DNA from: Eledone cirrhosa
Lineage: Eukaryota
Direction of reading: 5' to 3'
NCBI GenBank assembly: GCA_964016885.1
Contig: OZ024743.1
Coordinates: forward strand, 355,756,001 to 355,820,000
Length of the DNA: 64,000 nucleotides
Made by a program: the position numbers and the translations under genes. Positions 1-64,000 of this stretch are shown piece after piece; position 1 is the first letter of the stretch; each line of letters begins with the position of its first letter. Under the pieces are notes generated by a model that was not told the DNA's origin, did not search any database, and was given only the letters and a program-made list of their open reading frames with translations.

Positions 1-208
1 TGTGTGTGTTTGCATGTGTGGTTTTATTTTATTTTTCCTTTCCTTCTTCTTTCTCCAGCCTCACTTTCATATAGATTGCATTTTTGTTTTTAAAATCCAA
101 ATTCAATAAACAGACCAGGATTTTTTCATTCTGAGGATTGAAAGCAAAATCTTTTGCTTTTAAGAAACCACTGGTAAATGGAATAATTGCCTTATGTTGT
201 TTATTACA

Positions 209-265
<57 letters not shown>

Positions 266-600
266 GATGGTAGAAATCCGTAAATGAAAGGAAAGCAATG
301 CTCAATCTGTTGTAAGAGAGCTTATTTAGTATAAACAAAGTTTCATGCAATTACCATGTATGTAATTCCATTGGTTTCGTGATCTAATCATTGGCACCAC
401 TGTATAATGGAAGAGGCACTTTTTAACTAGCTCTCCTTTGAGGCACGTGTACAAAAGGTTTAAATGAGAAGTTGATATCCCTCGACTAATTCTCCCTCTG
501 AGCGACGGAGGCCTTTATATTTGAAATCTGACTTGAAATGTTTCTCTATACGAATTTATCAAAGTTTCTAGGGTTATTCTGTCCAATAGGTAAAGGGAGA

Positions 601-641
<41 letters not shown>

Positions 642-689
642 AAGTATGAGGAAATAATAGACAAAAATATACCTATTTTTTCCTTGAAA

Positions 690-781
690 GTCCCGACTGC
701 AGTTTCGCCGATCCGTGTGCAATGTTGCTGCACTATGAAAATGCAACATCGCTGTAAGGTTGATACGGCTTATCAATAGAC
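690..781 (-). ncRNA. Type I hammerhead ribozyme, U3-A8 core variant
   Basis: Minus strand reads gucua-UUGAUAA-GCCG...CGGC-GAAA-CUGCAG-UC-gggac. Stem II is GCCG/CGGC, stem III is the palindrome ACUGCAGU, and the cleavage triplet is GUC. Stem I is imperfect. Confidence 0.6.
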
Positions 782-798
782 CCCCTCAGAAAAAAATG

Positions 799-861
<63 letters not shown>

Positions 862-1155
862 TCAAGTCTGAAGAACTATTAGCTAAAATATATACAGTAT
901 TTCTTCTCCTAATCAGTATAAATCAACCACCTGAAAGATCATTTAAACGAGGCTATAAGTTTAAAATGTAATTATGAAGAAATAATAGACAAATGATACA
1001 GATTATCTTCCGCGATGTACAGCCATATGACATTTATCTAATTATTTCTTTTAGCCTGTAGAAATAGACTAGACAAATAGTTAACTACACAGAGTTAGGT
1101 ACAAAATAGAAGTTTGAAGAAAAAATGCACATAAACTTTACCAAAATTCCTATAA

Positions 1156-1238
1156 TCTCGACCACCGGTGGTTTCGTTCCACTATTTGGATATACCCGAT
1201 CTTCGATATATCCGCGAGGCTTGGAACTCCTCAGGAGA
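1156..1238 (-). ncRNA. Type I hammerhead ribozyme (PLE-type)
   Basis: Minus strand reads ucuc-CUGAGGA-GUUCCA...UGGAAC-GAAA-CCACCGGUGG-UC-gaga. Canonical core, all three stems, palindromic stem III. Confidence 0.85.
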
Positions 1239-1444
1239 TACTTCAGACTGGACTAAGTTTTTTCTACCATGATCCCCGCCAGAAATGAATTCAAAATGGC
1301 TAAGAACTATCACGTGGCTAGCGGTCAAGGCAGAAAATTTGTGACTGGTGCCTGTCGGCGAGTAGGCTGGTTGCTAGAAAGCGCAGCCGAATACTGCCTA
1401 AAGTTTTACTCAACCTTACGGGAGTATATATTAAATTCGAAGGA

Positions 1445-1507
<63 letters not shown>

Positions 1508-1681
1508 GACATAGTCACAGATACATGTATGAGTTTGGCAACCTTTCACAGTGTGGCTCAATGAAGAATTAATTAAGCAAATAATCATTAATGAGAACTA
1601 TATATAAAATTGTAAGTCTGAAGAACTATTAGATAAAGTATATACAGTATTTCCCCTCCTAATCAGTATAAATCATATATA

Positions 1682-1755
<74 letters not shown>

Positions 1756-1794
1756 ATTAAATAAATGGAAAACTATATTTATAAAACCATATTT

Positions 1795-1858
1795 ATTTCA
1801 TTATATATATTTCGGGGATATCATATTAACAATATGCTATGCCTTCATCAGACAAAAT
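1795..1858 (-). ncRNA. Hammerhead ribozyme in left inverted pLTR
   Basis: Reverse complement of 5956-6019. Confidence 0.75.
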
Positions 1859-2222
1859 ACAATATAAACAGTTTTATAGATAAATATATTCGACATACCG
1901 TAATAAACATCAACTTCATTTGAAGAGGTTCACTCTAGCAGTGAAAATACAGAGAGAAAGAAAGAGAGAGAGAAAAGAGGGAAATAAGAAAGAAAGAAAG
2001 ACAAAATGAAGAAAAGGAAGAAAAAGAAGAAAAAGAAGAAATGCATGGGACAAAATAGAGAGATGGAAAAATAGATAAAGCGAAGAGCTTCATGTAAAGA
2101 GACCGAAAGATATATATATATATAGAGAGAGAGAGGAAATAGAGATAGATACATATATAAATATAGATATAGAAAAATTAGGTAGTGGGAGGTCATTTTG
2201 AGTAAGTGTATCAATGATGCAT

Positions 2223-2257
<35 letters not shown>

Positions 2258-3107
2258 GCTCAAGTATTAATGTAAGGGAGATATATAGAGAGATATAGAG
2301 AGATATAGAGAGAGAAAAATTTAAAAATAGCCAGACATATTCGAGGCGTAGAAAACCCTATGTTTTAATGTATTAGTATTTATAAAACTTACACTATATT
2401 GTAAATATCAGTATTCCTGAATGAAACAAGTATTCACAATGCGTGAAAATTCATTATCTTATGTTTAGTTTTTTAGAAAAATTCATATGTCTATGTGAAT
2501 CCAACTGATTCACTCCGCAAATTCAAAGTTACCGGAAAACATTCTCAATGTGGTATAAAAATTTGAGCGTATTATTATTCTTGCGATTACTCTACAAGAT
2601 TATCTATCAAGCAGAAATAGAGAGCAGATTTCAATATACTAATCGAAAATATATATTATATTATAAGCAGAGATAACAATAATAATGATAATAAGTAAAA
2701 ATATATAAAAATATAAAAATATAGAATAGAAAACTAAAAAAGAATATTACGAAAGAATATTACATAATAAAAATATTGCATATTAAAAATACTACGTATT
2801 AAAAATATTACGTATTAAAACTTTACATATAAAAATATTAAAAATATTAAAAATAAAAATTTACATATAAAAAAAATTTACATATAAAAAAATAAAAAAT
2901 AAAAAATAAAAATATAAAAATATTATAGAATACTACAATACTAAAAGAATAAAAATAAAAATAAAAATAAAAATAAAAATAAAAATAAAAATAAAAATAA
3001 AAATAAAAATAAAAATGAAAATAAAAATAAACCACAAAGAACAACCCTTCAAGGTTAATTGACAATATATTGCCAAGTTCACTACAAGACAAAGCCAAAA
3101 CATAACT

Positions 3108-4364
3108 ATGGGATCTTCCGACTCAGCTCAAGTAACTGACCTTGTGGGCTTATTTTTAATCAATTCGCTACATAGGAAAATACCTGGTACTACCGGAGGT
3201 TTATATAGGGATGACATGCTTTTACTTATTAATAATAATAACCCTGAACTAAATAGAAAATGTAAACAAATTACAAAATTTTTTAATTACTTTAACCTTA
3301 AAATAGAAATTGAGAACAACCATAGAATAGTCAATTTCCTAGATATAACATTAAATCTCAACACATGTCTCCACTATCCTTTTCACAAGTTGAATGAAAG
3401 CTTAAACTATGTCAACTTTAACTCTAACCACCCCAGATCTGTCAAAAACACTATAGTAAACTCAGTCCAAAAACGTATCTCTAGGATCTCGTCGAATAGA
3501 AAGATTTTTGACGAAAAGGCCCAATACTATAATGATGCACTAGCTAGGGCAGGGTATGCTGATAAGATTGTGTACATAGATAATGATAAACAAACTAAAC
3601 AAAGTAACAACTTTTTTAATTATGGCAACAACATTAACAACTATAATAGAAAGCATTACAATAATTCCAAAGGACAAAAAAGAAATAGAACTAGGAACAT
3701 AATTTGGTTTGCCCCCCCTTTCTCACTAAACATTAAAACCCACATCGCTAAATTATTTTTCAAAGCTCTTGATAATCGCTTCCCTAGAACACATAGGTAC
3801 CACTCAATCTTCAATAGGCATACAATTAAATTAACCTACTCATCCACCAAAAATTTAGCACAAAATATTAATAGAATAAATAATAGGAACTTAAAACCTA
3901 CTGATAATAGCATAAATAATATACAAGTTAACAAATGTAACTGTAGAGATAGATCTAAATGTCCGTTAAATAACAACTGCTTAGTTAAAAATATAGTATA
4001 CAATTGTAATGTTAATACTGACTCTAATTCTTTTAACTACGTCGGTTCCACATCGACGGAATTTAAACTTCGCTATAATAACCACAAGAATTCTTTCACA
4101 GATCCAAATAAAAAATCTTCAACGGCACTATCAGGTGTACTCTGGCAACTTAAGCTAGATAACGTTAGATATTCGACGGCTTGGAATATAGTCTCAAGAG
4201 GGATTCCTTTTAATTCATCCTCTGAGACATGTGACCTCTGCGCAGAGGAGATATTCTTTATACTAAAATCTAAAAATTCCCTTAACCTACGGACAAATTT
4301 ATTCAGTTGTTGCAAACATAGATTAAACTCAACGTTTAAATATAAATTTAAATTTAAAATGTAG
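3108..4364 (+). CDS. PLE polyprotein C-terminal part: RT motifs B'-E, thumb, Cys-rich linker, GIY-YIG endonuclease
   Basis: MGSSDSA (RT B'), LYRDD (RT C), NFLDITLNL, SNHP, CNCRDRSKCPLNNNC, IVY...YVGST..FKLRY..H, CDLCAEE, CCKH. The ATG is the internal motif-B' Met at the truncation junction, not a true start. Confidence 0.93.
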   Translation: MGSSDSAQVTDLVGLFLINSLHRKIPGTTGGLYRDDMLLLINNNNPELNRKCKQITKFFNYFNLKIEIENNHRIVNFLDITLNLNTCLHYPFHKLNESLNYVNFNSNHPRSVKNTIVNSVQKRISRISSNRKIFDEKAQYYNDALARAGYADKIVYIDNDKQTKQSNNFFNYGNNINNYNRKHYNNSKGQKRNRTRNIIWFAPPFSLNIKTHIAKLFFKALDNRFPRTHRYHSIFNRHTIKLTYSSTKNLAQNINRINNRNLKPTDNSINNIQVNKCNCRDRSKCPLNNNCLVKNIVYNCNVNTDSNSFNYVGSTSTEFKLRYNNHKNSFTDPNKKSSTALSGVLWQLKLDNVRYSTAWNIVSRGIPFNSSSETCDLCAEEIFFILKSKNSLNLRTNLFSCCKHRLNSTFKYKFKFKM

Positions 4365-5550
4365 TATATTTAGTTTGATTTATATTTATATGAGAACTAG
4401 CCGATAAATCTTTTGATTCCTAAATCTTTGATTCCCTCTTTTTACTCTTTTTATTGTTTATTTTATTTTATTTATTTTTATTTTTATTTTTATTTTTATT
4501 TTTATTTTTATTTTTATTTTTATTTTTATCTAAACATTCCTCATGAAAAATTAAGCTACCCTAAAAGCCGATGCTCCAAATTTTCTGAATTAACCTTACA
4601 CTTGATAAACTTATATATTAAATATAGGAACATATGTAGACATTATTGGACATCATAATCTTTTTTGCGATATTCCTTGCTAGATGTGATTTGATAGATA
4701 ATTTTTGGCTTTGTCTTGTAGTGAACTTGGCAATATATTGTCAATTAACCTTGAAGGGTTGTTCTTTGTGGTTTATTTTTATTTTCATTTTTATTTTTAT
4801 TTTTATTTTTATTTTTATTTTTATTTTTATTTTTATTTTTATTTTTATTTTTATTTTTATTCTTTTAGTATTGTAGTATTCTATAATATTTTTATATTTT
4901 TATTTTTTATTTTTTATTTTTTTATATGTAAATTTTTTTTATATGTAAATTTTTATTTTTAATATTTTTAATATTTTTATATGTAAAGTTTTAATACGTA
5001 ATATTTTTAATACGTAGTATTTTTAATATGCAATATTTTTATTATGTAATATTCTTTCGTAATATTCTTTTTTAGTTTTCTATTCTATATTTTTATATTT
5101 TTATATATTTTTACTTATTATCATTATTATTGTTATCTCTGCTTATAATATAATATATATTTTCGATTAGTATATTGAAATCTGCTCTCTATTTCTGCTT
5201 GATAGATAATCTTGTAGAGTAATCGCAAGAATAATAATACGCTCAAATTTTTATACCACATTGAGAATGTTTTCCGGTAACTTTGAATTTGCGGAGTGAA
5301 TCAGTTGGATTCACATAGACATATGAATTTTTCTAAAAAACTAACATAAGATAATGAATTTTCACGCATTGTGAATACTTGTTTCATTCAGGAATACTGA
5401 TATTTACAATATAGTGTAAGTTTTATAAATACTAATACATTAAAACATAGGGTTTTCTACGCCTCGAATATGTCTGGCTATTTTTAAATTTTTCTCTCTC
5501 TATATCTCTCTATATCTCTCTATATATCTCCCTTACATTAATACTTGAGC

Positions 5551-5589
<39 letters not shown>

Positions 5590-5955
5590 ATGCATCATTG
5601 ATACACTTACTCAAAATGACCTCCCACTACCTAATTTTTCTATATCTATATTTATATATGTATCTATCTCTATTTCCTCTCTCTCTCTATATATATATAT
5701 ATATCTTTCGGTCTCTTTACATGAAGCTCTTCGCTTTATCTATTTTTCCATCTCTCTATTTTGTCCCATGCATTTCTTCTTTTTCTTCTTTTTCTTCCTT
5801 TTCTTCATTTTGTCTTTCTTTCTTTCTTATTTCCCTCTTTTCTCTCTCTCTTTCTTTCTCTCTGTATTTTCACTGCTAGAGTGAACCTCTTCAAATGAAG
5901 TTGATGTTTATTACGGTATGTCGAATATATTTATCTATAAAACTGTTTATATTGT

Positions 5956-6019
5956 ATTTTGTCTGATGAAGGCATAGCATATTGTTAATATGATATCCCC
6001 GAAATATATATAATGAAAT
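5956..6019 (+). ncRNA. Hammerhead ribozyme in right pLTR
   Basis: auuuugu-CUGAUGA-aggc...cccc-GAAA-UAUAUA-UA-augaaau. Stem I pairs and stem III is the palindrome AUAUAUAU. Confidence 0.75.
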
Positions 6020-6326
6020 AAATATGGTTTTATAAATATAGTTTTCCATTTATTTAATATTGTAAATATACTCCAAGTATTTGTCGAGTGCTTTTATATC
6101 AGTTATAAATATTTACTAGTTGTAACCCAACAATTTTAAATATAACTTTACATGTATATATATATATATATTTATATATATATAAAATTGCAAGTTTGAA
6201 GAATTATTAGATAAAATATATACAGTATTTCCTCTCCCTAGTCCGTAGAAATCAACCACATAAATAATCATATATGTATCTGTGACTATGTCTAATTATA
6301 TACATATATCCCTTTGAATGTAATAC

Positions 6327-6382
<56 letters not shown>

Positions 6383-6973
6383 GATGCCTCAAATATGGCC
6401 ATTTCAAAATATAATGACCTTTTTAATTAAAAAAAAAGGAATTGTAAAATGTTATATTTTAAAATGCTTTAGTTACTTCTGGACCACACTGTATGTGTGT
6501 GTGGTTATATATATATATATATATATATATACATAGAGAGAGAGAGAGGGGGGGGGGAGATACAGAGAGAGATGTATGTAAGTATATATATATATATATA
6601 TGTGTGTTTGTATGTTTGTGTGTGTGTATAAATATGCATGTATGTATTGAAGCATACATGTATATATATATAATAGAAAACGAAAAATCAGTGATGCATC
6701 TGAACTCAATTTATTGTGTGTTACAATTGTTTCGCCGGCGAACAGCTCGAGACGCGATCATTGTGTGGATCTGTCTGATTCTGGAACCGCAGGTTCGACA
6801 GACACGTCTAATGATTTCGGAGCATATTCTCTCATATATATATATCTCAAGAGCGTGAAACTAATAAACCTTTGTTTGTACTGCCTCTATTTATGTGTTG
6901 CCGTCCCAGTTTTTACTATATATATATAGTTTTGCGAGGTTTTTGATATGAAATCGTGTGTCGAAACAAATAT

Positions 6974-7484
6974 TGTTATACTTGGGGAGGGTCATATTTG
7001 TGTAATAATATTGCCAGAATTAATAACAGAACACACTCACTGTTTGGTTGGTTTTCGCTTCTGTGTCCTTTATATCGGTTAATTTAATTTATTCGGTCCT
7101 CAATGTTACCATTGACTGACCGACGGTCAAAAATACAGATACAATATAGACACAAACACATATATATAGTCTAACAAAGTTCTTTCGTTGCACATCTGCA
7201 ACATAGTCAGTGGTGCTATTATGTTTCCTCCCGTTGTATTGTATGCCTAAGCCATCTTTAAAGATGGCGTAGGCATACAATATATGTATATATATATGTG
7301 TTTGTGTCTATATTGTATCTGTATTTTTGACCGTTGGTCAGTCAGTGGTAACATTGAGGACCGAATAAATTAAATTAACCGATATAAAAGACACAGAAGC
7401 GAAAATCAACCAAACAGTGAGTGTGTTCTGTTATTAATTCTGGCAATATTACACAAATATGACCCTCCCCAAATATACAAATAT

Positions 7485-7490
<6 letters not shown>
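6974..7490. repeat. Fold-back inverted repeat (about 195-bp arms), probable PLE-derived remnant
   Basis: 6974-7168 is the reverse complement of about 7290-7490. There is an internal near-perfect hairpin at about 7237-7282, and the terminal part recurs at about 38655-38725. Confidence 0.7.
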
Positions 7491-7525
<35 letters not shown>

Positions 7526-7793
7526 CGATCCCAGAGTTGTGACGGTAGTGGGGGTAACCACAGTTAAAAGGGTATTCAATACATTGGTAGACTATAGGCA
7601 TCTTTATTATATAGTTGACCACCCATGACCCGTTGGCTTACGTTCACATCAGAATATTTTAAAAAAAATCATGTTCACTTAAAAATAATTTTTAAATAAT
7701 CAAAATATACACAGACATGTATATAATATGAAATGAAACTGGAAGGCCCATATATATACGTGTATGTATGTATATATATACAAATGTGTGTGT

Positions 7794-7830
<37 letters not shown>

Positions 7831-7934
7831 CGTGTGTGTATATATATATATGTGGGTGTCTGTGATCTATATACACTGGTCACACATATACACATACAGA
7901 CACATATACACACATATATATATATACACACACT

Positions 7935-7990
<56 letters not shown>

Positions 7991-8769
7991 ACAACACTAC
8001 CAGCTCTCTCTCTCTGTCTTCCATTCTCCTTCTCTGTCACCTCGGCCTCTCTTTAAGCTTCTCTTCCAATCTACTCTCTCTCTCTTCCTCTCTCTGTTTA
8101 TGATGAAGGTACCCGGAAAAACCCCATATCTCGAGAACCCGTGCTCCGATTTACGTGAAACTTATTTTATTCCATTTGTATTCCCATTTCAGAGTCAACT
8201 TCCCTTTAAAGTATTTTCCCATTATACAAGCAAGCAAGCAATCACAGAGTTTTAGTAGTATATAAATATAAAAATGACTTCTACAAGGCTAGAACTATTT
8301 CATTCGTATGAAATCATCAGGAATATCCTCATGATGCATACACACATATATATATAACCCGATTGCCAAATATCAACCACTTTGTGCATTCAAGAAGTAG
8401 TAAAACGAAAGGGGGTGGGGAACAGCTAGGAAGTCATACATGAGTTGGTGTCAGCTGTGGAGAATGTCAGTGTAAAAATATAAATAAATATTACAATGCT
8501 GTTTTTTTTTTGCAGAGGCCGAACTGATATGGTCAATATTTGCTTTCTCAAAATCCCATACCTTAGCGAAGAGACTACCAACGCCATACGCAGATCCATC
8601 AGAAGAGGGACTTCAATACCTGACTGGCGCACTCGGGACCTTACCTTGTCTAAGTCAGATCGATTAAATTCCTTGAAGAGATTTAATCGATTATATTGGT
8701 CCTATTACTTATTGTTTTCAAATCTGATACTTATCTGTCTCTTTTTATCGTTTTCTTTCTTCACTTATT

Positions 8770-9660
8770 CCTTGATGGGAGCCGTGGGGACAATATCTTC
8801 AAACATGCCTATCAGAGGATCCTGTCAAAAGCAAGTGTCTGCAATTCGTCCGGTTCAATACCCAAGTAAGACCAGACGAGCTCATGAATGTTATCCAAAC
8901 ATTTTGCTCGTGGTATACCTCTTGGTTTCCTGCCAGGTGGCTTTGCCCGTAAAATCTGTTCGGCGATTCTTTCCTGGACCACTCTAACCACATGTCCATA
9001 GTACCGGAGCTGTGATCTTTTATTTCGAACAAGTAGTGGCTCTACCTAGCGTAACTCGCTGATCAACGAGCTATGCATTATATTGAGTAACATTACTCCA
9101 ACTACCTTTTGGAGGAACCCCCATTTAACCCACTTATATTAGCAATCGTATTATTTCGGTCATTGCCCAAGACTCATGACCATAGGTCAGAGTAGGCACA
9201 AACACCGAATCGAAGATGACAAGTTTGGCCTTTACATCGACTTCCGTTCTACTGATGACTGAGTGCTGACGATGGCGCATTACTACACCAGCTCCTGAAA
9301 TTCTTGCATTTAATCCAGCTTCCTGCCTTTCATCACTCGTAAAAATGACCCGAGATATTTGAACTTTTCCACCTGCTTCTGAGTAACTCTACTCACATGA
9401 AAAGCACATTGCGCAGGCTTTCTTGAGAGAACGCGTCTCAGTCTTCGCAGCCCTTATTTTCACTCTTGACGTACAGCACTGGAACAAACCTATCCTGTAT
9501 ACGTCGGAGATTACCTTCCAACGAGTAAGTAGTACCATGTCGTGAGCAAATTTCAACTGACTGATCCTACACTCACCTGTTTTGATACCACTTCCAACTC
9601 GGCTGTGCATGTCAATCCTGTTCATAAAGATTAAATACAGGAGAGGAGACGGTACTCATC
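8770..9660 (-). pseudogene. RTE/Expander-like LINE RT and 3' fragment, decayed
   Basis: FMNRIDMHSR..G...ISQLKFAHDMVLL (LFADD motif) and VEKFKYLG. A related 3' end with a (GAA)n tail occurs at about 14630-14745. Confidence 0.75.
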
Positions 9661-9789
9661 AAGGCAACCAGTTGTCCATCAATCCCATACTCCCGTAAAA
9701 CGTTTTACAACAAATCCCGTAGAGCAGAGTCTCTTTTTGTAGAACAGCTAAATTGTAGGGCGTAAAGAAGCAGTAAAAGAAAACACGGA

Positions 9790-9945
9790 AATGGACACAC
9801 ACATTTTCTGAGTGTCAAATTTAACTCAGAAGGCATTGGTCAATCCGATGCTATAGATGAAAATGCTTACCCAAGATGCTACGCTTTAGGACTGAACCGG
9901 AAACCACGCGGTAGCGAAACGAACTCCTTAACCAGACCGCCATAA
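9790..9945 (-). mobile_element. Degenerate tRNA-derived SINE (third family)
   Basis: Minus strand begins ggcggtctggttaaggagttcg...ggttcagtcc (A/B-box-like). A related copy lies at about 37790-38110 (+). Confidence 0.5.
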
Positions 9946-10059
9946 CTAAAGATGTGTGTGTGTATTTATGTATCTATTATATATATTATATGTTTACCGT
10001 TATCTATATCTTTGTCTATATCTTATTTTCTCTCTAAATCTCCACTACATACCTCATCT

Positions 10060-10094
<35 letters not shown>

Positions 10095-10436
10095 CCTCTC
10101 TCTCTAACTATCTCTCTTTATTTCTATCGATAGCCCCGTTTTCAATCAGTAAAAGAGACGAGAAATATATGACAAGATGGCGGCAAATGGTTTTTGATTC
10201 ATTAGATCTTGACCCGAACACAGCTGAAATGTGAACAACATGTGTCCAGTGGACATGCGTAAAGTGACATTATCCAACGTCTCTATGGCATGATTCATCG
10301 CCGTCCATTACATGAAAGACCGAATGATCTGGCACAAAGGCAAAAATATTAACTTGCACAATGGCTCACAGCTTCACCTTCGTAGGACGTGTCCTAATAA
10401 ACTCGGATTAAAATATATTGCACAAGATCACAGTCC

Positions 10437-10470
10437 CACAAATACATAAACACGTACGTTTGTGTGTGTG

Positions 10471-10533
<63 letters not shown>

Positions 10534-10634
10534 GTGTGTGTGTGTGAGTGTGTGTGTGTGTGTGTGTGCGTGTGTGTGTGCGTGTGTGTGTGTTTGTGTG
10601 TGTGTGCGTGCGTACACAAATACATAAACACGTA

Positions 10635-10683
<49 letters not shown>

Positions 10684-10918
10684 GTGTGTGTGTGCGTGTG
10701 TGTGTGTATGTGTGTGCGTGTGTGTGTGTGTTTGTGTGTGTGCGCGTGTGTGTGTGTATGTGTGTGCGTGTGTGTGTGTATGTGTGTGCGTGTGTGTGTG
10801 TGTTTGTGTGTGTGCGTGCGTACACAAATACATAAACACGTACGTTTGTGTGTGTGTGTGTGTGTGCGTGTGCGTGCGTACACAAATACATAAACACGTA
10901 CGTGTGTGTGTGTGTGTG

Positions 10919-10967
<49 letters not shown>

Positions 10968-10984
10968 ATGTGTGTGTGTGTGTT

Positions 10985-11036
<52 letters not shown>

Positions 11037-11095
11037 TGTGTGTGTGTGTCTGTGTGTCTGTGTGTGCGTGTGTGTGTGTGCGTGTGTGTGTGTAC
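10437..11095. repeat. (GT)n-rich compound satellite with embedded repeated unit cacaaatacataaacacgtacgt (4 copies)
   Basis: The unit is visible at about 10437, 10615, 10823 and 10881 within GT runs. Confidence 0.9.
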
Positions 11096-11861
11096 AGTGT
11101 TTTGGTGTGTGTTTGTATTATGCAAGGCTTTGGCGTATGTATTTATATTTAGTTACGCTTGGATATGTGTTTGTGTGTGTGTGTATATAAGCATTAGGCT
11201 GTTATCAGGATGTATGTTTGTATGGGATTGTGTCTGCGTGCGTTTGGTTGTGTTGGAATGTGTGTTTATGTTCCAGAGTGTTTGCGCTCGGCTGTGTTTC
11301 GAATATGTGTTAGTGTGCATCATTTGCCACCACCAAACGAACGATGTAATATAGTTTATGTCACGTCCATTGTGATATCAATAAGATACGATGAAACACA
11401 TGTCTATATCGTATCGCCCAACCTTTATCTTCTTTCAAATCGGAACTATAATTGAACGTATATATGTATGTATGTATGGAATAATATATGTATATGTATT
11501 ACTATATGTAAATATATCTGTATGTATGTGTGTGTATGTATGTATGTATGTATGTATGTGTGCATGCATATATGTGTGCATGTTTGTATGTATGTATGCA
11601 TGTATGTATGTATGTATGTGTGTATGTATGTATGTATGTATGTATGTATGTATGTATGTTTGTATGTATGTTTGTATGTATGTATGTATGTTTGTATGTA
11701 TACATTCATATATATTACTAGTGAAAGCGCTTGATGTATGCTTTTAGATATACCCATATATAAAAGGACTTCTACATAGAAACATACACACGGACAATCA
11801 CTTTCCGAATTAAATGAATTAAAGTTAACTATTCGTACACAGACATACACCCATACACACA

Positions 11862-11993
<132 letters not shown>

Positions 11994-12076
11994 TGTGCAT
12001 GTTCGAGCAGTAGATTTTCAACATGAATATAAACCAAGAATTTTTCTACATATAAATACCCAATCTATCTATCTAT

Positions 12077-12515
12077 GGCTATATGGTGGACGAGGTTAAA
12101 AGGGCTGAGGTCAGACACCTTTCTCTCCGGCGAGCAACTGATTCCTTTTTTCAAATATCATTTTGGAAGAAGAATCAGGATGGAGAGAGAGGTGCTGTAC
12201 CCCAGCAAATTTTATAAAAGGTGGGTGAACGTGGCAAAGATGGCCCGAGTGGTTGGGCCTTCTCTCTATATAAGCCTGTAAGTTGAGGAAAAAGAGGAAG
12301 AGAGGAAGGGAGTACTCACTCTTGGTGCTCCTGGAGATGAGGGTTGTACATTTTTTCGGGGTGTGTACAACCCCTGTGTAACACCTCCCTCCTATTGGGG
12401 ATTTCAATTGTTATTTGTTATTGTATTAATAGTTTTATTTTCATATACCTGTATGTAAACTCCCCATTTGTATTTGTTCCCTTCTTTTGTGCCCTTGTGG
12501 CTAATAAAGAAATTT
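12077..12515 (+). mobile_element. Tx1-clade LINE 3' fragment (copy A)
   Basis: WWTRLKGLR...VVGPSLYISL* and the 3' UTR match 20270-20705. It ends gtgcccttgtggctAATAAAgaaa next to (TATC) repeats. Confidence 0.9.
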
Positions 12516-12528
12516 ATCTATGTATCTA

Positions 12529-12770
12529 TGGCGAAAATGGCCCAAGTGAGTGGACCTTTTCTGTATATAAGCCTGTAGGTTGAGGAAGACAAACAGGGGG
12601 AAGACGGGAACACCTACAAAACGTGCTCCTGATGTTATTTTAGTATTGTTATTTTATTTTATATATATAGTTTATTGTTATTCATTAATATAAAAAAATG
12701 TTATGTAAAACCCCCGCCGTCACGTCTTGTAATGTCCCTTTTTGTACGCCCTTGTGGCAAATAAAAAAAA
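12529..12770 (+). mobile_element. Tx1-clade LINE 3' fragment (copy B, divergent 3' UTR)
   Basis: ggcgaaaatggccc...ataagcctgtag followed by a 3' UTR ending gcccttgtggcaAATAAA, then (TCTA)n. Confidence 0.85.
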
Positions 12771-12792
12771 TCTATCTATCTATCTATCTATC

Positions 12793-14598
12793 AAGGGGAA
12801 CGGCTACCTATCGGAGCCGTTCGCAATCACGCGTTCCATTCGACAGGGATGCCCTCTATCCTCCATTCTGTACGTATTGACTCTAGAGCCACTACTGCGG
12901 AAGTTGGAGCTTTTGCAGGGCATCCCTTTAGAATCAGGACTGCGAAAAGTGGCGTCCGCTTATGCTGACGACGTGACGGTAATGGTGTCGAAAACCTCGG
13001 AAATCGAGGTAATCGGCAACCTACTACAGGAATACGAAAGGTTCACAGGAGCAAAACTGAACCCGGGCAAGTCTGTCGGTTTGCAACTCGGAACGTGGGG
13101 AGGCAAACTGATGCCGTCCGACAGCGTCGTCGAACGCTGGGCGGAAGGACAGGTGAAATTGCTCGGGGTCTGGTTCAGTCCAAACCTCCAGGTGGAGAAA
13201 AACTGGAACGAGGTCATGGCCAAGGTATTTGCGCTCACCCAGAAGTGGGCAGAGTGCAAACTGTCTTTGAAAGGTCGAGCGGAGGTGGCGAACACTTTCA
13301 TAGCGTCCGTCATCTACTACCGCTTGACTGCCGTGCCTTGTCCCCGTGAATACCTCACCAAGATGGAACGCATGCTCGCTCTTCCAGTTCCTGTAGAAGA
13401 AGCAGGCTCCACTGGTGAGGAGTTCCGTCTGCTGTCAACACCCTTCCAACGGAGGGCTGGGCATGCCGTGGCTAATGATGCGCAAACATGCGCTGAGGCT
13501 ACGGCATCTTCAGATATTCCTCACCGACCAACCGGTGTGGGCACTGTTTGTGAGGCAGGTCTTCCCGCAACTTGTCTCGCTGACGGAGCTGCAGTCCTGG
13601 ATCAAGCGAAGACCGAAGAAGATGGGCGCCTGGCACATTGAATGCGCCCAGGCGCTCACAGTCCTCTGTCAAGCGGGCACAGCAATCAGTGGAGACTCCA
13701 CTTCGACATTCTATAGAGGATTAGTACTTTACAAGTGCGAGGACGTGCTCGGGGAGACTCTAGGCGTCGAAGACGACGAGCTCACCAGTCTGTTCGGTAG
13801 GACTTTCCGCCCGGGACCTATAGACAACTTCCAGAAGTCTCTGGCCTGGCAGTGCTACCGAGGAGCTCTACCTGTTCGAGATAAGATATACAGGCACGGA
13901 CGCCCCGGCAGGGATCCTTCCAAGAGGACGTGTCCAAGATGCGAGCAGGATATTGAAACCGTCTTGCACGCAATTGTACACTTCCCGGGCGTAACCGACT
14001 TTTGGAACTATGCAGAACAACTGCTGTCGCGTATGGGACAAATCCAGTTGACTGCCGAGTCCATAGTAAGGATCAAACAGCCAGCCTCTTTCAAAAACGA
14101 AAGAGAAGCGGTTTTCCTCTGTACAGTGGCTATGGTGAAAGAAGTTATATGGTGGACGAGATTGAAAGGACTGAGGACAGATGCCTTTCTCTCCGGACAA
14201 CAATTGATTCCCTTCTTTAAGTATCACTTTAGAAGAAGAATCAGAGTGGAGAGAGAGGCACTGCACCTCAGTAAATTTACTGAAAGGTGGGTGAATGAAG
14301 CGAAAATGGCCCGAGTGATTGGGCCTTCTCTGTTTATAAGCCTGTAAGTTAAAGAAGAGAGTAAAAGGAAGAAAGGAGTACTTGCACAACACGCTCCTAA
14401 AGTTGAGGGTTGTTCTATCGACGGGGTATTAAACAACCCATTTGTGGCGTCTCCCCCCCCCCCCCCTATTGGGGATTTCGATTGTTATAATTGTTGTTTG
14501 TTTTATATTTTTTTTTACTCGCCTGTATGTAAAATCCCCGGCATGTGTCTTTGTATTGTCCCCTTTTCTTGTGCGCACTTGTGGCAAATAAAGAAATA
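12793..14598 (+). mobile_element. Tx1-clade LINE, 5'-truncated copy C (RT C-terminal half plus CCHC region)
   Basis: SIRQGCPLS, AYADDVT, CPRC...ETVLHA. Frameshift near 13380. Flanked by (TATC)n on both sides. Confidence 0.93.
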
Positions 14599-14632
<34 letters not shown>

Positions 14633-14843
14633 CTTCTTCTTCTTCTTTACTTCGCCCACTTATTTCCTGAGAGAGTCGTGGGGACAGAGTCCTCAAACAC
14701 TCTTTCCAGCGGGTCCTGTCAGAAGCAACTGTCCCCAACTGATCCATCTATCTATTTATTTGTCTATATATCTTTCTACCTAACTGTTGATCTGTATTTT
14801 TGTCTGTATCTGTCAATCTACCTCTCCATCCATCCATCCTTCC

Positions 14844-14875
<32 letters not shown>

Positions 14876-15101
14876 CTCTATCAGGCGTGTGTCACTTCGC
14901 GGAGAAGTTTCCGTTAATTTATGTAAGAAAAAAAACGTGAGTTTTTAGTTAAATTTTATATCATTGTGTAACTTGACCACCCGTCTGGACCTTCAGGTGG
15001 TGGGTCAACTCATTCTCGCCCCTACAGGGGCGGAATATCCATTAAAAAAAATTTTCTCCGTCGAATCTTGGAAAATAATATTGTAAAATTTTGATTACGT
15101 T

Positions 15102-17003
15102 ATGAACGCTGCGTCCAACGATAATGGTGGTGGAGAGGCGGTAAGACTACAAAGCTCGCAGTCAACAACGTCTTCTTCACTAGATACTATAGAGATGGAA
15201 AGACAAAATGAAAATAAAAAAAACGAATTCATATCCAAACAACACAAATGACACCAAACAGCTCAATGACAACAAAAATAACAGCAAAACCAATAATGAT
15301 GATAAAAGCAACAATGATAACAACAACAAAGAAAAAAATAAAGACAACGCCAATAACACCAGCATCAAAGACAACAACAACACGAAGGAAAATACGGATG
15401 ATACCAACATCGGTGACAACAAGAATAACAACAAGAATAACAACAATAATGACAACACCACCAATACGGATTCCACAAAGAAACCAAAAATCTCCTTTGC
15501 AGAGAAAGTTCAAAAGAAAGAAGATTTGATATATCTCGACATAACAAATGCTGAACAACTTTTAAAGGACGCTAAGAGATATGTCACTTTCGAAAAAAAT
15601 GGTGCTTTCAGCATCAATTCTCCGGTAGAAATTCGCAAGGAAACTGCTCTCAAAACAATAGTTTTTAGGACAGTTTCCAATTCTACCCGAAAACCAGTCC
15701 AATTGTCACAGAAAGAAATTGAACTGGTTTTCAAAAATTCAATGAATGATATTGCATTCATTCAAAGAAGCAAACTTTTGGGGAGTATTTCGGTACTCAT
15801 GAAGGATCAATTGACGGCCCAAAATTACTGTGTCGCCAATTGTATCCAACCTGTACACCTTTTTCGCTACATACATGGGAAAAAGGACACAAAAGATCAG
15901 AAACACGAGTGTCACACCAAAGGTGAACATATGGTGGATACTGTGCGGCTTCATCAATTTTGATGAAGACAGAATACTGTCAGTAGGAAAGTCCCCCAGA
16001 GACTAGCATTGAAGTTCTGGTGCAAATGAGCCCAGAGCGAATAGCTATGATCCCACAGCGTGTACTCCTGGACGGACTCACCTACATAAACTTTTCGGTT
16101 GAGGGTAGGCGGCCTTCATGTTACCATTTCTTTAGCAGGGGTCACCTGAGGGCTTCCTGTCCTAAACTAATGAACCAAAAAAAGGCTCTTCTGCCGACAC
16201 CCATCAAAACAACACAACCACCAACACCACCACAACAACAACAACACCAACACACAAAAATAACCACAACAAACACAGTCCCACCCAACCCCACTCCACC
16301 TAAAACCACTGCAAAATCACATACAGACACAACAGCTCCCCAAGACATACCCCTCCCCAATCACACAGACGATACAACAGATGAGCCTATCTCGCCATCA
16401 CCCAGTGAAGACGAGGGAGAACCCCATCGCTCGAAAAGAAAGAAAAGACATCACAAAAGCAAAAAACCAGCAAACACTACCACAAACATACAACCACCAA
16501 CACAAACAACAAAAACATCACAAACCAAACTCCCACCTCCTGAAAACAAAATACCTACAACAAAACGAAAGCACACACAAGAACTACAGACAAAAACAAA
16601 CACAACACAAGAAAATTACACTTACACTTACATAAACACTGAAAACAAAACACTAATGGAGACCATCACTAACGACCCTTCGGTGAAAAGCGAAGGGAAA
16701 ACTTTCGCCCACTCTATTAAAAATAGCAAAAAACTGAACCTAAAACTGATTAGGGTCCCTATACAAACTTATAGGTCCCTAAAAGAAACATTTGAGAAGG
16801 ATGTGGGGAATTCCTGCGTGAAACCACTCAACCGCGTCCTTCTCAAATGCCTCCCCACCCCAGACACCCCCATCCCACCAGACCCCACCCCACCAAACAT
16901 CTGCGTCCCCACCCAACCGGAAACCACCACCCATCCAGACAACCCCTTCAACACCCCCATGGAAATCGTGCGGCCTGGTCCCCAGGAGGCGAAGGGTGAG
17001 TGA
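15102..17003 (+). pseudogene. Tx1 ORF1 (gag-like), frameshifted
   Basis: N/K/D-rich N-terminus, NFSVEGRRPSCYHFFSRGHLRASC (degenerate CCHC knuckle) and a P/T-rich C-terminus. Split over 15208-15963 and 16020-17003. Likely ATG at 15102. Confidence 0.8.
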
Positions 17004-17036
17004 TCTCTTTTCCTCTTTTAACTTTTCAGCACCAAC

Positions 17037-20000
17037 ATGGCCAATATAAGAGTTGGATGTGTGAACGTACGTGGCCTGGGGATGCCCTGGAAACAGGGCA
17101 AACTCTTAAACGACCTCAGGTCGCACAGTATGGATGTGGTAGCCATTTGCGAGTCCAGGATCCACGGCGAGCGACAGCTGGCCCCCATCTTCGATGACTT
17201 TGAGATCTACGCATCTCTCTGTCAACCGGGGGGTGGGGGCGGAGTTGCCGTTTTGCTGCGGAAACACCTGGGCCTCGTAACACAGACGGTACATCTGGAC
17301 CCGGAGGGTCGACTGGTGGTCCTAGACGTTGACGGTAGTGAAGGTGGAGCCTTCAGGCTGGTGGCCGCATATGCCCCATCCGGGACACCGCGGCCAGACT
17401 TCTTCAAACGTCTAGAGACTTTTCTGGGAACGTCCCGCTCCTTGCTTTTAGTGGGGGACTGGAATGGAATCCTAGATGCACGTTGGGACTATGTGGGAGC
17501 ATGTCCCGATAAAGGGGGGTGTAACAGTTAATCGACCGATTTGACCTGGCCGATAGATATCGACTAGATTTTCCGACTGCGCCACTGTGGACGTGGAGTA
17601 ATCGTAGCGGAACATCTAGATCGTACCTAGATAGGGTTCTAGTTAGAAATAAGGATAGGGACATGTTAAGCTGTCCACAAATGTTCATGGTTGCCTATTC
17701 AGATCACAAACTAGTGACCTGCATGGCCAACCTTGATAGAAACCATAAACAAGGACCCGGCTACTGGAAGCTGAACTTGTCGTTACCGACAAGCAAAGCC
17801 TACAGTAGACGGATTAGCACTTTAGTTAAACAGCACTTGACAGGGGCCATTGTCAACAACAGATGGTGGTACTCTCTCAAGAGAGAGTTAGATTAGACTC
17901 GATAGTTTTTAGTAAAGAATTAGCGTTAGATAGAAATAGAACCGAGAAGGAACTGGTAGATAAAGTAGAAGAGGCAATTAGAAGTGGCAACGTAGCCAGC
18001 GTGCTAGCAACGAGAACGGCCTTGGACCAGTTCTTCGACGCAAAGCACGAGGGCTGCATTGTCAGAAGCAAAATACGTGCTCTGGGAAACGAGGGAGCCA
18101 AAGCTGTTAGCTGGGCCCGAGTGACGGAGGCAAAAAGTGGCAACAAGTCCACGATTCGGTCTTTGAAGGACCAAAACGGACGCGTGATACGTGAGCCGAA
18201 GCAGATGTGTGCGGCTTTTCAGAGGCACTTTGCTCGGCTGTTCGGGGGGAGCGGCGCGCCGGGAGAGGCTATGGATTTCGGTCCATACCTCGACGGCCTA
18301 CCGCGACTCCCGGACAGCGAGGCAAAGTTCTGCGAAAAGCCGATTTCAGCCACTGAGATAGGGGACGCGCTGAGCCAATGCGGCAAACGCAAATCTCCAG
18401 GTCTCGACGGTCTACCCTACGAATTTTACGTAGCAATGCCAGACTTATTCTCCGGTCTCCTGGAAGCGGTCTACTGCAACTGGCAACAGAACGGGAGAAT
18501 TCCCAGTTCTGTAACCGGGGGCGTGGTCACACTAATCAGGAAGGACGAGAATAAGGGGGATGACATAGACAACTTCCGGCCCATAACTCTGCTAAACACA
18601 GAGTTACAGATTTTGGCCAAGGTGTTGGCAAAGAGGCTGGCGCTTCTCGTCGAGAACCTGGTGGGAGAAGCGCAGACATGCGCAATCCCGACCAGGTCCA
18701 TACACGACAACCTCCACCTCATGCGATACATCATAGAGAGGGTAGGGTGTAAACCCGGCTTCGGTGGGGCCCTGATCAACTTGGATCAGTCTAAGGCTTT
18801 CGATAGGGTTGACCATCGTTACCTGGATGCGGTGCTCGAGGCGGCAGGCTTCGGACCCGTGTTCAGGGGCTGGATTGCTGCAATGCACAACAGCAACATC
18901 TGCTCAAGGGTCAAGGTGAACGGCTACCTCTCGGAGCCGTTCCATATTACGCGATCCATTCGACAGGGATGCCCTCTCTCCTCCCTTCTGTACGTACTGA
19001 CTCTCGAGCCACTACTGCGGAAGCTGGTGCTATTGCAGGGCATCCCTCTGGAACCGGGACTGCGGAAAGCGGCGTGGGCCTACGCCGACGACGTAACAGT
19101 AATAGTGTCGAGCGCCTCGCAAATCGAGGAAGTCGGCACCTTACTGAAGAAATACGAAAGTCTCACAGGAGCGAAGCTGAACCGGGATAAGTCCATCGGT
19201 TTGCAACTCGGATCGTGGAGAGGCAGACCGATGCCTTCCGATGGCGTCGTCGGACGCTGGACGGAAGGACCGGTAAAGCTGCTCGGGGTCTGGTTTGGTC
19301 CGGACCTCCAGGTGGAGAAGAACTGGAACGAAGTGACGGCCAAGGTGTTTGCACTCACCCAGAAGTGGGCCGAGTGCAAACTATCCTTGAAAGGTCGAGC
19401 GGAGGTGGCGAACACTTTTATAGCGTCCGCCATCTACTACCGCTTGACCGTCGTGCCTAGTCCAGCCAAAACGCTCGCCAAAATGAAGCGCGTGCTCTTC
19501 CGATTCCTTTGGAAGAGGCGGGCTCCTTTGGTGAGAAGATCCATCTGCTGCCAACACCCTTCCAACGGAGGGCTGGGGGATGCCGTGGTTGACGATGCGC
19601 AAACACGCGCTCAGGCTGCGGCATCTCTATGTATTCCTCACCGGACAACCGGTGTGGGCCCCGTTCGTGAGGCGAGCCTTCCCACGACTCGTCTCTCTGA
19701 CCGAGCTGCAGCCCTGGGTCAAGCAAAGACCGAGGAAAATGGGCGACTGGCACATCGAATGTGCTCAGGCGCTCACAGCCTTCTGGCAGGCGGACCCGGC
19801 GATCAGTGGAGACTCCACTTCGTCATTCTATAGAGGGTTGGTCCGCAGCAAGTGCGACGACGCGCTCGGTGAAACTCTAGGCGTAGAGGAAGATGAACTG
19901 GCCAGTCTGTTCGGTAGGACCTTCCGCCCGGGACCGATGGACAACTTCCAAAAGTCCCTGGCCTGGCAGTGCTACCGAGGAGCTCTACCAGTTCGAGACA

Positions 20001-20464
20001 AGCTCTACAGACATGGGCGCCCGGGCAGGAACCCTGCAAAAAAGATCTGTCCGAGGTGCGTGCGAGACGAAGAAACCGTCGCGCACGCATTCATACACTG
20101 CCCGGGCGTCACTGACCTGTGGGGCTATGTAGAACGACTATTGTCGCGGGTGGGACCAATCCGGTTGACCACCGAGTCCATTGTCATGATCAAACCGCCA
20201 CCCTCCTTCAAAAACGAAGGAGAGGCGGTTTTCCTTTGTGTGATAGCTATGGCGAAAGAGGTTGTATGGTGGACAAGGTTGAAAGGGCTGAGGTTAGACA
20301 CCTTTCTCTCCGGCCAACAACTGATTCTTTTTTTCAAATACCACTTTGGAAGAAGAATCAGGGTGGAGAGAGAGGTGCTGTACCCCAGCAAGTTTTATGA
20401 AAGGTGGGTGAAAGTGGCGAGAATGGCCCGAGTGAATGGGCCTTCTCTCTATATCAGCCTGTAG
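17037..20464 (+). pseudogene. Tx1 ORF2: APE endonuclease, reverse transcriptase, C-terminal CCHC; about 3 frameshifts
   Basis: CVNVRGL, ICES, AYAPS, GDWN, YSDHK, GPGYWKLN, KSPGLDGLPYEFY, FRPITLLN, LDQSKAFDRVDH, RQGCPLS, YADD, CPRC...HAFIHC. Frame breaks near 17525, 17885 and 19575. Confidence 0.95.
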
Positions 20465-20705
20465 GTTGAGGAAAAGGAGGAGGAGAGGAAAGGAGTACAA
20501 ACTCTTCGTACTCCTGGAGATGAGGGTTGCACATTTTTTTTCGGGGGTATGTGTTACCCATATGAACTGTCTCCCCCTATTGGGGAAAATCGACTAACTT
20601 TTTTAATTCCATTTGTGATAACATTTTACACGTTTTTATTGTATGTAAACTTCCCCCTTTGTATTTGTCCCCTTCTTTTGTGCCCCTGTGGCTAATAAAG
20701 AAATA

Positions 20706-20753
<48 letters not shown>

Positions 20754-20758
20754 CATCC

Positions 20759-20797
<39 letters not shown>

Positions 20798-21341
20798 CAT
20801 CTATCTATTTATCTATCTATCTATCTATCCATCTACTATACAACAACATTGCAATATAGATGTAACAACTAATTGAATGTCTCACTTTCTAAGGCTGACT
20901 TTTCTTCCTGGGTGTATTTCAAAATACTGAACCGTGTACTCTACCGATTCAGTACTTCGGAACCCTGGTGCTTTCATATATATTTGTGTTTGTGTTTATG
21001 CATGTGGGCATGTGTGTCTTTGCCTGTGTGTTTTTCTATGTGTATGTCTGAGTGTGTATTCAGGACGATCATAATACTTATGTGTGTGTGTATGTGTGTG
21101 CGTGCGCGTGTGTGTGAGTATGTGTGTGGGGGTGGGGGTATAACGTATAAATAAACCGTGTAAATTCCGTTGGGTCAGCTAGTCTATTTTATAATAATTG
21201 TACACCCTTTATACTCGTCTGTCACGCGAATGCTACGGTCAGTCAAAAGCGTTCTAAAATTGTATGTCAACTTTATAGACGACTAAAAAATGTGGAATTG
21301 AGGTGCTTACACTCATACAAAAAATACGGGCTCTCAGTCAA

Positions 21342-21425
<84 letters not shown>

Positions 21426-21589
21426 CTCTATTTCTCTCGTCAACTAAGTCGGTCTAAAATCTTGGCAAATGGCCATACGAAGTCGAGTGTCATGCATGAA
21501 CTTGCGTTCAAGCAGTGTATTAGGGATCAGGCATTATCTAGCTATGAAGGTGTGTAATTCAGGGATTAGGGTGTTCAGTACACTATCGT

Positions 21590-22180
21590 AAGGTCCAGAG
21601 TACGATTCGTGTACGTACGATGTGTCCTTAAACCAGACATTATTCTTCACGTTGCTCCAGTCTACACAGATGGAAGAAAATTAGTATTTCCTGTAATTCA
21701 AAAGCCAGGTTTGTTGCATACTATGTCGCGCTGAATCCCCGAGACGTATTTCAAGACTAGACGTATTTGTGGAATACTCAGCCACTTGCACGTTAATTTC
21801 ATGAGCAGGCTGTGCTATTGATCAAACAACTGGAACACTCATCGTTGAAACTAATGGAGGTTCAATAGAGATTTATTTCAAAGGGTCAACCTTGTCATAC
21901 TGCGTGTCATGACGAATCTGCCCAAGTATTATTTACGTCAAGGATACGCGTGTGCGTGTGTAATGTTCAGCCACTTCCACATTACTTTCAAGAGTAGACA
22001 GTTCCGTTGATTTAATTAACTGAAACATTCATCGTTCGACGCACCTGCATTTCAAATGGCCAGCCTTGTCACAGAGGGCGTGACGCTGGATCTCCCTGAT
22101 AATTTACATTAAGGGTGCGTGTGTCTGTGAAATCTTCAACCATTTGAATTAATTGATTGAATAAACTGAAACGACGTAGG
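21590..22180 (+). mobile_element. Three tandem degenerate copies of a second SINE-like family
   Basis: Recurrent block (c)ttgtcaca...gaatctccc...cagccacttgcacgttaatttc...aactggaac. Also at about 28370-28660 (-) and about 54140-54365 (+). Confidence 0.65.
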
Positions 22181-22394
22181 TTCAAAACATTATTTACCTA
22201 GAATCCTGCTGTCTGACACAGTCGTAATTTACAACCTCGTCAACTTATCACATTCCACTGGTAATGAGTGGTGGGGACTTCAAACTTTACAGCGGTGAGT
22301 ATATTCAGTGACAGCTGTCCTTCATTCTCGTGATCAACTATTGCAAAACTATATATAGTTATATCTGCTGAACACATAGATATTATCTTTCTGA

Positions 22395-22580
22395 GGGCGG
22401 TGGATTGGCAGTATCGGTAGAGGGTCGGACGCCATGCTTTCCAGCATAGTTACGTCCCTTTACGATCTGAGTTCAAATCCTGCCGAGGTTGACTTTGCCT
22501 TTCATCCTTACGGGGTCGATAAAATAAAGTACCAGTAATGCTCTGGGTAATTGCTGGCCTTGTGCCTAAAGTAGAAACAA
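22395..22580 (+). mobile_element. tRNA-derived SINE (family 1) with 12-bp TSD
   Basis: A-box-like tggcagtatcgg, B-box gagttcaaatcc and a Nin/Deu-like core gactttgcctttcatccttacggggtcgataaa. The TSD attatctttctg is at 22382 and 22580. Confidence 0.85.
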
Positions 22581-23079
22581 TTATCTTTCTGTCTGTCTTT
22601 CTTTCTATTATCAACTATTACACGGATCCGCTAACTACATAGTTAGCGTGTCTGTGTATCATAAGGATGACAAAAGAGTTGAATCTTTTTCATTTTTGGA
22701 GCTCAGGATTGATATACCATATATACAGGAATTACCGTATATATCAACAATCATACAAACTGGTGGATTCGTGTTTTGGTAAACTAATGATTTGCATGAG
22801 AGAAACCCTATAGTTTATGTTAATTACTGCCATGAGGAAGTGATTAAAGACAATAATGATATTTCAATAATTCATTTCTAGGATATAATTACATAAGTGT
22901 TCAGGATGTACCAACAGGTTTAAATATGTAAGTAATACGGAGGAAATAACTATTACAGGGACATTGCGATTGGAAAGTGAACTTATTATTTCAGCAATAT
23001 AACAGAGGAAATGCAATGTGTGAATATGTGTATGTTTTTAGTGTGTATGTTCGTGTTTATAAATTTTAAATAGCTACAG

Positions 23080-23110
<31 letters not shown>

Positions 23111-23404
23111 AGTAAAAATTAGCGAGAATCGAATTTCAGCTCAGGAATTAACGAAAAACACTTCCGAGTTGTGCGGCAAGCGCTCGATAATTCATATGAA
23201 TTAGAGCTACAACTTACGTTAAAGGCCAAACACACTGAGATGGTGGTTAAACTAATCATCCGCACAGCGAAAAAACGACTGTCTGATTCGGGTCAAACAG
23301 ATATACAAATATAAAAATATATAAAAATATATATATGTATATATATATATATATAGGGTAACAAGTTATCGTTATAGGTAATCCAGTTAGAGGTTGTGAG
23401 GTAA

Positions 23405-23597
23405 ATAATTGTTTCTACTTTTGGCACAAGGCCACCAATTATCCCAGTGCATTACTGGTACTTTATTTTATCGACCCCGTAAGGATGAAAGGCAAAGTTA
23501 ACCTCGGCGGGATTGGAACTCAGACCATAAAGGGCCGTAACTCTATGCTGCAAGGCATGGTGTCTGACCCTCTATCGATACCGCCAATCCACCGCCC
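23405..23597 (-). mobile_element. tRNA-derived SINE (family 1)
   Basis: Reverse-complement homolog of 22395-22580. Confidence 0.85.
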
Positions 23598-23757
23598 TTA
23601 CTCAGAGGGAAATAATGTAATGGAGATCGAGTGACGCAACTTCAAGTGATTAGCGGCCTCTAGACTCACCTGATCAATGAAACAATTATCAATACCTGAA
23701 ATAAAGCCCTTTGTTGTACAGCCAACCATGCTACTCTTCATTCTTTCACTATATATT

Positions 23758-23828
<71 letters not shown>

Positions 23829-23861
23829 TATATATATAGAGAGAGAGTGAGAGAGAGAGAG

Positions 23862-24081
23862 AGAATTAGTATATTTACCAACATATGCGTACAGATGTAC
23901 ACTAATGCTAGCAAATACATAAGTTATGTCATAGTACCTAGGTGGTTCTATGCAGGGGGATGCAGAACAATTATATGAAAGACGTAAAATAAGAAAATTT
24001 TTAAAAATTAAAAATTACTTACTTAGTAAGTAAGTTAATTTTTAATTTTTAAAAATTTTCTTATTTTACGTCTTTCATATA
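23862..24081 (-). repeat. Fold-back terminus plus tail of the 38766-39590 element family
   Basis: Hairpin at about 23973-24081. The tail 23862-23972 is homologous (reverse complement) to 39466-39588. Confidence 0.8.
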
Positions 24082-24184
24082 TATATATATATATATATAT
24101 AGATATATATATATATCTGTCTGTAGCTATTTAAAATTTACAAACACGAACATACACACTAAAAACATACACATATTCACACAA

Positions 24185-24294
<110 letters not shown>

Positions 24295-24311
24295 TATATA
24301 TGTATATATAC

Positions 24312-24362
<51 letters not shown>

Positions 24363-24373
24363 TATATATGTAT

Positions 24374-26379
24374 AACGAAGGAAGTGTGGTAAGGAACCAG
24401 GTGGACCATAACGCACCAGAGCACTCAATACTTAGTGTAGTAGAGTGGGTAATAGGAAAATGTTCAAGACCCCGACGGCAGAGCTCAAGCCGTTTCGACG
24501 GCTATTTCTGGACTGAATTAGATTTTTAGCGTGGTAATAAATAGCCGAACTTTTCAAGGGGTAATTCCTTATATGGAAGATTGTAGTTGTCAAAAGGATT
24601 GGTCAAAATTTCTTGTAAACACAACTAAAACTTTCATGGCGGTGGGAGACAATTTCTTGGACGTTACCCTCAACCTCGAAAATGATCTATACAGGAAACC
24701 AAACGACAACCTTCACTACATCCACCGCTGCTCTAACCATCCTAGAAACATCACCAATAACCTGGTTTAAAACATCTCCCTCCCTCCACATATCTCGTTT
24801 GTCCACTAATGAGCAGATATTCGATGAACATGCGCCTTATTACAACCAGGCCCTCAAGCGAAGCGGCTTTCGGAAGGAAATCTCCTTTTACCCAGCTTCC
24901 CTTAGAGGAACCAGCAGGCGACGCCGCCGCTCACGCCACGTAACATAGTTAAACCCTCCCCACAATGCCGAGGCTGTAACACCAATCGGGAAAATCTTCT
25001 TTAGGCTTCTCGAAAAACACTTCCCACCACAGCACCACTACCACAACATAATCAACAAAAACATTATCAAACTCTCCTACAGCACCACACCCAACTTCGC
25101 ACAAAACATCGTCTCCTCAAACAACAAGAAACTCAACTCTTATGGCAGAAACAACCTAGACATTAGTAGAGAGCTGACAAGGAGGTGTAACTGCCCTGAT
25201 AGATCTACGTGCCCCCTCAACAACAGATGCCGAGAACGTAACGTGATCTACCAATGCAACGTGAGGACGAAAAACTCCAATAGGATTAATCGCTTTATAG
25301 GATTAACCGCTTGTGACTTTAAGATCCGGCTCTACCAACACCGACTACGTTCAGAAACCCAGCCCGGCGACATGCCACTACACTTTCGGGCCACATCTGG
25401 GACCTCCAAGATAATAACATCACATACCATCTACTTGGAGCTTACTTTCTAGAGCTAACACCTACACAGGAAAACGCCGTCCGTGTAACTTATGCTCGGA
25501 GGAAACAATACAAATGCTGTTTACGAAGAACCCACGTCTAAATAAAAAAGACGAACTTGTAACCGCATGTAAACACCGATTGCGTAGGACTTACCTCGCC
25601 CTCGAACATCCTCATCACCCGGGTGGGTAGATAATGGCTGCAACATCCTTCTTTTCCCCACTTGCCGAACAAGATAGGGGAAACCCCAGCATACATAGGT
25701 AGATGTACTTCTTTTCTTTTTTCCCTTTATCGCTTCTTCTCACTTCCTTCCACTCCCTCTCCTCTTCCTTTTCCTTTTTTTCCCTTTCGCTTACCCTGAG
25801 GCATCCCATCGTGCTTTTGTAGCCTCAGTACCCCCACCCCCAGTAAATGCTATATAGCATTGGCCGAAAACGCAATACTAGCTAAAAATATAGCAGCTGT
25901 TTTAGACTCTAGTTTTTTTATTAATTTTTATTATTTAATTTTTTAATATTATTATTTTTATTTATTATCTTTTTATTTTTTAATCTCAATTTATTAACTT
26001 TTTAATTTTATAACTTCCCACTCTCAGATTCCTCCAGAATTCTTTTTTCGTCTGCCTTATAGCTAGCCTAATTTCTTACACACTCCTTAGAATTTGCTGT
26101 ATAGAATTCACTTTCAACGCTTGACCGGCTCCACCAACTCCCTCATTGTTCTACAGGCAAGTTTAGCCACCCCCACCACACACCCACCGCCATGAAAGTT
26201 TTAATTGTGATTAGAAGAAATGTTGACCAATCCTTTTGACAACTACAATCTTCCCATATAAGGAATTACCCCTTGAAAAGTTCGGCTATTTATTACCACG
26301 CTAAAAATTCTAATTCAGTCCAGAAATAGCCGTCGAAACGGCTTGAGCTCTGCCGTCGGGGTCTTGAACATTTTCCTAT
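24374..26379 (+). mobile_element. Second Naiad-like PLE, 5'-truncated and decayed, with inverted pLTRs
   Basis: Inverted arms 24452-24646 and 26183-26379. The coding remnant 24647-~25615 has NFLDVTLNL, SNHP, CNCPDRSTCPLNNRC, VIY..FIG..FKIR, CNLCSEE and ACKH, with stops and frameshifts. Confidence 0.9.
26268..26362 (+). ncRNA. Type I hammerhead ribozyme, U3-A8 core variant (inverted copy 24469-24562, minus strand)
   Basis: acccc-UUGAAAA-g..cggcuauuu...aaauagccg.c-GAAA-CGGC...GCCG-UC-ggggu. 5-bp stem I, 9-bp stem II, GUC triplet. Confidence 0.8.
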
Positions 26380-26392
26380 GAATATATATATG

Positions 26393-26465
<73 letters not shown>

Positions 26466-26594
26466 TATATATATAATATATATATATACATATAAATATA
26501 TAAATATATATATATATGCGTATATATATATATATATATATATAAACATTTATATACATATATGTGTGTGTATATATATATGTGTATATATATA

Positions 26595-26637
<43 letters not shown>

Positions 26638-26682
26638 ATATATAAATATAAATATGTATATATATTTATATATGTATGTATA

Positions 26683-26812
<130 letters not shown>

Positions 26813-27606
26813 CATATATATACACACACACATTCACACGCACTCACACACGCAAACACATAGCATATTATGTCTGATAATTAGCAGGGCAACAGATGGC
26901 GTTGTGCTTGCTTTGACGGTTTTTTTATACCTTTTTGATATATGGCTGATTGCTATTGGTGTTTAGTTGTTATTGATATTGGTGGTGGTTGCGGTGTGAT
27001 TGTGAAGAGGTGGTGGTGGAGGTGGTGGTGGTGGTGTTACGGGGGAAATGGTGTTGTTGTTGGTGATGGTGATGGTAGTATGACGGGTGTGTTGGTGTCG
27101 AGATGATGGAAGTAGATTCTGGTGATGGGTAGAGCCAAGGTGAACTCGTGCACAACACAACAGTTGCTGCTCTTTTGTACATCCTATTTATGGTGTGTAT
27201 CACAACACAGTGGAGCAATGCAAGTTTGCAGCTGTTTATATATATATGTGCATGAGAACACAGACACATAGCACTTCATACATACATACATATATATACA
27301 TGCATGCATACATATATAGCTACATGCTTTCATGCATACATACAAACATACATAGTACATACATACATACATACATACATACATACATACATACATACAT
27401 ACATACATACATACATAGTACATACATACATACATTCATACATACATTCATACATACATAGATACATACATACATACATACATTCATACATACATTCATA
27501 CATACATACATACATACATACATACATACATACATACATACATACACACATTCATACACACATACATACATACATAGATACATAGTACATACATACATAC
27601 ATACAT

Positions 27607-28215
27607 GGTGGCTGCCAACTCGTTTTCGAGTACGGCCACTACTTTATATCCATGTAGGAGAACCCCTACTGATGCGCTGAACGAGTGTGACTTTTTAGTC
27701 CAGCCAGCGACTTGAAAGCTCTGGTACAAACACTACACTTGTGACAATTATTGACACATAGTGCTGGGCCCATGGTACCATGTGACGACAAATGCAGAGA
27801 GATCTCCAGATATAAAGCAATGCCTGTGCCGTGAAGCTTTTATAGTGAGCAAAGGCACTGCACAAAGCCAGTCCCACTCTCTTAACCAAGATGATATTTA
27901 CCAAAAAGAAGAACAAGTCAACATCATTGGATACCATCAGGGTTGCAGGTGTTATATCAGAGTTTTCCTTCTCCTAGAATTCTGCCTTGACAAAGGCTAA
28001 GGGGTCATCTCTCCCGGTGATTTTGGATGGCCATTGACTCTTAAGAGCTCCTTTGCCTTTTGACAGGTTTTGTTTTTAGTCCTGCAGGATGTCCAAAGTC
28101 ACCCTCCTCACCAAGAAACCTTGGTGGGGTTGCCAGTTTAGTCGCCAACGACCCGACCATGGGACAGGTTGTACTGGAATACATGTTACCAGTAGCACCA
28201 ACTGGTGACCTGACA
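27607..28215 (-). mobile_element. Non-coding element resembling an RTE 5' UTR, bounded by (CATA)n; second copy at about 28770-29302
   Basis: The two copies share ggtcgggtcgttggcgactaaactggcaacccc and ctag(g/a)agaagg blocks, which I recall from RTE 5' UTRs. No ORF. Confidence 0.55.
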
Positions 28216-28322
28216 TAAATACATACATACATACATACATACATACATACATACATAGTACATACATACATACATTCATACATACATTCATACATACATA
28301 CATACATACATACATACATACA

Positions 28323-28353
<31 letters not shown>

Positions 28354-29949
28354 CGGAAGTCTATCTGTTCCGACAACGAGTGTTCCAATTGTTTGATCAT
28401 CGGAACAGCTTGCTCGTAAAATTAACGTACAAGTGACTCAGCCTTCCACAGGCACGTGTACATTTAACGTAGTTCTCAGGAAGATTCAATGTGACACAAG
28501 GAATAACAAATCTGACGCTTTGACTCATACAGGTACAAACTCTATTTTTTCCACCTGTTATGATTGGTACAAAGTGAACTAAAATGTATCTCTCAATGAC
28601 ACAACTCACGATTTTAAGGTCGTGAGTTCAATTCCCGGCGACGAATTGTTTCCTTGATCAAGACATGGAATAACATGTTTGTTTAAGGATGGGAGGCGCA
28701 TTAGAGAACACCATAACCATTAAGTAACACTTTCACACACAAACACACACACACACACACATATGCATGATGGCTGCCCCCCTCGTTATCGATTATTGTC
28801 ATTGAACGATATAATATTATCGTGCGTGAAGATTTTTTTTAAGTGAGTAAAGACTGTGCACTGAGCCAATCCTTCTCTCTCTCTGAGCGACAGTAGCTAT
28901 AACACGAAAAGAAGAAAAGATCAACATCATCGATAACTACTGAGCCGCAGATTTTATGTCGAAGTTATCCCAGTTTCCTGGGGTGCCTTCTCCTAGAAGA
29001 ATGCCCTGACAAATACTAAGGGTCCTTCACTCCCAATGGTTTAACCGTGCGATCGAGTATCCAGCCCGATTATTTCTATGCATACACGTATATACATATT
29101 TATACATTATTAGAGGGTCGTTGATTCTTATGAGTTCTGCCGCCCTTTGTCAGGTCTTGTTTTTTGTCCTGTGGGGTATCCAAAATCACCCTCTTCACCA
29201 AGTAAATTTGGTGGGGTTGCCGGTTTAGTCACCGACGACCCGACCATGCGGTTGGTTGTACTGGGTTACATGTTACCAGTAGCACTCAAGAGTGACCCGA
29301 CATAACAGACACATACGCACACACATACACACACTAAAACAGACACGTCTAATTGCAACCATAAATATATGTATTCATGTGTATATGTATATATACAAGG
29401 TTTCTCGGTCTTTGAGGACCATTTGGACATGATCAAAGTATTTTTCTCACCAAAGAAAACCCAAAGCATTCCAAACTCTTTATGTTTCAACTTGCTGAAC
29501 AAGCGTTTTGTACCGATCAAATGGTTATTTTTTTGCCCCTGTAGATATGAATTGGCCACTCTGCATTATATATGGTTTGTATCAAAGGTACACATACATA
29601 GTTCTTCCGATAGTGTGCCCTCAGACCTTGAGCTTCTTAGTAATGGCACTAATTAACTTTCAGGGGGTTCTTATCGATAATATTATGCACCTGCCGTACA
29701 AATGTGTGTGTTCTGGTGGTATTAGAACACTTATCAAGTGTTTTATGTTTGGCTACTGTTATAGAATCGCCGACCGGCTCGCTGTAAACTTTGACAACAA
29801 ACGACTGTGCAACTTTCAGGAAGCAAACGATCTCTACATGACTCTGCTCTGTTTTTATTCGCTAAGTTAGATGATGTCTATCATCATTTATCAGAAACGA
29901 AATGATAATCAGAACCAGTTAGAAAAGAGCTATTAAAAGTCGTGTCCTA

Positions 29950-30380
29950 AAAGGAATGAGCAGCCCTGTATAGTCCGACAAAAACAGAACAATACAATAT
30001 ACATGGACAGTGAGGGTTTTCACTGAAATCGAGTAAAAAGAACAATAAACAAAAGAACTACAGCAATGAAAATTCCCCCAATATGAGGAAGGACCACATA
30101 GGGGTGACCTAGGAATTCTACAAATTCTAAACCACCCGACGCTCAAAGAGCACCCAGGAATGGCACTCTTCTCTACAATTCAGCCAGCGTCAAGATGCAT
30201 GCTCAGCGTAGACCCATTCCTCACGGGTCATTCTCGCAACATTCACCCACCTTTTAACAAATGTACTGGGGGGGGGGGGGGCAACCCTTCCCTCTCCACC
30301 CTCATCTTCCTTTCGAGCATGTTGAGACCATTCACCACCTGGCTTCAGGCTGCAACGTATTGCCCAGTAATATAAAACGA
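29950..30380 (-). pseudogene. Old Tx1-like 3' fragment
   Basis: FVKRWVNVARM matches the Tx1 ORF2 C-terminus (ERWVKVARM). Confidence 0.6.
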
Positions 30381-30464
30381 GGCATGATAGAGTGGGGCAA
30401 TACTTACACTGGGTAATGTGCAGGTTCTGTGGTCTGAAAACAGACGAAAATGGTAAAACCATCA

Positions 30465-30750
30465 CCCAGATGTAGTTACAGGAGGCAAGAATGTAACAAT
30501 CCCCTGGAATTTCCCTGTGAACACTGACCGAACTATCAAGGCTAACAGGCCTGATTTATATAGAACCATCGATAGTAAACATGTTTCTTAATTGACATGA
30601 GCATTCTATCGGATCGTAATATCTTCTCGAAAGTGTTTGGAAAGCTCAGTGAATATAGAGATCTATCAATTGAAATTGAAAAAAATGTAACATCTTAAGG
30701 CCTTTACATTACTGATGATAGTCGGTGCACATGGAATGATAAAAAAAGGG
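30465..30750 (+). pseudogene. R4/Dong-like restriction-like endonuclease fragment
   Basis: WNFPVNTDRTIKANRPDL..LIDMS..KLSEYRDL.IEIEKM, homologous to the C-terminus of the 41793-44888 ORF. Confidence 0.8.
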
Positions 30751-30799
30751 GAAATGCCAAGCGGAACAGTCTCCACTCCGTGTCAATGTCAACAGTTTG

Positions 30800-31190
30800 C
30801 TCAATGAGTTCTCAGTAGTATCTGGAAACCTGTTCCTGACTTCCTTATCTGCCAGCGCTTTCTATTTTTTCCTGTAAGTAGCTGGACTGCAAGTTTTGTT
30901 GACTTTCTTTGGCTTAAATTAGTCTCAGGCTGCAGAGACTTAGATGTTGATAAGTTGACAGCTCAGCTCCTCTATTAACATGAACATCCAGCACAGAACC
31001 GAAGTAATCAGAGACAATAACAAAATCAATTATTGATCTCTGACCCTGATTTCCCTTATACCATGTGTATTTATGGGTGTCTTTGTGCTGGAATAAGAGG
31101 TTCATAATAGAGAGATCCTTACTAGAACAGAAGCCCTGTCCATTCGTGTTTTGATCGGGAGCGCTGTTGCGTCCAATCACTCCTTTCCGC
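30800..31190 (-). pseudogene. RTE/Expander-like APE endonuclease fragment
   Basis: IGRN..PDQN.NG, FQHKDTHKYTW, SIIDFVIVS, RGAELST. Confidence 0.8.
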
Positions 31191-31490
31191 GCCTAGTTAG
31201 TGCCATGTTACTGGCTAGATATAGTCGGAGTTTCCTCAACAATGTTCGGTGGCTCTGGGACTATAGATTTGGATAGAGAATGGAAACTCAACTATTCCCG
31301 TGCGGCGCCAGAAAGGACTGCACAGCGGGAGTGGGGAAACTCTTGCAGCTTCGGTCTCTGTGTGTGGTATAACTTTATGCACCAAACAGAGAGCTCGAAT
31401 AAGATCCTTCCTTGATGAAATCACTGTAGCGTAAGATGTAGTTAAGACTGAATAGTATATTCTAATGGGACACACACACACACACACACA

Positions 31491-31575
<85 letters not shown>

Positions 31576-31587
31576 ATATATATAGAT

Positions 31588-31795
31588 GTGAGAAAAACCA
31601 CAGACCCTCCATCTCAACTCTACTTTTGAAAAGCAGAAGAACTGCGAAACCGGTAAAGGAACCAAATAAATATTTTTTTTTTTTTAAAATAAGACTCCAG
31701 TTGCATTTTCGATTTCATCTTTTTTTCTTTATACTTTCACTCGTGTAGGACACCTCGGTCATTTTCCATTTTGTAAAAAAATCTCACTTTCTAAT
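31588..31795 (-). mobile_element. About 200-bp 5' segment of a non-autonomous Helitron-like family (also 32910-33108, 51073-51272 inverted, 51273-51535)
   Basis: Near-identical to 50853-51048, which is part of an element with a Helitron-type CTAG 3' end. Confidence 0.65.
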
Positions 31796-31811
31796 ATATA
31801 TATATATATAT

Positions 31812-32905
31812 ATCAAAATGAAAATCCGAAGGCAGGGTAAAATTCCAATCATTTAATCACGACACACGACACATGTTTCAATAAGAGATAGATCGATTGT
31901 GAAGCCATGATCGATTATCACTGATCTCATCAGGTGAAAATGAATTGTCTTCAAATTCTTGATATGACAGAAAAATAACGATGTTCTCTCACAGAATTCA
32001 TACCCTTTTTTGGACGATTCGGATATGTATATACAATAACATACACTTGAAGATATGGATGTTACAATTCAATCTATACACGTATAGCAGAACACTGAAC
32101 TGAACTTACTTGCTTGTCTGTGTGGTGTGTATAGGGCGTTGGTTAACCCAATATTTCCAATTTACATTGTCAAATTGAGATTTGACCAATATAGCTTCTG
32201 TTGTTTTGTGAACTAACTTTCGGTGAGTGCTGTGTTAGTACATTCTTATATTTGTTTCCTTATATTTGTTTTTTCTCGGACATCGCTTCGGTGTGTGTGA
32301 GAGTGTGTGTGTACCCACCCACACTAACTCTACAGGTTTAATACTGTGTTGATGTGTGTATATATATGTATATATTTTTCTTTGACCTCGAGCCGGTGTA
32401 TGTGGGTGTGGAATGTGTGTGTACTCACTCACATTAACTGTGACTGACTGTATCCCTACAGATTTGATTGATGTCCAGCGTCTTTTGCAGCGATAGAAAT
32501 CTGAAAACTTTTATGACCTCAACTGAAGTTAATAGCAGTCGCCGTGTCTCTGACTGGTGTGTCTTCATATGAGGGAATGAATTCTGTGAGAGAACATCTT
32601 TATTTTTCTCTGTCATATCAAGAATTTGAAGACAATTCATTTTCACCTGATGAGATCAGTGATAATCGATCATGGCTTCACAATCGATCTATCTCTTATT
32701 GAAACATGTGTCGTGATTAAATGATTGGAATTTTACCTTGCCTTCGGATTTTCATTTTGATACTTATACTCCGTTTTACATCATCTAGCTGTTCCCTTGA
32801 ATGGAATTGGAGATATACAAAAGTGTGGAGAACTTAATATTGCTAACATAAAGTTATTGGACCATTTTACACAACCAATAATGCACCTTACTATATAACA
32901 ACTAT
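31812..32905 (+). mobile_element. ORF-less PLE-type fold-back element with HHR and tail
   Basis: Inverted arms 31812-32005 and 32573-32762, tail 32763-32905. Left end abuts (TA)n. Confidence 0.8.
32643..32716 (+). ncRNA. Hammerhead ribozyme (inverted copy 31865-31937, minus strand)
   Basis: ucac-CUGAUGA-gau...-GAAA-CAUGUG-UC-guga. Stem I is ucac/guga and the triplet is GUC. Confidence 0.75.
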
Positions 32906-33103
32906 ATATATGCGAGAAAAACCACAAACCCTCCATTTCAACTCTACTTTTGAAATGCACAAGAACTGCGAAGCCGGTAAAGGAACCAAATAAATATTTT
33001 TTAAAAGACTCCAGTTGCATTTTCGATTTCATCTTTTTTCCTTATACTTTCACTCGTGTAGGACATCTCGTTTTTTTTCATTTTGTAAAAAAAACCTCAT
33101 TTG

Positions 33104-33191
<88 letters not shown>

Positions 33192-33230
33192 TAAAAAAAT
33201 AATGAATAAAACAATGAAACAGTAATAATT

Positions 33231-33377
33231 ATTATTTCTGAAGACGGCATATGTATGTGTTGGTATGTATATTATATTTGATAATTTGTATAATTTTGTA
33301 TAATTTTGTACATAGATCTGTTGAATATGCATACCAATTCTAACACATATATGTCCTAGAAACGATCGTTAAATAAT
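33231..33377 (+). ncRNA. Hammerhead ribozyme with long stem II
   Basis: auuauuu-CUGAAGA-cggcauauguauguguugg...cuaacacauauauguc-cua-GAAA-CGAUCG-UU-aaauaau. 7-bp stem I and palindromic stem III, inside IR 33184-33222/33403-33442. Confidence 0.8.
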
Positions 33378-33574
33378 GAACTTTTTTTGTTTAATATAAG
33401 GAACTGTTTCATTGTTTTATTCATTATTTTTGTAATATTTTATCTTGACTCTGTATTCCGTTTATCTTTCACCGAAAGTGATTTTTGAATGCATCTCTTC
33501 TTTCCATGATATCCGGATTATATTGAGTTCTTCATACGGATTGGACACAACCGTAAACTCTTGGTAGATTTATC

Positions 33575-33636
<62 letters not shown>

Positions 33637-33662
33637 AAATGAGGTTTTTTTACAAAATGAAA

Positions 33663-33726
<64 letters not shown>

Positions 33727-33797
33727 AGTGGCGAAACGCCCGTCACCTACCAATAAATGCAATGAAGCAGTAATCAATCGTCCTTATTATCCTTTCA

Positions 33798-33844
<47 letters not shown>

Positions 33845-33990
33845 TATATACATTCGCAGCCAATGGGAAAATTTACTAGTATGTAAATGTTTACAGACAT
33901 GCACACGCACGAAAATTCACACTGAATTTACGCACTTAAATTCTCCATGCTCTCTCTATCTCTCACTCTCTCCCTTCTCTCTCTCTCGCT

Positions 33991-34190
33991 NNNNNNNNNN
34001 NNNNNNNNNNNNNNNNNNNNNNNNNNNNNNNNNNNNNNNNNNNNNNNNNNNNNNNNNNNNNNNNNNNNNNNNNNNNNNNNNNNNNNNNNNNNNNNNNNNN
34101 NNNNNNNNNNNNNNNNNNNNNNNNNNNNNNNNNNNNNNNNNNNNNNNNNNNNNNNNNNNNNNNNNNNNNNNNNNNNNNNNNNNNNNNNNN
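33991..34190. other. Assembly gap (200 N)
   Basis: Run of N. Confidence 1.
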
Positions 34191-34225
34191 GAAATATATG
34201 TACTGATCTATGTATATATATGTAT

Positions 34226-34358
<133 letters not shown>

Positions 34359-34427
34359 TGTGTGTATATATATATATATATATACATATAGATATGTGTA
34401 TATATATATATATATGTATAGATATTG

Positions 34428-34486
<59 letters not shown>

Positions 34487-34532
34487 CATATAGATATCTG
34501 TATATATATATATATATATATACATATAGATA

Positions 34533-34594
<62 letters not shown>

Positions 34595-34608
34595 CATACA
34601 TATAGATA

Positions 34609-34646
<38 letters not shown>

Positions 34647-34653
34647 GATATCT

Positions 34654-34765
<112 letters not shown>

Positions 34766-35443
34766 ACACAGTAGTGTGCACCTGTGTATGTAAGATATAT
34801 TTATCTGATTCATTTTCAAATCGTTAGAGCGATGATTTAAATGTCTTGTAGTATCAAATTAAGCCCCTTTGACTTCTGTGATCAAATTTCACATGGAGTT
34901 ACCTTTGTCTTTCATAAGTCAAGGGAGGTGAGGGAGGTATAATAAAATACTAGTCATGTATTGGTGTCGATGTAATTAGATGTTCTTCTCCAACACAAAC
35001 GTGGCCGTATTCATCTATATACAAAACAACTATAGATGGTAGAGCACTGGACAAACTACTGAGTTTTGGACATATACGTTCTAAGATCAAATCCTACCAT
35101 TGTTGATGCTTGCTTTTATATTATCAGACACAACATAATAAATGTCAGTGCAATACTACAACTGAGATTTAACAATTGACTATAACCTCCTTTACAATTT
35201 TCTTGACCTTTTGCCTATATTTTTTTTCACCAACATTCGTCTCGCTGTTGTATGAAATCGTACCAGAACTCCGGTTTGTCTTGGAGGCCCAGAAAACGGT
35301 CATGGGTCTTACCCTTCCCTCTTTCGCTAAAATGTTTTGTTTTGTTTGTTTGTTGTTGTTTTTTTAACGCTATTCGTTCCGGTTCTCTCAGGTCAAATCC
35401 GGCTGGGGTCAACAAATATAATACTAATCCAATTTCGGGATCG

Positions 35444-35515
<72 letters not shown>

Positions 35516-36009
35516 TCTCTCTCTCTCTCTCTCCCTCTATCTCTCTCTCTCTGTTCAGACTAAGAGAGGGATATGCTCCGCTAGATTTAAATTTCCAAAC
35601 ACATCGTATATAACGACGCCACTACTATGACTCAATCTGGAGTTAAGGGCCCAGGCATCTATTCATTCATATATATACATATATATATATATATTATTTT
35701 GTGCGTGTGTGTATGCGTGTATGTGTGTGTGCGCGTATGTACGTGCGTGTGTATGTGTGTATGCGTGTGTGTGTATGCGTGTATGTGTGTGTGCGCGTAT
35801 GTGCGTGCGTGTGTATGTGTGTGTGTGTGTGTATGCGTGTCTGTGTGTGTTTGTTTGTCTGTCTATGTCTATGTGCATGACACCTTAAAAATACATCTAC
35901 ATATATTTTTCCCATATGTTTGTCTGATGAAGGCTAGTCCTTATGACGTAGGTTGCAGCGAGTATAAACAGAAATATGCATTACGGGGAGAAAATAATAT
36001 AGAAAATAA

Positions 36010-37500
36010 ACATCCTGTCTTCGATTTAATTCATGATGTTCCTGTTCACTGTGTCGAAGGCCTTTACCGGGTCCACAAAGATGATGTGCAGTTCTTGGTG
36101 TTATACACAGCACTTTTCACAAAGCTGACGTAAGGCGAACATCATATCGTTGGTGGATCTGTTTCCCCTGAACCTGCACTGTGCTCTGAAAAATATTTCT
36201 CAGTAGCCGACCAGATTTGATTCAGGATAATCTTCGCGATGAGTTGGCCTGTGATGGCTAATAGAGAGATACCTTGGTGGTTCCCACAAGTGAAGCAACA
36301 ATTCAATTTATAAAGGGTAATAATGTCTCCATCCTTGAAATCTTGTTACACTCGTTTTTCCTGTCAAATTGAATGAGGAATTTTCAGCAGTTCTTCTTCG
36401 AGATCATGGCCACCCGCATTCAGGACTTCTGGTGGGATGCCGTCTCGTGCAGAAGCTTTGTTGTATGGAAGTTGTTTAAGATCTTTTGAGAGTCCCATGG
36501 TTATTGGTACATTTTCCAGTTCTGCTAGAACCTACTCCTGGGGAATATCTTCAAGTACAATCGGGTTGGTGTAGTTTGGCTGGTTTAGCAGCCTGCTGAA
36601 ATGTTCCTTCCAACGCTTAAGAACGTCTTCTTTCTCTGTGAGCCTGTTGCCAGCTGAATCATTGATGGGTGCTAGCCTTGATGATTAACACTGCGTGACA
36701 AATTTTACAGCTTCGAAGAAATTCTTTGGATCATGGTGTTCTGCATATCGTTCAATTTCAGGTGCACGGTCAAGCCATCACTGGTTCAGTATACGATGCA
36801 GCTCAATTGACATTTGTTGCTAGAGGTTCTGTATCGTTGGTGGTTTTGAAGAGAATCCTCTCTATGAATTGCCTGGAATCTGTCACGTTTTTGTTTTAAT
36901 AGGTCAGTAATGGTGAGGTTGTTCTTATCAAACCAGTCTTTGTGACAACTCTTTTGCAAGCCAAAACATGGTGGTTTTATACAGAACATCTCTTAAAAAC
37001 TGCTAATGTTGACACAGTGTCGTGGTTTGGACTTGGTTCAAATTGGTGGAGATATTCTGGTGGATTTGCTCCCTTATTTCTGGAACGTTCAGGTGATTGG
37101 TGTTAAGTCGTTTAGGACCAGTGTTGGGTCTCTTTTGGACAGACTTGTGGAGGTGTATAGCGCAAATCATTTGATAGTCAATCCAGTAATTAGCACTGCA
37201 TCGAGAGTCCAACAGGTCAGTTTTGCAGTGCTGCCGCACAATAATGAAATCTATCTGATGCTACCTTTGCGATCTGGGTTGCTTCCATGTGCCCTTATAT
37301 ATGTTAAGATGGCAGTATATCGTATTGGAGATGGGAAGACCAAAGCGGGTACAGAGTTCAAGTAGCAGTAATCCTTGTTCGTTCGTGCCTCCTGGGCCAT
37401 CACGACCAATGACATCAGGCCAGGCTGTATTGTCTACACCAATCCCGACACTGAAGTTCCCAGGCAGAAACAACCGGTCACCCTTAGGAACTGCTGACAA
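36010..37500 (-). pseudogene. RTE-BovB-like LINE fragment (APE C-terminus to RT N-terminus), decayed
   Basis: NEQGLLLLELC, TWKQPRS, HKDWFD.N, KEDVLKRWKEHFS, DGIPPEV, GISLL, FVD..KAFDTVNR in broken frames. Confidence 0.85.
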
Positions 37501-38264
37501 AAAGGTAGATATGTAGGTATGTGTGTAGATAGGTAAACAGACAGGCGGGTAACTTAGTGGGGGAAAAGACAGGCTGGTAGGTAAACAAATAGACAGGTAT
37601 GTAAGCAAATAGACAGGTCGGCGAATAAATAGACAGACAAACAAATAGATAGGCAGAAGGATAGGCAGACAAGCTAACCTCTGGATTATTTACACTGCTT
37701 TTTATCTAATTCCTATATATAAGCGCAGACAAAATTTATTATATCAAAATAAACAATGTACATAATATTACATAATAGCAAAGTTCACATTGGCTATGTA
37801 TTTAGGGAGTTCGCTTCGCAACAATGAAGTTCTGGATTCAGTCACGCTACGTGGCATTTTGGGTTGACCAAAGTCATGTGAGTGAAATTTGGTAAAGAGT
37901 ACCCGCTGAAACCTGTCGTATATGTGTGTGTATGTTTATGTGTGACAGTTTCTATGTTTATTTATGTCCCGTTATATAACGGTTCGACAAAAAAGAGAGA
38001 CCCAAAAAAATATGTACCAGAATTGAAAAATAAGTATTGAGCCGTTATAATCGACGAAAGGGGACGGTGCTCCGGCAAGATTGCAATCTAATGACTGAAA
38101 AATGTAAAAGACTATTGTTGAGGTTGAAAGGCTCAATGAGGAAGATTCCCTTGCTTCAATGAGCCCATGGGGTTTTGTGTTGTATTGAACATTCCAAATG
38201 TCACGGAAAAGTTTTACTCTAAAAATAACACAGATTGAGTTCTCTTTATCTTAAAAGTAGTAGC

Positions 38265-38339
<75 letters not shown>

Positions 38340-38720
38340 CATATACACACATGTATACACACACATATATATATGTGTGTGTGTGTGTTCGCGTGTGTGT
38401 ACGTGTGTGGTGTTACATTGTATATATATATATATATATAAGTATTGAAATTTCCGTTGGAAACAGAAAAGGTCATAGAAATGCAGAGTGCTCTATGTAA
38501 GCATCAGAGCAAAATTTAATGTATATATATATATATACATTATATATATATATATATATATTTGCTCTACGGTTCTTATATATTTGATATATATTTATCC
38601 TTATCGAGCCCTCTTTGGATTTTAGTCTTCAAATTTATTATTATTACTATATATAACAGTGAGTGCGTTCTGTTATTAATTCTGGCAATATTATTACACA
38701 AATATGACCCTCCCCAAGTA

Positions 38721-38765
<45 letters not shown>

Positions 38766-38771
<6 letters not shown>

Positions 38772-39590
38772 GATGTAAAATAAGAAAATTATAAAAATTA
38801 ACTTACTTACTAAAATTTCACTCCAACAAATTACTTTCTGAAAGGGAATAAACATGGTTTCCGAATGGAACACAAGGAGAATGCCTTTCGTCATCAGGAA
38901 GTCAATTCTCAGCTAAGTTCCCAGGCGATGAATATAATTGTTCTGCATCCCCTTGCATTGAACCACAAAGTTACTAAGACAAAACCTATATATTTGCTAC
39001 CATAGGTATGCATCTGTATATATATGTTGGTAGATATACTAATTCTTTATAATTATCTCCAAATTATTTTGTTGAGCAAAAATTTGCCAAAACTGCTACT
39101 ATAGTTCATAGTAATAGTTCGGCTACTGTCTTCTTAACACCCCACTCCTCACTGATTAACCTCGATGTCACGTGATTGATTCTTTTGAATTTGCCACCGA
39201 CCAAGGAGGTAGTGATTTTTTTCAATGTCTTGGAATTTAGTCCACGCTTGCTTTTTTCCATCCACTGAATTATTTTTGTATAAGTTCCCTGTGTCCACGC
39301 ACCGCCTGGGAACTTAGCTGAGAATTGACTTCCTGATGACGAAAGACATTCTCCATGTGTTCCATTCGGAAACCATGTTTATTCCCTTTCAGAAACTAAT
39401 TAGTTGGAGTGAAATTTTAGTAAGTAAGTTAATTTTAATAATTTTCTCATTTTACGTCTTTCATATAATTGTTCTGCATCCCCTTGCATTGAACCACAAA
39501 GTTACTATGACAAAACCTATATATTTGCTAGCATAGGTATGCATCTGTGCATCTGTATATATATGTTGGTAGATATACTAATTCTTTATA
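38766..39590 (+). mobile_element. Non-coding HHR-bearing retrozyme-like element with a 531-bp unit and an inverted 5' arm
   Basis: 38766-38927 is the reverse complement of 39303-39465. 38932-39050 is a direct repeat of 39463-39588. Bounded by (TA)n. Confidence 0.85.
39328..39410 (+). ncRNA. Hammerhead ribozyme (degenerate inverted copy 38820-38902)
   Basis: acuuc-CUGAUGA-cGAAAG...CUUUCa-GAAA-CUAAUUAG-UU-ggagu. Palindromic stem III. Confidence 0.75.
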
Positions 39591-39639
39591 TATATATATA
39601 TTACTCTTTTACCTGTTTCAGCCATCCGGCTGAGGCCAT

Positions 39640-39801
39640 GCTGTTTGGCTTTGCAAATATGTCTTTATGTACGGATGGTCTGTTCCAGTTTGAACACTTA
39701 ATGCCAACATAGCTAAGAAGACCCAGTAGTTTTTGTTGTTGTTTTGTAATTTTGGAATCGGTAAAAGAATAAATAAATAAATAAATAAAAACAGTTTGAG
39801 A

Positions 39802-39847
<46 letters not shown>

Positions 39848-40417
39848 TCTCACACACAACACAAAATATATGTCTATATATTAGTGTGTGTGTGTGTGCA
39901 CGCATGTGTGTGTGTGTGCACGCATGTGTGTGTATGTGCATATACATCCATATTTTGAACAAATCAAAAAACACCGGAATTCAGAAAGGGCAAACATCAA
40001 ACCACACACACACACACACACACATAAACACACACATAAACACACACATAAACACACACACACACACACAAACACACGCACACACACAAAGACACACACA
40101 CAGAAACAAACACACACAACACAAACATACACTCAAACATACACACACAACACAATACCTTTCAAAAGAAATTTGACGAACGCCAAAAAAATAAATATTG
40201 AGTGAATAAAAATATAAATAACCAATGAAATAAATAAAAAAAATACACGAAAATAAAACAAACTGTTTTTATTTATTTATTTATTTATTCTTTTACCGAT
40301 TCCAAAATTACAAAACAACAACAAAAACTACTGGGTCTTCTTAGCTATGTTGGCATTAAGTGTTCAAACTGGAACAGACCATCCGTACATAAAGACATAT
40401 TTGCAAAGCCAAACAGC
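39640..40417. repeat. Apparently perfect inverted repeat of about 157 bp
   Basis: 39640-39796 is the reverse complement of 40261-40417. Confidence 0.9.
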
Positions 40418-40555
40418 GATCTAGGACTTAGAATAAAAGTCACACGGTTTTGACACAAGACCTCTTAACGAATCAAAATACTTGTTTTCGCTTTTGGACG
40501 GCTTTATTCCTTCATACGTCATGTTATATATATATATATATATATATACATGCAC

Positions 40556-40688
<133 letters not shown>

Positions 40689-40730
40689 GATATACATATA
40701 TATATACATATATACATAATATGTGTATGT

Positions 40731-40806
<76 letters not shown>

Positions 40807-41651
40807 CGATATATATGTCGATACTATATGTATGTTTGTCAGTTTATTTATTTACTTGTATTTTTTCTCTTATTGTTGATTGGGGGGGGGGTAGACGTGG
40901 AGGTGTTTTTAATATTTGTTTATCGTCATCATCATCATCACTGTTGTTATTGTCATTGTTATTTGTTGGTATTGTTTGTATTGTTTTTTTCTGTTATTGT
41001 TATCGTTCGTATTGATATTTTTTTTATTATTTTTGTTGTATTGTTTGTATTGATTTTATTATTTTTATCATTTGTATTTTATACATTATTTGTATTGTTT
41101 CCTTTTTATTTTTATTGATATTATTTCCATTGTTTCTTCATTATTGTTGCTGTTGTTGTTTGTATTAGGTTTATATTGTTGTTGTTCATATTATATTTGT
41201 ATTATTTTTATCTTCTGGCATGCTGGTCTTTGAGATTGTTGATATTGCAGTTGTCATCTTTAGTGGCTGTCGTAGATGGTGTTGTAGTTGTTTTGTAGTT
41301 GTAGTATTGGAAATTGGTGATGTGTATTTTGGGCTTTGGGTTTTTTTTCTTGTATATATTTTTCTTTGTTTTTTTTATCGTTATATTTTTTTCAATTTTG
41401 TCTCGCTATCGTCACCACTACGACCACAACCATCGTCACCATCTTCTCTACCATTACTATCATTGCCATTATTATTGTTATATCTATATGGGAATTTCTA
41501 TGACTATTCTGCTTTTTCATAAATTTCGTCCTATTGCTGCTCTCCTGTCTTCTTCTTCTTCTTCTTCTTCTTCTTCTTCTTCTTCTTCTTCTTCTTCTTC
41601 TATTATTAATATTGCTATTATTATTATTATTGCTATTATTATTATTATTAT

Positions 41652-44600
41652 TTGCATTTATCTTGCTTTATGTTTATACGAGTTATCACCAAGTCACAAC
41701 CAGTGACCTCAAGAGACAACAAGGTCCGCCATGTTCAGGAAAGAACACACATATTCACACATGCATCCTTAGTGTTTAGACTTGTGATGTACTTATATTG
41801 ACAGGATCTTCCTTAGTATATGGGCAGTTCCCATTAGTACTATCTTTTGTATTTCTCCTATACGCGGGTTTCCTGGGATTTGCGATAAGTAGTCGTTAGA
41901 CCCCTTAGGTATCATTCCCAGAGCGCCTACAACCACTGGTATTGTTTTAGTTCTCAATTTCCACATTTTTCCAATTTCTATCTCCAGGTCCTTATACTTG
42001 CTCAATTTTTCAAATGTTTTTATAGATACATTCTTGTCTATTGGAACAGACATATCAATTAGCAGGCATACCCTCCTTTGAAAGTCCTTCAATATTATAT
42101 CAGGTCTATTTGCATCTATTTTTCGGTCTGTTTGGATGCTAAAGTTCCACAAGATTGAGATGTGATCTTTTTCAAGTATGGGAGGTGGTTGATGCTCCCA
42201 CCAATTCTTTTGATGGGGCAGGTCAAAATGCTTACACATTATCCAATGTATGTATTGTGCAGCTCTGTCATGCCTGTTTAGGTATTCGGTTGGAGCTATG
42301 GGACTGCACATTGAAATTATATGGTCAATGGTCTCTGGTTGTTTTTTGCATACACGGCATAGTGGGCTGCACCCATTTTTTATTATGTTGGCTTGGTAAT
42401 TTTTTGTTGGCAGACACTGATCTTGTGCGGATATAATCAGTCCTTCAGTCTCCGATTTCAGTCCAGAGGATGCCAACCACTGATGGGTTAAAGTTTTGTC
42501 AACATCAGGATTGTTAGCTCGCTCTGGGTATTTTCCATACAGAGGCTTTTCTTGCCATTTCTTAGCCAGTTTCTGTAGCAGTTCTTTCTTTGCAGTTACT
42601 TTTACCTGCTTTGCTTTTTCTGTGTTTTCCATTTCAGCAGTAAATGGGACTTCTGAAATTTGTAGTCCATTACTGTATCTTTGTGCATCTTTTGTAATGG
42701 AATATGATCTTTTGGTGCTTTCGTGTTTCAAAACGAGTTTGATCATCCAATCATGTGATTCCCTTAGATATGTGGATAATCCAATTGTTGCAGTTTTCAA
42801 CGCAATGTCTAACTGGATTAACCCACGTCCTCCTTCTTTCCTAGGGAGATATATTCTATCTATGTCTGCCTTAGGGTGATGCATTCTGTGCATGGTTAAG
42901 AATTTTCGGATTTTTGTATCGAGCCTACGGATCTCTGTGCTTGACCAGTTGATGACATTGTAACTGTAGGTTACTACTGGTATGGCAAGCGTGTTTATGG
43001 CATCGATCCTATTCCTTGCATTCAATTCCGTTCTTAAGATTGCTCTGACTCTGCGGTAACATTCCTTCCTTATCCTTTCCCTCATTGTCGAGTGCTTGAT
43101 TCCGTCTCCTTCACAAACACCTAGATATTTGTAAGTTTGTTCTTGATCAAGCTCTCTTATCACGTTCCCCCGATCAAGATTAATGTCTGAACTCTTCAGC
43201 AGCTTTCCTCTGGTGAACGTTGCTTTGGCGCATTTATCCAGTCCAAACTCCATTTTAATGTCATCACTGAACTGCTTCACAGTGGATAATAGCCCTTGCA
43301 ATTGTTCATCATTTTTTGCAAATAGTTTCAGGTCATCCATGTAGAACAGGTGATTAATGGTTTTGTCATAGACTCTATATCCATGTTTTGTTTCATTGAG
43401 CATTTTACTTAATGGTATAAGTGCGATGCAGAATAAAAGCGGTGATAAAGAGTCACCCTGAAAAATTCCACAATTAATGTTAACTTCTCCAGCTTCCAGT
43501 GATTTTGTTTCACTATTCAAAAGGAGTGTCGTTCTCCATGTCCTCATACTGAATGACAAAAACCTCCTGACAACGGGGGATATTTTGAAAATCTCTAAAC
43601 ATTTTTCAATCCAACTGTGTGGCAAACTATCAAATGCTTTTTTATAATCTATCCAAGCAATCGATAGATTTTTGTGTCTATTATGACAATCTTCCAGTAT
43701 CATTTTGTTAACCAGAAGCTGATCCTTACAGCCATATGAGCCTCGTTTACACCCTTTCTGCTCAATGGGAAATAGGTCATTTGTTATCAGGTGGTCATAT
43801 GTGTATTCAGTTAGGACTGATGTTAAAATTTTATACATTGTGGTCAAGCAGGTTATCGGTCTGTAATTTTTGGGATTGTTTGTCTCATCATTCTTCGGTA
43901 GCAGGAATGTAATGCCGTTGACTAGCCATGATGGTATCTTTTCTGGCTCCTTAACTATTTCATTGTAAAGTTGGGCTAACAGCTCATGAGACTCTGTGAA
44001 GGCATTTATCCAAAAGTTTTGTATTTTGTCTTTTCCTGGGGATTTCCATTTGCTGGTTTTTCTTAGAGCCAAGCGCAGCTGTTCAACTGTTATATTTTCC
44101 CATGTTTGTTCTTCAAGGTGAGCTGTTTCTTTCATTTGTCTGTCTATCCATGGGGCATGTATGTTATGAACTTTTTCTTCGGCCCAGATCTTTTCCCAGA
44201 ATTCTTGCACTTCCTCCTTGGGTGGTATTGATTTAGCAGTTATTGTTGACTTACCAATTTTTCTGTAGAAGTTTCTTTGGTTGTTTTTGAACATATTATT
44301 ATCCTTATAGAATCTAGATCGTTTTTCAAAGCGCCTTATACGAGCAGCTTTGGCCGACACTTTTTGCTTGATTGTTTCTATCAGCATGTCTATGTCACAT
44401 GTTGATCTTATACTGTACTTTTTTTTCAATTTTCTAAGTTTAGTTTGTTTAACATGTTCACCTACTTTATAGTTTGTTAAAATTTCTATGTCAGATCGGA
44501 GAAGGTTTATTTGGCGATTGATGTTATCTTGCCAAGTAGATTTCTTGTGGGAATTCCTTTGTTTTTTCATCTTCACTCCACATAAGTGAGTGGTGACTTT

Positions 44601-44885
44601 AGCCGATGCATAATAGAGATGATTTAAGTCAGTAATGTTTATTTTGTTTGTGATGATAATGTTTTTGAGAATTATGTTAGTCTTGTGTATTATCTTTTGG
44701 TTCTGTTTGGAGTTCTGGATCTTAGGGAGGGTGTCTCGTTCCCCCATGTCAGATTCTTTCATTTTCATCCATTCGATCATAATTTCATCCTTCAAGTTGG
44801 CAAGTTCATTCTCATTCATTTCTTTATCATTTACGATCTCATTATTTTCATTTAGAGTTTCATCCTGAGCATGCACTCCCTCCAC

Positions 44886-44890
<5 letters not shown>
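41652..44890 (-). mobile_element. R4/Dong-clade RLE non-LTR retrotransposon, 5'-truncated, inserted in (TAA)n
   Basis: Single ORF, about 140-bp 3' UTR, (TAA)n at both junctions. Confidence 0.93.
41793..44888 (-). CDS. RT, CCHC zinc knuckle and restriction-like endonuclease (uninterrupted, about 1030 aa, no native start)
   Basis: KSPGKDKI, NYRPITCL, EQKGC, IDYKKAFDS, GIFQGDSLSP, YMDDLKL, CRVC...HIISMC, RHD, RPDII..LIDMSVP, KLSKY.DL. The poly-Ile N-terminus is flanking microsatellite. Confidence 0.95.
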
Positions 44891-44982
<92 letters not shown>

Positions 44983-45301
44983 AATCTCGTTTTATCTCCT
45001 TTTCAACAGTTTGTCAACATCTTGTCGCGTTGCTGGTTTATAGAACAGATAAAACGAAAACAAAAGATGCAGCGACACCACAAACAACAACAACACCAAA
45101 ATAGAAACAATAACAACAAGACTACTAATCCTCTCGCCGTGGTATCGACCTCTATCACCACTGCAATCACGGAAAGGTTGTAGTTTCTTGTTGTTGTTGT
45201 TGATGTTGTTGGCAATCATGCTGATGGTGATGATTTTAATTAAATTCTTGTTTTGATTTTGTTTTTCATTTGCATTTATAATTCACATAAACTATATATA
45301 A

Positions 45302-45358
<57 letters not shown>

Positions 45359-45371
45359 GTTTTAAATAGCC

Positions 45372-45442
45372 TTGTCTGATGAACGAATGCGGATGTTTCT
45401 TATATTCGTCTTATTCGGAAAACCTCTGGTAATGAGGTAATT
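45372..45442 (+). ncRNA. Degenerate hammerhead ribozyme plus PLE-type tail (to about 45545)
   Basis: CUGAUGA-acgaau...auucg-GAAAA-CCUC...GAGG-UA. One extra A and a weak stem I. Tail homolog at 38440-38520 (-). Confidence 0.5.
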
Positions 45443-45594
45443 ATATTGTATTGTTTATTATACATTAAATTCAGCTCTGTAACTTACATAGAGCACTCTT
45501 CACTCCTATGACTTTTTCAATTTTCAACGGAAACTTCAATACATATATATATATATATATTTATATATGTGTGTGTGTGTATGTATGTATGTAA

Positions 45595-46655
45595 AAGGTA
45601 AACAGTAATAATAACAAAATCGGTACAGTATATGGAAGGTATATATTAGGTTAACGCTTGATATAGCAGGAAGAGGGTCATAACGTTTCGGACGCTAGTC
45701 CTTCATCAGAAGAAAGAATGAGAAATAAAATAGATTGAGAGGACGGGCGGGATGGAATTGGAAAAAAATGTCTTTGGTGAAAAATAACAGGTCCATTCAT
45801 GTTGACATCTCTTGCAAAACTGTTGGTGCTGGCGTTTTGTGTATGATTTGTTTTTTTTAGTAAAGTACGGTCCGCCATACGGCGTCCCATTTGTCGGATA
45901 TATAAAGACCCGCAAAGGGAACACCGAAGGGCATAGACAACGTGGGTGGATGTGCAGGTGAAGGAATGGAGGATACGGAAAGAGCCGTTAGAGCCTGTAA
46001 GAGTGGTGAGGGTGGAAATAAAGGGACAAATGTTGCAGCGGGAACGGGAACAAGGATGAGAGCCGGGTGGAGTCGTGGGAGAGGACGAAAAAGAACTGCG
46101 AACCAGGAGGTCGCGGTGGTTTCGGGCGCGCTTAAAAGCTGTAATGAGTGGATTTGGAAAAAAGCAAGAAGTGACGGGGTCAGAAGAGAGGATACGGACG
46201 GAACGGATGATATGTCGCCGGAGTGGTAGGTGAGAGGAGGGAAAGGAACACGGGTGTTGGGAGAGCGGGTTTAGGTAAGAGGGCTGTGATGCGGTCTGTT
46301 TCACAGGCGCGGGTAAGAGCAGCTTGGATCAAGGTGGGTGATATCCACGCTGGATGAAGCAAGAAGCCATGCGAATCGTCGTCCTGGCTACAGAGTCGAC
46401 GAAGACGGAGGAATTGGGAATAGGGTATGGAGTGGGTTGGTGTGGGTTGGATGGGAGGAAGTGAAGTCGAGATAAGATTGGGAGTCTGTTGGTTTAATGA
46501 AGATGGAAGTAGAGAGGGTGTGGTGAGAGTGATTAATAGATAGAGAGATATCTAGAAAAGCGACAGAGGAATCGGGGGCGGAGGCGATGAAATTGAGATT
46601 AGGAGGGAAAGATTGGACTAAAGAAAGAAAACAGTCGAGTTGTTCTCGTGATAGA
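45595..46655 (-). mobile_element. Neptune-like PLE fragment (RT thumb, Cys motif, GIY-YIG N-half) with minimal HHR
   Basis: AFLDISL, KPTDSQSYLDFTSSHP, FKRARN.RDLLV, PCSRSRCNICP, VVYALRCSLCGSLYI. Frameshifted and internally deleted. Confidence 0.88.
45678..45713 (-). ncRNA. Minimal hammerhead ribozyme
   Basis: ucuu-CUGAUGA-AGGAC-uagc-GUCC-GAAA-CG-UU-auga. Confidence 0.8.
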
Positions 46656-46784
46656 GGTATGTATGTATGTATGTATAAGCTAATACAGATATTAAGAATA
46701 AGATTGACAGAGTAAGCGGGGGGGGGGCAAAGTAAGCGGAGGGGGGACAGAGTAAGCGGGGGAGGAGGGACAGAGGGCATTAAG

Positions 46785-48702
<1,918 letters not shown>

Positions 48703-48762
48703 GTTATTCCGGGTTGAATCGGAGGTAACCACAGTAAGTAAGGTACTCAATACATAGCAGAG

Positions 48763-48817
<55 letters not shown>

Positions 48818-49247
48818 TGCGGGGGCGCGCGTGTGTGTGTATACATATATTGCGTACTAACATTATCTCACACACAGACATATATATATATATATATATC
48901 ACACACACAAACATGGTATACCAACAACTACGTATGCGTGTATGTCCGTGTACATGTTCATACACCTTCGAACTCACAGAACACACACACACAAATACAG
49001 AAGCAAACAGCGATTGTCAATATGGAATGAAATACACACAGAGAAGATTATGCTAAATAAACAAGACATAACACTGTGATACACGCGAACGCAGTCAATG
49101 ACACACAGATACAAATACATAACATTACATACATATATGAATCTATCAAACATACTTGCAAATATAGACGCACTTATGCAAACACAAACATGTACGTAAA
49201 GTATGGCACAGAAACATGCACAGAACATAAGCACATATATACACAAA

Positions 49248-49319
<72 letters not shown>

Positions 49320-49801
49320 ATGTATGTATGTATGTATGTATGTATGTATGTATGTATGTATGTATGTATATATACATACATACATACATACATACATACA
49401 TACATACATGTATATATATATACAAACAAATTTCTTCATACATAAAACTGAAAGCATCCCACTGATACACTGTGCACACATTGTATATATATATATATTT
49501 ATATATATTTATGTATATATATATATATATATATATTTATGTATATATATATATATATATTTATGTATATATATATATATATATATAATGTATATATATA
49601 TATATATATATATTTATGTATATATATATATATATATATATTTATGTATATATATAATTATATATATATATATTTATATATATATATATTTATATATATA
49701 TATATATACATAAACGTATATATATATATATATATATAAATATATATATGAATATGTAATAACAATATATATATAAATATATATATGAATATGTAACAAC
49801 A

Positions 49802-49859
<58 letters not shown>

Positions 49860-50390
49860 AACAGACAGCTAGGCTGTTCGCAGCGCAATCGTTTGACACG
49901 AAAGAAGTTAGACGAAGTACAATCAACGGCTTAGAAAAACAAAATGTCGTTTGCTGCTGTCGCTATTGTGGTGGCAGCCATTTTGAAATGCTTTCAACAG
50001 CCTGTTATCTCCTGCCCTTCACGGCACCTCCGCCTCTTAACTGATGTTTTACGACAGATTTGGCCTATCTGTCGTTCTGGCATTTTTAGTTAGTGTTACA
50101 TAGACTAAGTCAGGCGGCAGGTCATTGGGAATAGCACCATCCTTCCACTCTGGTGATAGGGTTTTCAAAACATATAAATACAGACACGCACACACACGGA
50201 TACACACACACAGGCGCGCGCGCGCACGCACACAGAACACACACACACACACGCACACGCACACACACACACACACTCATACGCGCACCACACACACTGT
50301 CACATACGCGCATGTGGGCAAATGCAAATACACATATACCTATACGTACAGACATCCACATATAAATCATCTTAAAAACTACATTTTCTG

Positions 50391-50438
<48 letters not shown>

Positions 50439-50485
50439 CATACAAACCAACATTATGTATACATATTTACATACATACACTTTAG

Positions 50486-50522
<37 letters not shown>

Positions 50523-50533
50523 TACATTTTATA

Positions 50534-50596
<63 letters not shown>

Positions 50597-51042
50597 CTAG
50601 CCGAATTACCCGCGCGTTGCTCCGTTTCACAGATTTTTTCTTTGTAAGAAAATGATGATTGGTTTTAAATCAGCGATATAATTTATGGAGAAAAATTTCA
50701 ATATTACTCAATGTAAAAGTAATGCACAAAAAATTTATTATACTTATTCACATGACTCTCATCAACCAACCAAATTACTTTTCTAAAACCTATCATTTCG
50801 AGCCACTTTTTTCCATATAAAACAGAAGTAGCATTCAAACACCAACCAGATGCGAGAAAAACCACATGCCCTCCATCTCAATTCTACTTTTGAAAAGCAC
50901 AAGAACTGCGAAACCGGTAAAGGAACCAAATAAATATTTTTAAAAAGACTCCAGTTGCATTTTCGATTTCATCTTTTTTCCCTATACTTTCACTCGTGTA
51001 GGACACCTCATTTTTTTTTCATTTTGAAAAAAAAAACCTCAC

Positions 51043-51050
<8 letters not shown>
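50597..51050 (-). mobile_element. Non-autonomous Helitron
   Basis: Minus strand ends cggagcaacgcgcggg-taattcgg-CTAG followed by T (GC-rich subterminal hairpin plus CTAG). The 5' end tatattagaaagtgag is shared with multiple copies. Confidence 0.7.
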
Positions 51051-51080
<30 letters not shown>

Positions 51081-51596
51081 GTGAGGTTTTTTTTACAAAA
51101 TGAAAAATAACCGAGGTGTCCTACACGAGTGAAAGTATAAAGAAAAAGAGATGAAATCGAAAATGCAACTGGAGTCTTATTTTTTTTTTTAAATATATAT
51201 ATTTATTTGGTTCCTTTACCGGTTTCGCAGTTCTTCTGCTTTTCAAAAGGTGAGTTGAGATGGAGGGTCTGTAAAAACCACAGACCCTACATCTCAACTC
51301 ACCTTTTGAAAAGCAGAAGAACTGCGAAACCGGTAAAGGAACCAAATAAATATATATATTTTTAAAAAAAAATAAGACTCCAGTTGCATTTTCGATTTCA
51401 TCTCTTTTTCTTTATACTTTCACTCGTGTAGGACACCTCGGTTATTTTTCATCGGTAAAGGAACCAAATAAATATATATATTTTTTTAAAAAATAAGACT
51501 CCAGTTGCATTTTCGATTTCATCTCTTTTTCTTTATATATATATATATATATATATAAGAACATACTACACTGCCAATACAGATGAACAAGGCAAC

Positions 51597-51633
<37 letters not shown>

Positions 51634-52304
51634 AAGCGAGACAACAACACACGCACACACACACACAGTAACATTTAACAAACAGGCAGAGAATGGACTG
51701 ACAGCTAGCGCCAACCCACTCCCTCATTCGGCCGCTGACCTCTGTACGACCGACCCCATTTCACGCGCACGCGCGCTCGGCCGAATACCTCAGATATTCA
51801 AATCAACAAACAGCGAAAGACGCGTTCCGAGTTGTCCGACAGACAACCTTTTCCCCCACCCCGGAAAAAAACCCCAGTTGATGGATGTGAATCCGAAATA
51901 TATAGGGACTATTAAATCTCTCCCAAGGTAACTCTCTCTTGTGTTGTTATTTTTATTTTTATTTTTATTTTTATTTTTATTTTTATTTTTATTTTTATTT
52001 TTATTTTTATTTTTATTTTTATTTTTATTTTTATTTTTATTTTTATTTTTATTTTTATTTTTATTTTTATTTTTATTTTTATTTTTATTTTTATTTTTAT
52101 CCTTTATACTCTTCCCTTCATTCTACACATCTCACACATGTTTTACACACCACGCATCTCAACGTACACCCACTTACATCTCTCTCTCCACCACCGGACC
52201 TTGTTACCCGGAGATTTACCCATCTGCATTGTTGAGGCTTCCAAACGACTTAAAGATATTTACTTATTGTTCCACGATGCTTCAAACAAACTTCAATACT
52301 CTCT

Positions 52305-52471
<167 letters not shown>

Positions 52472-52502
52472 CATGAATCAAAATTCTGTTTAAATCATTT
52501 AT

Positions 52503-52551
52503 TTGCTTACAATTGTTTCTTCCAAACCGAGGTTTGAAGTCTTCGGAGCAA
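52503..52551 (-). ncRNA. Hammerhead-like motif with U4C core change
   Basis: uugcu-CCGAAGA-cuucaaac-cucg-guuuggaa-GAAA-CAAUUG-UA-agcaa. Confidence 0.6.
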
Positions 52552-52943
52552 TTATTCAGTGATTTTTTACATACTTGACCCCCTTTTCAACACAAGAGAC
52601 ATATAGAAACATATGTATACCCACAGTGGGTTGACATCCATTATAATAATATAGCAATTTACATACAAAGATTACAGTCATATTAAAGGACAAAAGTTAA
52701 AATTAAAATTAAAATTAAAATTAAAATACCGGGGTATTAAAGTTAAAATTAAAATTAGAATTAAAATTAAAATTAAAATAAAACATTGGGCAGTTTACAT
52801 TGAGCTATTTATCTTACTGGTAATAAGATAGTAATAAATTACTGTCTTTCACTATTTAGGGTTTAAAATATATATAACTATAAAAGGTTTTAGTATATAC
52901 ATAAGCATAAATAGTATCCTTAATACTTTATATATATATATAT

Positions 52944-53169
52944 ATTAAAATAACAGATTAAAGTTTAAGCAACGAATCGCTGCTTTCACCCTTAACGGAA
53001 TCTTCTGATTGAGTTTCAGAAGATCCCGTTAAGGGTGAAAGCATCTATTCATTGCTTAAACTTTAATCTGTTATTTTAATAAATATTTGGTCTACGGTTC
53101 TTATACATATGATATATAATTATCCTTATCGAGCCCTCTTTGGATTTTAGTCTTCGAATTTATTATTAT

Positions 53170-53175
<6 letters not shown>
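52944..53175 (+). repeat. Fold-back terminus plus tail (family also at 61800-61950 and 38560-38650)
   Basis: Hairpin 52944-53080, then a tail gctc/ggtc-tacggttc...gagccctctttgg shared by three loci. Confidence 0.75.
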
Positions 53176-53231
<56 letters not shown>

Positions 53232-53234
<3 letters not shown>

Positions 53235-53652
53235 GGAGGTGAGTTTTATTGTAGTACAATAAAGCAATGCAGATATCGGATAAGAAGCACTCTACAGTTT
53301 GTAGGACTGGAGTATACATAATATATAAGATCAAAAGATGGTTAAAGGAGTTCCATGTATTTTATTATGCGCATTTCAAAAACAAACATCATCATGCAAT
53401 AATATTTGTGTTTTCATCAGATAAAACAGGAGAACATGATATGAAGGCTAAAAACACTTGTGGATAGTGCAGTTTTAAATCAACATATATTGATATGTTG
53501 ATTTAAAACTGCACTATCCACAAGTGTTTTTTAGCCTTCATATCATATTCTCCTGTTTTATCTGATGAAAACACAAATATTATTGCATGATGATGTTTGT
53601 TTTTGAAATGCGCATAATAAAATACATGGAACTCCTTTAACCATCTTTTGAT

Positions 53653-53658
<6 letters not shown>
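53232..53658 (-). mobile_element. ORF-less PLE-type fold-back (166-bp arms) with two HHRs and a tail
   Basis: 53323-53488 is the reverse complement of 53493-53658. Tail 53232-53322. (TA)n on both sides. Confidence 0.85.
53556..53622 (+). ncRNA. Hammerhead ribozyme (inverted copy 53360-53426, minus strand)
   Basis: uuuuau-CUGAUGA-aaacacaaa...uuuguuuuu-GAAA-UGCGCA-UA-auaaaa. 6-bp stem I and palindromic stem III. Confidence 0.82.
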
Positions 53659-53709
<51 letters not shown>

Positions 53710-53757
53710 AAAAAAGAGAGAGTTTGTACATGTTATTAGTAGCTGGAGCCTGAAGTT

Positions 53758-53852
<95 letters not shown>

Positions 53853-53934
53853 CGTAAACAGAAATAACAAACACAATCGGTACAGTATATGGAAGGGATA
53901 TATTAGGTTAACGCTTGATATAGCAGGAAGAGGG

Positions 53935-53970
53935 TCTTAACGTTTCGGACGCTAGTCCTTCATCAGAAGA
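53935..53970 (-). ncRNA. Minimal hammerhead ribozyme in a solo pLTR (53850-54030) of the Neptune-like family
   Basis: ucuu-CUGAUGA-AGGAC-uagc-GUCC-GAAA-CG-UU-aaga. Perfect stems. Confidence 0.88.
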
Positions 53971-54409
53971 AACAATGAGGAATAAGATAGATTGAGAGAA
54001 CGGGTGGGTTTGAATTGGAAAAAAATGTCTTTATATATATATAGGTGTGTGTGTGAGTATGTATGTGTGTGTGTGTATGTATATATATCCAATCGATATA
54101 TATGTGCATTATGTGTGTGTGTGTGCGGGCGCGCCATGAGCAAAAGAGTGAATTATAAGGTCATGTGTTCGATTCCCAGTGCCGTGATATATCCTCGTGT
54201 TATTTACTCTGCTCTGGCAATAATGCGCTGTACATGTATTGTTATACAGCCTTGTTATGCAGTGTGCCACGTTGACTCTCCCCGCGGAATGTTCAGCCAC
54301 TTGCATGAGCTGGCTGTTTTGTTGTTCGAACAACCGGAACACTTTTCGTCGAAACCCATTGAGGGTCAACAAAAAGGTAACAGTAAACACAGAAACATAG
54401 ATTGTACCT

Positions 54410-54990
54410 GATAAAATTTAGTAAGAAAAGACAAGGAAAAAGGGGAAAACAAAAGAAAGAAAGAATAGGGAATTATAGAAAAAAATAGAGAAAGAAAGAA
54501 GAAAAAGAATGAGAAGAGGGGATGGCAAGAGCTCTGGTGCCACAGAAGAGAGGGTAGGGGTGAATGGGGGAGGGTGATTGGGCTGCTTTGGTAAAAGCAT
54601 TCCTCCAGACGATGGCGAATGACACCCGCTGCAACAGCCACCCAACCTCGCGGGGCTCCCTCCTCAGACGGGCCGCCGACGCTCCGATCTTACGGAGGAG
54701 CTCGGCAGTGCGGGTTCCAAGTACGCCTAATGTCTCGACGGCGACTGGTGCGTAGAGGAAGCGACCGGACAAACCCCGGTATTTGTTTATTTTACATTCT
54801 GCGAGGCGGGCTGCGAGGCGGGCTGCGATACCGGGGTTTGTGTCTGAAGGGACTAAGTTGTAGGCGGAGAATGTGTCGCTGCAGGTGGCGTCCCAGATGC
54901 GGGACCTACCTCCTTCGAATGGGAAGAGGGTGATTCCGTCGGGGCGCTTGCCATCTCCGCAGTCTAGGCCTGCTGGTTCCAGTTGAGATG
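54410..54990 (-). pseudogene. CRE-clade non-LTR retrotransposon 3' fragment (RLE domain plus 3' UTR)
   Basis: EPAGL..GDGKRPDGITLFPF..G....WDATC.DT and PVAVETLG..G......RE...LLQRVSFAI..NA. Confidence 0.8.
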
Positions 54991-55317
54991 GAAAGATATG
55001 GTCTGTAATGTTTGGTTGCGGTTATGGTGAAGCAGTAGAATTAAAGTTTGAGAAGAGAGAATTGACAACGAAATATATAGATAACGAAAGTGGTAGGAGG
55101 CAGAGTGAGACAGAAAAAAGAAAGTCAGTAGAACTATAGCATAGTGAGTGGAGCGTAGGACAGAATGAGCCAGAGAGAGGGAGAGATGGATATTGCAGAA
55201 AGAGAAATAGACAGAAGTAAGACGTTACTGAACACGTGACAACACGCTGTTAGTTTATTTGTGTTTATAGGAATTAACGTATTGTTTATCTCAATAATTA
55301 GAACACACACACACACG

Positions 55318-55385
<68 letters not shown>

Positions 55386-56029
55386 CAGCGATAACATGAA
55401 ATTAAGTAACAACAGCCTTCGTACATCAATGGGGGGAGCCGCTGCATTATCTCATATGTCAATCCATTTTTAACACGATTGTGATTTCTAGCAGGTCGAG
55501 TAATAACATGAAGTAGGCCCCTATATATAAAATTAAAATACATGCATGTATGTGACATTGCATGTGTGTAGGACTTTCGTCCGTATCTGATTCACAATTA
55601 CAACTCATTTTTTACCAGTTGACTGGACTAGAACAACATCAAATAAAGTGCCCTGCACTAGGGCACAATTCACTGCTAAGAATCAAAATCACGACATTAT
55701 GATCGTGACATGAACACCTTTACCTCTAAACCACGGGTCTTCGCAATACAGAATTGTTTTAAAATATTATTTATTTTGACATGCCAGACTAAACGAATGT
55801 TCACCATCATGGGTTTAATAAAATAAATAAAGATCAGGGTCTCTGAGATTGTGGTCCGGAGATACCATGACTCAAGGGTTGCTGTTGCTTAGCCCATGGT
55901 CAGCCTTGATTGAACAAACCTATGATGAAAGGCATCCAATCCGTAACCATCATTGCGATTTCCTATCTGCAAAGGACCTAGAACGTGACAGTTTTTTAAA
56001 ATGGTGGAGGCGCAATTTTAGGGGAAACA

Positions 56030-56270
56030 AGTCGCGTGGCCTAGTAGTTAGTGTGCTGGGCTTATGATCATAATATCATGGGTTCGGTTCTTGAACTGGA
56101 TTGTGTACTCAGTATACTCGGCTGAAAATTAGTACCAGCAGTAGCTGAGGGGTTAACACAGTGATGGACCGGTGTCCTATCCCGGGAGGGCGGAAGTCTT
56201 TTACTCTCAGTCGCTTAACGCCAAGGAAACTAGGATAAGCATCAGCTTAATGAGCCCCCGGGCTTGAAAC
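56030..56270 (+). mobile_element. Degenerate tRNA-headed SINE (fourth family)
   Basis: gtggcctagtagttag...gggttcggttc head and gatggac...ctcagtcgctt...ggataagc body. Confidence 0.55.
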
Positions 56271-56599
56271 AGACTGTAGATGTTTAGAATTTGAAGGAAA
56301 CTCCACAACTGTTTCTAGGAGCGAATCTAGACATGGAGTTATCTACCCACAAATGAAAAATCTAGCTTGAATGCTTGCAAATGTATTAATTCAGTGAAAA
56401 GCACTAAATGGCCTGGTGGTGGTGTTAAACAGGATGACTGATTGATTTTTTTAATATAAAACAGTCTGGTTTCCATAATATACTCTTTTACCGGTTCCAG
56501 CCATCCGGCTGAGGCCATACTGGGGCACCGCCTTTGTATGTGTGTTCATCTAACAAATATGTTGGAGAGCGGGGGCCACTCCTTGTGATGGTAAAACAA

Positions 56600-56850
56600 T
56601 GGAAGGCGATGGAAGGACATTTGATACGACCATATATTCTGCCACGATTCCTTGTCTTAAACCATCTTCAATCCACAGTTGAAGGAAAGACGAGAAGAGA
56701 GAGACAAAGACAATTCTGATTCAATAACATCAAGGACTGAATAGGACACAACCCCGCGACCCTTCTTCCTATAGCGGAGGATAACAACCAGTGGTGACTG
56801 TTGACTGAGAAAACGTCTAGAATGGCACCCTAACGACTTGCTGCACCAGT
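56600..56850 (+). pseudogene. RTE-like LINE extreme 3' end
   Basis: LQSTVEGKTRR.RQR..*..NIKD, matching the typical RTE C-terminus (EG.R.RGR....W.D.IK.W). Confidence 0.55.
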
Positions 56851-57159
56851 TACCGAAACTTGATAAATTGATTTATTTATTTTAAAAAAAAACTTCCTCC
56901 TAATTTTATATAAGAACCTTTGTTAAGCTATGTTCCACACGCCAGTTTAATAATGATAAAGTTAATTTTTCAAAATGATTTCAAAATCATAAGAAGTGTC
57001 TTTCATTAGAAATATGGTGACGAAATGATTAAGTCTCCCACCATAAAAAGTCGACACTTCGTAGAGGATATATTTTGTCAAAGAAGAGGTTAGGGTGGTG
57101 AATATGTGGTGAGTTTTATTTCACGAGATCAGATCGCTTAACTACAGAGTTATGATGGA

Positions 57160-57378
57160 TAGAATAAGGCGAGAGGAGAGGGACAAGAGGGGTAAAGAAA
57201 GGAAAGAAGGAGGAAGAATATATGATGGAAAGAAGACATGAGAAAGGTAGAAAGACACATAAAAATGAAAAAAGAAGAAACAAGCAAATAAAAGGAAAAA
57301 TAAAAGAAGAAAAAGAAAATGAAAGAAAGAAAGATGGAAAGAAAATAAAGTAGGAAAAATAAAAATAAATACAGATAG

Positions 57379-57409
<31 letters not shown>

Positions 57410-57621
57410 AGAAAGAGTAGAAAAAAGAAAGAAATAGAAAATAAAAGAAAGAAAGAAAAGAAAAGAAAAAAGAGAAAATAAGGAAGAAATAAAGAATAGA
57501 AGAAAAAAGAAAGAAAGAATAGAAGAAAAAAGAAAGAAAGAATAGAAAAGAAAAGAAAAAAAGAACAAAAGAAAGAAACAAAGGAAGAAAAAAGAAGAAG
57601 AAAAAGAAAGAAAGAGAAAGA

Positions 57622-57652
<31 letters not shown>

Positions 57653-57779
57653 AAAAAAGAAGAAAGAGTAGAAAAAAGAAAGAAATAGAAAATAAAAGAA
57701 AGAAAGAACGAATAGAAAGAAAAAGAAATAGAAAAGAAAAGAAAAGAAAAAAAGAGAAAATAAGGAAGAAAGAAAGAAA

Positions 57780-57851
<72 letters not shown>

Positions 57852-58292
57852 GGAGAATGGAGGCTATGAAAGGAAACATGGAAAAGGAAAAGATATAGAG
57901 AGAATGAAATAGAATAAATGAAGGATAAAGAGATGAATGAAAAGAAGGGGAGGTAAGGAGTGAGAGGGGGGAGATAGAGAAAGAGGGAGAGGGAGAGGGA
58001 GAGGGAGAGAGTTGAAAGAATAAGAGGAAGAGAAGGAGAGAATGGAAACAAATTGAAATGTTAGGAATAAAGTATAATTGGCCAAAAGAGAAGAAAACGA
58101 AGACGAAGAAGACGAAGGAAGACGAAAGAAGGCAAAGAAAAAAAGGAAGAAAAAGGAAATAGAAAAAGAGCAAGAAGATGACGATGTGATTGATGAAGGA
58201 AACTGAGAGAGGGAAGAATGAAGGAGAGGGCGAGACAGATAGAGAGATAAAATGTGAGAGAGAGAGAAAGATAGACAGAGAGAGAGAGTGAA

Positions 58293-58338
<46 letters not shown>

Positions 58339-59572
58339 TGACAAAAATAGAGAGATAGACAGAGGGAGAGTGAGAGGAAAGGTTGAGAGAGACAGAGGGA
58401 TAAAATGTGACAGAGATAGAGAGAGAGACAGAGGGAGAGTGAGAGGAAAGGGTGAGAGAGAGAATGACAGAGGGAGAGTGAAGGAGAGAGTGAGAGACAC
58501 AGAGAGAAAGTGAAGGAGAGAGTGAGAAAGATAGAGATACAGAGAAAAAGAGAGAGGAAGAGTAAAGGAGAAAGTGAGACAGAGAGAGATAGAGACAGAG
58601 GGTGAGTGAAGGAGAGGGCGAGAGAGATAGAGAGATAAAATGTGACAGAGATAGAGGGGGAGAGTGAAGGAGAGGATGAGACAGAGATTGAGAAAATGTG
58701 ACAGTGGTAGGGAGAAAGAGAGAGGAAGAGTGGAGGAGAGGGTGAGGGAAACGGAGATAGAGAGAAAGAGAGAGGGCGAGTGAAGGAAAGGGTGAGTGAG
58801 ACAGAAACATAAAAAATGACAGAGATAGCGAGATAGACAGAGGGGAAGTGAGAGGAGAGGGTGAGAGAGAGAGGGGGGAGAGTGAAGGAGAGAGTGAGAG
58901 AGACAGAGAGAAAGTGAAGGAGAGAGTGAGAAAGACAGAGAGATAAAATGTCAGAGAGAGAAAGAAAGAGAAGAGTGAATGAGAGGGTGAGACAGGGAGA
59001 TAACATTTGACAGAGATAGAGACAAAGATAGGGAGGAAGAGTGACGGAGAGAGTGAGACAGACAGAAAGAGAGAGGGGGGAAGTGAAGGACAGGGTGAGG
59101 AAGACAGAGAGTTAAAATGTGACAGAGATAGAGAGAGAGAGACAGAGAGGATGTGAAGGAGAGAGTGAGAGAGACAGAGAGATAGAGAGAAAAACAGAGG
59201 GAATGTGGGAGGAATATACAGGGTGTAACGATTGTCAATGTCAGTGAAATTAGCTGAAAGATGGATTATGATGTTTGACAGACGACGCAGTGGTTGTACA
59301 TAGAAGTGGATGGGATGAGAGAGTGGTGGAAATATTAGTTGTAGAGGTGTGGTGATGGTGGCGATGTAGTTGTTTAGGTGGTGGTGATGGTGTGGTGTGG
59401 TTGCACTTCGAGGTGGTGTTGGTAGTATTGGTTGTGGCGGCAATGGAGATGTAGACGGTGGTGGTGGTGGTGGTGGGGGGGGGGGGGGTGATATTGGTAG
59501 TAAATGTGCTTGTTCTGTATGGAATAAGATAGTAGGGTTTTCTGTCATGGTGCCGGCAGCAGCGACGGTGGT

Positions 59573-59603
<31 letters not shown>

Positions 59604-59790
59604 ATGATGAAGGTGGTGGTGGTGGTGGTGGTGGTGGCGGTGGTGGTGGCGGCGGCGGCGGCGGCAGCAGTAGCGATGATGAAGGTGGTGGTGGTGATGG
59701 TGGCGGCGGTGATGATGGTGGTGATGGTGTTGGCGATGGCGATGGCGGTGGTGGTGGTGTTGACGGTGGTGTGGTGAACAGCAATGATGG
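57160..59790. repeat. About 2-kb purine-skewed (GA/GAAA) low-complexity tract with a degenerate minisatellite (gagagataaaatgtgacagagata), then a (GGT/GGC)n tract
   Basis: Direct inspection. Confidence 0.9.
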
Positions 59791-60170
59791 TAACGGTTTG
59801 AAATGGGATACTGGCTGAATTGAAATTAAATTAAATTTACAGTTCGCAGTTAAGCAGGTTTAGCCCCCTATGAGGTTGCATCTCATTGAAAGTTTCCTGA
59901 ATGCTTTAATGATAGGGATCACAGTCCTATCATGAAATACAACGTGAAAGGAAAAAAACTTGCTCAAGAACACAAGGCACTGTCCGGTGAAGGGATCAAA
60001 CCCGTGACCTTAGGATCGCGTGTCTCTAAGTGATGAATCTGGAATTGCTAATGTTTCAGTGGTGGCAGTAACGTTGTCACTGTGAGTTTTACAATAGATT
60101 GGAAGCACTCTGGAGTTATTAATATTAAAATACAAATATTAATAAAATAGATGTTCTTTTGATCAATTAC

Positions 60171-60223
60171 ATTTTATTATACATATTTCGGATGTACAAC
60201 AGTACGTCCTCATCAGACAAAAT
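60171..60223 (-). ncRNA. Hammerhead ribozyme
   Basis: auuuugu-CUGAUGA-GGACGUAC-uguu-GUACAUCC-GAAA-UAUGUA-UA-auaaaau. Same stem I as 5956-6019. Confidence 0.82.
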
Positions 60224-60420
60224 ATAATGATACATGACATACCCTGAGATGTTAAATGGTTAAGATTTAATCAAGGTAGCCTTAACCATTTAACATCTCA
60301 AGTAGTAATGTTGTTGTTGTTTAGCTCCAGGACAATGTAGGTTGAGCAGATCTTGAGCAGATCTTATAGCAAAGCCATACATATACTGTCTTTTGGGGAT
60401 ACCTAGGACTGCATTATCCC

Positions 60421-60745
60421 GCCGAGGTTAACTTTGCCTTTCATCCTTACGGGGTCGATAAAATAAAGTACCAGTAATGTACTGGGTAATTGCTAGCCTT
60501 GTGCCAAAAGTAGAAACAATTATTTAAGGACGATGGATTGGCAGTATCGGTAGAGCGTTGGACACCATGCTTTGCAGCATAGAGCTACGTCTCTTTACGT
60601 TCTGAGTTCAAATCCTGCCGAGGTTTGCCTTTCATTCTTACGGGGTCGATAAAATAAAGCACCAGTAACGTTTTGGAGTCGACTTAATCGACTTCCCCTC
60701 CGCCAAAAATTGTTGGCCTTGTGCCTAAATCAGAAACCATTATTT
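60421..60745 (+). mobile_element. Two tandem family-1 SINE copies (first 5'-truncated)
   Basis: Homology to 22395-22580. Confidence 0.85.
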
Positions 60746-61041
60746 AATGCGTCTTCCCCTTTAGAACGATGCAATGTTATTTGAGCAGAGCCTTTTAGAA
60801 GCCCTAAGCACTAAAAGGATTATGGTAGCCTCGCCCCTATACTGTATTTGGAACAAACTTTAATATACTGTACTGGAAAAATACATTGTTGGCTATATGA
60901 GGCCACTGTTAAATTGAGACACTAAGCTCATGCTTATTTTGCTTAATGGTTAATCCAGACCTGATTTGGCTGCTATTTCTAGCTGGCTGCTATATCAAAG
61001 TCGGTCGTTTTAGGGCTGGTGATATTGTATTGTTAACAATG

Positions 61042-61233
61042 GTGGTGGATTGGCAGTATCGGTAGCGGGTCGGACGGCATGCTTTGCAGCACAGAGTTAC
61101 GTCCCTTTACGGATTGAATTCAAATCCGGCCGAGGTTAACTTTGCCTTTCATCCTTGCGGGGTCGATAAAATGAAATACCAGCAATATACTGGGATAATT
61201 GCTGGCCTTGTGCCAAAAGTAGAAACAATTATT
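61042..61233 (+). mobile_element. Family-1 tRNA SINE
   Basis: Homology to 22395-22580. Confidence 0.85.
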
Positions 61234-61252
61234 AACACTGGTGCTTCTTTTC

Positions 61253-61450
61253 AGATATGTAAAATCCTGACCGCGGCGCCAAGCGGGTCGGGATATTACA
61301 TATCTCTATACCCACTCTACATCTCCCGGTCTCAGCACCGCACACTCTATCTATATATATATATATTTGTGTGTGCGTGTGTGTGTGTGTGTGCGCGTGC
61401 GCGTGTAATAAATAATTCACATATAAACAAACGTAACGAACATAGCGCAT
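61253..61450. repeat. About 200-bp direct duplication (second copy 63190-63390) starting with a long hairpin
   Basis: agatatgtaa-aatcctgacc...ggtcgggata-ttacatatct stem. The copies are near-identical. Confidence 0.85.
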
Positions 61451-61461
61451 AGTTCGCGTAT

Positions 61462-61493
<32 letters not shown>

Positions 61494-61948
61494 TTACGTG
61501 GTTTTGTCATCGCGTGCAATTGTTCTCTACGCTCCACATATGACGTATAATCTTCGTTTTTTCCGTTCATTGCCAGAGAACGTCTCTATGAACCACCTAA
61601 TAGAATATTAGTCTACGACTTCTTTTATACCATAAACGTGGTTTTGTCTTTGCGTGTTTTTCACTGCTACAAATAATGACGTATTATATTCGTATTTTCC
61701 CGTTCTTTGCCAGGGAACCAAAGTATCGTCTTCCTGTCTTCCTCCGGTTGCAACGTTTTTTGAAATATTTACTTCTGCGTTCACAGATTGACTTTGTTAG
61801 TTTCAGAAGATCCCGTTAAGGGTGAAAGCAGCGATTCTTTGCTTAAACTTTAATCTATTTTAATAAATATTTGCTCTACGGTTCTTATATATATGATATA
61901 TATTTATCCTTATCGAGCCCTCTTTGGATTTTAGTCTTCTATTATTAT

Positions 61949-62051
<103 letters not shown>

Positions 62052-62612
62052 CATATATATTTAATTGCATTATTCAGTTACATATATCTTTCAACTGAAA
62101 GATGAATCTAGAAAAATAAGTTTGTTGTTAATTAATAAAATCGACATGTTGAGTAGACAGACCGTTCAAAACCCTAGGGTTTACGTTAAAATTCATCTGA
62201 ATAAAAGGGATACTTGTTGGTGAAATGATTGGGAATCAATGACTTAATGTGTCCTTTCCTTATTTAATCCTTTTGATACCAGCCCGGCCAAAACCTGCTT
62301 CGTTCCTGACAAATAAAATTATTAATTTTAAAGGGTTCCTATTTAGATTAAAATCTAATATAAGTATATAAGAACCATATGTTTGGTTACTATCTTATTA
62401 AAAGAATAATTAACAATGTTAGTAAATCTGTCAAAATTCTTCGGTGATTAATTGAAGTAGATTGTATAGGGTCATGAAAGGGTTAAAACAGCTGAGTGTG
62501 ATTGGAGTACATTTGGCTATTAAGTTTAGCAGGCAGAGCTACAATGTAGAGATGCCTTCTAAATACTGGTGGTAAGCACATCAAAGACGGGTATGATGGA
62601 GTTGGTCAGAGC

Positions 62613-62770
62613 CAGGGCCTATGAGAGGGGGGGGGGGGGGGCAGCCGGTACTTTGCTCTGGGGCACAAGAGCTAAGAAGGCCCCACAGGAACCATGGAAC
62701 ATCCATTTTGAGAAAAATATTTGCCTGCTGCGGGTCCCAAATGGGTCTTGTACCGCCTTACAAAGCCCTG
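62613..62770. mobile_element. hAT-type MITE
   Basis: Termini CAGGGC...GCCCTG with an exact 8-bp TSD GTCAGAGC (62605-62612, 62771-62778). Confidence 0.85.
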
Positions 62771-63114
62771 GTCAGAGCCCAACAGATTGTTGCTCCTCTG
62801 CAATTTGTATTGGTGTTGTGCATCTGAGGAAAGTGTTCTGGAACTATTGGTGTTGCAGTTATTTATGTGTATACACTATTACTACACATAGAAGGAAAAT
62901 TATATGCATGTGAGCATGTCCGTACAATAGTGCATTAATGTTCGTTTTAATATAGTTCTGTGTAATTGTGTTTGAAAGTTTTCACTCAATATACTTACAT
63001 ATAACACTAATACGTATTCTGCGCGTGTCTCTCTTTCTCCCCACCCCCACCCCTTATCTCTCTTTCATTATATATATATATATATTTATATATATTTATA
63101 TATACATATATATT

Positions 63115-63180
<66 letters not shown>

Positions 63181-63892
63181 AAGAGAGAGAGATATGTAAA
63201 ATCCTGACCGCGGCGCCAAGCGGGTCGGGATATTACATATCTCTATACCCACTCTACATCTCCCGGTCTCAGCACCGCACACTCTATCTATATATATATA
63301 TATATTTGTGTGTGCGTGTGTGTGTGTGTCTGCGCGTGCGCGTGTAATAAATAATTCACATATAAACAAACGTAACGAACATAGCGCACAGTTCTTACCA
63401 TTTCCACACAACCACATATACAGGCAGACACATACACATGTGCAAGGACACACACATGTACAGGAACACACACACATGTACAGGCACACACACAACCACA
63501 TGTACAGACACACATACACACATATTGGAATTTTATTGAAAACAGAAGACATTCAGTCGACATTATTAACCATTTTTGACTGATCTTGCAGAAACTATAA
63601 CCCCATCCATCAATCTGGCCGTCACACCAACACACCCCCATGTTTAATAATTATCATTGGGCACGCAATTATTATTATTATTTTATTATTATTTTTGTTC
63701 AGTCTTTCATCTAAAACCATCCGCCATTTCTGCCAGCCATTACTTGCTTTTCCTATCCATCGACATTCTCTAACTTCATAAATATACATATAAATAAACG
63801 TAACATACAGTTATAAACAGAGCTTACATTTCTTGCTATTTTCACATAATCATTACACACAGGAACATACATATGTGTTATATATATTTATG

Positions 63893-64000
<108 letters not shown>

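What the first reader, a model, noticed from the sequence alone, without database searches (positions are those of the whole stretch)
6064..6095. Covarying 4-bp stem at a fixed offset from the inverted-repeat boundary in unrelated PLE tails
Seen, reading in HHR sense: about 6-10 nt past the end of the inverted arm, the tails begin with RYTC...GARY. ACTC/GAGT occurs at 6070/6086, 24446/24426(-), 33448/33525, 48519/48540, 48763/48748(-) and 53313/53292(-). GCTC/GAGC occurs at 45474/45491, 321/303(-) and 61873/61915. GTTC/GAAC occurs at 39471/39491. Loop length varies and the 3' strand is often followed by RCT. Compensatory changes across families with no other similarity suggest a conserved RNA element. 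Inference: a cis signal bound by the PLE protein that positions the second priming or template jump, or internal RT initiation. I know of no description of it, but 4-bp stems arise by chance, so statistics are needed.
Basis: partly seen in the sequence, partly recalled or inferred. Interest (0 to 1): 0.75.

Follow-up and report, generated by a model that had tools for sequence, protein, structure and literature searches.

The report
Twin hairpins mark Penelope start sites
Hydra-type Penelope jumping genes carry two copies of a small, predicted bulged hairpin in front of their gene, and inserted copies mostly end five to seven letters before one or the other, so the hairpins likely tell the copying enzyme where to start, which would explain the long-puzzling one-sided 'tail' of these insertions.

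Summary
Real, and larger than described. All 10 stems are at the stated coordinates. Each is the base of a bulged hairpin, RYUC-upper stem-UN bulge-GARY. It recurs in 7 of 13 held-out families (0.5 expected) and in 11 of 15 protein-selected loci from metagenome contigs (0.7 expected). The families are not unrelated: those with a readable ORF carry Hydra-clade Penelope motifs. Full-length copies carry a second hairpin just past the tail end. In eight such families, 215 of 222 junctions with (TA)n lie just 5' of hairpin 1 (short end) or hairpin 2 (long end), peaking 5-7 nt before the stem. Fold-back insertions pair one short with one long end (57 of 58). Best reading (0.6): each hairpin is a protein landing site that sets an internal reverse-transcription start on a UA-like stretch, and the tail is the RNA between the two starts. 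Binding, the folding strand and function are untested. Neptune-like families make two ends without the motif. I did not find the motif in the papers searched; this scan found it before on other DNA of this genome.

The parts
6070..6089 (+). Hairpin 1 of family A: lower stem 6070-6073/6086-6089, upper stem 6074-6076/6081-6083, 2-nt bulge 6084-6085, followed by GCT
6063..6065 (+). Position of the short (S) end: 24 of 27 family A short ends join (TA)n here, 5-7 nt before hairpin 1
6065..6157 (+). Tail (about 90 nt) up to the long (L) end; in read-through copies hairpin 2 begins 91 nt after hairpin 1, a few nt past this end, and the ORF starts 19 nt after hairpin 2
5963..6004 (+). Type I hammerhead-like core (CTGATGA ... 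GAAA) in the pseudo-LTR; below Rfam gathering score, cleavage untested
1744..3109 (-). Inverted arm (98.8% identical to 4694-6070) ending at the S position in (TA)n near 1750; holds the inverted hammerhead core 1851-1810
3063..4364 (+). 5'-truncated ORF (RT C-terminal half and GIY-YIG-like endonuclease) of a Hydra-type PLE; full ORF of 736 aa in L032
24423..24446 (-). Hairpin 1, family B; hairpin 2 seen in read-through copies (e.g. L205)
33448..33528 (+). Hairpin 1, family C (71-nt insert); hairpin 2 seen in L196 and others
45474..45494 (+). Hairpin 1, family F; hairpin 2 seen in L062 and others. Second window copy 38510-38490 (-)
61873..61918 (+). Hairpin 1, family I; hairpin 2, with a C-UUCG-G loop in most copies, seen in L233 and others
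39471..39494 (+). Hairpin 1, family J (GTTC/GAAC form), a non-coding hammerhead retrozyme family. Further copies 38940-38963 (+) and 23968-23945 (-)
39056..39077 (+). Hairpin 2 of family J (variant with the outer pair open): the only read-through second hairpin recognised inside the window
48519..48543 (+). Hairpin 1, family D (no read-through copy seen)
48745..48763 (-). Hairpin 1, family E (no read-through copy seen)
53289..53313 (-). Hairpin 1, family G, in a near-perfect fold-back 53328-53654 (no read-through copy seen)
300..321 (-). Hairpin 1, family H (single copy in my data)
47767..47790 (-).
23182..23207 (-).

Best explanation
Hydra-type Penelope elements carry two copies of a predicted bulged hairpin between the hammerhead region and the start codon, and their insertions join (TA)n mostly 5-7 nt before one or the other, so each hairpin is likely a landing site for the element's protein that sets an internal reverse-transcription start. 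Shown: the twin motif, its covariation, the end positions, a TA-like stretch at those positions, and the one-short-one-long rule in fold-backs. Inferred: the endonuclease cuts both strands of (TA)n; each freed 3' end pairs by 2-4 nt with the UA-like RNA just 5' of a hairpin and is extended toward the RNA 5' end. The start at hairpin 2 copies hairpin 1 and the spacer (the tail); the start at hairpin 1 does not. The two cDNAs meet head to head and are joined, which gives the inverted structure with a tail on one side only. Non-coding retrozymes that keep the two hairpins would be mobilised in trans.
For: Enrichment in held-out families (7 of 13) and in loci chosen only by protein (11 of 15 with one hairpin or more, 5 of 15 with two or more; null 0.70 and 0.05). 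215 of 222 TA junctions lie within 20 nt 5' of a hairpin, and 90% of them overlap -8..-4; the class-weighted peak is at -5 to -7, with 2.8 nt of TA microhomology against 1.0 expected. TA dinucleotide peaks at -6 (20 of 44). Same geometry in metagenome locus L173 and at the end of an 11-unit non-coding array. Upper-stem pairs, not used to pick the sites, covary: 105 of 132 paired with a 2-nt bulge against 34-46 for bulges of 0, 1 or 3. 57 of 58 fold-backs are short+long; in 6 the short copy is the longer one and in 12 of 57 the copies share no arm, so the short end needs its own priming. PAc starts RT internally at two sites that bound its tail and extends both strands in vitro (PMC11167929).
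Against: No binding, cleavage or RT data for a Hydra element. The folding strand is unresolved: G-U 15 against A-C 7 in the upper stem, pair probability 0.74 sense against 0.71 antisense, sense higher in 22 of 40. RNAalifold recovered only the 4-bp lower stem, and two of the five measures did not beat shuffles (72 and 302 of 500). Four motif-negative families also have two fixed ends and 24 of 26 short+long fold-backs, so the motif is not needed for this architecture in other PLEs. 24 short and 31 long ends had no partner found; by eye only 8 of the 24 short ones had a missed inverted tail. 26 of 58 fold-backs are near-perfect palindromes, which snap-back synthesis also explains. Hairpin 2 is degenerate in J, M and S-like families. 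PAc belongs to another clade and starts inside an AC-rich stem-loop, not 5' of one.
Confidence: 0.6

Rival explanations
1. Hairpin 2 sets the only RNA-primed start. The cDNA folds back, is copied, and hairpin 1 acts as a stop or template-jump boundary for that second strand, like a telomerase template boundary.
For: 26 of 58 fold-backs have centres with gaps under 40 nt, many perfect palindromes at natural inverted repeats. Arms of one insertion are more alike than arms of different insertions (family A 16 of 16 best or tied; B 6 of 11). Self-priming was proposed for PLE palindromes (PMC3846280).
Against: Cannot make the 6 insertions whose short copy is the longer one, nor the 12 of 57 with no shared arm, nor solo short ends. 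Needs the same motif at the same offset to be a start on one strand and a stop on the other.
Confidence: 0.12
2. The motif is read in DNA: the GIY-YIG endonuclease, or resolution of an intermediate, recognises the stem in single-stranded or cruciform DNA and cuts about 6 nt from it, trimming longer cDNAs to the short and long ends.
For: The D. virilis tail was needed for endonuclease recognition (cited in PMC11167929); the tail was ascribed to EN-mediated resolution (PMC8557442). The folding strand is unresolved.
Against: Inserts of 6-99 nt between the halves and a one-sided bulge do not suit duplex DNA recognition. A C-UUCG-G loop in family I and a mild G-U excess suit RNA. Hairpin 2 is absent from finished long ends, so it would have to be copied and then removed each time.
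Confidence: 0.12
3. The hairpins direct cleavage or termination of the RNA about 6 nt before the stem, making two RNA 3' ends on which ordinary 3'-end TPRT begins.
For: Gives the same genomic ends. PAc RNA-seq read ends fall on the start sites (PMC11167929).
Against: PAc initiated internally on RNAs with extended 3' ends. Does not by itself explain one short plus one long end per insertion.
Confidence: 0.1
4. The hairpins serve translation, RNA stability or hammerhead folding, and the ends are set by the nearby UA-rich stretches alone.
For: Hairpin 2 lies a short way before the start codon; TA-likeness is raised at -10..-4.
Against: These regions are TA-rich throughout, yet ends cluster only at the two hairpins (215 of 222). 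The non-coding family J keeps both hairpins. Families B and I keep them with no CTGANGA core within 200 nt.
Confidence: 0.05
5. Chance 4-bp stems in AT-rich tails.
For: Short stems are common: 535 loose matches in 1.6 million strand-bases.
Against: Held-out enrichment, second-hairpin prediction met, presence in distant loci, covariation.
Confidence: 0.01

Closest known systems
Hydra clade of C-terminal EN+ Penelope-like elements (Craig et al. 2021, PMC8557442; read: section 11 and passages)
   Same: Single ORF with RW[KR], DKT, CxCX5C linker, CxxC and CxH; (TA)n targets; hammerheads; tandem and inverted copies with an optional tail.
   Different: The passages read describe no RNA structure in the tail and give tails of 30-40 bp ascribed to EN-mediated resolution; here tails are about 60-170 nt and are bounded by twin hairpins. 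Supplements not opened.
Poseidon element PAc of Anolis carolinensis (Frangieh et al. 2024, PMC11167929; read: parts 1-2 of 4 of the text, passages, text layer of supplements 1-3; figures and the .gbk file not visible)
   Same: Two internal RT start sites that bound the genomic tail; both target strands cut and extended; AT-rich target; hammerhead not needed in vitro; dimer predicted.
   Different: Other clade. Starts lie inside the ORF in one AC-rich stem-loop and are described as not homologous to the target; no repeated or cross-family motif is reported. Here the starts lie in the 5' UTR, 5' of two copies of a conserved bulged stem, with 2-4 nt TA microhomology.
Metazoan non-LTR retrozymes (PMC7229834, passages; bioRxiv 10.64898/2026.07.22.740005, parts 1-2 of 5 and passages)
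   Same: Family J is a 556-nt non-coding hammerhead repeat in tandem arrays, of the kind proposed to be moved by PLE enzymes.
   Different: The text of the preprint holds no match for 'hairpin', 'stem' or 'tail'; the twin hairpins offer a candidate for the missing cis signal.
Telomerase RNA template boundary element (recalled; one search is a search listing only)
   Same: A stem bound by a TERT-related RT would fix a copying boundary a few nt away; the primer aligns to a short internal repeat-like stretch.
   Different: The telomerase element lies 5' of the template and stops copying; these hairpins lie 3' of the copied region and would set the start, and there are two.
Hepadnavirus epsilon bulged stem-loop and L1 twin priming (both recalled, not read)
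   Same: A bulged stem that recruits an RT and sets initiation; two primings on one RNA giving an inverted insertion.
   Different: Epsilon templates protein priming from its bulge. L1 twin priming uses a variable internal site and copies each part once; here both sites are fixed and the same region is copied twice.

Membership tests
Hydra-clade PLE | Single ORF, RT with C-terminal GIY-YIG endonuclease | tested here: met
   736-aa ORF in L032 with YRDD and a GIY-YIG-like YVGST; no Pfam hit; generic RT fold matches from a low-confidence model
Hydra-clade PLE | RWK motif and DKG changed to DKT | tested here: met
   RWR and DKT in family A; RWK with DKT/DKS in 7 metagenome ORFs; the RW pattern did not match families B and I, which keep DKT/DKI
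Hydra-clade PLE | CxCX5C linker, CxxC and CxH in the endonuclease | tested here: met
   Present in all 10 ORFs over 700 aa; absent from the 2 truncated ones
Hydra-clade PLE | CCHH motif absent | tested here: met
   By eye on alignment A3: at most one cysteine inside the GIY-YIG core, against two in the Neptune-like proteins
Hydra-clade PLE | Insertion into (TA)n | tested here: met
Hydra-clade PLE | Canonical hammerhead in the pseudo-LTR | tested here: inconclusive
   Core present in families A, C, F, G, J; not found by a simple pattern in B and I; no Rfam hit at gathering score
Hydra-clade PLE | Groups with reference Hydra RTs in a tree | not tested
Known Rfam RNA family | Match to a covariance model | tested here: not met
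   0 hits in the window; one chance-level hit in 5 metagenome loci
PAc-type internal RT start signal | RT starts at the site on uncut RNA; protein binds the structure | not testable with these tools
   Only genomic end positions are available
PLE-wide tail motif | Same hairpin at both ends in other clades | tested here: not met
   Two Neptune-like families lack it at their ends; two more families with no ORF found also lack it
Non-LTR retrozyme (family J) | Non-coding tandem monomers of a few hundred nt, each with a type I hammerhead | tested here: met
   11 units at about 556 nt in L089 with a core in the unit inspected; self-cleavage and circles not testable

The most novel reading that the evidence does not exclude
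One RNA, possibly a hammerhead-made circle with no 3' end, is copied twice at once: two protomers sit on two non-equivalent hairpins (first upper pair U-A in 18 of 28 first hairpins, C-G in 14 of 16 second hairpins), and each primes from one side of the cut (TA)n. Both ends of the insertion are then made by target-primed reverse transcription, with no separate second-strand priming step. A cassette of about 100 nt would be the whole cis signal, enough to move non-coding retrozymes or a cargo.
Probability: 0.35. Interest if true: 0.87.

Novelty: new variant of a known kind. Interest (0 to 1): 0.72.

Why it matters
How Penelope-like elements choose their start sites, and why insertions have an inverted arm with a tail on one side only, is an open question that the 2021 and 2024 papers read here both leave for future work. 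A short, twice-repeated, covarying motif kept across proteins only 31-69% identical names the likely signal and turns the question into spacer and compensation experiments. It gives a candidate cis signal for retrozyme mobilisation, a rule for finding true element ends in annotation, and a comparison point for how the closest relatives of telomerase position an internal template.

Tried and rejected
1. L037 looked like a second hairpin for cluster 1; it is hairpin 1 of another family with cluster 1 nested before it, so it was not counted. 2. The one long+long pair (window 38437/45547, 7.1 kb apart, arms 82% alike) is probably two insertions; it is kept in the 58 and falls outside the 6.5-kb limit. 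3. A genome search for family G found nothing, so D, E, G and H have no test for hairpin 2. 4. No related loci in viral contigs. 5. Sequencing runs: no RNA holder listed; no reads were laid. 6. Single-chain model was low confidence (mean pLDDT 61, 8 sequences) and gave only generic RT matches. 7. Two-copy complex job: no verdict. 8. Sense against antisense folding did not tell the strand. 9. The PAc start sites could not be mapped on its sequence: the supplement figures are pictures and the .gbk file is unreadable. 10. Paper search was swamped by unrelated hits. 11. A hand-curated covariation table was not made; the rule-based table lost hairpin I2 (loop too short for the rule) and keeps four mis-assigned rows (C1, J2, both of L180).

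Full report
Setting. The window is from a 3.0-Gb, AT-rich genome rich in microsatellites. It holds many fold-back insertions in (TA)n. The finding sits at the right end of one: an inverted arm 1744-3109 matching 4694-6070 at 98.8%, a truncated RT-endonuclease ORF at 3063-4364, and a hammerhead-like core at 5963-6004.

Observation. For a held-out test I took 80 stretches of 10 kb at even steps along four chromosomes, found inverted repeats without using the motif, and kept those with one end in (TA)n: 55 ends in 32 clusters, window included. After dropping two simple-sequence clusters, 7 of 13 clusters with no match to the window carry RYTC with an exact partner at offset -4..+10; shuffles give 0.51+/-0.69 and the reverse strand 0. 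The 6 misses include families of other kinds. Details that needed correcting are listed under the observation check.

A second hairpin. Thirty copies of family A all carry the tail; 12 also show an inverted arm, each ending at the short site; 3 read through the tail. In those 3 a second stem follows 4-5 nt past the end point, then a long open frame (736 aa in L032). I noted the prediction that other families would show the same. Read-through copies, found mostly by protein searches, confirm it in B, C, F and I, with hairpin spacings of 76-137 nt; J and M have a variant whose outer pair is open; K is canonical. D, E, G and H had no read-through copy.

The motif. All 10 window sites fit RYTC, an upper stem, a 2-nt bulge starting with T, then GARY. 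In 44 hairpins whose 3' half was picked by rule without regard to pairing, the first three upper pairs form in 105 of 132 cells with a 2-nt bulge and in 34-46 with 0, 1 or 3; G-C/A-U and C-G/U-A swaps occur in the two outer lower pairs. On a 24-sequence alignment, 95% of cells pair and the covariation score is 0.52 against 0.19+/-0.03 shuffled and at most 0.18 when slid, but two other measures do not beat shuffles and RNAalifold finds only the lower stem. The A-U form of the outer pair needs at least two separate changes on a protein tree. No Rfam family matches.

Reach. Sixteen metagenome loci were fetched by protein alone; one duplicate was dropped. 11 of 15 have a hairpin within 200 nt of the start codon and 5 of 15 have two, against 0.70 and 0.05 in shuffles; 16 hits lie in 2,623 nt upstream and 5 in 25,048 nt downstream. 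Three of the 11 (L178, L184, L186) are counted through an imperfect or mis-paired match. In L173 the copy at the 3' end stops 2-6 nt before where hairpin 2 would begin. Full ORFs carry the Hydra motifs of PMC8557442. Two Neptune-like families (GLKF, DKG, CX4CxxC) have short and long ends but not this motif. Family J is a non-coding hammerhead repeat; an 11-unit array ends 3-8 nt before its hairpin 2. Of 51 model hits in the sample (the array counted once), 40 have a TA run 20-110 nt downstream and 10 upstream; background is 6%.

Geometry. In eight twin-hairpin families 215 of 222 junctions with (TA)n lie within 20 nt 5' of a hairpin (83 short, 132 long; references were 250-350 nt long), and about 90% overlap -8..-4. 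Over 22 end classes the peak is -5 to -7, and junctions share 2.8 nt with the TA run against 1.0 for random breaks. Fold-backs are short+long in 57 of 58; 47 of 48 without the pairs that defined a family; 19 of 20 in the even sample and window alone; 57 of 57 after removing duplicates with a 6.5-kb limit. Loci of families A and B were fetched with tail queries and so favour long ends. Where it could be told, the long copy was the longer in 9 and the short copy in 6, 3 were unresolved, 26 were near-palindromes and 14 gave no arm match. Unpaired ends exist: 31 long, 24 short. Motif-negative families follow the same rule in 24 of 26.

Mechanism. Shown: motif, duplication, covariation, end positions, microhomology, pairing rule. 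Inferred: the protein binds each hairpin and holds the UA-like stretch just 5' of it in the active site, where a cut (TA)n end pairs and primes. Two starts on the two target ends give head-to-head cDNAs, and the tail is the RNA between the starts. This matches the two internal starts and two-strand extension measured for PAc (PMC11167929), although that element is of another clade and is described as starting within a stem-loop without target homology. Snap-back with hairpin 1 as a stop explains the palindromes but not insertions whose short copy is the longer or shares no arm. DNA-level recognition and RNA cleavage remain open because the folding strand is not resolved and no bench data exist.

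Novelty. The elements, the tail and two internal starts are known. I found no description of this motif in searches or in the text read of PMC11167929, PMC8557442, PMC3846280, PMC4209133, PMC2377424, PMC7229834 and the 2026 retrozyme preprint. [quoted passage not shown] This scan reported the same twin hairpins on other windows of this genome; those notes are not independent evidence. Verdict: real; a new variant of a known kind; interest 0.72.

Noticed in passing
window 50850-51537 and 31579-33186; L275-L278: Neptune-like PLE families (GLKF, DKG, CX4CxxC) with short and long ends 61 and 33 nt apart. Two families share a different motif: ACTYGTGT-NNN-ACACCTC just after the short end and a CACACGA stretch just after the long end, which can pair with each other across the tail. 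A candidate clade-specific counterpart; only two families.
   Followed up: partly
L089:4024-9617 (-); window 38763-39590 and 23862-24023: Family J: 556-nt non-coding hammerhead repeat in an array of at least 11 units, carrying both hairpins and ending at the long site.
   Followed up: partly
L074:2721-3335 (-); window 23110-23207: Family S: 573-nt tandem unit with hairpin 1 and a degenerate second hairpin; ends about 7-8 nt before it.
   Followed up: partly
window 6929-7160; L040:7007-7450, L243-L254: Two high-copy TA-targeting families with fixed short and long ends 56 nt apart, no RYTC hairpin and no ORF found in the two loci checked.
   Followed up: partly
window 5850-5885 and family A and B fold-back centres: Centres of short fold-backs cluster 168-204 nt (A) and 54-65 nt (B) from the short end at natural inverted repeats; may mark an RNA 5' end or an annealing site.
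   Followed up: partly
L190-L202: In family C the loop of hairpin 2 holds a (TA)n-rich stretch of variable length, so the element carries its own target inside the hairpin.
   Followed up: no
L205, L233 (families B and I): Young ORF-bearing families with twin hairpins but no CTGANGA core within 200 nt upstream; hammerhead lost or variant.
   Followed up: no
window 1408-1425 (-) and 38208-38248 (+): Weak model hits that fit the bulged motif but were not assigned to a family.
   Followed up: no
window 41793-45002 (-): Open frame of 1069 aa with an RT domain, LINE-like.
   Followed up: no
window 12080-20738 (+): Two or more broken LINE copies with endonuclease, RT and zf-RVT pieces, 80% alike.
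   Followed up: no
window 57116-59830 (-): Several long overlapping open frames (314-602 aa) with no Pfam match.
   Followed up: no
window 33991-34190: 200-nt assembly gap inside a long simple repeat.
   Followed up: no
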